From contig NZ_JAVTWB010000049.1 in assembly GCF_032229525.1 (NCBI RefSeq), positions 2,315 to 66,314 on the forward strand: 64,000 nucleotides of DNA. The letters are read 5' to 3'. The position numbers were made by a program, and so were the translations under genes. This document shows positions 1 through 64,000 of the stretch, piece by piece (position 1 is the stretch's first letter; each line of letters opens with the position of its first letter). Under the pieces are notes generated by a model. It saw nothing but the letters and a program-made list of their open reading frames with translations, had not been told where the DNA came from and did no database searches. Source of the DNA: Accumulibacter sp. GTDB taxonomy: Bacteria; Pseudomonadota; Gammaproteobacteria; Burkholderiales; Rhodocyclaceae.

Positions 1-344
1 GGGTTGAACTTCGCCCGTTCGGCGATGCCGCCCGAAATGATCGCCGGAATGGCGGCCGCAAAGGTGAGCAGGAAGAAGAACCTGGTCAGCTCGAAGCCGT
101 TCTTTGCCAGCAAGGTGTCGGCGCCGTGGAAAAAATTGGTGCCGTAGGCCAGGCTGTAGCCGACGAAGAAATAGGCGATGGTCGATACCGAGAAGTCGGT
201 AAGGATTTTCACCAGCGCGTTGACCTGGCTCTTCTTGCGGACCGTACCGAGTTCGAGAAAGGCAAAGCCGGAGTGCATGGCCAAGACCATGATGCCGCCG
301 AGCAGAATGAAGAGAACGTCGCTACCAGACTTGAGAACTTCCAT
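1..344 (-). CDS. amt: Ammonium transporter (Amt family), N-terminal part; runs off the window edge
   Basis: Not in the ORF track. Manual minus-strand translation from the ATG at 344 (GGAGG RBS at 348-352) gives MEVLKSGSDVLFILLGGIMVLAMHSGFAFLELGTVRKKSQVNALVKIL...FAAAIPAIISGGIAERAKF, with the Amt motifs GFAFLE and IISGxxAER. Confidence 0.93.
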   Translation of the reverse strand, partial: MEVLKSGSDVLFILLGGIMVLAMHSGFAFLELGTVRKKSQVNALVKILTDFSVSTIAYFFVGYSLAYGTNFFHGADTLLAKNGFELTRFFFLLTFAAAIPAIISGGIAERAKFN

Positions 345-376
345 GGTTCCTCCTGAAAATCTTGTGGAAGCCACCA

Positions 377-392
377 AGCAAGTTCCGCGCCA
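377..392 (-). promoter_or_regulatory. sigma54 (-24/-12) promoter of amt
   Basis: The minus strand reads TGGCGC-GGAAC-TTGCT, matching TGGCAC-N5-TTGCW, about 33 bp upstream of the amt ATG. Confidence 0.8.
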
Positions 393-443
393 ACGCTAAT
401 TGGTGCGCACCACCGGCGATTCGAGAGTGATCAACCCCACCGG

Positions 444-492
444 CGCACTAGTATGGTGCGGAAGCGGGCTTGGCAAGCACCGTGATGGGGCT
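444..492. promoter_or_regulatory. Tandem NtrC-type enhancer sites
   Basis: CGCACTAGTATGGTGCG (444-460) and AGCACCGTGATGGGGCT (476-492) resemble TGCACCA-N3-TGGTGCA. They are 32 bp apart and lie about 86 and 118 bp upstream of the predicted start site. Confidence 0.7.
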
Positions 493-520
493 CGATGCAC
501 CAGTTTCCGCCGCGCCTGGG

Positions 521-1753
521 CTATTCTGGTGCGGCGCCCGGTGGCAGGAGAACCCACATTTGTCCCTGCTGTTTCATCCGCCCGGCCTGCGTACCCGCCG
601 TCGCCCCGAAGCCCCAGAAGAAGTCGGCGCGGACGACGCCGCGAATCGCACTGCCGGTATCCTGCGCGAGCATCAGGCGGCGCAGTGGCGTCGTGGTCGC
701 GGGTTGCGTAGTGGACAGGAAAACGGGAGCACCAAGGGGAACGTGGGCAGGGTCGACGGCGATGCTTCTCTCGGGTGTCAGCGGCACCGCCAGGGCGCCA
801 CTGGGGCCGTCGCCTTCGCCGCCTTTGAGCGCTTGCTCGCTGAAGAAGACGTACCTCGGGTTGGCGTTCAAGAGATCGGTGAGTCGGCTCGGGTTGGCCC
901 GCGCCCACTCCTTGATGCCTTGCATCGAGGCCTGGTCGAGGGTCAACTCGCCGCGCTCGACCAGTAGTTTGCCGATCGACTGATAGGGGTGACCATTCTG
1001 GTCGGCGAAAGCCAGGCGGACCATGCTGCCATCCGGCAGCTTGACCCGCCCGGACCCTTGAATCTGCAGAAAGAACAGCTCGATGGGGTCGTCGACCCAC
1101 AGCAGGACGCGGTCGCTGTAAGCCTGCTCCCGGCTGTTGATCTCCGCTCGCGAAAAATAGGGAACGACCTTGTTGCCTTGCAGGCGACCGCGCAGGCGCA
1201 GGTTCTTGAGCTCTGGCTGCACCGAGCCCAGATCAATGCTCAGCAGATCGGGCGGCACGCCGAGCACGGCTTGCAGATAGGGTTTGCCGCGTGTTCGCGA
1301 GCCGCGCAGCAGGGGCTCGTAGTAGCCGGTGACCATCCCTTGCGAGTTGCCATCGGGGTTGGTCAGCAGCCAGGGCTGCAAGCGCGCCTCGAAGAAATTG
1401 CGGATGGCGGCTGTCGACGGCGCCGGCAATGCCTTCGCCTGCTCGCAGGCGGTCCGCCACAGCGGCCATTGCGGGCGCTTGGCCAGCGCCCGGCACGATT
1501 GCAGGAAGGCGGGCCAGGCGGCGCGCAGGTCGTCTTCTGTCCAGCCCGGCAGCTCACTCCAGCGTGCGGGCTGCAGGGGTTTGAAGCGTGGTGTGGGCGT
1601 CGCCGGGGTCGCTGCCGGCTCGCATGGCTGGCACGCCGGGCAAGCGGGACAGTCGCCTTGCGGCGCTTCGCGTTTGGTGCCGCAGGCGGTGAGCAGCAGG
1701 GCAAGCAATGCAGCGGCAAGAACAGCGAAGCGGCGCGGTTGGCTTTTGAGCAT
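521..1753 (-). CDS. mltA: Membrane-bound lytic murein transglycosylase A (lipoprotein)
   Basis: Lipobox LLTAC; TGYYEP, FFLQIQGSG, NPRYVFF and QDTGSAIRG..RADFFWG (3D domain) motifs. Confidence 0.95.
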   Translation of the reverse strand: MLKSQPRRFAVLAAALLALLLTACGTKREAPQGDCPACPACQPCEPAATPATPTPRFKPLQPARWSELPGWTEDDLRAAWPAFLQSCRALAKRPQWPLWRTACEQAKALPAPSTAAIRNFFEARLQPWLLTNPDGNSQGMVTGYYEPLLRGSRTRGKPYLQAVLGVPPDLLSIDLGSVQPELKNLRLRGRLQGNKVVPYFSRAEINSREQAYSDRVLLWVDDPIELFFLQIQGSGRVKLPDGSMVRLAFADQNGHPYQSIGKLLVERGELTLDQASMQGIKEWARANPSRLTDLLNANPRYVFFSEQALKGGEGDGPSGALAVPLTPERSIAVDPAHVPLGAPVFLSTTQPATTTPLRRLMLAQDTGSAIRGVVRADFFWGFGATAGTQAGRMKQQGQMWVLLPPGAAPE

Positions 1754-1800
1754 GGTTTGGCTAGAGTGTCGGGTTTGTCACCCGCCGAGTATACCGTCCG

Positions 1801-2760
1801 ATGACTGACCCTTTCAGGCAACTTGCGAGCTTTCTGGTTCGCGCCGAGAAGTTCCTCGATCGACTCGAGCCCTTGTTGCCACCGGCGTCGCCGGTGCCCG
1901 ACTGGGCTGCCGCCAACGCCTTCCGCTGGCGCAAGAGCCGCGGCACCGGCTACCTGCAGCCGATCACCCGCTTACCGGAAATACAGCTCGCCGATCTGCA
2001 CGACATCGATCAGCAGAAGGCACGTATCGACGCCAACACGCGTCATTTCGTCGCCGGGCAACCGGCCAACAACGTCTTGCTCACCGGTTCACGCGGCTCG
2101 GGCAAGTCGTCACTGATCAAGGCGCTGCTCAATGCTTACGCGGCGGCGGGCCTACGCGTCATCGAAGTCGAAAAGGGCGACCTGATCGATCTGCCGGACA
2201 TCGTTGACCTGATCGACGGGCGGCCGGAGCGCTTCATCATCTTCTGCGACGATCTTTCCTTCGACTCCGGGGACGCGCGCTACAAGGCGCTGAAGGTCGT
2301 CCTCGACGGCTCGATCTGTGCCCCGCCGGAGAACGTGCTGATCTACGCCACTTCCAACCGCCGCCACCTGATGCCCGAGTATTTCGCCGAAAACCTCGAC
2401 AGCAAGCGGGTCGGTGAGGAGATCCATCCGGGCGAAGCGATCGAGGAAAAGATCTCCCTCTCGGAGCGCTTCGGGCTGTGGATTTCCTTCTATCCCTTCG
2501 ACCAGGACGCCTACCTGAACATCGTTGCCCACTGGCTGAAGTCTTTCGGTTGCCGCCAGGAGGAAGTCGCCCGTGCCGAACGTGATGCGCTCAACTGGGC
2601 GCTCGAACGCGGTTCGCGCAGCGGCCGCGTCGCCTGGCAGTTTGCTCGCGACTGGGCGGGTCGGCATCTCGCTGCAGCAGACCGTCCACGGCGCCAGCGC
2701 ACTCCTTCGGTGCGTGCGGGCGCGGCGCCGTCCAGAAAACGTCCGGCAGGCGCGCCGTGA
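1801..2760 (+). CDS. DUF815-family AAA+ ATP-binding protein
   Basis: Walker A GSRGSGKS, FCDDLSF, YATSNRRHL, EKISLSERFGLW and RSGRVAWQF. Confidence 0.9.
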   Translation: MTDPFRQLASFLVRAEKFLDRLEPLLPPASPVPDWAAANAFRWRKSRGTGYLQPITRLPEIQLADLHDIDQQKARIDANTRHFVAGQPANNVLLTGSRGSGKSSLIKALLNAYAAAGLRVIEVEKGDLIDLPDIVDLIDGRPERFIIFCDDLSFDSGDARYKALKVVLDGSICAPPENVLIYATSNRRHLMPEYFAENLDSKRVGEEIHPGEAIEEKISLSERFGLWISFYPFDQDAYLNIVAHWLKSFGCRQEEVARAERDALNWALERGSRSGRVAWQFARDWAGRHLAAADRPRRQRTPSVRAGAAPSRKRPAGAP

Positions 2761-2797
2761 GTCGCTCGCTCTGCCTGCCTGCAGCGCCGGTCGGCAG

Positions 2798-3775
2798 ATG
2801 ACGCCCGTCGCCGCAGCCACCACCAAGGTCAGCAAAGTTACCGAAGTCGCCGCGGCGGTCCTGTTGCGTGGCGACCCGGCGGCGCCGGAGTTTCTCCTCG
2901 CGCAACGCCCGCCGGGGAAGGTCTATGCGGGCTACTGGGAATTTCCTGGCGGCAAGCTCGAACCCGGCGAGACGTCGTTCGAAGCACTGGTGCGCGAATT
3001 GCAGGAAGAGCTTGGCATCACGGTGGATCAGGCCTGGCCGTGGCTCTGCCGTGAGTTCAGCTATCCGCACGCCACCGTACGCTTGCGTTTCTTTCGCGTC
3101 AGCTCGTGGCACGGGGTGATCTCCCCGATCGAGCACAGCGCCTTCGCCTGGTTGAAGGTCGGCGAGCCGGCGAGCGTCGAGCCGATCCTGCCCGCCAATG
3201 GGCCGATCCTGCGCGCCCTCGATTTACCGCCGCTGTATGCGCTGAGCAATGCCGAAGAGAATGGGCCGGCAGCGGAATTGGCTCGCATCGAGCGCGCGCT
3301 GTCAGGGGGGCTGCAGCTGCTCCAGATACGCGACAAGTCCTTGGCGCCCGCTGAGCGCCAGCATTTTGCACGGGCAGCCGTGGCGGCGGCGCGCCGCTAC
3401 CAGCGGGCCCGCGTGCTGATCAACGACGATGCGGAACTTGCCCGCATGGTCGGGGCCGACGGGGTGCATCTGTCGTCGCAGCGGCTCTGGCAGGTCGATC
3501 GACGGCCGGATTTCGAATGCGTCGCCGCTTCCTGCCACAGCGCCGCCGATCTCACCCGGGCGGCGGAACTCGGGCTCGATTTCGTCGTCCTTGGTCCGCT
3601 ACTGCCGACGCCAAGTCACCCCGGCTCGAGTGGCATCGGCTGGCCGCAGTTCTCGGCGCTGGTCGAACGCTCGCCGCTACCGGTTTATGCGCTGGGTGGG
3701 CTGCAGCCCGAAATGCTTGAAACGGCCTGTACTGCGGGCGGGCACGGCGTCGCGCTGATGCGTGGCTGGCGCTGA
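2798..3775 (+). CDS. Nudix (MutT-like) hydrolase fused to a thiamine-phosphate-synthase-like domain
   Basis: Nudix box WEFPGGKLEPGETSFEALVRELQEELG, followed by the ThiE-like motifs QIRDK, INDD, GVHL, ASCH and YALGG. Start placed at the ATG at 2798. Confidence 0.9.
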   Translation: MTPVAAATTKVSKVTEVAAAVLLRGDPAAPEFLLAQRPPGKVYAGYWEFPGGKLEPGETSFEALVRELQEELGITVDQAWPWLCREFSYPHATVRLRFFRVSSWHGVISPIEHSAFAWLKVGEPASVEPILPANGPILRALDLPPLYALSNAEENGPAAELARIERALSGGLQLLQIRDKSLAPAERQHFARAAVAAARRYQRARVLINDDAELARMVGADGVHLSSQRLWQVDRRPDFECVAASCHSAADLTRAAELGLDFVVLGPLLPTPSHPGSSGIGWPQFSALVERSPLPVYALGGLQPEMLETACTAGGHGVALMRGWR

Positions 3776-3797
3776 GCTGATTTCCAGCCGCCACTGC

Positions 3798-4595
3798 TCA
3801 CGGGCTACCGGGGCAGTCGTTCGGGACGATCAACTGTCGTGCCGAGGGCGAGCCGACCGAGATCGCGGATGCTGAAGTCAGGGTGATCGCGGTCGTCAGT
3901 GGCTCGGTGAGAGCGCATTGCGCTGTTTCGACCAGGCGGTCGCCCTGCAGCGCGATGATGCGCAGCCGGCGACGGGTGGTGTCCGGGACCAGCAGCTGCA
4001 TGCGGCCAGCGATGGAAAGTGCGGTCGACAGGCCCAGCTCGGTTGAGCCGAAGACGTGATTTGAAAAGCCCGGCAGCGCGGCACCCTCGACCAACTGCTT
4101 GCCGCTCCGCCGGTAGATCTTCAGCGTGCCGCTGATATGCGGCGTGCTCACCACCGCCAGCTCGGCCTGCCCGTCGCCGTCGAGGTCGGCAACGCCGACC
4201 GGGTTCAGCCAGCGCATCGGCATGCCGATCGCCGGCGATTGAGCGTCTATCTCCAGGTGGCCCGCGCGTAAGCGAATCAGCACCAGCCGCGCGCCGCTGT
4301 CTCGCCGGCTGACGATGGCCAGGATCTCCTCCGGCTCGTTGGGCGCCAGCCGGACCAGGCGTGGCGTCAGATCCTCGAACACCTCGTTTCCGGGCAGTTC
4401 CAGTGCGAGGCTGCGGCCATGGTCGGTGGTCGCTGTCAGGCGTGCGTATTCGTGTGGCCGGCCAAGCGCGAAATGCCCATAGCGATCGACCGGCGCCGAA
4501 TACTGCGCGGCAGTGATCGCTTCGGCGCCGGCTTCAAAGGCGACCAGCGCGAACAGGAGGGGGACGACGGAAAGGAGCTTGCGCTGCCGTCCCAT
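3798..4595 (-). CDS. Secreted VCBS/FG-GAP-repeat protein, function unknown
   Basis: Signal peptide (MGRQRKLLSVVPLLFALVAFEAGA), the motif GVADLDGDGQAELAVV, and a GGAGGG RBS before the ATG at 4595. Confidence 0.7.
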   Translation of the reverse strand: MGRQRKLLSVVPLLFALVAFEAGAEAITAAQYSAPVDRYGHFALGRPHEYARLTATTDHGRSLALELPGNEVFEDLTPRLVRLAPNEPEEILAIVSRRDSGARLVLIRLRAGHLEIDAQSPAIGMPMRWLNPVGVADLDGDGQAELAVVSTPHISGTLKIYRRSGKQLVEGAALPGFSNHVFGSTELGLSTALSIAGRMQLLVPDTTRRRLRIIALQGDRLVETAQCALTEPLTTAITLTSASAISVGSPSARQLIVPNDCPGSP

Positions 4596-4608
4596 CGCCC
4601 CTCCGCCA

Positions 4609-6611
<2,003 letters not shown>

Positions 6612-6615
<4 letters not shown>

Positions 6616-8795
6616 GGCACCCATTCGAGGAACACCGCACCGAGCGGTGGCAGGGTCAGGCTGATCGACAACTCCCGACCGTGCGCCGATACCTGCTCCG
6701 CGTGTACCCCATCTGACCCGTTGCCGACATTGCTGCCACCATAATGCTCGGCGTCGGTATTGAGGCGCTCGCAATACTTGCCGGCCATCGGCACGCCGAT
6801 CCGGTAGCCCTCGCGAACAACCGGCGTGAAGTTGCCGACATAGAGCATGGCGCGCGAACGATCACGCGTCCAGCGAACGAAGGCGACGATCGAAGTGTCT
6901 GCGTCGTCGGCGGCGATCCACTCGAAACCAGCCGGTTCGAAATCAACCTCGTGCAGCGCCGGATGGCTGCGGTAGAGCTTGTTGAGATCGCGGATCAGGT
7001 TGCGTACGCCGTTGTGGGTCGGGAAGTCGAGCAGCGCCCAGTCCAGGGAACCTGCATCATTCCACTCGCTCCACTGGCCGAACTCGCCGCCCATGAACAG
7101 CAGCTTCTTGCCCGGATGTGCCCACATGTAGCCGTACAGGGAGCGCAGGTTGGCAAACTTCTGCCAGGGGTCGCCGGGCATCTTGTTGATCAGCGAGCCC
7201 TTGCCGTGCACCACTTCGTCGTGCGACAGCGGCAGGACGAAGTTTTCGGTGAAGGCGTACATCATGCCGAAGCTGAGCTTGTTGTGATGGTACTTGCGAT
7301 GCACCGGGTCCTGGGACATGTAGGCGAGGACGTCGTGCATCCAGCCCATGTTCCACTTGTAGTGGAAACCCAGGCCACCCATCGACGGCGGGCGGCTGAC
7401 CGATGGCCAGGCGGTCGACTCTTCGGCATGGGTATCGGCAGAGGGGTGCTCCTGGCCGAGGACCTCGTTCACCCGGCGCAGGAAGGCGACGGCCTCGAGG
7501 TTCTCGCGGCCGCCATGGACGTTCGGCACCCACTGTCCCTCGGAGCGGCTGTAGTCACGGTAGAGCATCGAGGCGACGGCATCGACGCGCAGGCCATCGA
7601 CACCGTAGCGCTCGATCCAGAACAATGCATTGCCGATCAGGAAGTTGCTCACCTCACGGCGGCCGAAGTTGTAGATCAGCGTGCCCCAGTCCTGGTGCAT
7701 GCCTTCGCGCGGATCCTGATGTTCGTAGAGCGGCGTGCCGTCGAAGCGGGAGAGGCCGTGCTCGTCGGTCGGGAAATGCGCTGGCACCCAGTCCACGATC
7801 ACCCGCAGTCCGGCCGCGTGACAGTCGCTGACGAACTGGCGGAAGCCCGCCGGGCTGCCGTGACGGGCGGTCGGTGCGTAGAGCCCCAGTGGTTGATAGC
7901 CCCAGGAGCCATCGAAGGGATGCTCGGATATCGGCAACAGCTCGAGATGGGTGAAGCCAAGGTCGACGACGTAGGGAATCAGCGTTTCGGCGAGGCGCTG
8001 CCAGTCCGGGAAGCCGCCATCGTCGGTTCGCCGCCACGAAGCCAGATGCACTTCGTAGACCGACAGCGGGGCGCCGAGTTGTTCGCCGGCCGGTATCGGG
8101 GCCGGTTCCACGGGTGGCGGCAGGGCACAGACCACCGAGGCCGTCGATGGCCGCAGTTCGGCTTCGAAACCGTAGGGGTCGGCCTTCAGCGGCAGCAGGT
8201 GTCCGTGACGAGAGCGTATTTCGTACTTGTAGCGCGCGCCGGCAGTCACGCCTGGCAGGAAAATCTCCCACACCCCGGCTTCCCGTCGCAGACGCATCGG
8301 GTGACGGCGACCGTCCCAGGTATTGAAGTCGCCGACCACGCTGACGCGCTGTGCGTCGGGCGCCCAGACTGCGAAAGCGGTACCGGCAACGCCATCGATT
8401 TCCGTCAGGTGCGCACCGAGACGCTCGAAAGGTCGCAGATGCGAGCCTTCGGCGAGCAGCCAGACGTCCATATCGCCGAGCACCGCCCAGAAGCGGTAGG
8501 GGTCATCGGTTTCCTGGACGCCGTGCTCCCAGGTGATGCGCAGGCGATAAGCAAAATCGTTGCGCCGGCGGGGAATGACGCCTTCGAAGAAGCCTTCCAC
8601 GCCTTCGACGTCGCGCTGGGCGAGTTCGGCGACCTGCTTGCCGGTCTTGGCGTCCAGTACGGCAACCGCACGTGCGCCTGGTTGCAGGCTGCGGACCCAC
8701 AGTTTGTCGTCGCTGTCGGTGTGCATGCCGAGTACGGCATAAGGGTTGCCGTGCTCTGCCCGGCAAAGGGAAATGATCTCTGCATTGTCAATCAT
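6612..8795 (-). CDS. glgB: 1,4-alpha-glucan branching enzyme
   Basis: FAVWAP, YEVHLASW, SWGYQP, DWVPAHFP, DGLRVDAVASM, AEEST and LPLSHDEVVHGK. Confidence 0.97.
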
Positions 8796-8806
8796 CTGCG
8801 AGTTCC

Positions 8807-11263
8807 TCAGCTATTGGTGAGTGTTTTCAGGTTCCAGGTATCGTCGGCATAGTCGCGAATCGTCCGGTCGGCCGAGAAGGGGCCCATTCCGGCGACGTTG
8901 AGGATGGCCTTGCGCTGCCATTCGGCGGGCGTCAGATAGAGCGCGTCAACACGCTTCTGGGTGGCTACGTAGTCGGCATAGTCGGCGAGCAGCAGGTAGT
9001 GGTCGCCATAGTGCACCAGGCAGTTGAAGACGTCGTGATAGCGCGAGCGTTCCCCGGGCGAGAAGAAGCCGCCGTCGATCTTGTCGAGGGCTTCCTTGAG
9101 CGCCGGATCGTTCTGGTAGATGTCGTTGGGCTGATAGCCCGCTTTCCTGATTGCTTCGACCTGTGGGGTGTTGTTGCCGAAGATGAAGATGTTCTCGGCG
9201 CCGACCTGGTCGCGAATCTCGATGTTGGCGCCGTCTTCGGTGCCGATGGTCAACGCGCCGTTGAGCGAGAGCTTCATGTTGCCGGTGCCCGAGGCTTCGG
9301 TGCCGGCGGTGGAAATCTGCTCCGAGAGGTTGGCTGCCGGCATGATCAGCTCGGCGACGGAGACGCCATAGTTGGGGATGAAGACCACCTGCAGCAAGTC
9401 GCGGGTTCTCGGGTCGTTGTTCACCACCGTCGCGACATCGTTGATCAGCCGGATCACCTGCTTGGCCATGTGATACGACGACGCCGCCTTGCCGGCGAAG
9501 ATCACGCTGCGTGGCGCAAGGCCGTCGCTTTTGCCGTCCAGCAGCGCGTTGTAGCGGGTAATGACGTGCAGCACGTTGAGCAATTGCCGCTTGTATTCGT
9601 GGATCCGCTTGACCTGCACGTCGAACAGGCTGTCCGGGTCCAGGTTGACGCCGGTTTCGCGCGCGACATAATTGGCCAGGCGCAGTTTGTTGCTTCGTTT
9701 GGCGGCCTCGAAAGACGCACCGAAGGCGGTATCGTCGGCACTGGCGCGCAGCCCCTCCAGGCGGTCGAGATCGAGGCGCCAATCCTTGCCGACGCGTTGG
9801 TCGATCAGCGCCGACAAGCCGGGGTTGGCCTGCGCCAGCCAGCGCCGTGGCGTGACGCCGTTGGTCTTGTTGTGGAAACGTTCGGGGTAGAGGCGGGCGA
9901 AATCGGCAAAAATGGTCTGCACCATCAGGTCCGAATGCAACTGCGAGACGCCATTGATGCGGTGGCTGCCAACGATGCTCAGGTGCGCCATGCGCACGCG
10001 CTTGTCCTTTTCGTGGCCATTGCCGTCGTCGATCAGGGACACCCTTCGCATCAGGTCGATGTCGCTTGGGTAGAGGCGGACCACCTCGTCGAGAAATTCC
10101 TGGTTGATGCGGTAGATGATCAGCATGTGCCGTGGTAGCACGCGCTGGATCAGGGTCACCTTCCAGGTTTCCAGAGCTTCCGGCATCAGCGTGTGGTTGG
10201 TGTAGGAGAAGATGCGCCGACACTGATCCCAGGCGGCATTCCAGGTCATCTTGTGCTCGTCGACCAGCAGGCGCATCAGCTCCGCGACGCCGATCGCCGG
10301 GTGGGTGTCGTTGAGGTGGATGGCGATCTTTTCCGACAGATTGTCGAAGCTGTCGTACTCGGCAAGATGGCGGTCGAGGATGTCCTGCATCGACGCCGAG
10401 ACGAAAAAGTACTCTTGCCGCAGACGCAGTTCGCGGCCCGCGGAAGTGCTGTCGTTGGGGTAGAGAACCCAGGAGATGTTTTCGAAGCGGTTCTTCAGTT
10501 CGGCGGCACGCTGGTAGTCACCGGTATTGAAGGCGCCGAGATCGATCTGCGATGGCGCCGCCGCTTTCCACAGCCGCAAGGTGCTCACCCGCTCGGTGCC
10601 ATAGCCGGGTATGACGTGGTCGAACGCCTTGGCTTCGACCGAGTCGGCAGGATTCCACTCGGCCCATTCGCCGTGGTGTTCAGCGGTGCCACCAAAATGG
10701 ACCGTAAAGTGCTTGCTGGCGCGCGGGAATTCCCACGGCGAACGATCCTGCACCCAGGCTTCCGGCTTCTCGACCTGCTGGCCGTTGACGATCGACTGCG
10801 CGAACATCCCGTATTCGTAGCGCACGCCGTAGCCCCAGGAGGGAAGCCCCAGGGTGGCCATCGAATCGAGAAAGCACGCCGCCAGGCGCCCCAGGCCGCC
10901 GTTGCCGAGCGCAGCATCGGGTTCGCATTCCATCACTTCTTCAATCGACGGGCCTGGCGGGGTGAACACCGCGGCCGCGGAGTCGCGAAGATCGAGTGCC
11001 GACAAGGCGTTGTTCATGGCCCGGCCGATCAGGAATTCCATCGACAGATAATAGACCCGCCGCGCCTTGTTCTGGCGGTCGGCGTGCTGGGTGTCGACCC
11101 AGCGCTTGGCCAGCTGCTCGCGCGCCACCTGCGCCAGGGCATGGTAGAACTCGGCCTTGCTGGCGACCTCCGGCTCGGTAGCTACCTGGCAGAGCAGCTT
11201 GTGGTCGATCTGCGAGCGCAGCGCTTCGCTTTCGGGTTTGGCTTGAGTGGCATCGGATTTCAC
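8807..11263 (-). CDS. glgP: Glycogen/maltodextrin phosphorylase
   Basis: YYLSMEFLIGR, LGNGGLGRLAACF, HLNDTHP, KTNGVTPRRW, QVKRIHEYKRQ and EASGTGNMK. GTG start at 11263, with a GGAG RBS 7 nt upstream. Confidence 0.96.
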   Translation of the reverse strand: MKSDATQAKPESEALRSQIDHKLLCQVATEPEVASKAEFYHALAQVAREQLAKRWVDTQHADRQNKARRVYYLSMEFLIGRAMNNALSALDLRDSAAAVFTPPGPSIEEVMECEPDAALGNGGLGRLAACFLDSMATLGLPSWGYGVRYEYGMFAQSIVNGQQVEKPEAWVQDRSPWEFPRASKHFTVHFGGTAEHHGEWAEWNPADSVEAKAFDHVIPGYGTERVSTLRLWKAAAPSQIDLGAFNTGDYQRAAELKNRFENISWVLYPNDSTSAGRELRLRQEYFFVSASMQDILDRHLAEYDSFDNLSEKIAIHLNDTHPAIGVAELMRLLVDEHKMTWNAAWDQCRRIFSYTNHTLMPEALETWKVTLIQRVLPRHMLIIYRINQEFLDEVVRLYPSDIDLMRRVSLIDDGNGHEKDKRVRMAHLSIVGSHRINGVSQLHSDLMVQTIFADFARLYPERFHNKTNGVTPRRWLAQANPGLSALIDQRVGKDWRLDLDRLEGLRASADDTAFGASFEAAKRSNKLRLANYVARETGVNLDPDSLFDVQVKRIHEYKRQLLNVLHVITRYNALLDGKSDGLAPRSVIFAGKAASSYHMAKQVIRLINDVATVVNNDPRTRDLLQVVFIPNYGVSVAELIMPAANLSEQISTAGTEASGTGNMKLSLNGALTIGTEDGANIEIRDQVGAENIFIFGNNTPQVEAIRKAGYQPNDIYQNDPALKEALDKIDGGFFSPGERSRYHDVFNCLVHYGDHYLLLADYADYVATQKRVDALYLTPAEWQRKAILNVAGMGPFSADRTIRDYADDTWNLKTLTNS

Positions 11264-11282
11264 GCAAATACTCCAGTAGGTT

Positions 11283-12338
11283 TCATGGGCCATCCTCACT
11301 CTCGGCCAGGGCATGGGCAGCGCCCAGCAGGGCCGGCGTGGGAGAGAGCATTACATAGGTCGGGATTGTGGCCAAGTAGGCGGCGAAGCGCCCCTTGGCC
11401 TCGAAGCGGGTGCGAAAATGTGATCGATCAAACAGCTCGCCGAGGCGTGGAATGATACCACCGCCGAGATAGACGCCGCCCTGCGCGCCCAGGGTCAGTG
11501 CGAGATTGCCGGCCATCGAGCCGAGCATGGCGCAGAAAGTATCGAGAACCGCCCGGCACTGAACATCGCCGTTGGCCAGTGCCCGGGAAACGATCTCCGC
11601 CGGGGTCAAGGCTTCGCCAGCAGCGCGGCCGTCGACCTCGGCGACCAGACGGTGCAGCAGCGGCAAGCCGCTACCCGAAAGCAGGCGCTCGGCAGACACA
11701 TGCGGCAGCTCACGCCAGGCGAGGGCGAGGATCGCCGCTTCGCGTTCATCGGCGGCGGCCAGCGTGCAGTGCCCACCTTCGCCAGCCAGCGCCAGCCAGT
11801 GTCCGCGGTTGAAAAGTAGCCCCGAGACGCCCAGGCCCGTTCCCGGGCCGAGCACCGCCTTGGCGGCCAGGGGCACTGCCGTGCCGCCGCCGACCTGCCG
11901 CAAGTCGTTGGCGTTCAGGCGCGGCAGCGACAGCGCCAGGGCAGTGAAGTCGTTGAGCAGCAGCAGGCGGGAGAGCCCCAGCCGCGACTTCATTTCCTCG
12001 CGCGAGAAGGTCCACGAACCATTGGTCAATCGAATCACTTCGTCGTGTACTGGCGCCGCAAGGGCGATCGCCGCCGCCCGCAACGCGCTACAGCCAAGCT
12101 CGCGAAGGTAAGCCTGGATGGCCTCTACTGGGCCGGCAAAGTCAGCCACCGCCATGATCCGTATCAGATGCGGCGAGCCTTGGTGATCGAGCAGCGCAAA
12201 GCGTGCCCGTGTGCCACCAATGTCGGCAACCAGCATGCCCGCCGGGCTGCCGGCAGCCTCCGCGCGGGAAGGAACAACGGCCGCGTCGGATGACGCCGTC
12301 GAAGTGGAATGCTGGGGCGGGAGAGGGGCGATTTCCAT
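11283..12338 (-). CDS. glk: Glucokinase (E. coli Glk family)
   Basis: LVADIGGTRARFA, LLNDF, GPGTGLG, EGGH, SAERLLSG, GGVYLGGGI and FEAKGR. The start at ATG 12338 is approximate. Confidence 0.93.
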   Translation of the reverse strand: MEIAPLPPQHSTSTASSDAAVVPSRAEAAGSPAGMLVADIGGTRARFALLDHQGSPHLIRIMAVADFAGPVEAIQAYLRELGCSALRAAAIALAAPVHDEVIRLTNGSWTFSREEMKSRLGLSRLLLLNDFTALALSLPRLNANDLRQVGGGTAVPLAAKAVLGPGTGLGVSGLLFNRGHWLALAGEGGHCTLAAADEREAAILALAWRELPHVSAERLLSGSGLPLLHRLVAEVDGRAAGEALTPAEIVSRALANGDVQCRAVLDTFCAMLGSMAGNLALTLGAQGGVYLGGGIIPRLGELFDRSHFRTRFEAKGRFAAYLATIPTYVMLSPTPALLGAAHALAESEDGP

Positions 12339-12716
12339 GGAATTCGGTGGATCAAGCTGCGGCCACCACTTGCCGCTCAGTGTGGCAGGGCTGCTGCAGG
12401 TTCGAGATGAAATGCCCGGAGGCCGAAAACGATGGCCGGGCGTGAATATTCGCACCAATTACGGTGCTTATCAAAGAGCGATGCTGCGAGGCCGCGCGAT
12501 CCCCGGAAGAAACAGGGTCATTCCTTGCGAGTCTGTCGGTTGCACGCGGGTCCTGTCAAGGTGCTGTCACAATCTGCTGTTGCAGCGCGTGCAGCCTGCT
12601 GCCAAGCCTCCAGCAGACCCGTACAATCGTCAGCTGTGTCAATGGCTGCTGTCGCGTGCTCGATGAACGGGCACCGGCAGATGCTGTGCCGTGGTGTTCT
12701 TCTCCGGGGGCCGTCA

Positions 12717-14126
12717 GTGAACCATGCGAATCTGCTGCAAAAACTTGCCAAACTCGTTGGTGCCGAGCAGCTGCTTACGACGCCCGACGCCATGGCTCCC
12801 CATCTCGGCGATTGGCGTGGGCGCTATCGCGGTGCGGCGATCGCTGTCGTTCGCCCGGCCAGCACGGCCGAGGTGGCGGCGGTAGTGCGTGCCTGCGCCG
12901 AAGCCGGGGTGCCGATGGTGCCGCAAGGGGGTAATACCAGTCTGTGTGGTGCGGCAACGCCGGGGCCGGACGCGCTGTCGGTGGTGATCAGCCTGTCGCG
13001 GCTGAAGCGCGTGCGGGCCATCGATGCGGCGAACAACACGATCACTGCCGAGGCGGGCTGCGTCCTGCAGACGCTGCAGGAGGCGGCGGCGCAGGCAGGG
13101 CGCCTGTTTCCGCTGTCGCTTGCCGCCGAGGGAAGTTGTCAGATCGGTGGCAACCTGTCGACCAACGCCGGTGGCGTGCAGGTGCTGCGTTATGGCAACG
13201 CGCGCGAGCTGACGCTGGGTCTGGAAGTGGTTTTAGCGAGCGGCGAGGTTTGGGATGGGCTGCGCGGTCTGCGCAAGGACAACACCGGCTACGACCTCAA
13301 GCATCTGTTCATCGGCGCCGAAGGCACGCTGGGAATCATCACCGCGGCCGTGCTCAAGCTCTTCCCTTTGCCGCGGGCGACGGCGACTGCCTGGCTGGCG
13401 ATCGCCTCGCCGGCCGTGGCGGTGCGCTTGCTCGGTGACCTGCAGGCCTCTTTCGGCTCGCTGCTGACCGCCTGCGAGCTGATCTCGGACCTTGCTCTCG
13501 GTCTGGTCCGCAAGCATCTCCCGGGTTCTTCGCCGACGCTCTCGCCAAGCTCTTGGCACTTGCTGATCGAAGTGTCAGGCGGTGACGATGCACAAGCCGG
13601 GCAGCAGGCGCTCGAGGCCTTCCTGGCCGAGGCGCTGGAAAATGGCACGGTCAACGATGCCGTGCTGGCCCAGAGCAATGAACAGGCGCGGCGTCTATGG
13701 GCTTTGCGCGAGAACATCGGTGAAGCCCAGAAGATCGAAGGGCTGAGCATCAAGCACGACGTTTCGGTACCGATTTCGCGCATCGCGGAGTTCGTCGAGC
13801 GCGCCGACCGGCAACTGGCGCAGGCTTTTCCGGATATTCGCATCGTTACCTTCGGGCACATCGGTGACGGCAACCTGCACTACAACCAGTCGAAAGCCGA
13901 AGCGGGCGACAACGCCGCCTTCATTGCTGCACAGTCGGCGGTCAACCGCATCGTTCATGACCTGGTGCATCAGCTTGGTGGCAGCATCAGCGCCGAGCAC
14001 GGGATCGGCCAGTTGAAGCGCGAGGAACTGTTGCGCTACAAGAGCCCGGTCGAGATCGAGATGATGCGGGCGATCAAGCGAACGTTCGATCCGCAGGGCT
14101 TGATGAATCCCGGCAAATTGCTCTGA
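12717..14126 (+). CDS. FAD-linked oxidase (GlcD / D-2-hydroxyglutarate dehydrogenase-like)
   Basis: PQGGNT, GGNLSTNAGG, LRKDNTGYDLK, GAEGTLG, FGHIGDGNLHYN, SISAEHGIG and MNPGK. Probable GTG start at 12717. Confidence 0.88.
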   Translation: MNHANLLQKLAKLVGAEQLLTTPDAMAPHLGDWRGRYRGAAIAVVRPASTAEVAAVVRACAEAGVPMVPQGGNTSLCGAATPGPDALSVVISLSRLKRVRAIDAANNTITAEAGCVLQTLQEAAAQAGRLFPLSLAAEGSCQIGGNLSTNAGGVQVLRYGNARELTLGLEVVLASGEVWDGLRGLRKDNTGYDLKHLFIGAEGTLGIITAAVLKLFPLPRATATAWLAIASPAVAVRLLGDLQASFGSLLTACELISDLALGLVRKHLPGSSPTLSPSSWHLLIEVSGGDDAQAGQQALEAFLAEALENGTVNDAVLAQSNEQARRLWALRENIGEAQKIEGLSIKHDVSVPISRIAEFVERADRQLAQAFPDIRIVTFGHIGDGNLHYNQSKAEAGDNAAFIAAQSAVNRIVHDLVHQLGGSISAEHGIGQLKREELLRYKSPVEIEMMRAIKRTFDPQGLMNPGKLL

Positions 14127-14448
14127 GCCAACGGCTGCGGGTGCCTGCCGTGTCGAGCGGGAGTGTGGGCGCTAGCTCGCAGGCGGCGTGTTCGCGACGG
14201 CTCGCGAAATCGCGCGGCTACGCTTCCGGAATGATGCCCCCGGCCTTTTCATGGCGACCCCATCGGGATGCGGTAGAATGCGGCAGCCTGCCATCGCGTA
14301 GCACTGGGGCATATCGGGAGCTCGGCGATTGCTATCATCCGGAGCGCCGCCGACCAGCTCGAGGCGAGAAGATTTTGCCAGGCTGGTGCCGCGCTCAGAG
14401 GGCCGAGCGCGCTACGCAACGAGGTTATTGGTTAGAGGGAGAACCCGC

Positions 14449-15831
14449 GTGTTCAAGACAGTCCTTCGCTGGCTGGGGCTTGGCCCGGCTGCACCGGCGC
14501 CGCAAGACGCCTTCCAGCAGCTCGACGAAGTGGCGCCTCTGAAGTCCACGCAGGCCGAGGCCAGCGAACCGGCAACAAACAACACACCAGAAGTGCGTAC
14601 CTTCGTTTGCCGCGAGGAGCTTCTCGATCGCAGTGAGCGAATTGCCGGCTACCAGTTCGCGCTGGAGCGGAACCTGCAATCACCACTGCTGGACAAGAGT
14701 GCGAAGCTACGCCGCGTCTATGATGACGCCATGCTGCAGAATCTGGTGCCGCTGGGCGTGTCATCGATGTTGGGTGACCGCTTTGCCTTTATCCGGGTGT
14801 CGCCGGTGTCGCTGCGAAACCCTCTGTTGAAAACCTTCGCCCATCGGAACGTGGTGATTATGGTCACGCCTGGGGCGATGGCCGAGGCCGATCTCGCTGG
14901 CCTGCGCACCGACCTTCAGTACCTGCGGGAGATCGGTGTCAAACAGGGATGGACACTCGACCGCCCGCTTCCCGGGATTGCCGAGTTTCTCGATCAGGCT
15001 GAACTGATCGAAATCGAGACCACCGCTCTCGATGGCATTCAGCTGAAGGAAATGTGCGCGGATTTTCGCGCAGCGAAAGCTGGAACCCGGTTGATTGCCA
15101 GTGAAATCCGGACCTCGGACGACTTCAGCCTTTGTTACCGTAGTGGTTTCGACTACTTCATGGGGCCGTTCGTTGCCAGCCACGAGAACTGGCATCCACC
15201 GAAGAGCAAGATCAACCGGTTGCTGGTTTTCGAAGTGCTGAGCATGATTCGCTCGGGCGCCGAGTTCGGTGTCATCAGCGAGCGCCTGCGCAATGACCCA
15301 ATCCTGACTTTCAAGCTGTTGCGCTATATCAATTCGCCCGGCATCGGCCTGGTCAAGCACATCGACAAGATCTCACAGGCGCTACTGATCCTGGGTCGGG
15401 AGCAGTTCTACCGATGGCTTTCCTTGCTGCTCTTCGATCTCGATCAGCCCGGCTACGTCGGGCGCGTCCTCAACGAACGGGCGTTGACGCGAGCCCGCTT
15501 CATGGAGACGCTTGCCGGGCGCGGGGCAGTTCGTGGTGCCGCGGACACGCTGTTCCTGATCGGGCTGTTCTCGTTACTCGATGTGATGATGGGGCAAGCG
15601 CTCCCCGACATCCTGCGACAGGTTGCGCTGCCAGAAGATGTGCTTTTGGCGTTGCAAGGCGAGCCGGGCGGCCTGCGCGATGCGCTATCACTGGCGATAG
15701 CCGTCGAATTAAAATCTCCGGATGAAATTGCTGCCGCCGCTCTGTTGTGTGAACTCGCTGCGTCGGAAGTCACCGGCTTGATGCTCGAAGCGCTGGATTG
15801 GGCGCACCATGTAATTTCCGTCGGCGAATGA
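14449..15831 (+). CDS. Degenerate-EAL + HDOD domain signalling protein
   Basis: The EAL-like N-terminal half has GYQFAL and TLDRP in place of the usual (A/G)YELLFR and ALDDF. The HDOD half has DPILTFKLLRYINS, ALLILG and FLIGLFSLLD. GTG start after an AGGGAG RBS. Confidence 0.8.
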   Translation: MFKTVLRWLGLGPAAPAPQDAFQQLDEVAPLKSTQAEASEPATNNTPEVRTFVCREELLDRSERIAGYQFALERNLQSPLLDKSAKLRRVYDDAMLQNLVPLGVSSMLGDRFAFIRVSPVSLRNPLLKTFAHRNVVIMVTPGAMAEADLAGLRTDLQYLREIGVKQGWTLDRPLPGIAEFLDQAELIEIETTALDGIQLKEMCADFRAAKAGTRLIASEIRTSDDFSLCYRSGFDYFMGPFVASHENWHPPKSKINRLLVFEVLSMIRSGAEFGVISERLRNDPILTFKLLRYINSPGIGLVKHIDKISQALLILGREQFYRWLSLLLFDLDQPGYVGRVLNERALTRARFMETLAGRGAVRGAADTLFLIGLFSLLDVMMGQALPDILRQVALPEDVLLALQGEPGGLRDALSLAIAVELKSPDEIAAAALLCELAASEVTGLMLEALDWAHHVISVGE

Positions 15832-15858
15832 GCGCCAGCCCCAAGCCCGACGCGACGG

Positions 15859-16764
15859 TCAGATGCCACAGGCCTGGATGAGGAATTGCCGCAGCGCTTC
15901 GGCGGGTGCCCCCAGCCTGGCTTCCCGCTTCCAGAGCATGCCAACCTCCAGGTAGGGGATCGCATCGAGAATCGGGCGCGCCTCGATCTTCTTTCCTTCC
16001 AGCGACCACGGCCGGTACACCATGTCGGACAGGATGGTCACCCCGAAGCCGTGCGCCACCAGGCCGCGCAGAGCTTCCATGCCATTGGTGCGAAAGGCAA
16101 TGTCGGGCTCGATGCCGCGGGCCACCCAGTAGCGTCGGTTCGACTCCTCGCCTTCGTCGACCGTGAGCAGGATGTAGGGATGCGCCGAAATATCCGCCAG
16201 CGAAGGATAGGGCGTGGCCAGCACCGGGTGTCCGCCGGCCGCCCACAGCTGGCGTCGCGAGCGCATCAGTACGTGCTGCTCGAAGGGCTCCGGCGCCTCG
16301 ACGTTCGAGAGGATCACCACACCCAATTCGAGCTCGCCACTGTCCACCGCCGACTCGATGTCGCGCCGGGCCATATCGTGCAGATCGAGTTCCACGCCCG
16401 GGAAATTGGCGCGAAAGCGCGCTAGCAGTGGCGGCAGGAAATAGCCGAGGACGGTGTAGCTGGCGGCGATCCGGATGCTGCCGTCGAGGTGACTGGCGCG
16501 AAATCGCGGCTCGCGCAGGGCGTCCTGCAAGGAGTCGAGAATATGCCTCGCGTGCTGGTGAAAGCTGTGCCCCTCGGCCGTCAGCGAAACACCGTGCGGA
16601 TGGCGGGCGAACAACTTTACGCCGAGGCGATGCTCCAAGAGCAGAATGGCGTTGGTGATCGCCGATTGCGAAACGAACAACTTGGCCGCGGCCATCGAGA
16701 ACTGGCCGGTTTCAGCGGCCGCAGCGAAGTAACGCAGTTGCCTGAGCGAGACGTCCTTTGCCAT
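15859..16764 (-). CDS. LysR-family transcriptional regulator, divergent from ior
   Basis: HTH LRQLRYF...FSMAAAKLFVSQSAIT..I..LE..LGVKLF.R followed by a substrate-binding domain. Confidence 0.95.
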   Translation of the reverse strand: MAKDVSLRQLRYFAAAAETGQFSMAAAKLFVSQSAITNAILLLEHRLGVKLFARHPHGVSLTAEGHSFHQHARHILDSLQDALREPRFRASHLDGSIRIAASYTVLGYFLPPLLARFRANFPGVELDLHDMARRDIESAVDSGELELGVVILSNVEAPEPFEQHVLMRSRRQLWAAGGHPVLATPYPSLADISAHPYILLTVDEGEESNRRYWVARGIEPDIAFRTNGMEALRGLVAHGFGVTILSDMVYRPWSLEGKKIEARPILDAIPYLEVGMLWKREARLGAPAEALRQFLIQACGI

Positions 16765-16799
16765 CTGTTATTCGAATACCTCGACAATGTATTTGTGAA

Positions 16800-16828
16800 T
16801 TTACGATAGCAGAGAGTGTTTGTACCAT
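16800..16828 (+). promoter_or_regulatory. Possible sigma70 promoter for ior-ldh
   Basis: TTTACG-N17-TACCAT in the 99-bp AT-rich divergent gap; each hexamer matches consensus at 4 of 6 positions. Confidence 0.4.
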
Positions 16829-16863
16829 GCGCATAAAAAAGAGAGCCAACAAGGAGACAGGTC

Positions 16864-19800
16864 ATGAATGAGCCCAAGGACAACGCTGGCGCTAGCGCCC
16901 TGCGCAACGCGAGTCTCGACGACAAGTACGCTCTGGCCAGCGGCCAGGCCTACATGACCGGCATTCAGGCTCTGGTTCGCCTGCCGATGATGCAGCGCAG
17001 GCGCGATCAGGCCGCCGGGCTGAATACCGCTGGCTTCGTCACCGGCTACCGTGGCTCGCCACTGGGCAGCGTAGACCAGGAATACTGGAAAGCCGCCAGC
17101 TACCTCGAGCCGCAACACATCCGCTTTCAGCCCGGTCTCAACGAAGACCTGGCAGCGACCGCGGTGTGGGGGTCGCAGCAGGTCAACCTCGACCCCAACG
17201 CCAGCTACGACGGGGTATTCTCGATCTGGTACGGCAAGGGCCCCGGCGTTGACCGCAGTGGTGACGTGTTTCGTCACGCGAATGCCGCGGGAACGTCGCG
17301 ATACGGGGGTGTGCTGGCAATCGCCGGCGACGACCACGCGGCCAAGTCTTCCACCCTGCCGCATCAGACCGAGCACGTCTTCAAGGCGCTGATGATGCCG
17401 GTGCTCGCGCCTGCAGGCATCCAGGATTACCTCGAATATGGCCTGCACGGCTTTGCGCTGTCGCGCTATTCGGGTTGCTGGGTGGCCTTCAAGGCACTCA
17501 CCGACACGGTGGAAACCTCGGCATCGGTGAGCATCGATCCGTTCGCCGTGCACACCGTGATCCCCACCGACTTCCGCTTACCCGCTGCCGGGCTCAACCT
17601 GCGCTGGCCCGATCCTCCTCTGGTGCAGGAAGAGCGCCTGCTGCATCACAAGCTCTACGCCGCGCTCGCCTACTGCCGCGCCAACGGACTCAACAAGACC
17701 GTCATCGACAGCCCGAACGCCAGGCTCGGGATAATCACCAGCGGCAAGAGTTATCTCGACGTCCGTCAGGCCCTGGCAGACCTCGGCATCGACGACAAGG
17801 TGGCAGCCGAGATCGGCTTGCGCGTCTACAAGGTCGGCATGGTCTGGCCGCTCGAAGCAGAAGGCGTGCGTGCCTTCGCCGACGGACTGGACGAGATCCT
17901 GGTGGTCGAGGAGAAGCGACAGTTTCTCGAATACCAGCTCAAGGAAGAACTCTACAACTGGCGCGAATCGGTGCGCCCGCGAGTCATCGGCAAGTTCGAC
18001 GAAACCGGCGAATGGGCGCTGCCGCACGCCGAGTGGCTGCTGCCGTCGGCCGGCGAACTGACGCCGGCGATGGTGGCACGGGTGATCGCTGCACGCATCG
18101 CGCGCATCTACACTTCGGAACGCATCAAGGACCGCCTCGCGTTCCTGGAAGCCAAGGAGGCGGCGCTGGCCAGGCCGCACCCGTCGCTGCAGCGTGTGCC
18201 GCACTATTGCTCGGGTTGCCCGCACAACACCTCGACTCGGGTGCCACAGGGCTCGCGCGCGCTGGCCGGCATCGGCTGTCACTACATGGCCACCTGGCTG
18301 TCGCCGGAATCGACCTCGACCTTCTGTCAGATGGGTGGTGAAGGGGCGCCCTGGATTGGTCAATCGCCTTTCACCAGTACCCGTCACGTCTTCGCCAATC
18401 TGGGTGACGGCACCTACATGCACTCGGGAATCCTGGCCATCCGGGCGGCGGTGGCGGCGCGAGTGAACATCACCTACAAGATTCTCTACAACGATGCGGT
18501 GGCAATGACCGGGGGCCAACCGCACGATGGCAACCTGTCGGTGCCGATCATCGCCCGTCAGCTGGCAGCCGAAGGCGTGCAGAAGATCGTCGTGGTCAAC
18601 GACGGCAGCGGGCGCGCCTACGAGCGTTCGGGCTTGCCACCAGGCGTACCGATCCGCCACCGGGACGAACTCGACGCCGTGCAGCGCGAGCTGCGCGAGC
18701 TGCCCGGCGTCTCGGCGCTGATCTACGATCAGACCTGCGCCGCCGAAAAACGCCGCCGTCGCAAGCGCGGTACTTACCCTGACCCGGCCAAACGTGTGCT
18801 CATCAACGACCGCGTCTGCGAAGGCTGTGGCGATTGCAGCGACAAATCCAACTGCATGTCGGTGGTGCCGGTGGACACCGAGTTCGGCCGCAAGCGGGCG
18901 ATCGACCAGTCGTCGTGCAACAAGGATTTCTCGTGCATCAAGGGTTTTTGCCCGAGCTTCGTCACCATCGAGGGCGGCAAGCTGCGCAAGGGTAAAGCGG
19001 CGGAGGCCGGCGGCGATGCCTTCGACCAGTTGCCGATCCCGACACTGCCCGTCACGACGACGCCGTGGAGTGTCGTCGTCACCGGTGTCGGCGGTACCGG
19101 CGTGGTCACCATCGGCGCCCTGCTGGGGATGGCCGCGCACCTCGAAGGCAAAGGCATTTCGGTCCTCGACATGGCCGGTCTGGCGCAGAAAGGCGGTGCC
19201 GTCTGGTCGCACGTGCGTATCGCCGACCGCCAGGATCAACTCTACGCGGCGCGGGTGCCCGCCGGCGAGGCCAATGCGGTGATCGGTTGCGACCTGGTGG
19301 TGGCCGCCAGCGACGAATCGCTGGCCAAGATGCGCCTGGGACACACCCGGGTGGTCATCAACCGCGACCAGACCAACACCAGCGAGTTCGTCCGCGGCTT
19401 TGCCGCGCAGGCGCGCTCGGGCAACGTGCTGGCCAACCCGGACCCGGTCTTTCCCGGCCATTCGATGGAACAGCAGATCGTCGAAGCCGTCGGCGAAGAC
19501 CGCGTCGAGTTCCTCGAAGCGTCGCGATTGGCCACCGAATTGCTCGGCGACTCGATCGCCACCAACCTGTTCATGCTCGGTTACGCCTGGCAGCAGGGAC
19601 TGGTGCCGCTCGGCAAGGCGGCAATCATGCGCGCCATCGAGATCAATGGCACGGCAGTCGCCGGCAACAAGGCGGCGTTCCAGTGGGGTCGTCGCGCGGC
19701 GGTTGATCCGGCAGCGGTGAACGAGGCCGCCCGGCCGCAAAGCGGTCTGCCGGAGCATCACCGCTTGTCCACCAGCGTCGAGGAAGTGATTGCACGCCGC

Positions 19801-20466
19801 CGGGAGCAACTCTCTGCATACCAGGATGCCGCCTACGCCGACCGCTACACGCGGTTGGTGAGCCGCGTGCGCGAGGCCGAAGAGGCCATGGCGCCAGGCA
19901 TCACCTTGCTCACCGAGGCTGTCGCGCGCGGCTACTACAAGCTGCTGGCCTACAAGGACGAGTACGAAGTGGCGCGGCTATACAGCGATGGCGATTTCCT
20001 CAAGCGGGTCGAGGAAAGCTTCGAGGGTGACTACCGGATTGTCTTCCACCTGGCGCCGCCGCTGTTGGCGAAGAAGGACCCCGGTGGTCAGCTGATGAAG
20101 CGCAGCTACGGTCCCTGGATGCTCAAAGGGCTGCGTTTGTTGACGCGTTTCAAGCGCCTGCGAGGCGGTGTGCTCGATCCTTTCGCGCGCAGCGCCGAGC
20201 GCAAGCTCGACCGGCAACTGATCGTTGACTACGAGGCTGTGCTGGCCGAGATCATCGCCGCCTTGGCGCCTGATAACCACGCGGCCGCCCTCGAGCTCGC
20301 CAGCCTGCCCGAGCAAGTGCGGGGTTTTGGCCATGTGCGCGAGCGCTACCATGCCTCCGCCAAACAGCGCGAGGCCATGCTGTTGACTGCCTTTCGCAAC
20401 CGCGAAGCACCTGCGGCCAGCGGGCAGCCGCGCCCGCGCAAGACGATTGCGGTGATCCCGGGCTGA
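16864..20466 (+). CDS. Indolepyruvate ferredoxin oxidoreductase family protein (fused alpha/beta)
   Basis: GYRGSPLG, NEDLAATA, WYGKGPG, YCSGCPH, TPP-binding GDGTYMHSG, ferredoxin-like CEGCGDC..SNC...CP, and GVGGTG. Confidence 0.93.
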   Translation: MNEPKDNAGASALRNASLDDKYALASGQAYMTGIQALVRLPMMQRRRDQAAGLNTAGFVTGYRGSPLGSVDQEYWKAASYLEPQHIRFQPGLNEDLAATAVWGSQQVNLDPNASYDGVFSIWYGKGPGVDRSGDVFRHANAAGTSRYGGVLAIAGDDHAAKSSTLPHQTEHVFKALMMPVLAPAGIQDYLEYGLHGFALSRYSGCWVAFKALTDTVETSASVSIDPFAVHTVIPTDFRLPAAGLNLRWPDPPLVQEERLLHHKLYAALAYCRANGLNKTVIDSPNARLGIITSGKSYLDVRQALADLGIDDKVAAEIGLRVYKVGMVWPLEAEGVRAFADGLDEILVVEEKRQFLEYQLKEELYNWRESVRPRVIGKFDETGEWALPHAEWLLPSAGELTPAMVARVIAARIARIYTSERIKDRLAFLEAKEAALARPHPSLQRVPHYCSGCPHNTSTRVPQGSRALAGIGCHYMATWLSPESTSTFCQMGGEGAPWIGQSPFTSTRHVFANLGDGTYMHSGILAIRAAVAARVNITYKILYNDAVAMTGGQPHDGNLSVPIIARQLAAEGVQKIVVVNDGSGRAYERSGLPPGVPIRHRDELDAVQRELRELPGVSALIYDQTCAAEKRRRRKRGTYPDPAKRVLINDRVCEGCGDCSDKSNCMSVVPVDTEFGRKRAIDQSSCNKDFSCIKGFCPSFVTIEGGKLRKGKAAEAGGDAFDQLPIPTLPVTTTPWSVVVTGVGGTGVVTIGALLGMAAHLEGKGISVLDMAGLAQKGGAVWSHVRIADRQDQLYAARVPAGEANAVIGCDLVVAASDESLAKMRLGHTRVVINRDQTNTSEFVRGFAAQARSGNVLANPDPVFPGHSMEQQIVEAVGEDRVEFLEASRLATELLGDSIATNLFMLGYAWQQGLVPLGKAAIMRAIEINGTAVAGNKAAFQWGRRAAVDPAAVNEAARPQSGLPEHHRLSTSVEEVIARRREQLSAYQDAAYADRYTRLVSRVREAEEAMAPGITLLTEAVARGYYKLLAYKDEYEVARLYSDGDFLKRVEESFEGDYRIVFHLAPPLLAKKDPGGQLMKRSYGPWMLKGLRLLTRFKRLRGGVLDPFARSAERKLDRQLIVDYEAVLAEIIAALAPDNHAAALELASLPEQVRGFGHVRERYHASAKQREAMLLTAFRNREAPAASGQPRPRKTIAVIPG

Positions 20467-20539
20467 TCCCCGCGCCGCTGTTCCAGGCAACCAGCCTTGA
20501 CCGGCCTGGCACACCCTTGATGACCAGAAAAGGAGAGAC

Positions 20540-21589
20540 ATGGCCGTATTTTCCCTGAGCGATTTCGCCGACCACGAACAAGTCGTGTTCTGCAGCGACG
20601 ACAAGAGCGGGCTGAAAGCGATCATCGCCGTGCACAATTCCAATCTCGGTCCCGCGCTGGGTGGCTGCCGCATGTGGGCCTACGCCAGCGAAGAGGACGC
20701 GGTGCGCGACGTGCTGCGCCTGTCACGCGGCATGACCTACAAGTCGGCGATGGCCAACCTCAAATTGGGCGGCGGCAAGGCGGTGGTGATCGGCAATCCG
20801 CGTCTCGACAAGACGCCGCAGCTGCTGCAAGCACTGGCGCGCGCGATTGACCGCTTGAACGGCCGCTACATCGCTGCCGAGGACTCCGGTACCAACGTCG
20901 CGGACATGAAACTGATGCGCCAGATCACGCCGCATATCGCCGGCATCGAGGACAAGCAAAGCGACGTCGGCATGCGTAGCGGCGACCCGTCGCCGGCCAC
21001 CGCCTACGGCACTTTTGTCGGCATCCGCGCGGCAGTGAAGGAGAAGCTCGGTCGCGACTCGCTGGACGGCTTGCGCGTCGCCCTGCAGGGGGTCGGCAAT
21101 GTCGGTTTCGATCTCGCGTCTCAGCTGCACGCGGCCGGAGCGAAGCTGTGGGTGGCGGACGTTCACCCGGAGCAGGTCGATCGTGCCCGCGACGAACTGG
21201 CCGCCACCGTTGTCGGAGTGGAGGAGATCTACGCGCAGGACGTGGACGTCTTCGCGCCCTGTGCGCTGGGCGCCGTGCTCAACGACAAGACCATTCCGCA
21301 GCTCAAGGCGCCGATCATCGCCGGCGCATCGAACAACCAGTTGGCCGAAACGCGCCATGGCGTGGACCTGATGAAGCGCGGCATCCTGTACGCACCGGAC
21401 TACGTGATCAACGCCGGCGGCATCATCGACATCTATCACGAGCGTATCGGCTTTGACCGTGATGCCCTGATCCACCACATCGATGGCATCTACGACAACC
21501 TGATGGAAATTTTCGACCGCGCCCGCCAGGAACAACGCCCGACCGGCGAAGTGGCCGACGTGATTGCCGAAGAACGCTTCCGCCGCTGA
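20540..21589 (+). CDS. Leu/Phe/Val amino-acid dehydrogenase
   Basis: [49 protein letters not shown] and [10 protein letters not shown]. Confidence 0.93.
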
Positions 21590-21846
21590 TATCCAGGCTG
21601 CCCGTGCGCCGCTCTTCGATGGTGGTGCGCGCGGGCAACTTGGCCATCTTGTCTCGCCACGCCACGACGACAATCGCCAGAGGCGCGATCATGATCGGCT
21701 AATCCCAACGCAGCGTGGTCGTTAAACTCGCGCATCGGTTTTTCCAGGGCCGCAGGCGGGTTTGGCCGTCGGCTGCCGTTCGTTCCGGCAGCCAGCGACG
21801 CCGGGGTCCAGGCCCTTTGCATGGTCAACCGCAGTCAACTCCGCGA

Positions 21847-21876
21847 TTGACAGCGCTTGATGGCGGTACCTATACT
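21847..21876 (+). promoter_or_regulatory. sigma70 promoter for the CheY-CheC-GGDEF cassette
   Basis: TTGACA (21847-21852)-N18-TATACT (21871-21876), about 80 bp upstream of the response-regulator ATG. Confidence 0.65.
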
Positions 21877-21957
21877 CCCGAATGGTTCGGTTCGCCAACC
21901 CTTCCTGCTATCCTCTTGATTTTATTTGTAGATTATTGGAAATATTGACTGCCGATC

Positions 21958-22341
21958 ATGATAAAAACGATACTTCTCGTGGATGATTCGCCGATCTCCC
22001 GAAGGATGCTGAAGAGCTGCATTCCACAAGATCGTGGCTACGAGTTGTTCGAAGCCAGTGATGGGTTGGCCGGATTTGAGGCGTATAAAGAGATCCGACC
22101 GGATGTAACCTTCATGGATCTGACCATGCCGGTCATGGATGGCAATGAAGCCACCGCAAAGATTATCGAACTTGACCCAGGAGCCGTCGTCATTGCCTGC
22201 ACGGCAGATATTCAAGTCAAGTCGATTACCAGGATACTGGCACTGGGCGCTCTGCTGGTTGTAAGAAAACCCTCCTCAAAGGCTTCGGTTGAAGATGCTC
22301 TGACAAGAGCCGAAAAGAATCTGCGGCAGGCCGATGGATGA
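21958..22341 (+). CDS. Single-domain CheY-like response regulator
   Basis: ILLVDDS, phospho-acceptor FMDLTMP, TAD and the conserved KP. Confidence 0.92.
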   Translation: MIKTILLVDDSPISRRMLKSCIPQDRGYELFEASDGLAGFEAYKEIRPDVTFMDLTMPVMDGNEATAKIIELDPGAVVIACTADIQVKSITRILALGALLVVRKPSSKASVEDALTRAEKNLRQADG

Positions 22342-22975
22342 CTACTCGTTCGATGTTGTGTCGGATGAAGAAAAGGATATTCTTCAGGAAATCATGAACA
22401 TTGCGTTCGGCAAGGCCGCTGCCGACCTTGCCGAGGTGATCAATATTTTTGTTGTCCTCAGCGTGCCCGACATCCAGATGCTCAGGGCACAGGACCTCCC
22501 GGAATATCTTAAGAAGCAGGTCAGTGCGTATCACCGCATCACCATTGTCGAACAGAATTTCTGGGGAGAGTTCAAGGGAAGTGCTTTTCTTGCTTTTCAA
22601 GCCAGTGCCGGCAGAGAGCTGGTCTCGCTTTTTGGCGACGGTACCGAAGAACTCGGCTCGGAGCCAATTTACGGATTGGAAAAAGAAACCCTGATGGAGG
22701 TGGGCAATATTCTCATCGGCGCCTGCGTTGGCAAGCTGTCCGAGCTCCTGGGCGACTCCGTCACCTATTCTCCCCCCCGTGTGGTCACCGAAAACACCTC
22801 CAACGACGCTATCCCGAGCAGTATCTTTGAAAGCTACTCCTCTGCAATCGTTCTGAAAACTACCTTCTGTTTCAACGAGCGCAACGTTGATGGCTTCCTG
22901 TTCCTGGTTACCAGCAATGAATCGATTGTCTGGCTGAAAAAAGCCCTGGCGAAGTTTATGGAGCAGTACGAGTGA
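22334..22975 (+). CDS. CheC-family phosphatase
   Basis: Two ExxN motifs (LQEIMNIAFG; MEVGNILIG), plus LSVPDI and YSPP. Overlaps both neighbours. Confidence 0.88.
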   Translation: MDDYSFDVVSDEEKDILQEIMNIAFGKAAADLAEVINIFVVLSVPDIQMLRAQDLPEYLKKQVSAYHRITIVEQNFWGEFKGSAFLAFQASAGRELVSLFGDGTEELGSEPIYGLEKETLMEVGNILIGACVGKLSELLGDSVTYSPPRVVTENTSNDAIPSSIFESYSSAIVLKTTFCFNERNVDGFLFLVTSNESIVWLKKALAKFMEQYE

Positions 22976-23877
22976 CCCAGAGCGAACTCAGCCAGATCTT
23001 CGACACCGTCAACTTCGGTCTGGTCGTTTTCGACCGGGACATGGCCATTCGGCACTGGAATCGCTGGATGGCGATGCATAGTGGAATACCTGCGGCACGG
23101 ATTGTCGGCCAACCCGTTCTCGATTTCTTTCCCCAATTGAACACCGCCAGTTTCAACAAAAACTGCAAGTCGGTTTTGACCTTCGGCAACTTCGCATTCT
23201 TTTCTCAAAAACTGCATCGCTTTCTCTTTCCATTCAAACCGGACAGTTCGTTCGGTTCGCGCTTCGACATGATGCAGCAGAGCTGCAGCATGGGGCCGCT
23301 TCGCTCCAAAGACAATTGCATCTCCGGCATCTTCCTGATTGTTCAGGACGTAACCGAGCTTGCCAGTTACGAGCAGAAATTGGTTGAGATGAATACGAAA
23401 GATGCGCTAACCGGGGTCTACAACCGACGATTTCTGGAGTCGCGCCTGAAGGATGAGTGTACAAGGCAACAGAGGTATCTTCGACCCTTGAGCCTGATCA
23501 TGATCGACATCGATTTCTTCAAGAAAGTGAACGATACCTATGGCCACCAGGGCGGAGATTTAATCCTGCAGTCCGTTGCGGGAAAAGCGGCATCTGTAAT
23601 CAGGAAGACCGATTTTTTCGCCCGCTACGGCGGCGAAGAGTTCTGCTGCCTGCTCCCGGAAACGGGCGCCGAGGCCGCCGAAACCGTGGCCGAAAACCTT
23701 AGAGTACATATTCAGGAGATGGAGAACCGATTCGATGACAAGCCCATCAAGGTCACCATCAGCCTCGGAATTTCAACCCTGGTCGCTGATGACTCCCCGG
23801 ATACGCTACTGAAAAGGGCAGATGACGCTCTCTACCAGGCGAAACATGCAGGCCGAAACCGGTTCGTGAGAATTTGA
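22972..23877 (+). CDS. PAS-like sensor diguanylate cyclase
   Basis: DALTGVYNRR, MIDIDFFKKVND.YGH..GD, I-site RKTD, active-site RYGGEEF, and ADDALYQAK..GRNR. Confidence 0.93.
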   Translation: MTQSELSQIFDTVNFGLVVFDRDMAIRHWNRWMAMHSGIPAARIVGQPVLDFFPQLNTASFNKNCKSVLTFGNFAFFSQKLHRFLFPFKPDSSFGSRFDMMQQSCSMGPLRSKDNCISGIFLIVQDVTELASYEQKLVEMNTKDALTGVYNRRFLESRLKDECTRQQRYLRPLSLIMIDIDFFKKVNDTYGHQGGDLILQSVAGKAASVIRKTDFFARYGGEEFCCLLPETGAEAAETVAENLRVHIQEMENRFDDKPIKVTISLGISTLVADDSPDTLLKRADDALYQAKHAGRNRFVRI

Positions 23878-24149
23878 TTGGGCTGGTGGCAGAGTACTGC
23901 CACGGCATAAGGCCGTTCATCGCGCCCAGATCTCCGCTCTTACGCGGCTCGATGGGCCGATTAGGGTAGCCGCGCCGAAAGCCCGCTGACCACACCAGCG
24001 CGAAACACGGATCCCGGCACCTGACACGCGAGGAACCGGCGCTGCAAGAACCCGCTGGGGATCGAGATGATCCCTGCGATCAAGCGGACGCCCGTTCTGC
24101 AGCGTTTGGCAATTTCCGGGGCGCCGCGCCGAGTGGGCTGGTTCCTCTG

Positions 24150-24858
24150 CTCGTGGACGGTCGGTGACGTGTCTGACGGCGGATCACAAAGCAACTCGTC
24201 TGTGGCCTGCGCGTCAAGACGGTATTCACGGTTACAGATATCGTCCTTGATCACGACTTCGCCGTGTTCCGGGAGAGCCGCGTAAACTTCGCAGCGACCG
24301 AGCGAGCGCGGTATCAAACGCACCTTTCCCCAGTCTTTCGGGCAGTGATAGGCGACCGCTCGGGTGGCGAAGAGACGGACCGTCTCCTGGCCAAAAAGGC
24401 GCAGCAGCAGTTCGTTGGGGGGGCAGTGACAGCAGTTCAGCAGGTTTCACTGTCGCGGCGAGCCCTTCGATACGTGTCCAGCCGCCCGCGTCGCGTTGTT
24501 CGGCGGTGGGCAGGCGCTGCAGAAAGAGGCCGGCGGCACCGTCCGCCGAAGTGGCGAGAAACAGGCGTGCTGGCAACTGCTCCGATTGCCCGAGGTAGTG
24601 CTCGAAGATTTCGGCGATGCGGTCGCCGGTGAGTGGCACGATGTTCTGGTAAGGCTCGTGCATTGACGGCATGGCGAGCGCCAGTTGTAGTTGGCCTTCA
24701 CCGAGCAGGTCCGCAGCGGAGCCCGCGGCAACGGCCGCGCTGCACCTGCCCATGCCGCGGATCTGCGGCTCGTTGCAGTCGATGACCAGCAGCGAAGCTA
24801 CCGCGCAACTGGGTGGGCGGGCGTCCGAGCTGCTTCAGGGTTGCTGGCGAGCAAGAGC
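24150..24858 (-). pseudogene. hslO: Hsp33 chaperone remnant: N-terminus missing, several frameshifts
   Basis: Stitched frames give ASN/LKQLGR..TQLRGS/SLLVIDCNEPQIRGM..EPYQNIVPL..IFEHYLGQSEQLPARLFL..AGLFLQRLP, then a +1 shift in the G7 run at 24417-24423, then NELLLRLFGQETVRLF..YHCPKDWGKV..DDICNREYR. No stop at the expected end. Confidence 0.85.
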
Positions 24859-25060
24859 GTTCTCGTGCTTGTCTTCAGCAAGCCCTTTCCAGGTCGTGCC
24901 ACGCTAGTTGAGCAGCCGCTGCCAACCGGCGCGGCCGTTCCAGTCGGCGAGTTGGTCGACACTGATACCCACCTTGCGCTAGTCGACGAAGTCACCGGGG
25001 ATGTGGATCCCGCCGGTTTCGACGAGGGCCAGTGCGACAAGTCTCGTGGACTGCTTCCTC
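24859..25060 (-). pseudogene. ArsC/Spx-family (YffB-like) remnant abutting the hslO remnant
   Basis: The frame reads DFVD*RKVGISVDQLADWNGRAGWQRLLN*RGTTWKGL, matching the YffB-type W..LLN.RGTTW..L signature. In-frame TAG stops at 24979-24981 and 24904-24906. Confidence 0.6.
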
Positions 25061-25322
25061 TCGCCGCAGTCACTTGCTGGTAGAATTCTGCTGTCCGCTC
25101 AATGATGAATAGATTGCTCGTCAATACGGCATCCAGCTTGTAACCATTAATGATGGGTATCCGGTGGATTCGTTGGTGGTCGCCGCTGGTCACGACGGGA
25201 TCTCGAAATGGCGCTCACCATGCCGCAGCGAGTAACCCTTATTGGCCGACCTGGAATGCCTGTTCGATCGCCATGCTGGGGCCGACGTCGGCTGTACCGA
25301 ACTCCGCCTGCAAGAGGAAACA

Positions 25323-26381
25323 ATGCATAACTACCCCACGATTACCGGTCGCAAGATCCGCATGGCGCTTGTTGGCTGCGGACGCATCGCGGCTAATCAC
25401 TTTAGCGCCATGCAGCAGCACGGCGAGCACATCGAAATCGTCGATGTTTGCGACGTTGACCGCAAGGCGCTTGACAAAGCCGTCCAATGTACCGGCGCCA
25501 GAGGGCATGCGAGCCTGACCGATATGCTCAAAACGACCACGGCGGATGTGGTCGTCCTGTCGACGCCGAGTGGTTTGCACTCGGAGGAGACTATCGAGAT
25601 CGCACAATCAGGCCGTCATGTGATGACCGAGAAGCCGATGGCAACCCGCTGGCAGGATGGTCTGCGCATGGTCAAGGCTTGCGACGATATCGGCGTGCGC
25701 CTGTTCGTAGTCAAGCAGAACCGGCGCAACGCCACTCTGCAGCTCTTGAAGCGTGCGGTTGAGCAGAAGCGCTTCGGCCGCATCTACATGGTCAATATCA
25801 ACGTCTTCTGGACCCGCCCGCAGGAGTACTATGACAGTGCCAAGTGGCGTGGGACCTGGGAGTTCGATGGTGGCGCCTTCATGAACCAGGCCAGTCATTA
25901 TGTCGATCTGCTGGACTGGCTGATCGGCCCCATCGAAAGCCTGCAGGCCTATACCTCCACTTTGGAGCGCAACATCGAGGTCGAGGATACCGGGGTGCTC
26001 AGCGTTCGCTGGCGTTCCGGTGCGCTGGGTTCGATGAACGTCACGATGCTGACCTACCCAAGGAATCTGGAAGGTAGCGTCACGATTCTAGGTGAAAAGG
26101 GTTCCGTGCGGGTTGGCGGTGTGGCAGTCAACGAGATCCAGCACTGGGAGTTCGCCGAGAAGCGGCCGGAAGACGAGCAGATCGCTTCCGCCAACTACCA
26201 AACCACGTCGGTTTACGGTTTCGGTCATCCGCTCTACTACGATAATGTAATCAAAGTCATGCGTGGCGAGGCCGAGCCTGAAACCGATGGTCGCGAAGGG
26301 CTGAAGTCGCTGGAAGTGCTGATTGCCGCCTATCTGGCTGCGCGTGACGGCAAGCGGGTCGCCTTGCCGCTGGATTACTGA
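25323..26381 (+). CDS. wbpB: UDP-GlcNAcA 3-dehydrogenase (Gfo/Idh/MocA; WbpB/WlbA)
   Basis: [40 protein letters not shown] and YGFGH. It lies upstream of wbpD- and wbpE-like genes. Confidence 0.88.
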
Positions 26382-26382
26382 C

Positions 26383-26958
26383 GTGGCAATTACCATCCAC
26401 TCATCCGCGATCGTGGACGAGGGTGCTGTCATCGGCGACGGTAGCCGAGTCTGGCATTTTGCCCACATCTGTGCCGGTGCGCGCATCGGCCAGGATTGCT
26501 CCTTCGGCCAGAATGTGTTCGTCGGCAATGATGTCACGATCGGTAACAACGCCAGGGTTCAGAACAACGTTTCCATCTACGATGCGGTCCATCTTGAGGA
26601 CGATGTCTTCTGCGGGCCGAGCATGGTCTTTACCAATGTGTATAACCCGCGGTCTGCGGTTACCCGCAAGAATGAATACCGGGTTACGACGGTGAAAAGA
26701 GGGGCGACGCTGGGAGCCAATTCCACCATCGTCTGTGGTGTAACCGTGGGCGAGTTTGCCTTTGTCGCTGCTGGCGCCGTAATCAACCGCGATGTCAAGC
26801 CCTATGCCTTGATGGCGGGCGTGCCGGCACGGCAGATCGGCTGGATGAACGAGCATGGCGACCGACTCGACCTTCCGCTCGAGGGTGATGCCTTGCTCCA
26901 ATGCCCGATCACCGGCAAGACCTACAAGCTGACGGGGACGACATTGGCGGTTGAATGA
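26383..26958 (+). CDS. wbpD: UDP-3-amino-GlcNAcA N-acetyltransferase (hexapeptide repeat; WbpD/WlbB)
   Basis: [40 protein letters not shown] and [12 protein letters not shown] start 1 nt after the wbpB stop. Confidence 0.9.
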
Positions 26959-28025
26959 GGGTCGCGGTGATCGGCGGCGGAATCAACGGTGTGATGACCG
27001 CCTGGGCCTTTGCCCGGCGGGGCGATAGCGTCGATCTCTACGAAAAAGGCCAACTGATGTCCGCCACCAGCAGCAGCTCCAGCAAAATGCTGCACGGTGG
27101 ATTGCGATACCTCGAACACGGTCATCTGGGTTTGGTTCGCGAAGCGCTGCAGGAGCGCTCCTGGTGGGTCCGGCAGGCACCACAATTTGCCAGCCCATTG
27201 CAGTTGCTCATCCCAATCTATCGGCAAGGCGGGCGGGCGAAGTGGTTGGTTGGAGCAGGCATCCGGTTGTACGACCTGCTGGCACTCGGATCCGGGTTCC
27301 CACGTGGCCGTTGGTACAGCGCTACCGAGGTGGTCGACCGCTTCCCTGCGCTGCGACGGGAGCAACTGCTGGGCGCCTATGGCTACTGGGATGCCCAGAT
27401 GGACGACTACCAACTGGGTCTGTGGGCTGCTGAAAAAGCAAGGCAGGCAGGCGCCAGACTGCACGAGCAGACTCCCGTGCTGAGGCTCGATGCGACGACA
27501 GGAGAGGTCAGTTTTGGCGGCTCCAGTGCCAGCTACGACCGTGTCGTCAATGTTGCCGGCCCTTGGGCGGAAAAGCTCCTTGCCGACTCAGGCGTGACCA
27601 GCGCCTACCGCCTTGACCTGATCCGCGGTAGCCATATCGTCATACCGGGCAAACGTGAGCAAGGTTGTGTTCTCCAGGTGCCCGGCGAGAAGCGCATCCT
27701 GTTTGTTCTCCCCCTTGGGGAACGTACCCTGCTCGGCACCACGGAAGTCAGCCAGAGTGACCCCGACCACTGTGCGCCCACCGAGGCCGAAGTCGGCTAC
27801 CTGATCGACAATTACAACCGTTGTTTTTCTGAACCCATAGCGCAGCAGGATATACTTGCACGCTTTGCCGGTATCCGCCCGATTGTTGCGAGCAAAACCG
27901 ATTATTCCGCCGCTAGTCGGGAATCGGTGATTGAACGTCAGGGCCGGCTGCTCAACGTCTTTGGCGGCAAATGGACCACTGCGAGGGCACTTGCTGCCGC
28001 CGTGCTGACCAAATCGCAGCATTGA
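26955..28025 (+). CDS. Short GlpD/DAO-family FAD-dependent oxidoreductase
   Basis: [43 protein letters not shown] and GGKWTT. At 356 aa it lacks the GlpD C-terminal cap. ATGA overlap with wbpD. Confidence 0.8.
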
Positions 28026-28033
28026 AAGAAAAA

Positions 28034-29128
28034 GTGAAAATTCAATTCATCGATCTGCAGGCCCAGTATCAGGCGCTCAAGACTTCAATCAACGCACGCA
28101 TCCAGAAAGTGCTCGACCACGGCCAGTACATCATGGGCCCCGAAGTGCTTGAACTCGAAGGCAAGCTCGTTGAATACACCGGGGCGAAGCAATGCATCAC
28201 TGTCGCCTCCGGTACCGAGGCGCTTCTCATTGCCCTGATGGCACTCGATATCAAGCCGGGTGATGAGATCATCACTACCCCGTTCACCTTCGTCGCCACG
28301 GCCGAAGTCATCGCCTTGCTGGGCGCCACCCCGGTCTTTGTCGACATCGAAGCGGATACCTGCAACATCGACGTCAAGAAGATCGAGGCTGCGATCAGCC
28401 CGCGGACTCGCGTAATCATGCCGGTCAGCCTCTATGGGCAAGCGGCGGATATGAACGAAATAAATGCCATCGCGGCCAGGCACGGGCTGACGGTCATCGA
28501 AGATGCAGCGCAGAGCTTTGGCGCCGAATATCAGGGCAAGAAGAGTTGTAATCTGTCCACCATTGGTTGCACCAGCTTCTTCCCGAGCAAGCCCCTTGGC
28601 TGCTATGGCGACGGAGGGGCCATCTTTACAAGCGACGATCAACTCGCCAAAGCGATGCGGGAAATTCGCGTACATGGTCAGGAAAAACGTTACGTTCATA
28701 CGCGGATTGGCGTCGGCGGTCGCATGGATACCCTGCAATGCGCCGTCGTTCTCGCGAAGATGGAACACTTCGAGTGGGAAGTCGAACAGCGCTTGCTGCG
28801 TGGCGAGCACTACCTCGGCCTGCTAGAGGGGCTTTCCTCTGTCCAGCAGCCTGTGATTCGACCAGATAGAACCTGCGTTTGGGGTCAGTTTACCGTTCAG
28901 GTTGAGAATCGGGAGTCTGTGCTTGATCGCTTCACGGTGAAAGGGGTGCCGACGGCAGTTCACTACCCGGTCCCGCTTCATCTTCAACCTGCCTATCAGG
29001 GGATTTGTCGGACCTCCGGCACTCTGAAGACGGCTGAACTTGTCTCCTCCAGGGTGTTCAGCCTTCCGATGCATCCCTACCTTGAGCACGCTGAACAGCA
29101 AATGATCATTGGGTGTTTTGCCGATTGA
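28034..29128 (+). CDS. wbpE: DegT/DnrJ aminotransferase (WbpE/WlbC)
   Basis: FIDLQAQY, SGTEAL, IEDAAQSFGA, SFFPSKPLGCYGDGG, GRMDTLQ and VHYP.PLH. GTG 28034 chosen; TTG 28022 is an alternative start. Confidence 0.9.
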   Translation: MKIQFIDLQAQYQALKTSINARIQKVLDHGQYIMGPEVLELEGKLVEYTGAKQCITVASGTEALLIALMALDIKPGDEIITTPFTFVATAEVIALLGATPVFVDIEADTCNIDVKKIEAAISPRTRVIMPVSLYGQAADMNEINAIAARHGLTVIEDAAQSFGAEYQGKKSCNLSTIGCTSFFPSKPLGCYGDGGAIFTSDDQLAKAMREIRVHGQEKRYVHTRIGVGGRMDTLQCAVVLAKMEHFEWEVEQRLLRGEHYLGLLEGLSSVQQPVIRPDRTCVWGQFTVQVENRESVLDRFTVKGVPTAVHYPVPLHLQPAYQGICRTSGTLKTAELVSSRVFSLPMHPYLEHAEQQMIIGCFAD

Positions 29129-29140
29129 AGAGGGGGGAGC

Positions 29141-30136
29141 ATGTACAAGAATAATTCCGTCGTGGTGGTCGTGCCGGCGTATGACGAAGAAACCCAGATT
29201 GCCCGCGTAATCGAGACCATGCCCGACATCGTCGACATGATTGTTATCGTGAATGATCGCAGTCGCGACCAGACCTCTGAAGTCATTCGGCAGCACCCCC
29301 AGTATGGCGCAGGGCGGGTCACATTGCTCGAGCACGAGGTCAATCAGGGTGTCGGAGGGGCCATCGCGACCGGCTACATGTGGTCGCGAGACCACGACTA
29401 TGACGTGGCTGTCGTCATGGCTGGCGATGGGCAGATGGATCCCGATGATTTGCCCGCCATTCTCGACCCGGTCGTCGATGGTCAGGCGGATTACACCAAG
29501 GGAAACCGTCTGGTGACAGGCGAAGCCTTCAAGAAAATTCCAAAGGTTCGTTTTTTTGGCAACTCGGCGCTTTCCCTGCTGACCAAAATTGCCTCCGGTT
29601 ACTGGCATGTGGCTGATTCTCAGACAGGTTACACCGCCATCAACCGCTCTGCGCTGCGGGCCATCGACTGGGACAACATGTACAAGCGCTATGGTCAGCC
29701 GAACGATCTTCTGGTGAAGCTGAACGTCGCCGAGATGCGCGTTATCGATGTACCGATCGAGCCCGTGTACAACGTTGGAGAGAAATCCGGCATCAACGTG
29801 CGCAAGGCTATCTTCACGATTGGCTCCCTGCTGATTCGTCTGTTTTTCTGGCGTCTCAAGGAAAAATACATCATTCGCAATTTCCACCCGCTGGTATTTT
29901 TCTACGCAATGAGTTTTTTTGGTGTTGGCCTGAGTGCGGCACTATTCATTCGTCTGATCGCTTTGTGGGTCGGCCAGGGGCATATCCCCGAAATTACATT
30001 TCTGAGCTGGTTGTTTTCCTTCTCGCTGGGGTTCAACTCGCTTTTCTTTGCAATGTGGTTTGACTATGAAGAGAACAAGCACCTCAATCCCCCATTGAAA
30101 CATCGGGAGATCAAGCGCAAGCCAAGGCCTGGATGA
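29141..30136 (+). CDS. GT2 glycosyltransferase of polyprenol-phosphate (DPM/GtrB/ArnC-like) type with C-terminal TM helices
   Basis: VVVPAYDEE, VNDRSRD, NQGVGGA, MAGDGQMDP, YTKGNR and DSQTGY, followed by 2-3 hydrophobic C-terminal segments. Confidence 0.82.
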   Translation: MYKNNSVVVVVPAYDEETQIARVIETMPDIVDMIVIVNDRSRDQTSEVIRQHPQYGAGRVTLLEHEVNQGVGGAIATGYMWSRDHDYDVAVVMAGDGQMDPDDLPAILDPVVDGQADYTKGNRLVTGEAFKKIPKVRFFGNSALSLLTKIASGYWHVADSQTGYTAINRSALRAIDWDNMYKRYGQPNDLLVKLNVAEMRVIDVPIEPVYNVGEKSGINVRKAIFTIGSLLIRLFFWRLKEKYIIRNFHPLVFFYAMSFFGVGLSAALFIRLIALWVGQGHIPEITFLSWLFSFSLGFNSLFFAMWFDYEENKHLNPPLKHREIKRKPRPG

Positions 30137-31455
30137 TGGTATCGCTGTTCGAAACGATAAGAGACAGCCTAAGCAAGCACAAACTGACGAGAGACATTGC
30201 ATGGTCCATGGGCAGCTTCTTCGTCCTCGCGATTAGTGGCATTGTCATCAACGTTGCTGTCACCGCATTGCGGGATGCGGCGGCGCTGGGCGTCTTCAAT
30301 CTTGCGTATGCAGTCTACATTGTCATTTCGCAGCTGGCGATCTGGGGCATCCATTATTCCGTCTTGAGACATGCCGCGTTTTTCAAGGAGAACCCGGTAG
30401 AGCGCGGGACCATGCTTTTTACTGCCGCCGCTATGGCCCTTGTTTCGGGGGTGCTCGCAGCCGCCTTGACTGTCTTGGCAGAACCACTGTTTGCGGCGAT
30501 TTTTGAGAGTTCGCAGACCGCTGCTGCGGTTCGCTATTCGGCGCTCGGCCTGTTGCTCTTCCCCCTCAACAAGGTGCTCCTCGCTTATCTCAATGGCTTG
30601 CAAGAGATGAGGGTATTTTCGATCTTGCAAGGCTTCCGCTATCTGATGGTGATGCTGACGGTCACGGCAATTGCCGCGTCCTCCTTGCCCATCGAATTGG
30701 CGACTTTGGCTTTTTTTGTCGCCGAAGTTGGAACGGCCTTGGGCGCCGTCGTCTGGTTCATCAAGTGCCGGCCCACGGAGTCCATGACCTTTTCCGCGGT
30801 TTGGGTGCGAAAGCATTTTGCATTTGGCACAAAAGGCCTGGCAGGGGGAATGTTCGCGGAAGTCAATTCACGAATCGACGTCCTCTTGATCGGCTTCTTT
30901 CTGAATGATCGCGCAACGGGGATCTACAGTTTTGCCGCGATGCTGGTGGATGGTCTATACCAGGTCCTGGCGATGATTCGAATCAACTTCAATCCAGTCT
31001 TGGTTGGTGCGGTGCGCGACGGTAACTGGGAACAGGCCCGACGCCTGCGGATTCAATCGAGAAGGTTTGTCCAGCCGGTAGTCTTGGTGTTGTCCATGCT
31101 CCTCGTCATCGCCTACTACGTCCTTGCCGCCTGGATGGTTCCCGGAAAGGGGCTTCTTGAAGGCTTGCCATCGCTCCTGATTCTCTTGGCGGGTTTGAAC
31201 CTGATTTCAGTATTGGTTCCCTTTGATAACTTGATGGTGGTCTCCGGTCACCCGGGATATCAGGCCGCACAGCAAATGACTGCAGTGGGAGCCAATATTA
31301 TTATGGCAGCCGTACTGCTGCCACTGATCGGTATCGAGGGCGCTGCCTTGGGAACCGCCCTTAGCTATCTCTGCGGCATTTTAATGTTGGTAATTTTCTC
31401 CAGTCGACTGTTGGGTTGGCGATTGCTCAGTAACACGGTCCCAGTGGGGCGGTAA
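30133..31455 (+). CDS. Wzx/MATE-like flippase (first of two)
   Basis: Multi-pass hydrophobic protein of 440 aa with LGVFNLAY, RIDVLLIGFFL..ATGIYSFA and GIEGAALGT. Confidence 0.82.
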   Translation: MMVSLFETIRDSLSKHKLTRDIAWSMGSFFVLAISGIVINVAVTALRDAAALGVFNLAYAVYIVISQLAIWGIHYSVLRHAAFFKENPVERGTMLFTAAAMALVSGVLAAALTVLAEPLFAAIFESSQTAAAVRYSALGLLLFPLNKVLLAYLNGLQEMRVFSILQGFRYLMVMLTVTAIAASSLPIELATLAFFVAEVGTALGAVVWFIKCRPTESMTFSAVWVRKHFAFGTKGLAGGMFAEVNSRIDVLLIGFFLNDRATGIYSFAAMLVDGLYQVLAMIRINFNPVLVGAVRDGNWEQARRLRIQSRRFVQPVVLVLSMLLVIAYYVLAAWMVPGKGLLEGLPSLLILLAGLNLISVLVPFDNLMVVSGHPGYQAAQQMTAVGANIIMAAVLLPLIGIEGAALGTALSYLCGILMLVIFSSRLLGWRLLSNTVPVGR

Positions 31456-31469
31456 CCAGGTAAAAATCT

Positions 31470-33506
31470 ATGTGTGGAATTTTCGGGCTCGGCATCAGGG
31501 AAAACGCCGCCCTGTCCAGAGATCGCTTCGAAGGGCTGTTAAAGAGACTCTACATCCTCTCTGAAAGCCGCGGCAAGGAGTCCGCCGGGCTGCATCTTTA
31601 CCTTCCAGCTGCAGGGCAGGCATGGACCATCAAAGGCGCCAAGCCGGGAACTGAATTGCTGGAGTCGGCGGCGTACAAAGCAACGCTTTCTGCCACCCTT
31701 GATCTGGCGTATGCCCCTGGGTCCCCGGTACCACGTCAGCCGATCATTGCCATTGCCCACTCACGGCTGGTGACTAACGGTCGTGCCGAGTTGACAGAGA
31801 ATAACCAGCCGGTCCGTTGGGGCGATGTCACGATGATCCATAACGGCATCATCGTTAACGTCGACAAACTTTGGGCTCAACTTCCCAATTTGGTTCGTCA
31901 CGCTGAAGTCGATACCGAGGTCCTGGCGGCCATGGTCGCCAGCGCTATGGGGAATAATTTCGACCCTGTTCAGGCGACAGCCGAAGCGTACTCCGTGATC
32001 GAGGGCGCGGCCTCCGTCGCGTGGGTCCATGGCCAAGCAAGCACCTTGACCATCGCAACCAACACCGGTGACTTGTATTGCGCCAACCTTTCCGAAGGCA
32101 ATGGGCTCGTTTTTGCGTCGGAGCGCTTCATTCTCGAGAATGCCGTTGGCAACCAAGACATCGCCAGCCAGACCATCCCGGTTGACGCAGGAACTGGTCT
32201 TTGCCTCGAGATGACTGGTGAGAGTGCGGCAAAGCGGTTTCGACTTGCCGACCACCGCGACGTCCCGCCAAAAGGAATTTACTGGCGGCGCGATGAAAAG
32301 ACCAGGCAATCAGATGTCACCGGAGATATCCCAAAAGTATTTACCGTCGTGGCTCGTGAAGCTGATGTGTCTTTGCTGCGCTACAGCGAAGAGGCCATGA
32401 AACAAATCCGTCGTTGTACCTGCTGCGTCTTGCCGGAAACCTTCCCGTTCATTGCGTTTGACCAGCAGGGCCTGTGCAACTATTGCAGAGGCTACAAGAA
32501 AAAATACAAAGGGATTTCTCCAGAAAAAGCCAAGGCTGATTTTATCCAGTCGGTACAAAAGTATCGCAGCGAGAACGGTTTGCCGGATGTTCTCGTACCT
32601 TTCAGTGGTGGACGCGACAGCTGTTACGGCTTGCATCTAATAAAGCGGGAATTCGGGCTTAACCCGATTACTTTCACCTACGACTGGGGAATGGTGACTG
32701 ATCTGGCCCGCCGCAACATCGCTCGTCTCTGTGGCAAGCTGGGCGTTCAGAACATACTGGTGTCCGCGGACATCAAGACCAAGCGCGAAAATATCCGCAA
32801 GAACGTCGCTGCCTGGTTGAGAAAACCTGATCTCGGTATGGTGCCGCTATTCATGGCGGGCGATAAGCACTTCTTCAAGATCGTCAACGATCTGAAGCGC
32901 CAGACGGGTATTCGGCTCGACCTTTGGTCCGCCAACCCGCTCGAAAACACTGATTTCAAAACCGGTTTCTGCGGCGTGCCGCCGGATTTCGACAAAAGCC
33001 GTGTCGACTATCTCTCGATGAGTCGCAAGCTCCGTCTGGCTATCTATTATGCTTCGCGCTTTGCAACCAATCCGGGATACGTCAATTCCTCATTGCTGGA
33101 TACAGGGAAGGCCTTCCTCTCATATTACATTGAGCCACGACGTGATTTTTTCTTCATGTTCAGCCATATGGTTTGGAATGAAGATGAAGTCAACAAAACG
33201 ATCATCGGCGACTATGACTTCGAACTTGCGCCTGACTCCACTAGTAGTTGGCGAATCGGAGACGGAACGGCGCCATTCTACAATTACATTTACATGACAG
33301 CCCGAGGTTTTTCCGAGTTCGACACCTTTCGCAGCAACCAGATTCGCGAAGGCCACATAACGAGAGAACAGGCAATGAAAGCTATTGTGGTCGAAAATAG
33401 ACCCAGAGTCGAGAGCTTGAGATGGTACCTTGATGTCGTTGGGCTAGATTTCAACGACACGGTGCGGCGGATCAATCAATTAGATCACCTTGGCCTTCAT
33501 GGTTGA
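31470..33506 (+). CDS. Class-II (Ntn) glutamine amidotransferase fused to a WbuX/WbpG-like N-acetyl-sugar amidotransferase
   Basis: The N-terminus has MCG, HSRLVTNG, HNGIIVN and DTEV, with no SIS domains. The C-terminus has CTCC..CNYC, the PP-loop PFSGGRDS, YDWG and WRIGDG..PFYNY. Confidence 0.82.
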   Translation: MCGIFGLGIRENAALSRDRFEGLLKRLYILSESRGKESAGLHLYLPAAGQAWTIKGAKPGTELLESAAYKATLSATLDLAYAPGSPVPRQPIIAIAHSRLVTNGRAELTENNQPVRWGDVTMIHNGIIVNVDKLWAQLPNLVRHAEVDTEVLAAMVASAMGNNFDPVQATAEAYSVIEGAASVAWVHGQASTLTIATNTGDLYCANLSEGNGLVFASERFILENAVGNQDIASQTIPVDAGTGLCLEMTGESAAKRFRLADHRDVPPKGIYWRRDEKTRQSDVTGDIPKVFTVVAREADVSLLRYSEEAMKQIRRCTCCVLPETFPFIAFDQQGLCNYCRGYKKKYKGISPEKAKADFIQSVQKYRSENGLPDVLVPFSGGRDSCYGLHLIKREFGLNPITFTYDWGMVTDLARRNIARLCGKLGVQNILVSADIKTKRENIRKNVAAWLRKPDLGMVPLFMAGDKHFFKIVNDLKRQTGIRLDLWSANPLENTDFKTGFCGVPPDFDKSRVDYLSMSRKLRLAIYYASRFATNPGYVNSSLLDTGKAFLSYYIEPRRDFFFMFSHMVWNEDEVNKTIIGDYDFELAPDSTSSWRIGDGTAPFYNYIYMTARGFSEFDTFRSNQIREGHITREQAMKAIVVENRPRVESLRWYLDVVGLDFNDTVRRINQLDHLGLHG

Positions 33507-33555
33507 TTATCGCGCCAGCAAATCTGTGTATATCTAATGAATAACAAGTCGACCG

Positions 33556-36093
33556 ATGATTGAGTTTTCAATCAAGGCCTGGTTGGGCTTCTCCTTGCTT
33601 GTAATCCTTGCCAGCGGCGCGGGCTTGGCATTTGCGTGCTTTATCTCCTGGACAGACACCGCTCGACAGGCGAGAATGAACTTGGCTTTCGGCCTCGCGC
33701 TAGGACCATTCCTCGCGGGTTTGGCGATAATATTGGCATTGTATGTTTTTCCGCGGGACTCCCACGCCACTCATCTTTGGGTCACGGCGCTCATTCTCTT
33801 TATACCGTGCGCACTCGGCCTCACTAAATGGTCGTCGCGGCCCCAACAAATAATTGATCCACGGTCTCCATCTCTGGGATTCTATCTCCTTTGCGCACTG
33901 CTGATTCTGTGGATATCGGCGCTGCTGGTTAACTCTGTTTTCATACCCCTAATTGCGAACGATGCCCTCGAGTATGCGACGGTTGGGCGAGAGTTGTTCC
34001 ATGTCCGCACACTCGACGCCTACCCGGTTCTGAATCCGGACACAAATCTCTCCGGGTTTTACGGGCCCTGGACCCATCCCCCGCTTTACGTCTCGCTGAT
34101 CTACCTGATGTCTATTATTCAAAGGCACGCTGATGCACCCGGCTTGATGAGACTGATCGCGCCGTGGTTTCTCATCACCGCCACTTTCGGCGTCGTGAGT
34201 TTGGGAATACTTCGTTCGAAAACCTTTGGCCTTCTCTCCGGAGTTTTGTTCTTATCAACGCCCTTGCTTTTCCTCGGGGCAGGTGCAGGCGCGATCGACG
34301 CGCTAGCGGTTAGCGGAGTCACCCTAATTATTTTGATCTTGCTGGGCGCCAGAAACGATACAGCGAAATATTCTATCAGCTTGGGTTTGGTTCTCGGCGT
34401 CTCCCTGTGGACCCATTCCCAGGCATTACTTTTCGTTCCGTTGGTTTTCGCGATGCTGATTATCCGCCGCGGATTTGCAGATTGGCTTATGATTGTCAAG
34501 GAAGCGGTGATCGTGTCGATTTGCGCTTTAGTGGTTGGCGGCGCTCCCTATTTTAAGAACTGGACTATTTATGGCTCCGCGGTCAGTGACAATCCTCCTG
34601 TATTTGCCCTGCGAGAATTGGATTGGTCTGGATATTTCTCCTATGCGCGCGGACTGGATAATTGGGCAGCAATCATCCAATATGGTGTTTTGAAGGGTTG
34701 GTTTGTTCCGACCTCGTTTGGTTTCGCCTTCTGGCTTTGGACGCTGGGTGCTTTTCTCTTCTGGCGACAGTTCAGGCGAAATGAAAAGGTCGGCAAAACC
34801 GGTTTAAGGCAGAGTTTGTTGGATCAAGAACAGCAGCTTTTGTGGCTGTCTGGATCCTTTGTAGTTGTTTATCTATTAGGTGTTCTGTGCTCAGTCGGGT
34901 TGGGCGTAGACATCATGATTCGTAATGGCCGATATATGCTGGTGATGGTGCCGGCGCTCGTCTTCCTCGCCGCTTATGCCGTTGAGTTGTCCTGCCAGCG
35001 CGCGACCAATTTGTTAAGCAGAACCACCACGCCCGGGTTGTTAAGAGATGCCATCCTCGGATTGGCGATAGGATGCAGTGCTATTATTCTTCTGAACTAT
35101 TTTTTGGTCGGGCTATATGCTGAGTGGCGCCAAGTCCCATCACAACCTAAGCCAGATATATTCGCCGAAGATGCTGCAGAAGGTAACCAATCGAAGGCGC
35201 CGCGTTTCGACTTCATTCTAGATTATTGGCCGTCGATTCGCCTAGCGAGACAGCTTGACGACGTCGTTCCGGCCGACTCTCTTGTGCTCAGCATGCGCCC
35301 GGCAGATATGTACTACACGAAACGGCGATTCGTCAGCTATCTTGATCCTCGGCTGATAGGTGTGTATCGCGAAAAAACTGCGCGAGCGGTAGCGCAAAAA
35401 CTTCAAGAGCTTGGAATACATTTCATTCAGTTGACAGATTACAGCCTGCCGCCGTTCTACAACTCGGCTTTGCAGTCGGTATTGGCCGATCCGGAGTTGA
35501 GCCGTCTTGAGTCCTCGGTAGGAATGTCGCAGCTATATTCCCTGCATTCAAGCGGGTTAAAAAAAAGCACAGCGACCGAGTTGGCCCCGCCGGGTTTCCC
35601 GTGGGCACGAAGCCATCTGTTTCCTGCTTTTGTGCCTAAAAGCATTGTCGAGTTGATCGGTTTTCAACCGACGCCATTCAAGTCCTCAGAGTCGGTGACC
35701 ACTTCTCTTTTAAATCACCAGGATCAAAGCGTTTTGCTGGCAACGGGCTTTGCGGGTGGTATCGGTTGGGGTGCGCTGAAGCAGACGTTTATCGGTATTG
35801 AGAACGCGGAGTACCTGATAAACCTAGGTCTGCATGGGAAAGGGTTCGTGAGGCTCTGGATCGCGCAGTTTGACAGCACAGGAGCACCGGTGCTTTATGA
35901 CACCATCGACAAAGGCAAGCCTTTACGTATCGGCGAAATAGCCCTTACGGAAAGCCATCCCGGACAGGATTTCGCGCGCCGTTTCCGGCCTCACCCCGAT
36001 GGAAAATTTTTGCGGATCGGCGTCGAGCATTTCGGCCGATCCAGTGTTTTGATTGAGAAGGCGTCGATCACTAAACTCGAGCCTGTGAACTGA
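33556..36093 (+). CDS. Large multi-pass membrane protein, GT-C (ArnT/PMT_2)-like, with a C-terminal soluble domain
   Basis: About 13 hydrophobic segments, an acidic early-loop motif NDALEY, HPPLY, LGVSLWTHS and RYMLVMVP, then a ~300-aa hydrophilic tail. The family call is an inference from the motifs. Confidence 0.6.
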   Translation: MIEFSIKAWLGFSLLVILASGAGLAFACFISWTDTARQARMNLAFGLALGPFLAGLAIILALYVFPRDSHATHLWVTALILFIPCALGLTKWSSRPQQIIDPRSPSLGFYLLCALLILWISALLVNSVFIPLIANDALEYATVGRELFHVRTLDAYPVLNPDTNLSGFYGPWTHPPLYVSLIYLMSIIQRHADAPGLMRLIAPWFLITATFGVVSLGILRSKTFGLLSGVLFLSTPLLFLGAGAGAIDALAVSGVTLIILILLGARNDTAKYSISLGLVLGVSLWTHSQALLFVPLVFAMLIIRRGFADWLMIVKEAVIVSICALVVGGAPYFKNWTIYGSAVSDNPPVFALRELDWSGYFSYARGLDNWAAIIQYGVLKGWFVPTSFGFAFWLWTLGAFLFWRQFRRNEKVGKTGLRQSLLDQEQQLLWLSGSFVVVYLLGVLCSVGLGVDIMIRNGRYMLVMVPALVFLAAYAVELSCQRATNLLSRTTTPGLLRDAILGLAIGCSAIILLNYFLVGLYAEWRQVPSQPKPDIFAEDAAEGNQSKAPRFDFILDYWPSIRLARQLDDVVPADSLVLSMRPADMYYTKRRFVSYLDPRLIGVYREKTARAVAQKLQELGIHFIQLTDYSLPPFYNSALQSVLADPELSRLESSVGMSQLYSLHSSGLKKSTATELAPPGFPWARSHLFPAFVPKSIVELIGFQPTPFKSSESVTTSLLNHQDQSVLLATGFAGGIGWGALKQTFIGIENAEYLINLGLHGKGFVRLWIAQFDSTGAPVLYDTIDKGKPLRIGEIALTESHPGQDFARRFRPHPDGKFLRIGVEHFGRSSVLIEKASITKLEPVN

Positions 36094-36242
36094 GAAATTC
36101 AGTCGTGCTAGCAACTGGCTTGGGTTTTTCTGCTTGCTTGGGGAACGCGTTGAGGCACAATCGAGCGGAGTTATGTAAACGCCAACATGGATAATGCTGT
36201 GGAGATTCCGGTTCTGTCCCTGGCTGAACGCAATAAGCGTCA

Positions 36243-37622
36243 ATGATGATAAGTTGGTTCGACCGTTTGGCAGCACGTGGTGGTTTGCTACGCTCCGTCC
36301 TGATTCTTGCTGGAGGTGCCGCGGGAGCGCAGCTTGTAATGGCGGCGGCGATGCCTGTGCTCTCCCGCTTGTACTCTCCCGCCGACTTCGGTCAATTGGC
36401 AGTATTTTCTGGACTTGTATTGACGATTTCGGTGGCGGCATGCCTGCGCTGGGATATCGCAATTGCTCTTCCTGAAGCGGACGCGGATGCCTTCGGGCTC
36501 TTGGTCTTGAGTGTTGCCAGTTGTTTGGTCATCTCCCTGCTGGGATTGCTGGCCGTGACGTCGGCTACCGCGACCTTCGTGGACTGGCTGGATCAGCCAG
36601 AGGCGGCAACTTGGCTATGGCTGGTACCACCCGCTGTCTTGGCGGTAGCGACTGGCAGCGCCTTACAGAACTGGTTTATACGGGCTCAAAATTTCGGTTT
36701 AATCTCTAAAGCGAGGTTGAGTCAAGCCGGCACCAGTGGTTCACTACAGATCGCCTTTGGATTGTCGGGCATCGGTGTGATCGGGCTGTTGATGGGGTAT
36801 GTTGCTGCAGCCATCGTAGTGGTTGGATTTCTAGGCTTTCAATTATTTAAACAAAGCCACGATTTGCAATTGGCTCTGAACACGGCAAACCTGCGAAGGC
36901 TTGCTAGCACCTACAGTCGCTTCCCGGCATTTTCTACTTGGGAAGCCCTGTCTAACGTTGCCGCCATCCACGTACCCGTTATTCTCATCGCGGGGAAGGT
37001 TGGCAATGATATTGCAGGTCAACTAATGCTGGCGATGTACGTAATTCAGGCGCCGATGGGATTAATTGGGGGGGCGATTTCTCAAGTGTATCTGTCGGAG
37101 GCCCCGTCGAGGTTACGTGTCGGCCGACTGGATCAGTTCACATTAGAGGTTTTAGGGAAACTTTGTAAGGTAGGAGTTGGCCCCCTGGTTGCGATTGGGG
37201 TTTTGTCACCAAGTGTTTTTTGGATCGTTTTCGGAAGCGAATGGGAAAAAGCGGGCCTTCTCATCGCTTGGATGACGCCTTGGTTTGTCCTCCAGTTCCT
37301 CGCATCACCGGTATCAATGGCTTTGCACGTCACTGGCAATCAGCGTGCTGCCATGAGCTTCCAGTTTTTCGCGTTATGCCTGCGTGTTTTTTCTGTACTC
37401 TGGGCTGCCGAGGTTTGGCCTGGTCTCGTAGGGGAAGCCTATGCCATCTCGGGCTTTTTTGTGTACAGTAACTACCTGTTGATCGTCGCTCACTCCCTGA
37501 GAATAAGGCCTGGGGCGTTGGCTGGCGTTTTGGCTAAAAACCTGTTGTGGTCGCTGCCGTGGATTATTTGCGGCGCGATGCTGGCTTGGACTATACATAA
37601 CTACAGTGGATTAGCGTCGTGA
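36243..37622 (+). CDS. wzx: O-antigen flippase Wzx (second of two)
   Basis: GAQLV....PVLSRLYSPADFG, LRWDIAI, ISQVY and WFVLQFLASP; multi-pass hydrophobic. Confidence 0.85.
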   Translation: MMISWFDRLAARGGLLRSVLILAGGAAGAQLVMAAAMPVLSRLYSPADFGQLAVFSGLVLTISVAACLRWDIAIALPEADADAFGLLVLSVASCLVISLLGLLAVTSATATFVDWLDQPEAATWLWLVPPAVLAVATGSALQNWFIRAQNFGLISKARLSQAGTSGSLQIAFGLSGIGVIGLLMGYVAAAIVVVGFLGFQLFKQSHDLQLALNTANLRRLASTYSRFPAFSTWEALSNVAAIHVPVILIAGKVGNDIAGQLMLAMYVIQAPMGLIGGAISQVYLSEAPSRLRVGRLDQFTLEVLGKLCKVGVGPLVAIGVLSPSVFWIVFGSEWEKAGLLIAWMTPWFVLQFLASPVSMALHVTGNQRAAMSFQFFALCLRVFSVLWAAEVWPGLVGEAYAISGFFVYSNYLLIVAHSLRIRPGALAGVLAKNLLWSLPWIICGAMLAWTIHNYSGLAS

Positions 37623-38890
37623 TGATCGACCTTGGATCCGTTTTCAGGCGTCAATCCGAGCGATCTCGGTGGGCCACAGCGTTATTATCACCAGATAACA
37701 GTTTGTTGGTTTTCGGTTTCTTGTTGCTGATGGCCTACAGCATGGTGCCGTTTCTTGCCTGGGCTGCTGCGGGTGCAAGCGACGAGTATTTGCTTTTGGC
37801 GAGCCTTACGTGTTTGGCGCTTCTCGCCATGTGGCTCGGTGGCAACTGCTCCATCTTCGACCATCGCGTTGGCGGCGCTTCAGAATTGGTGGAAGTGGAC
37901 GGGAAGTATGTCATCGCTTTTATTTGTCTTCTCTTTTTATTTTTCGGTTTGTACGTTGTTTTAACAGCACCGACAGTTCCGCTATTAAGCGCTTTGCAAG
38001 GGGTTGACGCGTACTCGCTAAGTGAGGAAAGAGGTGCCTTCTTGAAGGGGAGGCAGGGCGTTGAGAGCGCTTTGCTTTATGTCTCGACTATCCTGACAAG
38101 CACCCTCGTTCCCTACGCTTTGCTGCATGCGTTTGCCTTTGGGTACCGGATTCGTTATATTACTCTGGGCCTGTTTATAATCTACTGCCTTAGTTTTATG
38201 CAGAAGGCGCTTTTTCTCAATGCGCTGATGCCAATTATTGTATTGATTGCCATGAAAGGCTATCTCAGCCGGCGGCTGGTTTTCTTTGTTGTTTCCGGCA
38301 CATTTATCGCACTGCTCGGATTGGTTGCGTTTTCATATGATGGCAACAAGTCCGAAGCGCTTGTTGCGGGAAGCTATTTTTCTGGGTCTTACCTTCCTGT
38401 TGGGAGTTTGGACTATCTTGTGTGGCGTATTTTCGCTGTTCCGATATTTACGGCCGCGGACACCCTTGCCGTTCACCGGGAGACGTTCAGTTCCGAGCAT
38501 CTCCTTGGCGCCACCAGTTCCTTCTTTGCCTTCGTTTTTGGGTTTGACAGGATTAACATAGAACGCTATGTTGCCGATTATCAATTTGGTGGGTCTAGTC
38601 AGATTGCGAACTCCAACGCCGTGTTTTTTATCGACGGTTTTGTTAACTTTGGTTGGCTCGGCGTTTTTCTGTATGGCCTGGTTGCTGGGCAGATTTTCCG
38701 ATTGTTTCGGTTCTCGAGCGACATTGCGTTCAAAGCTTTGTGGCCGATTTTTGCCTTTCAGCTATTTTCGGGGTCATTGATCGGGACAGTACTAAGTAAT
38801 GGTTGGGGAGGGTTGGTGCTTTGCGCCCTGTTTTTCAAGGTATCGGAACACAATACTGATCAATCGTTGGGCCGACACTTAAATGAATAG
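37619..38890 (+). CDS. wzy: Putative O-antigen polymerase Wzy
   Basis: 423-aa multi-pass protein with Wzy-type features (QKAL, R-containing periplasmic loop, FIDGFVNFGWLGV). It sits between wzx and a GT. Confidence 0.65.
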   Translation: MMIDLGSVFRRQSERSRWATALLSPDNSLLVFGFLLLMAYSMVPFLAWAAAGASDEYLLLASLTCLALLAMWLGGNCSIFDHRVGGASELVEVDGKYVIAFICLLFLFFGLYVVLTAPTVPLLSALQGVDAYSLSEERGAFLKGRQGVESALLYVSTILTSTLVPYALLHAFAFGYRIRYITLGLFIIYCLSFMQKALFLNALMPIIVLIAMKGYLSRRLVFFVVSGTFIALLGLVAFSYDGNKSEALVAGSYFSGSYLPVGSLDYLVWRIFAVPIFTAADTLAVHRETFSSEHLLGATSSFFAFVFGFDRINIERYVADYQFGGSSQIANSNAVFFIDGFVNFGWLGVFLYGLVAGQIFRLFRFSSDIAFKALWPIFAFQLFSGSLIGTVLSNGWGGLVLCALFFKVSEHNTDQSLGRHLNE

Positions 38891-39809
38891 CCGTCTTGGT
38901 GGTAATACACAATGTGGTGGCGCTCCTCTTATTTCGGTGGTGGTGGCCGCGAAGAACGAAGAACATCATCTGCGTCAGGCGCTTTGTAGTATTTTGGCTC
39001 AGAATGACGTTAACCTTGAGCTCGTTTTCGTCGATGACGGATCCAATGACCGCACGTTAGATATTGCTTGCGAAATAGGTCGGGGAGATCGTCGCTTGTC
39101 TGTCTACAGTAATCAGGGTTCGGGCAAGTGCAGCGGCTTCAATTTCGGAGTAAGCAAGGCCAGAGGTGCCTACGTGTGCATTTTTTCCGGGGACGATGTG
39201 ATGCCCCAGGGCAGTTTGCGGGGTCGCCTTGATGCCATTCAGGCTAGTGGTCAGGAAACCGCGGTTATCGGACTCTCGAAGCTCGTGACGATGTCCGATG
39301 TCAGCAAATTTGATGGCTTCCTTATTCCCCGGGCCAAGGGAGTTGGTGCTCTCAGTGGCGTGTCGCCATTGATGAATCGGAAAGCGCTGGAGCTGGTTTT
39401 TCCGGTGCCGGAGTTTTTGCCGAACGAGGATACATGGATGGAGTTGGCTGTCTTGCATCTTGAAGACGTCCTAGTGATTCACTCCAATGTCGTGGCGTGC
39501 CGATGGCGTGTTCATTCTGGCAATAGTATCAATATGATGTTGCCATTTGCAGAATACAACTCAAAGGTGACCGCCAGATTTCGTGCGTTGCCCGTATTCT
39601 ACGAGAAGTTCAAAGATAGTATCAGTCAAGATCAGTCGACCATATTGCGAGCAAAAATGCGTTGCGAGGAATCCCGAGTTCAGGGAGATATGGTTGGCGT
39701 CATGTTGTCTGGCGCGGGTTTCGTTGATCGACTGCGTGCTCTTTCGATTACCAACGGATTCCTGTTTTGGATTCGACGATCTTGCTACGGTCTGTTTAGT
39801 GGCTGGTAG
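38883..39809 (+). CDS. GT2 glycosyltransferase
   Basis: ISVVVAAKNEE, FVDDGSND, NFGV..ARG..VCIFSGDD and ED. Confidence 0.88.
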   Translation: MNSRLGGNTQCGGAPLISVVVAAKNEEHHLRQALCSILAQNDVNLELVFVDDGSNDRTLDIACEIGRGDRRLSVYSNQGSGKCSGFNFGVSKARGAYVCIFSGDDVMPQGSLRGRLDAIQASGQETAVIGLSKLVTMSDVSKFDGFLIPRAKGVGALSGVSPLMNRKALELVFPVPEFLPNEDTWMELAVLHLEDVLVIHSNVVACRWRVHSGNSINMMLPFAEYNSKVTARFRALPVFYEKFKDSISQDQSTILRAKMRCEESRVQGDMVGVMLSGAGFVDRLRALSITNGFLFWIRRSCYGLFSGW

Positions 39810-39831
39810 GTTTGGCTGTTCGGGGAATTTT

Positions 39832-40971
39832 ATGAGTGAACGATATAGGATATGCGTCAATTGCATTATGGACACCACGGATCCCGGCATCTCTTTTGAT
39901 GAGGAGGGTGTTTGCGACTACTGCAGCAACTTCAAGAATGAAATCGAACCGAACTGGTACCCAAACACCAAAGGCCAGACGGAACTTGCTTCTCTTGCTG
40001 AAAAAATCCAGGTAGAGGGAAAGGGCAAGAGCTTTGATTGCATTATCGGGTTGAGCGGCGGTCTGGATAGTTCCTATACCGCGCTGATCGCGAAGGATAG
40101 GATGGGCTTGCGGCCGCTGCTGTTCCACGTGGATGCCGGGTGGAACACCGATCAGGCGGTGGGAAACATAGAGAAACTGGTCGATGGCCTTGGACTTGAT
40201 CTCTATACCGAGGTGATCAACTGGGAAGAAATGAAGGATCTCCAACTTGCTTTCCTGCGTGCGCAGATCGCGGACCAGGATTTGCCACAGGATGGCGCCT
40301 TCTTCTCGGCCCTCTACAAGTTTGCCAGGAAGCACCGCATCAAGTACGTGTTGACCGGCTCAAATGTGTCAACGGAATGCTGCCGTGAACCGGAAGCATG
40401 GGGTGGCTATCCAGGCATTGACAAAACGCTGTTCAAGGATATTCACGCTCGCTTTGGCAAACGTCAGTTGAAGACCTTTCCGCTGGTGGACATCTTTACG
40501 TACAAGGTGCTCTATCAGAAGGTTCTCGGAATGGAGGTCGTCAAACCTTTGAATCTTGTACCGTATATCAAGGCTGAGGCTGAGCGGGAGCTCGAACGCC
40601 GCTTCGGCTGGCAGAAGTTCCAGCACAAACACCACGAGTCGCGCTTCACGCGTTTCTATGAAGACTACTGGATGCCGCGCAAGTTCGGTTACCACAAGCG
40701 CCGAGCTCACTTCTCCAGTCTGATCCTCACCGGGCAGATGACGCGCGAGGCCGCATTGGCGCGTCTCGCACGGCCCGAGATGGGCGAAGAGTTTCTCAGG
40801 CAGGAGTTCGAGTACGTAGCCCACAAGCTCGGCTTGACGGTGGCTGAACTTCAGGAGATCTTTGATGGCGAGAACAAGACCTACCGGGACTACCGGAACA
40901 AGCGCTGGGCTATCGGCGTTGGTACCGACGTAATGCGTCGGCTCGGCCAGGAAAGAAGGTTGTTTCGATGA
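39832..40971 (+). CDS. wbuX: N-acetyl-sugar amidotransferase (WbuX/WbpG-like)
   Basis: CVNC..CDYC, IGLSGGLDSS, HVDAGWN, KHHES and KRRAHFSSLI. Confidence 0.88.
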   Translation: MSERYRICVNCIMDTTDPGISFDEEGVCDYCSNFKNEIEPNWYPNTKGQTELASLAEKIQVEGKGKSFDCIIGLSGGLDSSYTALIAKDRMGLRPLLFHVDAGWNTDQAVGNIEKLVDGLGLDLYTEVINWEEMKDLQLAFLRAQIADQDLPQDGAFFSALYKFARKHRIKYVLTGSNVSTECCREPEAWGGYPGIDKTLFKDIHARFGKRQLKTFPLVDIFTYKVLYQKVLGMEVVKPLNLVPYIKAEAERELERRFGWQKFQHKHHESRFTRFYEDYWMPRKFGYHKRRAHFSSLILTGQMTREAALARLARPEMGEEFLRQEFEYVAHKLGLTVAELQEIFDGENKTYRDYRNKRWAIGVGTDVMRRLGQERRLFR

Positions 40972-41582
40972 TTCACATCGTGGACTATGGTTTGGGGAAC
41001 ATCCAGGCGTTTGTCACCATGTACAAGCGCCTGGGCGTGGCGACGGTGCGTGCTCGATGCGAGGATGACCTGCGCGATGCGAACAAGCTGATCCTCCCGG
41101 GCGTCGGCGCTTTTGACCATGCCATGGCCTTGCTTGATGCTTCTGGAATGCGCCAAGCGCTTGAACAGCTGGTGAAACGGGACCGCGTGCCCGTATTGGG
41201 CATTTGTGTTGGTATGCAGATCCTTGCCGATTCCAGCGAAGAGGGTGTTGGGGCGGGCCTCGGTTGGGTCAAGGGGCAGGTGCGCAGCTTTGCCGGCAAT
41301 CCGGCTTCCGCCGCTTTGCCCATGCCGCACATGGGGTGGAACGATGTTCTTCCCGCTGCCGGGTGCCGCTTGTTTAAAACGCTGGAAGATGAGGCCCGCT
41401 TCTATTTCCTGCATTCGTACTACTTGGAATGTGCAGACGTGACAAGTGCGGTGGCACGCGCGGACTACGGCTTCAGGTTTGCTTGCGCAGTGCAGAATGA
41501 TAATGTCTTTGGTGTACAGTTCCACCCCGAAAAGAGCCATCACTGGGGTGCGGCGCTCTTGAAGAACTTCGCGGAGCTCTGA
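40968..41582 (+). CDS. HisH-like class-I glutaminase (WbuY-like)
   Basis: DYGLGN, PGVGAF, LGICVGMQ, PHMGWN, YFLHSY and QFHPEKS. The context is a polysaccharide cluster, not the his operon. Confidence 0.9.
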   Translation: MIHIVDYGLGNIQAFVTMYKRLGVATVRARCEDDLRDANKLILPGVGAFDHAMALLDASGMRQALEQLVKRDRVPVLGICVGMQILADSSEEGVGAGLGWVKGQVRSFAGNPASAALPMPHMGWNDVLPAAGCRLFKTLEDEARFYFLHSYYLECADVTSAVARADYGFRFACAVQNDNVFGVQFHPEKSHHWGAALLKNFAEL

Positions 41583-41583
41583 G

Positions 41584-42381
41584 ATGCTACGCCCAAGAAT
41601 CATTCCGTGCTTGCTGGTGCATCAGGGCGGGCTCGTCAAAACCGTTGAATTCAAAGACCCAAAATACGTTGGTGATCCGATCAATGCGGTCAGGATTTTC
41701 AATGAAAAAGAGGCGGACGAACTGATCGTTCTCGATATCGATGCCACGGTCAAGGGGGCTGAACCGGATTACCGGATGATTGCCAATCTGGCCGCCGAGT
41801 GCCGCATGCCCTTGTGTTACGGCGGTGGCGTCCGGACGCCGGAGCAGGCCAAGAAGATCATCGGCCTTGGCGTCGAGAAGATCGCCATGAGCACGGCGGC
41901 AGTTGAAGATGCGACGCTGGTTTCCCGCACGGCGGACGCGGTGGGCCGGCAAAGTGTGGTGGTCGTTCTGGATGTGCGCAGGAAAGCCGGACTTTTCGCC
42001 TCCGGCTACGAAGTCTTCACTGGCAACGGCAAAAAAGCGCAAAGTGGAGACCCCTTCAAGCTGGCAGAGCGGATGCAGGCGGCCGGCGCGGGCGAGATCA
42101 TCATCAATTCGATCGAGCGTGACGGCCAGATGAAGGGCTACGACCTGGCCCTGGCGACCAGAATGCGGCGCGAATCGCGGATTCCGCTTACTCTGCTAGG
42201 CGGCGCTGGCTCTCATCACGACCTTGAAGCGCTGCTGGGTGCATGTGGCGTGGTGGGTGCTTCCGCTGGTAGTCTGTTCGTTTTCAAGGGGCCATATCGC
42301 GCTGTTCTGATCAACTATCCCACGCCAGAGCAGAAGGACGCGATTTGCCGTGCCGGCCTTGCGTCGTATTCGTTGTCATAA
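41584..42381 (+). CDS. HisF-like cyclase-fold subunit (WbuZ/AglZ-like)
   Basis: RIIPCLL, GDPINAVRIFNEKEADEL, PLCYGGG and GSLFVFKG...AVLINYP. Confidence 0.9.
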   Translation: MLRPRIIPCLLVHQGGLVKTVEFKDPKYVGDPINAVRIFNEKEADELIVLDIDATVKGAEPDYRMIANLAAECRMPLCYGGGVRTPEQAKKIIGLGVEKIAMSTAAVEDATLVSRTADAVGRQSVVVVLDVRRKAGLFASGYEVFTGNGKKAQSGDPFKLAERMQAAGAGEIIINSIERDGQMKGYDLALATRMRRESRIPLTLLGGAGSHHDLEALLGACGVVGASAGSLFVFKGPYRAVLINYPTPEQKDAICRAGLASYSLS

Positions 42382-42391
42382 GCGAGACCTA

Positions 42392-43426
42392 ATGTTCAAA
42401 GACAAGACTCTTTTGATTACCGGTGGCACCGGCTCGTTCGGTAGCGCGGTTATCCGGCAGTTTCTCAATTCCGACCTGCGCGAAATCCGCATTCTCAGCC
42501 GCGACGAGAAGAAGCAGAACGACATGCGTACGCGCTATCACGACGCCAAGCTGAAGTTCTACCTCGGCGATGTGCGCGATTATCAGGCGGTGTTGAATGC
42601 CATGCGCGGCGTCGATTTGGTTTTTCACGCTGCGGCGCTCAAGCAGGTCCCCTCCTGCGAGTTCCACCCGCTCGAAGCGGTCAAGACCAACGTGTTGGGT
42701 ACGGAGAACGTGCTTGAGGCGGCGATTAGCTGTTCGGTCAAGCGGGTGGTTTGTCTTAGCACCGACAAGGCCGTTTATCCGATCAACGCCATGGGGATTT
42801 CGAAGGCCATGATGGAAAAAGTCATGGTCGCCAAGTCGCGTGGCAGTAGCGAAACGGTGATCTGCGGTACGCGTTACGGCAATGTGATGGCCTCCCGCGG
42901 GTCGGTGATTCCCTTGTTCATTGAGCAGATTCGCTCGGGTAAGCCGATTACCGTCACCGATCCGAACATGACGCGCTTCATGATGACCCTCGATGATGCG
43001 CTCGATCTGGTGCTTTATGCCTTTGAGCAGGGCAGTTCTGGTGACATCTTTGTCCAGAAAGCGCCGGCGGCTACGGTAGACACCTTGGCCAAGGCGCTGA
43101 TTTCAATCATGGGTGTGCCGAATCATGAAATCCGGGTCATCGGTACGCGTCACGGCGAAAAGCTGTATGAAGCCCTGCTTAGCCGAGAGGAGCGCGTAGC
43201 AGCGGAAGACAGGGGTGCCTATTACCGCGTGCCGCCCGATCTGCGCGACCTGAATTACGGCAAGTTCGTGGAAGAAGGTGAACCGAGAATTTCGCTTGCG
43301 GACGACTACAACTCCCACAATACCGAACGGCTGGATGTCGAAGAGATGAAGGAGCTCCTGCGTCGTTTGAGCTTCGTTCAAGCGATGGTGCGTGGCGAAA
43401 CCCCCCACTCGGATGAGTGGCTGTGA
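42392..43426 (+). CDS. fnlA: UDP-GlcNAc 4,6-dehydratase/5-epimerase FnlA (WbjB/CapE)
   Basis: TGGTGSFG, SRDEKKQ, AALKQVPSCEF, STDKAVYPINAMG, SRGSVIP and YNSHNT. Confidence 0.92.
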   Translation: MFKDKTLLITGGTGSFGSAVIRQFLNSDLREIRILSRDEKKQNDMRTRYHDAKLKFYLGDVRDYQAVLNAMRGVDLVFHAAALKQVPSCEFHPLEAVKTNVLGTENVLEAAISCSVKRVVCLSTDKAVYPINAMGISKAMMEKVMVAKSRGSSETVICGTRYGNVMASRGSVIPLFIEQIRSGKPITVTDPNMTRFMMTLDDALDLVLYAFEQGSSGDIFVQKAPAATVDTLAKALISIMGVPNHEIRVIGTRHGEKLYEALLSREERVAAEDRGAYYRVPPDLRDLNYGKFVEEGEPRISLADDYNSHNTERLDVEEMKELLRRLSFVQAMVRGETPHSDEWL

Positions 43427-44529
43427 AAGTTCTCGTTACCGGTTCCAATGGCTTCATCGGCAAGAACTTGATGGTTCGCCTTGGTGAGCTGGCGGCGTTC
43501 GAAGCCATTGAATTTGATCGTCAAGATTCGCTGGCCGACCTCGCGGAACGGGTGACTCGAAGCGACGCCATTGTGCATCTGGCAGGCGTCAACCGGCCGA
43601 AGAACGTCGAGGAGTTTGCTGCGGGTAATGCCGATCTGACGGGACAGCTTTGTGACTTGATCGCAGCAACGAACCGAAAGATCCCACTGATCATCTCGTC
43701 TTCCACCCAAGCCGCTCTGGCCAACCCCTATGGCGAGAGCAAGCGGGCTGCCGAAGTGGCCGGTGAATTGCTGGCAGAAAAGACTGGCAATCCGGTGGTT
43801 GTCTATCGCCTGCCCAACGTGTTCGGTAAATGGTGCCGCCCGAATTACAATTCAGTGGTAGCGACCTTCTGCCACAATGTCGCCAATGATCTGCCGATCG
43901 AGATTAGGGCTCCTGCCGCCGCCCTTGAACTGGTCTATGTGGATGATCTCGTCGCCCAATTCATTGATACGCTGTGTGCGGCGCCAGCCGGTGTGAGCAG
44001 GGGAGTGGTCAGCCCGGTTTACGGCATTACGCTGGGTGATCTGGCGGAGCAGATCGGCGCCTTCCGGAACTGCCGCGATAGCTTGGTTTCGGAGCGAGTG
44101 GGGACCGGGCTGGTGCGCGCCTTGTATGCTACCTACGTCACTTATCTACCACTCGCCAAGTTGGCCTACGACCTCCCCAAACACGGCGATGAGCGCGGCG
44201 TGTTTGTCGAAATGCTGAAGACGAAGGATTCCGGGCAGTTCTCGTTCTTCACCGCCCATCCGGGGACTACTCGGGGTGGACACTATCACCACACCAAGAC
44301 CGAGAAATTCCTGGTCGTCAAGGGCTCGGCACGTTTCGGTTTCCGGCATGTGGTCACAGATGAACAGTACGAGGTCCTTACGTCGGGCGACAAACCCCAG
44401 GTCGTCGAAACCGTGCCAGGCTGGGCGCACGATATCACCAATGTCGGTGTTGACGATATGGTGGTCATGCTGTGGGCCAACGAGATCTTCGACCGCACCC
44501 GTTCGGATACCATCGCCGCAAAGGTTTGA
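43423..44529 (+). CDS. fnlB: FnlB (WbjC/CapF) reductase/epimerase with cupin domain
   Basis: TGSNGFIG, HLAGVNRP, PYGESK, PNVFGKWCRPNYNS, D.RG.F.E and HYHHTK.EKF. Confidence 0.92.
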   Translation: MKVLVTGSNGFIGKNLMVRLGELAAFEAIEFDRQDSLADLAERVTRSDAIVHLAGVNRPKNVEEFAAGNADLTGQLCDLIAATNRKIPLIISSSTQAALANPYGESKRAAEVAGELLAEKTGNPVVVYRLPNVFGKWCRPNYNSVVATFCHNVANDLPIEIRAPAAALELVYVDDLVAQFIDTLCAAPAGVSRGVVSPVYGITLGDLAEQIGAFRNCRDSLVSERVGTGLVRALYATYVTYLPLAKLAYDLPKHGDERGVFVEMLKTKDSGQFSFFTAHPGTTRGGHYHHTKTEKFLVVKGSARFGFRHVVTDEQYEVLTSGDKPQVVETVPGWAHDITNVGVDDMVVMLWANEIFDRTRSDTIAAKV

Positions 44530-44530
44530 T

Positions 44531-45661
44531 ATGAAGAAGCTGAAAGTCATGACCGTGGTAGGCACCCGCCCGGAGATCATCCGCCTATCGCGCGTGGTGG
44601 CAAAGCTGGACGAACATTGCGAGCACGTGATCGTGCACACGGGTCAGAATTACGATTACGAACTGAATCAGATATTTTTCGACGACCTGGCTATCCGCAC
44701 ACCCGACCACTTTCTGAATGCAGCCGGGGCCAGCGGTGCCGAAACCATCGGCAAGGTCATTATTGCGGTCGACACCGTTTTGGCGGTAGAAAAGCCGCAT
44801 GCAATGCTCGTGCTGGGTGACACCAACAGCTGCATGGCAGTGATTCCGGCCAAGCGCCGCAAGATTCCGATCTTCCACATGGAGGCGGGTAATCGCTGCT
44901 TCGACATGCGTGTGCCAGAAGAGATCAACCGCCGCATCGTCGACCATACCGCCGACATCAACCTGACGTACAGCACCAGCGCCCGTGACTATCTGCTGCG
45001 CGAAGGCTTGCCACCCGACATGGTAATCAAGGTCGGTAGCCCGATGTTCGAGGTGCTTAACCACTATCGGGCAGGCATTGAGCAGTCGGATGTGCTGTCA
45101 CGACTGCAACTCGAGGCCGGGAAATTCTTCGTCGTCAGCGCTCACCGCGAAGAAAACATCGATTCCGACTGCAACTTCCTCAAGCTGGTCGGCGTTGTCA
45201 ATCAGCTGGCCGAAAGCTACGGCTACCCGGTGATCGTTTCCACCCACCCGCGTACGCGAAATCGGGTGGATGCCCTAAGTATCCGGTTTGGTCCTTTGGT
45301 TCGCCTGTTAAAGCCCCTTGGCTTCAAGGATTACAACAAGCTGCAACTGACCGCCAAAGCAGTGTTATCCGACAGCGGAACGATCAACGAAGAGTCCTCG
45401 ATCCTCAATTTCCCGGCGCTGAACCTGCGCGAAGCGCACGAGCGGCCCGAAGGCATGGAAGAGGCGGCGGTGATGATGGTCGGCCTGGAGGTCGAGCGCG
45501 TCATGCAGGCGCTGGCGATTCTGGAGAGCCAGCCGCGCGGTGACAGTCGTGGTCTTCGGCTGGTGGGCGACTACAGCGTGCCGAACGTTGCAGAGAAGGT
45601 GGTGCGGATCGTTCACAGCTACGTGGATTACGTGAACCGGGTGGTGTGGAAGCGGTATTGA
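44531..45661 (+). CDS. fnlC: UDP-2-acetamido-2,6-dideoxy-L-talose 2-epimerase FnlC (WbjD/CapG)
   Basis: VGTRPEIIRLS, HTGQNYDYEL, LGDTNS, HMEAGNRCFD, SDSGT and ERPEG. Confidence 0.92.
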   Translation: MKKLKVMTVVGTRPEIIRLSRVVAKLDEHCEHVIVHTGQNYDYELNQIFFDDLAIRTPDHFLNAAGASGAETIGKVIIAVDTVLAVEKPHAMLVLGDTNSCMAVIPAKRRKIPIFHMEAGNRCFDMRVPEEINRRIVDHTADINLTYSTSARDYLLREGLPPDMVIKVGSPMFEVLNHYRAGIEQSDVLSRLQLEAGKFFVVSAHREENIDSDCNFLKLVGVVNQLAESYGYPVIVSTHPRTRNRVDALSIRFGPLVRLLKPLGFKDYNKLQLTAKAVLSDSGTINEESSILNFPALNLREAHERPEGMEEAAVMMVGLEVERVMQALAILESQPRGDSRGLRLVGDYSVPNVAEKVVRIVHSYVDYVNRVVWKRY

Positions 45662-45668
45662 GGCTGAC

Positions 45669-46925
45669 GTGCGAATTCTTGTCGTCAGCCAGTATTTCTG
45701 GCCGGAGAACTTCAGGATCAATGACCTGGTGGCCGAGTGTTGTGAGCGGGGGCACGAGGTTACGGTATTGACCGGGTACCCCAACTATCCTTCAGGCGAG
45801 GTCTTCCCCGAGTTCCAAAGAAATCCGAGCGCGTACACAACCTATGCTGCTGCGCGCATCGTTCGCGTGCCAATGGTATCCCGCGGCAGGGGTGGTCTGC
45901 GGCTCATGCTCAATTATGCGAGCTTTGCCGTCAGCGCCATGGCGCTTGGGGCGTGGCGGCTACGTGGGGAGATGTTCGATGTCATATTTGTCTTTGAGCC
46001 GTCGCCCATCACCGTTGGCTTGCCGGCGGTGTTTCTCCGCTACCTGAAACGGGCGCCATTGGCATTCTGGGTACTGGATCTTTGGCCGGAAACCCTTGAG
46101 GCCGTGGGCGTCGTCAGCTCCAAAAAGGTGTTGAAGGCGGTTGGCCTGGTGGTGTCGTTCATCTATAACCGGTGCGATATGGTCTTGGCGCAGTCAAGGA
46201 GCTTTATTCCTCAGATTCGCCGGTATTGCAAGGCTGACAAGGTCGTCGAGTATTTCCCGAGTTGGTCGGATGCCGAGTTCAATACTTCGGCCGCCGAGGC
46301 GGCTAAAGAGGTTCCTGCGAGCGAAGGAGTTTTCAGCATCATGTTTACCGGGAACATCGGGGATGCGCAGGATTTCCCGTCAGTTCTTGATGCCGCGGAG
46401 CGACTCAAAGAAGACAAGAGCATACGCTGGTTGATCGTGGGCGACGGCCGTGCTTCCGACTGGGTCAAGTCGGAGGTAAGACAGCGAGGTCTTGAGCATT
46501 GCGTTTTCATGCTGGGGCGTTACCCGATTAACCGTATGCCTTCTTTCTATCGACGTGCTGATGCGTTGTTGGTGTCCTTGAAGGATGAACCGGTTTTTGC
46601 CATGACTATTCCTGGCAAACTTCAGTCTTACCTGGCAGCGGGCATTCCAGTTCTTGCCATGTTGAATGGTGAGGGCGCGGAGATTGTTGCGCGCTCCGGC
46701 GCTGGGCTTTCGTGCCCGGCCGGAGATGGAGAGGCGCTGTCTGTGGCTGCGCGGCAGCTCGCTTGCATGGACAGCGATAGGCGGCAAGCAATGGGCGCAC
46801 GTGGTTTGGCGCTCTACAAAGAGGAGTTCGACAGAGCGGCGCTGATTTCGCGCTTGCTGTCCTGGTTCGAGGATTTGTCGGCGGGTAGAACGGGTAAGCT
46901 CAGGCGAAGGGAGCACCGTCGATGA
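45669..46925 (+). CDS. wbuB: GT4 L-FucNAc/FucNAm transferase (WbuB/WbjE-like)
   Basis: VSQYFWPE, TGYPNYPSG, WVLDLWPE, FTGNIG.AQ and IPGKLQSYLAAG.P. Confidence 0.85.
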   Translation: MRILVVSQYFWPENFRINDLVAECCERGHEVTVLTGYPNYPSGEVFPEFQRNPSAYTTYAAARIVRVPMVSRGRGGLRLMLNYASFAVSAMALGAWRLRGEMFDVIFVFEPSPITVGLPAVFLRYLKRAPLAFWVLDLWPETLEAVGVVSSKKVLKAVGLVVSFIYNRCDMVLAQSRSFIPQIRRYCKADKVVEYFPSWSDAEFNTSAAEAAKEVPASEGVFSIMFTGNIGDAQDFPSVLDAAERLKEDKSIRWLIVGDGRASDWVKSEVRQRGLEHCVFMLGRYPINRMPSFYRRADALLVSLKDEPVFAMTIPGKLQSYLAAGIPVLAMLNGEGAEIVARSGAGLSCPAGDGEALSVAARQLACMDSDRRQAMGARGLALYKEEFDRAALISRLLSWFEDLSAGRTGKLRRREHRR

Positions 46926-47887
46926 TCCTGGTTACTGGTGCAACCGGTTTCGTTGGCCGGGCATTGTGCGCTTCTCTCTGTGAGCGGGGTCCGTTGCGGA
47001 TTAGCGTGCGTAAAAGGGTGGCGGGCGAATGGCCGGAAGGCGTGGACGTAGTCCAGGCTTCACTGTCTCCTGATCAGGATTGGACGGGTAGCATGCCGGG
47101 AGTCAACGTCGTCGTTCACTGTGCGGCGCGCGTGCACATGATGAAGGACCGAGCCGCCGATCCCTTGGCCGAGTTCCGTCGGGTGAATGTCGAGGGTACC
47201 TTGCGTTTGGCGCGGCAAGCCGCCGAGGCGGGGGTGCGGAGGTTTGTGTCTCTCAGTTCGATCAAGGTGAATGGCGATTATTCGCAGCCCGGACGACCAT
47301 TTACCGTCGACCAGCACCCTGAACCTGGCGATCCCTACGCGGTTTCCAAGTGCGAGGCCGAAGCGGGGCTGCGAGTCGTGTCGCAGGATACGGGCATGGA
47401 GGTGGTGATCATCCGTCCACCGCTGGTCTATGGGCCGGGGGTCGAGGCGAATTTCCTGGCGATGATGCGCTGGCTGTCGAGCGGCATTCCACTGCCGTTG
47501 GGCGGGATCACCGAAAACCGTCGCAGTCTTGTCTTTCTGGACAATCTCGTCGACCTGATTGTCGCCTGCATCTACCATCCAGCTGCTGCCAACCGGACCT
47601 TCCTGGTTTCCGATGACGAAGACCTATCGACGGCTGCATTACTGCGCCGGCTGGCAGCAGCCCTCGGGCGGCCAGCCCGCTTGCTTCCATTGCCGGCGGG
47701 ATTGATTGCGCTGGGCGCAAAACTCGTCGGGCGACCGGGCATCGCCCAACGTTTGTGCGACTCGTTGCAGGTGGATATCAGCAACACCAAGGCGCTGCTC
47801 GGCTGGTCGCCACCGGTGAGCGTAGATGAGGGACTGCGTCGCGTGGCTGAGGATTGGCTCAGGAACGGCAGCGGATGCTTGATTTAA
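46922..47887 (+). CDS. NAD-dependent epimerase/4-reductase (WbpV/WbpK-like)
   Basis: TGATGFVG, HCAARVH, SSIKVNG, YAVSK and RPPLVYGPG. Confidence 0.88.
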   Translation: MILVTGATGFVGRALCASLCERGPLRISVRKRVAGEWPEGVDVVQASLSPDQDWTGSMPGVNVVVHCAARVHMMKDRAADPLAEFRRVNVEGTLRLARQAAEAGVRRFVSLSSIKVNGDYSQPGRPFTVDQHPEPGDPYAVSKCEAEAGLRVVSQDTGMEVVIIRPPLVYGPGVEANFLAMMRWLSSGIPLPLGGITENRRSLVFLDNLVDLIVACIYHPAAANRTFLVSDDEDLSTAALLRRLAAALGRPARLLPLPAGLIALGAKLVGRPGIAQRLCDSLQVDISNTKALLGWSPPVSVDEGLRRVAEDWLRNGSGCLI

Positions 47888-48294
47888 CAGACGAGAGGCG
47901 CGCGCTGTGCCCGTGTGCACCGAGAATCCCATTACCTTCAGTGCACCAAGGGGCATAATGTAGCGCCGTGCCGGCACGGTTACCCGGGTGGGCAAAGAGA
48001 ACATGCCGCATCGCCGCCGCTCCGCGCGTCGCGCACCAGCGCATCACGACGAGGTCTAGAAAAACACCCGAAACGCGGCAATATGCAAATGAGCTGCGTT
48101 GTAAAGCAGATGGTCACGGGGTGTCCGGAGTCGGGTTTTCGATTTCTTTGCAGCCTCTGACTCCGTTGATCGCTGGTGGCCAAGACCGTGCGCATGACGT
48201 TAACCCGAGGACCTGAATACGTTCAGGGCCACGAACTGATTGGTACCTTACAGGCGATGGATACGGTATTGGCCGATGGCGGCTTAGCGGAATC

Positions 48295-50187
48295 ATGAAG
48301 AGATTTGTTCCCGAACGGATTTCCAGCTATCTGGTGCTTATGACGCGCCCGGCCAAGCAGGGGATGATGCTGGTGGCGGATGCGACCTTGTTGGTCTTCG
48401 CCGTCTGGGCAGCATATGCTATTCGCCTGGGCGAGTGGCATGTGCCAAACCGGGAACAAGCACTGCTGATGGCCGTGGCGCCGCTTCTGGCAACGCCGGT
48501 CTTCCTGAAAATGGGGCTTTATCGCTCGGTGATTCGCTACTTGGGCGAACAGGCGCTATGGGCGGTGGTCAAGGCGATGTCACTGGCCGCGCTGTTGTGG
48601 GCCGCGCTGGCGTTCATGACACAGATGACCGGCGTGGAAGGTGTACCCCGGGCTGTGCCGCTTCTCTACTGGATGATCGGGATGGTGCTGATCGGCGGTT
48701 TGCGCTTTGGGGCGCGCTGGGTTCTCTGGTTTCCGGTGCGGGATCGCTTTGCTGGCAGACAGGTACTGATCTATGGCGCTGGTGGTGCCGGGCGGCAACT
48801 TGCGGAATCACTGCGGCGTGGGCGTGATCTCTTTCCGGCCGGTTTTCTGGACGATGATAGTACGCTGCACGGGAAGGACATGGCGGGTCTGCGGGTGTAT
48901 GCGCCGGAGCAGTTGCCTTCGCTGATCGAGCGCTTCGACATTCATGATGTCATCGTTACCTTGCCTTCGGCATCGGGCGCTCGACGGCGTGAGGTCGTCG
49001 GGTCCTTGGAGAAGTACCCTCTGCGGGTCCGCATCCTGCCGGCACTGACGGATATTGCAAACGGTCGGCACCTGGTGAATATGGTGCGCGAAGTCGATAT
49101 CGGCGACCTCCTGGGTCGCGACCCCGTGGCCGCCGACCCGGCTCTGCTCGGGCGTTGCATTACCGGTAAGGCGGTTCTGGTGACTGGCGCAGGGGGGTCG
49201 ATTGGCTCTGAACTGTGCTTGCAGATCGCCGCGCTTCAGCCGGGCAGACTGATACTGCTTGAAGCGAGCGAGCATGCGCTGTACCAGATCCACAGGGTAT
49301 TGCGGTCCGTGCTTGACTGCGAGTTGGTCCCCTGTCTCGGATCGGTGGGCGACGCCGCCCTGGTATCGCACCTGTTGGCGAGCTACGGGGTTGAAACGGT
49401 GTACCACGCTGCCGCCCACAAGCATGTCCCAATGGTCGAGGCGAATGTCCTGGCAGGAGCGTGCAACAACGTGCTGGGCACCTTGGTGCTTGCCCGAGCG
49501 GCTTTTGATGCGGGCGTGGAAGCCTTCGTGCTGGTTTCCACCGACAAGGCGGTGCGCCCAACGAATGTTATGGGGGCCACCAAGCGCTGGGCGGAACTTG
49601 TCGTTCAGGGCCTTGCCCGACAGGCTACGATAGAAGCGACCGGCCAGCGCTTCTGTGCCGTTCGCTTTGGTAACGTACTTGGCTCTTCGGGCTCGGTGAT
49701 TCCGCTGTTCAAGGAGCAGATTGCCCAGAGCGGTCCGGTAACGGTAACTCATGCCGAAGTGACGCGCTATTTCATGTCCATCCATGAAGCGGTGCAACTG
49801 GTGATCCAGACCGGCAGTCTCGCCGATGGCGGAGAAATCTTCTTGCTCGACATGGGCGAGCCCGTACGAGTTCTCGATCTGGCGCGGAACATGATCCGCC
49901 TCGCGGGTTATACCGTGCGCGACGAGGCCAACCCCGAGGGTGAAATTGAAATTGCCATCACCGGCCTGCGACCAGGCGAAAAGCTTTACGAGGAACTGCT
50001 GATTGCCAGCAGCAACGCGGTAAGCACCATGCACCCAAAAATCATGAAAGCCGACGAACCGTCTCTCGATTCAGATACTCTGGCCGGGTTGATCGAACAG
50101 TTGAACGCCGCGCTTGACGCGCGAGATGAAGCGGCAGTACGGATGGTATTGATGGCGGCGGCGGCAGACCAGGATTCTTGCCCCTGA
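48295..50187 (+). CDS. wbpM: Membrane-bound UDP-GlcNAc 4,6-dehydratase (WbpM/CapD/PglF)
   Basis: Four N-terminal TM segments, IYGAG..G, TGAGGSIGSELC, HAAAHKHVP, STDKAVRP, RFGNVLGSSGSV and GLRPGEKLYEEL. Confidence 0.93.
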   Translation: MKRFVPERISSYLVLMTRPAKQGMMLVADATLLVFAVWAAYAIRLGEWHVPNREQALLMAVAPLLATPVFLKMGLYRSVIRYLGEQALWAVVKAMSLAALLWAALAFMTQMTGVEGVPRAVPLLYWMIGMVLIGGLRFGARWVLWFPVRDRFAGRQVLIYGAGGAGRQLAESLRRGRDLFPAGFLDDDSTLHGKDMAGLRVYAPEQLPSLIERFDIHDVIVTLPSASGARRREVVGSLEKYPLRVRILPALTDIANGRHLVNMVREVDIGDLLGRDPVAADPALLGRCITGKAVLVTGAGGSIGSELCLQIAALQPGRLILLEASEHALYQIHRVLRSVLDCELVPCLGSVGDAALVSHLLASYGVETVYHAAAHKHVPMVEANVLAGACNNVLGTLVLARAAFDAGVEAFVLVSTDKAVRPTNVMGATKRWAELVVQGLARQATIEATGQRFCAVRFGNVLGSSGSVIPLFKEQIAQSGPVTVTHAEVTRYFMSIHEAVQLVIQTGSLADGGEIFLLDMGEPVRVLDLARNMIRLAGYTVRDEANPEGEIEIAITGLRPGEKLYEELLIASSNAVSTMHPKIMKADEPSLDSDTLAGLIEQLNAALDARDEAAVRMVLMAAAADQDSCP

Positions 50188-50429
50188 GCCGAATCGGTCA
50201 ATGCCTCTTGAACCCAAAAAAGCTTGCATGCGTCAAATTGTGCAAATATCGCGATCAGATGATTGGTTGATCCAGTGCGAGCTGTCCGTGTCGCGCGCGG
50301 CGTAGCCGGCAGCGGCGCCGACAGCGCGCCGCCGCTTCAGGCGGCCAGTCTCAGCAACTGACGATTGGAAATGCCCGGTCGGAGCCGGCTTTGGTAGAAT
50401 GCCGCTTTGCCCCGGTTGCGCCACGTCCA

Positions 50430-52535
50430 ATGACCCGCAAGATCCTCGTCACCTCCGCCCTGCCGTATGCCAACGGCGCAATCCACCTCGGTCATCTGGT
50501 CGAATATATCCAGACCGACATCTGGGTGCGTTTCCAGAAAATGCGCGGCCATCAGTGCTGGTACGTCTGTGCCGACGATACGCATGGCACGCCGATCATG
50601 CTTCGCGCCGAGAAGGAGGGGATCACCCCTGAGGCGCTGATCGAGCGCGTGCATGGCGAGCATACCCGTGACTTCGCGGGCTTCCACGTCGGCTTCGACA
50701 ACTACTACACGACGCACTCCGAAGAGACCCGTTCCTGCGCCAACGAAATCTACGCGCGCTTGCAGGCTGCCGGCCTGATCGAGACGCGCGTCATCGAGCA
50801 GTATTACGACCCGCTCAAGCAGATGTTCCTGCCGGATCGCTATATCAAGGGCGACTGCCCGAAGTGCGGGGCGCAAGATCAGTACGGTGACAACTGCGAG
50901 AGCTGTGGCGCGGCGTACACGGCAAACGAGCTGAAGAACCCTTATTCGGCCGTTTCCGGCGCCAAGCCCGAGTTGCGGCTGTCCGAGCACTATTTTTTCA
51001 AACTCTCCGATCGGCGCTGCCAGGGTTTCCTGCGGCGCTGGACGCAGGGCGAGGGCCGGCTGCAAAACGAAGCCGCCAACAAGCTGCAGGAATGGCTGGG
51101 CGAGGTCGGCGAGAGCAAGCTTACCGACTGGGATATCTCGCGCGAAGCACCCTATTTCGGCTTTGAGATCCCTGGTGCGCCGGGCAAGTACTTCTACGTC
51201 TGGCTCGATGCACCGATCGGCTACATGGGCGCTTTCAAGAATCTGTGTACTCGCGAAGGCCTCGATTTCGACGAGTACTGGGGCCCGGAGTCGACGGCCG
51301 AGCTTTATCACTTCATCGGTAAGGACATCCTTTATTTCCATGCGCTGTTCTGGCCGGCTGAACTGCAGCACGCCGGCTATCGGACGCCGAGCAAGGTCTT
51401 CGCGCACGGCTTCCTGACGGTCGATGGCGCCAAGATGTCGAAATCCCGTGGCACCTTCATTACCGCCGACAGCTATCTGGTCCAGGGCCTCGACCCGGAA
51501 TGGCTGCGTTACTACTACGCCGCCAAGCTATCGAGCTCGATGGAGGATATCGACCTCAATCTCGACGACTTCATCGCCCGCGTCAATGCCGACCTGGTTG
51601 GCAAGTTCGTCAACATCGCCAGCCGTGCCGCCGGTTTTATCGTCAAGCGCTTCGCTGGCCAGCTGTGCACCTGCGACGAATCACTGCCGGCGATCCAGGC
51701 GGTTCGTGATCGCCGTGCATTGATCGCCGAGCACTATGAAGCGCGCGAGTTCAGCAAGGCGATTCGCGAGATCATGGCGCTCACCGATATCGCCAACCAG
51801 TACGTGGATAGCGTCAAACCGTGGGAGCTCGCCCGCCAGCCGGGTCGTGAGGGCGAGCTGCAGGCGGCGTGCACCAACGCGCTGAACCTCTTCCGCCTGT
51901 TCACCATTCTGCTGAAACCGGTGTTGCCGGCGCTCAGCGCCAAGGCCGAAGCTTTCCTCAACGTCTCGCCCTTCGTTTGGGAAGATAGCAATTCGGTGCT
52001 CGCCGCCGGGCATGCGATCAACGCCTACCAACACCTGTTGACGCGCGTTGACAAGAAACAGGTCGATGCGCTGGTCGAGGCCAACCGTGAGTCGTTGACC
52101 GCCACTCCGCCTCCCGCGCCACAACGTCATGCCGAACAGCAGGAGAAAGCTGCCGCCGTTGCCGTCGCGCAGGTCGCCGTCGGTGCAAGTGCGGGGCCGC
52201 ACATCAGCATTGACGACTTCCTCAATGTCGATCTGCGCATCGCGCGCATCGTCGAGGCGACGCAGGTCGAAGGCGCAGACAAGCTCGTCCGCCTACTGCT
52301 CGACATCGGTCCGCTGGGCACCCGGCAGGTCTTCGCCGGCATCAAGGCGGCTTACGATCCGGCGACACTGGTTGGCCGCCTGACGGTGATGGTCGCCAAC
52401 CTGGCACCGCGCAAGATGAAGTTCGGCATCTCCGAGGGGATGGTCCTTGCCGCATCTGACGCTGACGGCCAGACGCCCGGCATCTTCCTGCTTTCGGCCG
52501 ACGCCGGTGCGCAGCCCGGCATGCGTGCCAAGTAG
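50430..52535 (+). CDS. metG: Methionyl-tRNA synthetase
   Basis: [13 protein letters not shown], Zn knuckles [21 protein letters not shown] and a C-terminal tRNA-binding domain. Confidence 0.98.
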
Positions 52536-52541
52536 CGCATC

Positions 52542-52802
52542 ATGTATGCCCGCAAGCGCCCGCGCGTGACCTTGAAGGTCATGTTCTTTGCCCTCTTTGA
52601 CGTCGCCGGCATGCTCGTCTTCTCGAGCGGTGCGATGTGGCTTGGCAGAGGACAGACCTTGTTCATCCCCAACTTCCCGACCAGCACGGCGGCCGCGCTG
52701 ATCACGGTCGTCGTCGGGATTGCCCTGATGCTCTGGGGAACGGGCCAGATACTGAACGAGATGGCGAGAGGCGCGGCGAGCAACAGCGGCGACAGGCCCT
52801 GA
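52542..52802 (+). CDS. Small two-TM hypothetical membrane protein
   Basis: 86-aa ORF starting 6 nt after the metG stop, with two hydrophobic helices. Confidence 0.65.
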   Translation: MYARKRPRVTLKVMFFALFDVAGMLVFSSGAMWLGRGQTLFIPNFPTSTAAALITVVVGIALMLWGTGQILNEMARGAASNSGDRP

Positions 52803-52965
52803 CGCCATCACGGTGCCCACGCGCATCCCGGTCGACGCGTTGCGGTAGAATGGCACCGCGCGGGCCACGTCGCAGTCCGTTGCCACAGCGATGTTCCGGC
52901 GCGATAGTCGCGCGGTCGTCGGACGATGTTGACCGACCCTACCGGCACGCTATTTTCCCCGACCG

Positions 52966-55900
52966 ATGATTCCTGAAACTACCCCTATCGCCAGTCGCAT
53001 GTCCGTGCCGCCCGTCAACCCATTCGCCGACTGCCTGGCGCTCGATCAGCGCCGGCTGCGCGCGCTGACCCGTGACCTTCGCCACGCCTTCGGCGCAAAA
53101 CGCGATGCGCGGCTGGCCGAGCGCGACAGCCTGCTCGAAAAGTCGCGTGCGGCAGTCGAAGTCCGCCGTGCGCGGCTACCAAAGCCGGTCTTTGCCGACG
53201 ATCTGCCGGTCAACCGGCGGCGGCTAGAGATTGCGGAGTTGATTGACCGGCACCAGGTGGTGATCGTCTGCGGTGAGACGGGTTCTGGAAAAACCACTCA
53301 GATTCCGAAAATCTGTCTGGAACTCGGGCGCGGAACGGCCGGATTGATCGGTCATACACAGCCGCGCCGGATCGCCGCGCGTTCGACGGCCGCACGTATC
53401 GCGTACGAACTGCAGAGCGATGTCGGCCAGCTGGTGGGCTACAAGATCCGCTTCAGCGACCGTACCTCGCCCGACGCCTTCGTCAAGCTGATGACTGACG
53501 GCATCCTGCTGGCCGAGACGCAGGGCGACGCCTGGCTGGAGCAGTACGACACGTTGATCATCGACGAGGCGCACGAGCGCAGTCTGAATATCGACTTCCT
53601 GCTGGGCTATCTCAAGCAGATCTTGCCGCAGCGTCGCGATCTCAAGTTGATCATTACCTCGGCGACGATTGATGCCGGGCGCTTCTCGCAGCACTTCGAT
53701 GACGCGCCGGTGATCGAGGTCTCGGGGCGGCTGCACCCCGTCGAGCTGCGCTATCGACCGCTGCAGACGGACAAAGGCGAGCAGCCCGGCGACGACCAGC
53801 GTGATCTCTACCAGGCGATCGTCGACGCCTGCGACGAGCTGGATCGATGCGGGCCGGGCGATGTGCTGGTCTTTCTTCCTGGCGAGCGGGAAATTCGCGA
53901 GGCGGCCGAAGCGCTGCGCAAGCATCACCCGCCGCATACCGAGATTCTGCCGCTCTTTGCCCGCTTGTCGGCCGAGGAGCAGGGACGCATCTTCAAGCCG
54001 CATGTCGGCCGCCGCATCGTGCTGGCCACCAATGTCGCCGAGACCTCGCTGACCGTGCCGGGAATTCGCTATGTGGTCGATTCTGGTCTGGCACGCATCA
54101 AGCGCTATTCGTACCGCAACAAGGTCGAACATCTGCAGATCGAGAAGATCGCGCAGGCATCCGCCAACCAGCGCGCCGGGCGCTGCGGCCGGGTGGCGGC
54201 GGGTGTCTGCGTTCGCCTGTACGACGAGCAGGACTTCTCGCTGCGGCCGGCTTACGCAGAACCGGAGATTCTGCGCTCGTCGCTGGCTGGCGTGATTCTA
54301 CGCATGAAAGCGCTACGTCTCGGTGAGATCGAGGATTTTCCCTTTCTCGAAGCGCCGCCACGCAAGGCCATCAGCGACGGTTACCAGTTGCTGCTCGAAC
54401 TTGGTGCGGTGACCGAAGAGAACGCGCTGACGCCGACCGGCCAGGAACTGGCGAAAATTCCGCTCGATCCGCGGCTGGGGCGGATGATCATCGCCGCTCG
54501 CGACGAAGGTTGCCTGCGCGAGATGCTGGTGATTGCCGCCGCGCTGAGCGTACAGGACCCGCGCGAACGTCCGCAGGAGCGGCAGGGGAGCGCCGACGCC
54601 GCGCATCGGCAGTTCGCCGACCCCAAGTCCGAGTTCCTCTCGTGGCTGAAACTGTGGGATTGGTACCAGGCCGAGGTCGAGCACCGGAAGTCGCAGCGCA
54701 AACTGGTCGAGGCCTGTCACACGCACTTTTTGTCGGCGCTGCGGATGCGCGAGTGGCGCGACGTCCATGGTCAGTTGCACGCGTTGGCGGCCGAGCATCA
54801 ATGGCGGCAGAATCAGGTGCCGGCGACCTACGATGCCGTCCACCGCGCCTTGCTGGCCGGTCTGCTCGGCAACATCGGCTTTAAATCGGAAGATTCGGCA
54901 CACTATCTTGGTGCGCGTGGCATCAAATATCTGATCCATCCGGGATCGGCACTGCAGAAGAAGGCCGGCAAATGGATCGTCGCTGCCGAGATCAGCGAGA
55001 CCACACGGCTTTTCGCGCGCTGTGTCGCGCGTATCGATCCCAAGTGGCTGGAGCTGGTCGGCGCGCACCTGCTCAAGCGCAGCCACTTCGACCCGCACTG
55101 GGAGAAGAAGGCGATGCAGGCGATTGCCTTCGAGCGGATCACGCTGTACGGCATCGTCGTTGACCCGTGCCGACGAGTTGATTTCGGGCCGCTGAACCCG
55201 CCGGCCGCACGCGAGCTGTTCATCCGGCGGGCACTGGTCGAAGGCGAGGTCAGCGAGGAGTTTGGTCGGCGCTGGGATTTCTTTACGCACAACCAGCAGC
55301 TGGTGCTGGATATCGAGACGCTGGAGCACAAGTCGCGCCGGCCCGACGTGCTGGTCGACGACGAGCTGATCTTCGCTTTCTACGATCAGATCATTCCCGA
55401 AGGCCTCTACAACGGAGCCGGCTTCGACAAGTGGCGGCGCAGCGCCGAACGCGAGCAGCCACGACTGCTGCATCTGGTGCGCGAGGACCTGATGCGCCAT
55501 GAGGCTGCCGGGATAACCAGCGAGGCTTTTCCGCATCAGCTGCAGCTCGGGGGGGCCGACTACGAATTGGCCTATCACTTCGAACCCGGCAGCGCGCGCG
55601 ACGGCGTGACGCTGACCCTGCCGCTGGCGCAGCTGAACCAGTTGCCAGCCGCGCGCTGCGAGTGGCTGGTGCCGGGCTTGCTCAAGGAAAAGGTGCTGCA
55701 GCTGGTAAAAACGCTGCCGCAGCGGATTCGCGCCAAATTGGTGCCGGTGCCGGAGTTTGCGGCCGAGTTCGTCGAACAGGTGCCGCCGGCAGACAAGCCT
55801 TTGGTGATGGCCCTGGTCGGATTCATCCTGCAAACGCGCGGACTCAATGCGCGCGGCTGGGAGATCACGCCCGACGCTTTTCGTCCGGACGCCGTACCAG

Positions 55901-56904
55901 CACACCTGAGCTTCAACTTTCGCCTGGTTGACGAAAACGGCCGCCAACTCGGCGCCAGCCGCAGCCTGGCTGAACTGCGCGGCGAGTGGGGGCGCGAGGC
56001 GAAGCAGGAGTTTTCTGATCTGCACGAAATGCCGGCCGAGCATTCGGGGATGACCGACTGGAGTTTTGGCGAGTTGGCCGAGCTGATCGAAGTCGACACT
56101 GGCAACGGCCAGACCGTGCTTGGCTACCCGGCGCTCACCGACGATGGCGACAGCGTTTCGGTGTGCGTTTTCGACTCGCCCGAGGAGGCACTTGAGGCGC
56201 ATTCGGCGGGGCTGTTGAGACTGTTCATGCTGCAGTTTCGCGAGCAGCTGAAGTATCTGGAGAAAAACCTGCCGGGCCTGACCGAGATGGCGATGCAGTT
56301 CATGGCGCTCGGTACCCTCGAGGAGTTGCGACGACAGGTGCTGGAGGTGACTTTCATGCGCGCCTGCCTGGCCGAGCCGTGGCCGACCGATGCGGCGACA
56401 TTCAAGCAGCGCTGCCTGGAGGCCAAGCCGAGGGTCGGGCTGCTGGCGCAGGAGATCTGCCGCCTGGTCGGCCAGATCCTCGGCGACTGGCTGGCGCTGC
56501 ACAAGAAGCTGCCGGCTTTCAAGGCCTATGGCAGCACCGTACACGACATCGAGGGACAGCTGGCACGGCTGATCGGCAAGCGCTTCGTCGTCGAAACGCC
56601 TTTCGAACGCCTGCAGCACTATCCGCGCTATCTGAAGGCGATTACCTTGCGGCTGGACAAGGTGAAAGCCAGCGGCGCCCAGGGCGCGGCCCGCGACGCC
56701 CGCTTGCTGGCCGAGTATCTGCCGCTGTGGGCAAACTACCAGCGACGCGCCACGGTGTTGGCCAAGCAGGGCGTCAGCGAGCCGCAACTAGAGCAGTTAC
56801 GCTGGTTGCTCGAGGAGTTGCGCGTTCACCTGTTCGCGCAGGAACTGCGCACACCGGCGCCAATTTCGATCAAGCGTGTGCAGAAGATGTGGGAATCCAT
56901 GTGA
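52966..56904 (+). CDS. hrpA: ATP-dependent RNA helicase HrpA
   Basis: GETGSGKT, TQPRRIAA, DEAH, SAT, TNVAETS, QRAGRCGR, the DUF3418 region and EELRVHLFAQEL. Confidence 0.97.
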   Translation: MIPETTPIASRMSVPPVNPFADCLALDQRRLRALTRDLRHAFGAKRDARLAERDSLLEKSRAAVEVRRARLPKPVFADDLPVNRRRLEIAELIDRHQVVIVCGETGSGKTTQIPKICLELGRGTAGLIGHTQPRRIAARSTAARIAYELQSDVGQLVGYKIRFSDRTSPDAFVKLMTDGILLAETQGDAWLEQYDTLIIDEAHERSLNIDFLLGYLKQILPQRRDLKLIITSATIDAGRFSQHFDDAPVIEVSGRLHPVELRYRPLQTDKGEQPGDDQRDLYQAIVDACDELDRCGPGDVLVFLPGEREIREAAEALRKHHPPHTEILPLFARLSAEEQGRIFKPHVGRRIVLATNVAETSLTVPGIRYVVDSGLARIKRYSYRNKVEHLQIEKIAQASANQRAGRCGRVAAGVCVRLYDEQDFSLRPAYAEPEILRSSLAGVILRMKALRLGEIEDFPFLEAPPRKAISDGYQLLLELGAVTEENALTPTGQELAKIPLDPRLGRMIIAARDEGCLREMLVIAAALSVQDPRERPQERQGSADAAHRQFADPKSEFLSWLKLWDWYQAEVEHRKSQRKLVEACHTHFLSALRMREWRDVHGQLHALAAEHQWRQNQVPATYDAVHRALLAGLLGNIGFKSEDSAHYLGARGIKYLIHPGSALQKKAGKWIVAAEISETTRLFARCVARIDPKWLELVGAHLLKRSHFDPHWEKKAMQAIAFERITLYGIVVDPCRRVDFGPLNPPAARELFIRRALVEGEVSEEFGRRWDFFTHNQQLVLDIETLEHKSRRPDVLVDDELIFAFYDQIIPEGLYNGAGFDKWRRSAEREQPRLLHLVREDLMRHEAAGITSEAFPHQLQLGGADYELAYHFEPGSARDGVTLTLPLAQLNQLPAARCEWLVPGLLKEKVLQLVKTLPQRIRAKLVPVPEFAAEFVEQVPPADKPLVMALVGFILQTRGLNARGWEITPDAFRPDAVPAHLSFNFRLVDENGRQLGASRSLAELRGEWGREAKQEFSDLHEMPAEHSGMTDWSFGELAELIEVDTGNGQTVLGYPALTDDGDSVSVCVFDSPEEALEAHSAGLLRLFMLQFREQLKYLEKNLPGLTEMAMQFMALGTLEELRRQVLEVTFMRACLAEPWPTDAATFKQRCLEAKPRVGLLAQEICRLVGQILGDWLALHKKLPAFKAYGSTVHDIEGQLARLIGKRFVVETPFERLQHYPRYLKAITLRLDKVKASGAQGAARDARLLAEYLPLWANYQRRATVLAKQGVSEPQLEQLRWLLEELRVHLFAQELRTPAPISIKRVQKMWESM

Positions 56905-56941
56905 GGAATGAACGTGTCGGTGGTGGGCAAGGAGATGCACA

Positions 56942-57694
56942 GTGACTGAGATCGTGCTGGCCATGGGGCGCAGCGTCAGGACGCTCGGCCGGGGGAGGGT
57001 CTGGCTGCTGTTCTTCGGGCCGGCGGTGGTCGCGCTGGTGCTCTGGGTTGGGCTGATGATGTTCGCCCTCGAGGGCGTGATTTCGACCCTCGTCGATCAA
57101 CCGCCGCTGACCTGGCTGGTCGGATGGGGAGTCGCCTGGCTGGCGAAGCTCGGCGCAGTGCTCGGCGGCTGGCTGCTGATTCTTGCCGCCGCCTTCGTTA
57201 CCGCGATGCTCTTGGCCGCGATCTTCGTGATGCCCCTGCTGCTCGACCACGTCGCCCTGGCCGATTACCCGGAACTCGCGCGGGCCGGCAAGGACAGCGT
57301 CACAGCGGGCGTCTGGAACAGCATTTCGGCGGCGCTGCTGTATGTCGTCGGCTGGCTGCTGACGCTGCCGCTGTGGCTGGTTCCCGGACTTGGCCTGCTG
57401 CTGCCGATCCTCTGGATGGCCTGGTTTACCCGCCGCACGTTTGCCTACGACGCACTTACTGTGCATGCCACCGAGCAGGAGTGGCGCGAGCTGCGTCGCC
57501 AGTACCGCTTGCCGCTGCTGCTGCTCGGCGTCATTCTGGCGCTGTTGGCGCACATCCCGCTGCTCGGCCTGCTGACGCCGACGCTGGCGGCTCTGGCCTA
57601 CATCCACTTCTGTCTCGAGTCGCTGCGGCGCTTGCGGCAGGGGGCCCTGGTGGCGGTAATCAACGACCAGCCGGCGCTGACGGACGAGCAATGA
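56942..57694 (+). CDS. EI24/CysZ-like membrane protein
   Basis: Multi-pass hydrophobic 250-aa ORF with a ..YP.L....G..S pattern and FAYDAL..HA...E. GTG start. Confidence 0.7.
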   Translation: MTEIVLAMGRSVRTLGRGRVWLLFFGPAVVALVLWVGLMMFALEGVISTLVDQPPLTWLVGWGVAWLAKLGAVLGGWLLILAAAFVTAMLLAAIFVMPLLLDHVALADYPELARAGKDSVTAGVWNSISAALLYVVGWLLTLPLWLVPGLGLLLPILWMAWFTRRTFAYDALTVHATEQEWRELRRQYRLPLLLLGVILALLAHIPLLGLLTPTLAALAYIHFCLESLRRLRQGALVAVINDQPALTDEQ

Positions 57695-58446
57695 ATTTCG
57701 GCGCGATCATCATCGGCGACGAGCTCCTTTCGGGGAAGCGCACGGATCGACATTTTGCCAAGATCGCCGAGCTGCTGGCGCAGCGGGGTCTGCGTCTGTC
57801 GTGGGTCGAATACCTGGGCGACGACCGGGTACGGATCGCGGCGGCGCTGACCCGCAGCCTGGCCGCCGGTGATGTGGTGTTCAGCTTCGGCGGCATCGGC
57901 AACACGCCAGACGACCAGACCCGGCAGGCGGCGGCGGACGCGCTGGGCGTCGAGCTGGTGCTGCATCCGGATGCGGAACGTGAAATCCGTGCCCGCTTCG
58001 GCGACCAGATAAACGATGTTCGCCTGCTGCTGGGCACCTTTCCGCGCGGTGTCGACATCGTCCCGAATCCGTTCAATCGCATCCCGGGCTTCAGTGTGCG
58101 CGATCACTACTTCGTGCCGGGCTTTCCGCAGATGGCTCACCCGATGGTCGAATGGGCGCTTGACAGCTTCTACGCCGATCTTTTCCATCGCCACCCGAAA
58201 GTGGAGAAGGCGTTTCTCCTGACCGGCGCGAATAGCTACGAGAGCGCACTGCTCGACCTGATGGAACGAGTGGTCGCCGATTTTCCGACGCTGCGCCTGT
58301 TCAGCCTGCCGTCGATATCCGACGACGGCCAGCGGCGACATCTCGAACTAGGCGTCGAAGGCGAGAGCGGGTTGGTCGATCAGGCGATGGCCAGCATCCG
58401 GCAGGAAGTCGAGCGGCGCGGGATCTCCTGGCAGTGGCGACCGTAG
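57691..58446 (+). CDS. CinA-like molybdopterin-binding domain protein
   Basis: IIIGDELLSGKR.D, LGDD, FGGIG.TPDD.T and PGFPQM. Confidence 0.88.
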   Translation: MNFGAIIIGDELLSGKRTDRHFAKIAELLAQRGLRLSWVEYLGDDRVRIAAALTRSLAAGDVVFSFGGIGNTPDDQTRQAAADALGVELVLHPDAEREIRARFGDQINDVRLLLGTFPRGVDIVPNPFNRIPGFSVRDHYFVPGFPQMAHPMVEWALDSFYADLFHRHPKVEKAFLLTGANSYESALLDLMERVVADFPTLRLFSLPSISDDGQRRHLELGVEGESGLVDQAMASIRQEVERRGISWQWRP

Positions 58447-58475
58447 TAGCCAGCCGCTAAAAAAAACCGGCGAAC

Positions 58476-58501
58476 AAAAAACCCCGGCCGTGGCCGGGGT
58501 T
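58476..58501 (-). terminator. Rho-independent terminator downstream of the second phasin (may act bidirectionally)
   Basis: AACCCCGGCC-GT-GGCCGGGGTT hairpin with an adjacent A6 tract, between convergent genes. Confidence 0.8.
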
Positions 58502-58541
58502 CTGGTCGGCGCCTGGGTCAGGTGCCGTCGTTGGGTTACTG

Positions 58542-59087
58542 TTACTTCTTCGAGGTCAGGGCTGCTGCAGCCTGTGACGTGACGCTCGAGGCGGCCTTGA
58601 TATTGGTGTCGACGATATCGGTCATCTGCTTGGCCATCTGCGAGATGTTCTCAAACGCAGTGGTCGAAGCGGTCATCATCTGCTTCATCGCTGCGCCAAA
58701 CACGTCGCCGGCGACCGGGGCTGCTGCGGTCTTTCCGACGACGCCGGAAGCGGCCTGGGTCATGGCGCTGTATTGCTGCTCCATCACCGAAGTGATTTCA
58801 CGCTGCATGTTGGCTGACAGGTCGTAGAGACCGCGCGAGTACTCCAGGAGCTTGTCAACATTGGGTTGCGCGAGCGAACCGGCGAGGCTGGTCAATTTCT
58901 TTGGATCCTTGACGTCCAACAGTTGCTGTGCGCCGCTGGCACTGTTGTTGAATAGTTCGCGGCTGGCGGCCAAATTGAGCGCGGACAGTTGCTCCATGCC
59001 GTGGAAAGCGGTACGAACCAGGGTCATCATGACCTGTGCGTTGGCTTTCTGGCTCTCGGCGAGTTGTTCGAGATTGATGGTATTCAT
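58542..59087 (-). CDS. Phasin family protein (divergent paralogue)
   Basis: MNTINLEQLAESQKAN..E.LSALNL.ASR..LAQPNVDK..EYSR..Y phasin pattern; GGAGG RBS. Confidence 0.85.
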   Translation of the reverse strand: MNTINLEQLAESQKANAQVMMTLVRTAFHGMEQLSALNLAASRELFNNSASGAQQLLDVKDPKKLTSLAGSLAQPNVDKLLEYSRGLYDLSANMQREITSVMEQQYSAMTQAASGVVGKTAAAPVAGDVFGAAMKQMMTASTTAFENISQMAKQMTDIVDTNIKAASSVTSQAAAALTSKK

Positions 59088-59223
59088 GAATTCCTCCGTA
59101 GGTGGCAATGAAAAGGCGTGTGACGGATACTCGAGGACGCGTGAACACAGTGGCACGCTCGTTCTGCTCCCGTCATAGGTACAAGCATTCAGGCGATTAC
59201 CGAGCGGCAGCTTCGCACGCCCT

Positions 59224-59260
59224 AAAAAGAAGCCCCCGCGCGATATCGGGGGGGCTCTTC
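59224..59260 (-). terminator. Imperfect terminator-like hairpin between the phasin genes
   Basis: GAAGCCCCC..GGGGGGGCTCTTC imperfect stem with an A5 tract on the downstream side. Confidence 0.5.
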
Positions 59261-59266
59261 ACAAGC

Positions 59267-59818
59267 TTACTTCTTGGTCGCTGCGGCAGTGGCGCCAACG
59301 GCCTTGACGGTGGCGTTGGTGGCAGCGGCGACGTTTGATTCGGCGAGATCGGCAACCTGTTTGGCGGCCTTGTTCATGGTGTCGAAAGCGGAGGTCGCTG
59401 AGGCGATCGCGGACTTGACGGCGGAAACGGCAACGTCAGAACCAACCGGTGCGCTCTTGGCGGCTTTCTCGAGCAAAGCGAAGACCTGCTTCTGAAAATC
59501 GCTGAATTGCGCTTCGAGAAGCTTGGAGACTTCTTCCTTCGACTGCGCGGAGATCTCGTAGACACTGCGGGTGTAGGCGACTGCTTTTTCAAGGTTCGGT
59601 TGGGCAAGCGAAGCCTGCACGGAGAACAATTCCTGTGCGTTCTTGGCGCCGAGCATCGCTTTGGCGTTGGAAACGCCGTCTTCCAGCATCGAGCGGGCAG
59701 TATTCAGATTGAGGGCGGCGATACGTTCGGCGCTGGCCAGAGCCGTGTTGGCAAGGGTAAGCATGGCATCAACGGAAGCCTTGTTGGCGGCGGCGAATTG
59801 TTCGGGCTTGGTAAACAT
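59267..59818 (-). CDS. phaP: Phasin PhaP (PHA granule protein)
   Basis: MFTKPEQFAAANKASVD..ERIAALNL...QPNLEKAVAYTRSVYEI and an Ala-rich C-terminus; AGGAG RBS. Confidence 0.93.
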   Translation of the reverse strand: MFTKPEQFAAANKASVDAMLTLANTALASAERIAALNLNTARSMLEDGVSNAKAMLGAKNAQELFSVQASLAQPNLEKAVAYTRSVYEISAQSKEEVSKLLEAQFSDFQKQVFALLEKAAKSAPVGSDVAVSAVKSAIASATSAFDTMNKAAKQVADLAESNVAAATNATVKAVGATAAATKK

Positions 59819-59893
59819 GGTCAATCTCCTAAAAAAGTGGGGTACAACATGTGCAATGTTTAACTCTCCGATCCGGGGTTTTTGGCGCCCAGA

Positions 59894-59973
59894 TTTTTTG
59901 TTGCACTGCACCATGGGCTGAATTATAGACTTTCAGCGAAACTTGTCAACACTTTTTTGGTGCACTGCACCAT
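59894..59973. promoter_or_regulatory. Paired PhaR-type operators flanking the phaP promoter
   Basis: A 21-bp direct repeat, TTTTTTG(T/G)TGCACTGCACCAT, at 59894-59914 and 59953-59973. Its core TGGTGCACTGCACCA is palindromic and TGC-rich like described PhaR sites. Confidence 0.7.
59922..59949 (-). promoter_or_regulatory. Consensus sigma70 promoter of phaP
   Basis: Minus strand TTGACA (59949-59944)-N16-TATAAT (59927-59922); both hexamers are perfect. Confidence 0.85.
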
Positions 59974-60266
59974 ATGTTCTAGTGTGTTGTTTTGTCTGCA
60001 TGTTATCCCGTAAATGCAGCTGTGATGTCGGCGCTATGCGGGACATTGTTGCGCTGCGCGGCATTCTCGGCCGGTGTGCGGCACTGCTGTGGACCGCCAT
60101 CGCCCTCCGCCCAAGCAGGCAAGACGGGCCGTGGTTCCAGAGCCCTCGCCGAGTGACGGGTCGGCGCGGTCCTCTGTTCGGGTAAGTGCTCGGCTAGCGG
60201 TCATGACATGTCGAGATATCCCAGATCATGAAAGTCACGACCGCCCCCCTCTCACTTGCAGTGCGC

Positions 60267-60364
60267 ATTCCGGCTTGCACGCCGGAATCGTTCGCCGGGC
60301 AGGGAGCATGCTCCCTGAATGCCCCGCCTCACCCCGGCCCTTCTTCTCCCGCGCTGGGGAGAAG
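60267..60364. repeat. Cluster of three REP-like hairpins/palindromes
   Basis: ATTCCGGC-N6-GCCGGAAT (60267-60288), the perfect palindrome CAGGGAGCATGCTCCCTG (60300-60317), and CTTCTCCC-N6-GGGAGAAG (60343-60364). Confidence 0.6.
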
Positions 60365-60460
60365 GGAGATTCGTGCGTCGCGTGCGCGACTTTCACATTA
60401 AGGAATGAGCCAAAGTCTTGCGCTGGGCGACCGTGCCAGCACGGTTGGAGCACCGGCCAC

Positions 60461-61051
60461 TCAGTTGGCGCCGGGCTTGAGGGTCGCCGGCTTGCCGGTC
60501 TGCGCTGCCGGATTCTCGCTCTTGCCGCGCGGCTGGATGATCGCGCGCACCCGCGCCTGTGCGGCACCCGTGGCGCTCTTGGTGGAGCCTGCGCCAGTGG
60601 TGACGACGTATTTTTCATTCAGCGCATCATAGGAGATGTAGGGGCCCTTGACCTCGTCGAGTCCGCTCTTGACCCAGGCACGATTGAAGAACTCGCTCTT
60701 CTCGCTGCGCGCATCGTACTCGATACGCTCGGCCTCGCCTTCGATGTAATCGTCCCGTCCCTCGCGCTTCTGCCGGAAGCGGGCGAGTCCGTTGGCGCCG
60801 CCGGTGGCCACGCCCTTCTGGAAACCATCGGCATCCTGCGTCACTACCAGGCGATCGGTGAGGATTCGCAGCGTGCCCTGGATGAGGACCACGTTACCCT
60901 CGAGAATCTGGACCTTCTTGACGTCATCAATGCTCATCCGGTCGGCTTCGAGGTTGATCGGTTTGTCGCTGTCGGCCCGCTCTGCCTGCGCCGGCATCGA
61001 GAGAGCGATCAGGAAGCTGCTCGCGCAGGCGCAAAAATACGTGTTTTTCAT
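60461..61051 (-). CDS. lptA: LPS transport periplasmic protein LptA
   Basis: Signal peptide, then ADSDKPINLEAD, EGNVVLIQGTL, ARFRQKR and RVRAIIQP. Confidence 0.92.
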   Translation of the reverse strand: MKNTYFCACASSFLIALSMPAQAERADSDKPINLEADRMSIDDVKKVQILEGNVVLIQGTLRILTDRLVVTQDADGFQKGVATGGANGLARFRQKREGRDDYIEGEAERIEYDARSEKSEFFNRAWVKSGLDEVKGPYISYDALNEKYVVTTGAGSTKSATGAAQARVRAIIQPRGKSENPAAQTGKPATLKPGAN

Positions 61052-61053
61052 GT

Positions 61054-61641
61054 CTAGCGTTTCTTCTTGGACGTGTGACTTTCAATTTGTCCGGTTACCG
61101 CGGACTCCAGTAGATAGGTCTGCAATTTATTATCGACCTGCATCCCGACCCCGCGGACCCAGGAGTCCCCTTGAGTGATCAGCACCGGGCTCTTGGTGAA
61201 CGCCCTTTCTTCGTTGGTCAGCACCGTCAGTTGGGGCGTTTCGAGCGACAAGGGTTGCTGTTTGGCGGTGGCCGCACGTTGCATTTCGACTTTTTCGCTC
61301 AAATCCACCCGTTCACCTTTCGGGCTCAGATGACCATGGACGGCGCTGATGGTGACCGGTGGCTTGCTCGGGTGCAAGTACACCAGTTTCGGGCTGTCCA
61401 TCTCAGTGGTGTCGTTATCGGGATAGTGACGAATCTCGTCCGCAAACAGGGTGTATTGCAGGTTTCCGGAGGGGCCGACCTTGCGTATGGTCGCGTCGGT
61501 AACGATGTAGTCCGGATCGTGGCGGTGTTTGCCGTCCCCGTGTGTTTCCGCCAAATCGGTAGCATAGCGCAGCCAGAAGGTCAGGGCAGCCAGAATCAGC
61601 AGAATGCTGATCGGCAGCGCCGCCGTGCTCCATTGTCTCAT
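61054..61641 (-). CDS. lptC: LPS export protein LptC
   Basis: One N-terminal TM, then HDPDYIV, HYPDND and beta-jellyroll repeats. The ATG at 61641 overlaps the stop of the kdsC remnant. Confidence 0.9.
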   Translation of the reverse strand: MRQWSTAALPISILLILAALTFWLRYATDLAETHGDGKHRHDPDYIVTDATIRKVGPSGNLQYTLFADEIRHYPDNDTTEMDSPKLVYLHPSKPPVTISAVHGHLSPKGERVDLSEKVEMQRAATAKQQPLSLETPQLTVLTNEERAFTKSPVLITQGDSWVRGVGMQVDNKLQTYLLESAVTGQIESHTSKKKR

Positions 61642-61946
61642 TGTCCGTCTACCGGTGGCAGAGACGCTGCCTGTGCAGCGGCGAGTTTGCCTTGCGTCTC
61701 GAGGTTGAATTCGCAGGCCTCGCGCACCGCAACCCGAGCGCCACCACGAACCGTGGTCAGTGAAGCATGTTGCTGTACCGAGGCATGACCATTCCGCGGG
61801 GTGGCGGAGAAAGCGCCGGCGTGCATCAGCGGCAGGTCGGGCACATCGTCGCCGATGTAAGCAGCGGCATCTGTGCTGAGAGAAAGCTCGGCCATCAAGC
61901 TTGGCCGGCGGACGCTGGCGTCTGCGTGATCGAGCGATGCTCCCAT
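61638..61946 (-). pseudogene. kdsC: KDO-8-phosphate phosphatase remnant with an internal deletion
   Basis: Only 102 aa. It keeps YIGDD.PDLP and AVRE.C, but lacks the N-terminal HAD nucleophile motif DVDGVLTDG. It occupies the canonical kdsC position between kdsD and lptC. Confidence 0.85.
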
Positions 61947-62929
61947 CAGATGACCTTCGCCTTGAAGAGGTCATGCATGTTGAGCGCACCGAGCAGAATC
62001 CCGCTCGGGTCGACCACCGGTAGCTGGTTTATCTTGTGCTGCTCCATCATCTCGACCGCTTCAACGGCGAGTCGGTCAGGGCCGATGGAGCGTGGCCCTC
62101 GCGTCATGATGTCGGCCGCGGAGAGTGTCCGCAAGTCCTGCCCCTTGGCGAAGGCGCGACGCAAGTCGCCGTCGGTGACGATGCCAATTACCTGGCGCTC
62201 TGACGTCACCACTGCGGTCATGCCAATACCACCCCGCGAGATTTCGAGAATCGCATCGGGCACGCTGGTCTCGGGAACGATTTCGGGAACCGCAGGCCCG
62301 GCGCGCATGACGTCGCGAACGTGCGTCAGCAGCCGACGCCCGATGGTGCCGCCGGGGTGAGAGCGCGCGAAATCCTCGGCGCCGAAACCGCGCGAGTCAA
62401 GCAGGGCGATCGCCAGCGCGTCGCCGAGAGCCAGAGCCGCGGTCGTACTGGCGGTTGGCGCAAGATTGAGCGGGCAGGCTTCCTGCGCGACAGCCGCGTC
62501 GAGGTGAACGTCCGACTCGATGGCCAGTGACGATTGCGGTTTGCCGGTGATGCTGATCAGCTTGGCGCCCTGCCGCTTGATAATTGGCACGATGGTCAGC
62601 AGTTCGGCGCTCTCGCCGGAATTGGACAGCGCAATCAGCACGTCATCGCGGGTGATCATACCCAGGTCGCCATGGGTGGCTTCTCCCGGGTGCACGAAAT
62701 ACGCCGGCGTACCGGTACTCGCCAAGGTCGAGGCGATCTTGCGCCCGACGTGGCCGGATTTCCCCATCCCGCTGACGATAACCCGGCCCTGGCAGTTGAG
62801 AATCAATGCCAAGGCTTGCAGAAAAGCACCGTCGATCCGATCAACCAGCGCCAGAACGGCATCGCCTTCGATGCGCAGGACCTGGCGGGCAAGGTCGAGC
62901 GCCTTTGCCGATGGCATTATTTGGTGCAT
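61946..62929 (-). CDS. kdsD: Arabinose-5-phosphate isomerase (KpsF/GutQ)
   Basis: SGMGKSGHVG, ASTGTP, HGDLG, SNSGES, EACPLNLAPT.ST and HPGG, followed by a CBS pair. Confidence 0.95.
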   Translation of the reverse strand: MHQIMPSAKALDLARQVLRIEGDAVLALVDRIDGAFLQALALILNCQGRVIVSGMGKSGHVGRKIASTLASTGTPAYFVHPGEATHGDLGMITRDDVLIALSNSGESAELLTIVPIIKRQGAKLISITGKPQSSLAIESDVHLDAAVAQEACPLNLAPTASTTAALALGDALAIALLDSRGFGAEDFARSHPGGTIGRRLLTHVRDVMRAGPAVPEIVPETSVPDAILEISRGGIGMTAVVTSERQVIGIVTDGDLRRAFAKGQDLRTLSAADIMTRGPRSIGPDRLAVEAVEMMEQHKINQLPVVDPSGILLGALNMHDLFKAKVI

Positions 62930-63038
62930 TGGAAGGCAGCGGTTATCATCCGCCGAGTATAGCAGAAGCCCATAGCGCTGATAGCGCGCAGCCGCTCGCG
63001 ACTTGACCACAAGGTCGCTACAAGAACCCAAGGGACAG

Positions 63039-64000
63039 ATGGACACACTGCCAACGATTGTGATGCTGCTCGGTGCCTCGGTGGTCGCCGTGATCATCTT
63101 CCGCTCGCTCAATCTGCCACCGGTGCTCGGCTATCTGCTGGTCGGCGCGCTGATTGGCCCGCACGCCCTCAATCTGGTCGGCGGCTTTGCCGGCGCTCAG
63201 CATCTGGCAGAGTTTGGTGTCGTCTTCCTGATGTTCTCGATCGGGCTGGAGTTTTCTCTACCCAAGCTGTACGCCATGAAGCGCATTGTTTTTGGCCTCG
63301 GCCTGCTGCAGGTCGGGGCGACCATCGCGGTGGTGACCGGGATCGTTACCGCGTGGGGGATGAGTTGGCAGGAAGGCGTCGCACTCGGTGGCGTGTTGGC
63401 GATGTCATCTACCGCGGTGCTCACCAAGTTGCTGACCGAGCGTCTCGAACTCGACAAAGCGCATGGCCGTGAGGTGATGGGCGTGTTGCTGTTTCAGGAT
63501 ATCGCGGTGGTGCCGCTGCTGATCCTGATTCCATCGTTTTCGGAATCGCCGGAGCGGATGGCCACCATGATGGGGTTGGCCATGCTCAAGGCAGTCCTGG
63601 TGCTGTCGGTGGTGCTGTTCTTCGGCCAACGCCTGATGAACCGCTGGTTCTTCATCGTGGCCAGGGGAAAGTCAGCCGAGCTGTTCATGCTCAACGTCCT
63701 GCTGATTACCCTGGGCCTGGCCTATGTGACCGAGATTTCCGGCCTGTCACTGGCCCTGGGCGCATTTGTCGCCGGCATCCTGATCTCCGAAACCCAGTAT
63801 CGGCATCACGTCGAAGAAGATATCAAGCCCTTTCGGGATGTCCTGATGGGGCTGTTTTTCGTCACCATCGGGATGATGCTCGACGTGCCGCTGGTGCTCA
63901 CCCACGCACCGCTCGTGCTGGGTGTGCTGGGCGCGCTGCTGGCGGTCAAGTTTGCCCTGATTCTTGGCCTGTCGCGCCTGTTCGGATCGACCTTCGGTGG
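63039..64000 (+). CDS. Monovalent cation:proton antiporter-2 (Kef/CPA2) family, runs off the window edge
   Basis: Not in the ORF track. The ATG at 63039 gives MDTLPTIVMLLGASVVAV..PPVLGYLLVG..GP, AEFGVVFLMFSIGLEFS, MSSTA, FQDI, LGAFVAG and PFRDVLMGLFFV. Confidence 0.92.
   Translation, partial: MDTLPTIVMLLGASVVAVIIFRSLNLPPVLGYLLVGALIGPHALNLVGGFAGAQHLAEFGVVFLMFSIGLEFSLPKLYAMKRIVFGLGLLQVGATIAVVTGIVTAWGMSWQEGVALGGVLAMSSTAVLTKLLTERLELDKAHGREVMGVLLFQDIAVVPLLILIPSFSESPERMATMMGLAMLKAVLVLSVVLFFGQRLMNRWFFIVARGKSAELFMLNVLLITLGLAYVTEISGLSLALGAFVAGILISETQYRHHVEEDIKPFRDVLMGLFFVTIGMMLDVPLVLTHAPLVLGVLGALLAVKFALILGLSRLFGSTFG

Follow-up and report, generated by a model that had tools for sequence, protein, structure and literature searches.

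A class-II glutaminase fused to a NASAT-like synthetase domain: a probable self-sufficient sugar amidotransferase in a surface-glycan locus

Introduction

Can a sugar amidotransferase carry its own ammonia supply? The canonical NASATs (WbuX of E. coli O145, WbpG of P. aeruginosa O5, PseA/PtmG of Campylobacter, AglX of Methanococcus maripaludis and LpNASAT, PDB 8WEX) have HisH and a HisF2/WbuZ/AglZ protein as partners, and the view that WbuX, WbpG and AglX obtain ammonia from HisH/HisF is based on genetics and gene adjacency. To our knowledge, the chemistry of the family has never been reconstituted. Acetamidino sugars give O-antigens, flagellins and archaeal glycans a different charge and antigenicity. 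The stretch of Accumulibacter DNA analysed here (64,000 nt, hereafter the window) contains both a canonical three-part acetamidino system and a single gene in which a NASAT-like domain follows a glutaminase of a different class. Here, we ask whether this single chain could dispense with the HisH/HisF pair, on which sugar it may act and what it may produce.

Results and Discussion

One chain with a glutaminase and a NASAT-like synthetase domain

The gene and its parts are as follows:

31470..33506, + strand: fused amidotransferase gene (product P0001), one uninterrupted ORF of 678 aa
31470..32249, + strand: class-II (Ntn) glutaminase domain, residues 1 to about 260 (Pfam GATase_6/7, alignment to 1xff)
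32250..32369, + strand: interdomain linker, residues about 261-300 (lowest pLDDT, variable length and sequence)
32370..33506, + strand: NASAT-like PP-loop synthetase domain, residues about 301-678 (TIGR03573, 8WEX profile match, Foldseek)
32415..32486, + strand: tetracysteine (zinc-ribbon) motif C316, C319, C336, C339, which fits the NASAT-defining motif
32604..32621, + strand: PP-loop SGGRDS, S379-S384, an ATP pyrophosphatase signature invariant in alignment A1

The glutaminase domain is intact. The protein starts with MCGIFG, which places the Cys2 nucleophile right behind the initiator Met, and further contains H97-S-R99, H124-N125-G126 and D148-T-E; in an alignment to the glutaminase domain of E. 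coli GlmS (1xff), R99, N125/G126 and D148 correspond to R73, N98/G99 and D123. The catalytic residues are invariant in an alignment of 28 diverse homologues ranging from Proteobacteria to archaea (A1). Residues 93-220 match Pfam GATase_6 (50.6 bits, cut-off 27) and GATase_7 (37.4 bits, cut-off 25), and a Foldseek search with the domain matched GlmS and GFAT-1 at E about 3e-14.

The zinc-ribbon/PP-loop domain is homologous to NASATs (WbuX, WbpG, LpNASAT). The WbuX model TIGR03573 matches P0001 at E 1.4e-34, with 120 bits spread over two stretches, under its trusted cut-off of 203.2; PDB 8WEX is matched at E 2.8e-15, and a profile built from A1 aligns with it at E 1.3e-19 (positions 330-640 onto chain residues 79-385). 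8WEX is also the first Foldseek match of the synthetase domain, with a target-normalised TM of 0.59-0.60 over 389-396 aligned columns, AsnB ranking below both 8WEX and GlmS. NASATs are defined by the motif CxxC-Xn-[GN]xCxxC (PMC10607449), which appears in P0001 as C316-T-C-C319 ... G334-L-C336-N-Y-C339; C316 is invariant in A1 and the three other cysteines are at least 90% conserved. All six residues of the PP-loop are invariant, their counterpart in LpNASAT being 122-SGGKDS-127. P0001 thus has in common with the canonical enzymes the tetracysteine zinc motif, the SGGxDS PP-loop and the overall fold, as well as a location in surface-glycan gene clusters.

The AF2 model (pLDDT 89.7, pTM 0.90) is compact and consists of two domains. 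Residues 266-269 are its sole segment with a pLDDT below 50 and confidence is reduced up to about residue 300, in the most gap-rich part of A1. This stretch corresponds to nt 32.25-32.37 kb, in agreement with an earlier note on this DNA, which had placed the junction near 32.3-32.4 kb. The same note had recognised a class-II glutaminase at the N-terminus, a WbuX/WbpG-type half with a Cys motif and a PP-loop, and no SIS domains of the GlmS kind. All of this is upheld, with the qualification that the second half scores below the WbuX trusted cut-off.

Neither a GlmS nor an AsnB paralogue

The domain content refutes the trivial reading that P0001 is a plain GlmS or AsnB paralogue, or that two genes have been joined by an artefactual read-through, and we give it next to no credence. 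Its appeal comes from the names given to the relatives and from the N-terminal domain, which is 28% identical to the GlmS of this genome: no relative of this domain scores higher than GlmS, which possesses the same glutaminase domain and catalytic residues (Cys1, R73, N98, G99 and D123 in GlmS numbering). However, GlmS carries two C-terminal SIS isomerase domains and a Pfam search of P0001 returned none at E <= 0.1, nor did Asn_synthase (PF00733) or TIGR01536 match in either HMM library at that threshold. The NCBIfam GlmS models point the same way (NF001484, 53 versus 381; TIGR01135, 40 versus 418), and a true GlmS of 609 aa lies elsewhere in the genome (C119:44858). As for a read-through, the same fusion occurs at 80 loci in many phyla and its model forms one compact unit.

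The domain order of P0001, an N-terminal Ntn glutaminase (Cys1) followed by a PP-loop ATP pyrophosphatase, is that of AsnB, WbpS, WbtH and WbqG, and an interdomain passage of ammonia may be proposed by analogy with AsnB. However, the synthetase domain of P0001 is of the NASAT type, with a zinc ribbon, whereas that of AsnB is Asn_synthase, and the closest relatives of its glutaminase are GlmS and PurF instead of AsnB. It thus appears that the architecture results from a fusion separate from that of AsnB, in line with the convergence advanced in the earlier note.

A widespread and mislabelled family

Full-length homologues of P0001 (39-71% identity) were found at 80 species-level loci in Pseudomonadota, Bacteroidota, other phyla and archaea. 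Both halves are carried by all 80, and every fused locus with an intact N-terminus starts with (M/L/V)CG[IV][FL]G. The E-values and these 80 full-length relatives exclude chance. Judged from these sequences, P0001 is not a one-off but belongs to a large, widespread and mislabelled family, the relatives being named 'glucosamine--fructose-6-phosphate aminotransferase', 'glucosamine 6-phosphate synthetase', 'asparagine synthetase B' or 'hypothetical protein' at source. The public names "glmS", "asnB" and "hypothetical" are thus wrong or empty for the fused family; the earlier note had anticipated the first of these labels. A search of open-access papers and bioRxiv found no paper describing the fused architecture, and thousands of database entries, called glmS, asnB or nameless, could now be corrected.

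One protein, P0230 (locus L087), genuinely stands alone within the clade formed by the C-terminal domain of P0001, so that the fusion is not obligatory in this clade; its gene has no glutaminase gene next to it, and no HisH/HisF gene lies within 6 kb. Another candidate for a split form, P0174 (L088), was rejected as probably a frameshift artefact, its contig being full of fragmented genes.

A probable built-in ammonia supply

If the glutaminase domain feeds the synthetase domain, the fused loci should do without the HisH/HisF pair. Scored by one method, HisH/HisF genes were found within 10 kb of a single one of the 80 fused loci, compared to 15 of 21 canonical NASAT loci within 1.5 kb. An adjacent HisH and HisF2/WbuZ pair is typical rather than strictly defining of NASATs, and it is absent from 79 of the 80 fused loci. 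The contrast is found inside the window itself, where a canonical trio lies 6 kb downstream of the fusion:

39832..42381, + strand: canonical three-part acetamidino system, WbuX (39832-40971), HisH (40968-41582) and AglZ/HisF2 (41584-42381) (NCBIfam)

The assignments are supported by TIGR03573 for WbuX (290.8, cut-off 203.2), TIGR01855 for HisH (219 bits) and NF038364 for AglZ/HisF2 (364, cut-off 310). The trio is followed by fnlA-, wbcJ- and wecB-type genes. A search with this WbuX returned close relatives exclusively (77-99% identity).

P0001 thus differs from the canonical NASATs by a class-II (Ntn) glutaminase that is covalently attached, where these rely on a separate class-I HisH and a HisF-like partner. 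Together with the invariant glutaminase residues, the gene counts favour the self-sufficient enzyme that the earlier note had envisaged, as far as genomes can tell. The HisH/HisF pair situated 7.5 kb downstream makes cross-talk with the fusion formally possible in this particular organism. If the self-sufficient enzyme is real, two unrelated glutaminases, class-I HisH/HisF and class-II Ntn, were both recruited to one synthetase scaffold. With a single chain in place of three proteins, it would be easier to reconstitute NASAT chemistry in vitro for the first time, and the presence of both versions in one O-antigen locus makes the window a convenient test case.

The operon names a candidate sugar

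The fusion belongs to an operon of eight genes, with a 4-nt overlap and gaps of 12, 14 and 49 nt between genes. Its other members are:

25242-26381, + strand: wlbA/wbpB-like gene (PDB 3q2i, 2e-190; Pfam)
26323-26958, + strand: wlbB/wbpD-like gene (PDB 3mqg, 1.3e-85; Pfam)
26955-28025, + strand: GlpD/DAO-like flavoprotein gene (Pfam)
27971-29128, + strand: wbpE (WbpE PDB 3nu7, 2.3e-127; Pfam)
29141..30136, + strand: GT2 of the polyprenyl-phosphate sugar synthase type, with C-terminal TM helices (NCBIfam, TM segment)
30133..31455, + strand: MOP/Wzx-like flippase (Pfam Polysacc_synt and Polysacc_synt_3; nine hydrophobic segments)
33556..36093, + strand: 845-aa GT-C-like membrane protein (hydropathy, 'NDALEYATVGREL' loop motif)

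The sugar concerned in the window is most probably 2,3-diacetamido-2,3-dideoxy-D-glucuronic acid, as the product of the wlbA/wbpB, wlbB/wbpD and wbpE genes of this operon; close homologues of the well-characterised WlbA, WlbB and WbpE beside the fusion thus name a concrete candidate substrate. WbpG and AglX likewise act on a 2,3-diacetamido-uronic acid. The wbpB/D/E genes accompany the module throughout the proteobacterial clade; two apparent exceptions (L011 and L018) were discarded since the genes sit just beyond the fetched flanks. A wbpA gene is linked to the module at 13 of the 80 fused loci and none was found in the 64,000-nt window, the sole candidate UDP-GlcNAc 6-dehydrogenase of this genome being a TviB-like protein on contig C30, at a locus separate from the fusion; this counts against the reading preferred below. 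Dehydrogenases about 35% identical are found in seven of eight other proteobacterial genomes (mostly betaproteobacterial), linked to the module in some cases but distant in others, and one MAG of the eight gave no match.

We therefore consider it probable that P0001 works as a self-sufficient amidotransferase, consuming glutamine and ATP, with 2,3-diacetamido-2,3-dideoxy-D-glucuronic acid as its substrate, within a GT2-flippase-GT-C module; the favoured product is an acetamidino sugar. After removal of the initiator Met, Cys1 of the Ntn domain would hydrolyse glutamine and the ammonia would travel within the protein to the NASAT-like domain, the built-in glutaminase substituting for the separate HisH/HisF2 (WbuY/WbuZ) pair of the canonical WbuX/WbpG/AglX systems. 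There, the PP-loop would spend ATP (yielding AMP and PPi) in activating one of the sugar's acyl oxygens, and ammonia would then take the place of this oxygen. The GT2, the MOP flippase, the fusion and the GT-C-like transferase together may then transfer the modified sugar to an acceptor in the periplasm, for example O-antigen or LPS core. Domain architecture, motif conservation, fold, gene context and the lack of HisH/HisF come directly from the analysis; glutaminase activity, ammonia channelling and ATP use are inferred, as are the sugar on which the enzyme acts and the product that it forms.

Amidine or amide?

By analogy with WbpG and AglX, we favour the conversion of an N-acetyl group to an acetamidine. 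The substrate-binding, C-terminal half of the synthetase domain is nevertheless divergent in sequence from the canonical NASATs: identity with the window's own WbuX (about 34%) is confined to the first 124 residues. This divergence and the WbuX score (120 versus 203 bits) make a different reaction possible. The PP-loop domain could adenylate the C-6 carboxylate of the sugar, leading to the uronamide GlcNAc3NAcAN, that is, AsnB/WbpS-type chemistry on a NASAT scaffold with an unchanged ammonia supply. AsnB, NadE and other PP-loop enzymes do adenylate carboxylates. Amide and amidine products are isobaric, each with a mass change of -0.984 Da. The occasional linkage of wbpA would fit a uronamide, and so would the GlcNAc3NAcAN of a betaproteobacterial O-antigen, that of Bordetella hinzii (PMC12041961). 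While this is conceivable, we find it unlikely: the C-terminal domain is homologous to NASATs, not to Asn_synthase, and in Noviherbaspirillum (L004) a distinct amidotransferase of the AsnB type is encoded 8 kb downstream of the fusion, on the same strand. Moreover, many fused loci (among them those of Flavobacteriales, Ignavibacteria and several archaea) have no nearby wbpA/B/D genes, and an N-acetyl group is thus more plausible as the feature common to the substrates. An acetamidino product also agrees with the fact that all genetically studied NASATs are tied to acetamidino formation (PMC10607449; SugarBase preprint on PtmG).

A nucleotide sugar or a lipid-linked sugar?

The GT2-flippase-GT-C context, which distinguishes P0001 from the canonical NASATs, is conserved; it was absent from the earlier note. 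A polyprenyl-phosphate-type GT2 is the most conserved neighbour of the fusion across phyla, archaea included: it is present at 58 of the 80 loci and lies upstream on the same strand within 4 kb in 47 of 68. In the window, its best NCBIfam matches are AglJ, PpgS and a dolichyl-phosphate hexose transferase, all far under their cut-offs. The flippase, found at 55 of the 80 loci, has a 4-nt overlap with the GT2 stop and ends 14 nt ahead of the fusion. Homologues of the 845-aa protein adjoin the fusion at 24 of the 80 loci; hydropathy suggests about 12-13 TM helices followed by some 320 aa that form a soluble domain at the C-terminus, Pfam and NCBIfam searches gave no match, and the 'NDALEYATVGREL' loop motif presumably resembles ArnT/PMT.

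In this context, the substrate may be a lipid-linked and not a UDP-linked sugar. The enzyme would follow the GT2 at the cytoplasmic face of the membrane and act on a polyprenyl-phosphate-linked sugar, in analogy to ArnD (a deformylase) and NaxD (a deacetylase), both of which modify the N-acyl group while the sugar is on its lipid carrier and has yet to be flipped. The proposal concerns the form of the substrate and is compatible with an amidine or a uronamide. The GT2 recurs across phyla where nucleotide-sugar genes vary or are missing between loci, and the fusion sits between the flippase and the GT-C-like gene. However, hydropathy detects no hydrophobic segment in P0001, gene order is a weak guide to reaction order, and canonical NASATs apparently act on nucleotide sugars, CMP-linked acetamidino nonulosonates having been detected (SugarBase preprint). 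We regard a lipid-linked substrate as a real possibility, albeit one that we do not favour over a nucleotide sugar.

The module may also be compared with the Arn (ArnC/ArnD/ArnEF/ArnT) and Francisella FlmF2/NaxD/FlmK pathways. In all three, a soluble enzyme acting on the N-acyl or charge state of a sugar (a predicted role for P0001) has as clustered neighbours a polyprenyl-phosphate GT2, a flippase and a large multi-pass protein of the GT-C-like kind. The tailoring enzyme is a predicted amidotransferase here and a deformylase or deacetylase there; in addition, the flippase of the P0001 module is MOP/Wzx-type and its predicted GT-C-like 845-aa protein differs from the Arn and Francisella counterparts in matching no Pfam or NCBIfam family. 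It is tempting to speculate that, from Proteobacteria to archaea, the fusion provides the committed tailoring step of a hitherto undescribed Arn-like three-component surface-decoration pathway by converting an N-acetyl group of a lipid-linked sugar, although we hold this wider reading to be doubtful. A GtrB/ArnC-type GT2 would load an N-acetylated sugar (here GlcNAc3NAcA) onto polyprenyl phosphate, the fusion would use its own glutamine-derived ammonia to make a permanently protonated acetamidino group, the dedicated MOP flippase would export the product, and the GT-C-like protein would attach the sugar to LPS or another envelope glycan and thereby change the surface charge. Should a lipid carrier indeed be involved, the module would constitute a new route to altered envelope charge.

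Domain architecture of the fused protein

The earlier note had described one gene of the window as a class-II glutaminase joined to a Cys-motif/PP-loop amidotransferase devoid of the SIS domains of GlmS, and domain, motif and structure searches bear out this description at every point.

31470-33506, forward strand: fused gene, an uninterrupted 678-codon ORF beginning 14 nt past the flippase gene

All the claimed glutaminase motifs are present in the N-terminal half: Pfam places GATase_6 at residues 93-220 (50.6 bits for a cut-off of 27) and also matches GATase_7, residues 1-199 resemble the glutaminase part of the NCBIfam GlmS model, and HMMER aligns R99, N125/G126 and D148 with R73, N98/G99 and D123 in the glutaminase domain of E. 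coli GlmS (1xff). The C-domain, which starts near residue 310, contains a tetracysteine (C316-x2-C319 ... G334-x-C336-x2-C339) and a PP-loop (S379-GGRDS384); a tetracysteine zinc motif and a PP-loop are the defining marks of N-acetyl sugar amidotransferases (NASATs), according to the LpNASAT structure paper (PMC10607449). It matches the WbuX model TIGR03573 (1.4e-34) and LpNASAT itself (PDB 8WEX, 2.8e-15), and neither SIS nor Asn_synthase was detected by Pfam in the fused protein at E <= 0.1. By homology, the enzyme is predicted to channel ammonia, use ATP and bind zinc.

An AlphaFold2 model built from a 28-sequence alignment is compact and two-domained (pLDDT 89.7, pTM 0.90), its sole disordered stretch being residues 266-269 in the linker. 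In a Foldseek search of the PDB, 8WEX ranked first (TM 0.59-0.60 on target), with GlmS/GFAT-1 next and AsnB, beta-lactam synthetase and PurF after them; the whole architecture is not covered by any solved structure (TM on query <= 0.36). A profile of the fused family gave the same picture, positions 330-640 aligning with 8WEX over its entire synthetase domain (E 1.3e-19) and the N-domain part with GlmS (1e-15).

Relationship to AsnB, GlmS and NASATs

The fusion has the domain order of AsnB, an Ntn glutaminase followed by a PP-loop ATP pyrophosphatase. However, its synthetase half is of the NASAT type, with no PF00733 or TIGR01536 match, and its glutaminase half is closest to GlmS, then PurF. 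Because neither half is AsnB-like, the architecture arose, as far as the sequence shows, by a separate fusion event, as the earlier note proposed. The only detectable paralogue of the glutaminase half in the genome is a true 609-aa GlmS on another contig, C119 (28% identity). The suspected misannotation is indeed encountered: relatives are named 'glmS', 'glucosamine 6-phosphate synthetase' or 'asparagine synthetase B', names that the lack of SIS and Asn_synthase domains contradicts.

The fusion has the motifs and fold of the NASAT family, but it scores below the curated HMM cut-off (120 vs 203 bits) and lacks the usual partners. BLAST similarity of its C-domain to the canonical WbuX of the window is confined to the first 124 residues, and the substrate half is divergent. 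The protein would work like an AsnB-type amidotransferase without being one; it is a divergent relative of the NASATs. No description of this architecture was found in open-access papers and bioRxiv, and no NCBIfam model captures it.

Distribution and conservation

The fusion is genuine, and it is both conserved and widespread. A protein search returned at least 8000 matches, the best 120 of which are full-length and 60-71% identical. When one genome per species was scanned, 123 relatives were confirmed; the best 80 of these 123 loci, used hereafter, come from Alpha-, Beta- and Gammaproteobacteria, Legionella, Flavobacteriales, Ignavibacteriota, Acidobacteriota, Nitrospinota, CPR (WWE3) and Bacillota, and from the archaeal Bathyarchaeota, Thermoproteota and Woesearchaeota. 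Both halves occur in all 80, the C-domain being 46-81% and the N-domain 31-60% identical to the fused protein. All intact N-termini among the relatives open with (M)CG[IV][FL]G, and 28 diverse sequences agree without exception in the full glutaminase catalytic set, C316 and all six residues of the PP-loop. In a maximum-likelihood tree, a well-supported proteobacterial-type clade intermixes alpha, beta and gamma lineages, Bacteroidota form a separate clade and archaeal sequences are nested within bacterial ones, a pattern expected of horizontally mobile glycan genes. Per genome the family is rare: it was found in 1 of 400 other Pseudomonadota genomes sampled, versus 18 of 400 for canonical NASATs.

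One stand-alone member of the C-domain clade, P0230 (L087 6001-7113; 370 aa, 54% identical), lies upstream of fnlA/B/C-like genes. It has no adjoining Ntn glutaminase, and HisH/HisF were not found within 6 kb; it may take free ammonia or ammonia from another partner.

Ammonia supply

HisH/HisF proximity was scored by a single tblastn method for fused and canonical loci. Of 21 canonical NASAT genes taken from other genomes, 15 have both partners within 1.5 kb, versus a single instance within 10 kb of the fused gene among the best 80 of 123 loci; in that locus (L012), the pair flanks a separate canonical WbuX. These counts and the invariant Cys1/R/N-G/D set jointly support the self-sufficiency claimed in the earlier note: judging from sequence and context, the built-in glutaminase would replace the HisH/HisF pair.

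The canonical trio and the O-antigen cluster

The window provides its own control, a canonical WbuX 6 kb downstream of the fusion, within a second module that is a Wzx/Wzy-type O-antigen cluster.

36243-50187, forward strand: wzx, putative wzy, GT2, WbuX-HisH-HisF2, fnlA, wbcJ-type reductase, wecB-type 2-epimerase, WcaI-family GT4, SDR epimerase and WbpM-like dehydratase
39832-40971, forward strand: WbuX (TIGR03573, 290.8 bits vs a cut-off of 203.2)

WbuX is directly followed by HisH and by a protein passing the 'AglZ/HisF2 family acetamidino modification protein' model (364 vs 310 bits), then by FnlA-, WbcJ- and WecB-type genes (L-FucNAc); the repeat unit is predicted to contain L-FucNAm. No initiating WbpL/WecA-type transferase was seen in this module among ORFs of at least 200 aa. 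The mechanical WbuX ORF (39583-40971, forward strand) begins at a GTG and shares 227 nt with the GT2 upstream; its match to the family profile starts at residue 89, and the ATG at 39832 (MSERYRICVNC...) is likely the true start, giving 379 aa.

A second genome of the same class, G031, parallels this coexistence: an open frame of 614 aa, related to the fused C-domain at 50% identity over residues 310-673, and a canonical WbuX accompanied by HisH/HisF (L100) are just 4 kb apart (G031:C1:378361-379437 and 383548-384606).

Operon context, substrate and product

The fusion sits in a tight operon, with a 4-nt overlap and gaps of 12, 14 and 49 nt.

Fusion's operon: WlbA/WbpB-type dehydrogenase (PDB 3q2i, 2e-190)
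Fusion's operon: WlbB/WbpD-type acetyltransferase (PDB 3mqg, 1.3e-85)
26955-28025, forward strand: GlpD/DAO-like flavoprotein, 356 aa, between wbpD and wbpE and overlapping both
Fusion's operon: WbpE (PDB 3nu7, 2.3e-127)
Fusion's operon: GT2, best matching polyprenyl-/dolichyl-phosphate sugar synthases, with C-terminal TM helices
Fusion's operon: MOP flippase, directly upstream of the fusion
33556-36093, forward strand: 845-aa membrane protein, about 12-13 TM helices and a soluble C-terminal domain of about 320 aa

The four-gene module (GT2, flippase, fusion and membrane protein) recurs with wbpA/B/D/E in Stenotrophomonas, Noviherbaspirillum, Rhizobium, Rhodopseudomonas, Accumulibacter, Rubrivivax, Legionella and others. 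Two seeming exceptions were dismissed, wbpB lying just past the fetched flank; in L005 the module stands beside a different O-antigen cluster, and wbpA/B/D were not found within 10 kb of it. Across phyla the steadiest neighbour is the GT2 (58 of 80 loci; same strand and at most 4 kb upstream in 47 of 68), which also abuts the fusion in a Thermoproteota archaeon. Flavobacteriales loci combine GT2, multi-pass membrane proteins and MOP flippases, without wbpA/B/D.

Since WlbA/WbpB, WlbB/WbpD and WbpE homologues share the operon and the linkage of module and sugar genes recurs, the substrate in the window is most probably 2,3-diacetamido-2,3-dideoxy-glucuronic acid. The module contains no 2-epimerase and the sugar should therefore stay in the gluco configuration. 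We favour, with moderate confidence, an amidine (acetamidino) product, because the genetically studied NASATs are all tied to acetamidino groups (PMC10607449), WbpG and AglX reportedly act on the manno-epimer of this very sugar, and the N-acetyl is the feature common to varied contexts. A uronamide, isobaric with the amidine, seems unlikely, even with GlcNAc3NAcAN occurring in Bordetella hinzii (PMC12041961) and a substrate half as divergent as this one (120 vs 203 bits, WbuX similarity limited to the first 124 residues). By analogy with ArnD/NaxD, the enzyme might act on a lipid-linked sugar, a possible but minority reading in keeping with the GT2-centred context; the CMP-linked acetamidino nonulosonates of Campylobacter (SugarBase preprint) suggest instead that nucleotide sugars are the substrates of canonical NASATs. 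The value of the window is that fused and three-part systems stand together in one O-antigen locus, beside WlbA/WlbB/WbpE homologues very near characterised enzymes, which together point to a concrete substrate candidate with which the fusion could first be assayed.

No wbpA was found in the window. On another contig of the genome, C30 (L086 1909-10661), genes for a TviB-like UDP-GlcNAc 6-dehydrogenase and a TviC-like 4-epimerase come after a set of PEP-CTERM/XrtA exopolysaccharide regulators (PrsK, PEP-CTERM response regulator, PrsT); the dehydrogenase, the sole candidate in the genome, may be the source of UDP-GlcNAcA. The flavoprotein scores 263 bits against the glycerol-3-phosphate dehydrogenase model PRK12266, under its cut-off and with the C-terminal part of the model missing, and has a homologue in just one of 85 relatives' loci, from Accumulibacter (L010, 81% identity).

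The 845-aa protein has no Pfam or NCBIfam match. It carries a loop, NDALEYATVGREL, whose 'DALEYA...RE' we take to resemble the ArnT/PMT acidic motif. Stenotrophomonas has in its place a protein of about 800-850 aa that looks unrelated and carries DUF7024 at its C-terminus. In a Flavobacteriales locus (L089 12031-14008) two multi-pass membrane ORFs, 350 and 296 aa long, come after the fusion, and the first has a similar loop, TDHDILEYGIQGRIF; they could represent a GT-C-like counterpart, either split into two genes or frameshifted. Finally, just upstream of wbpB, a 173-aa ORF (24232-24753, reverse strand) matches the Hsp33 profile, 273 positions long, over positions 105-208 alone. It looks like what is left of a truncated hslO and might mark one boundary of an inserted glycan island.
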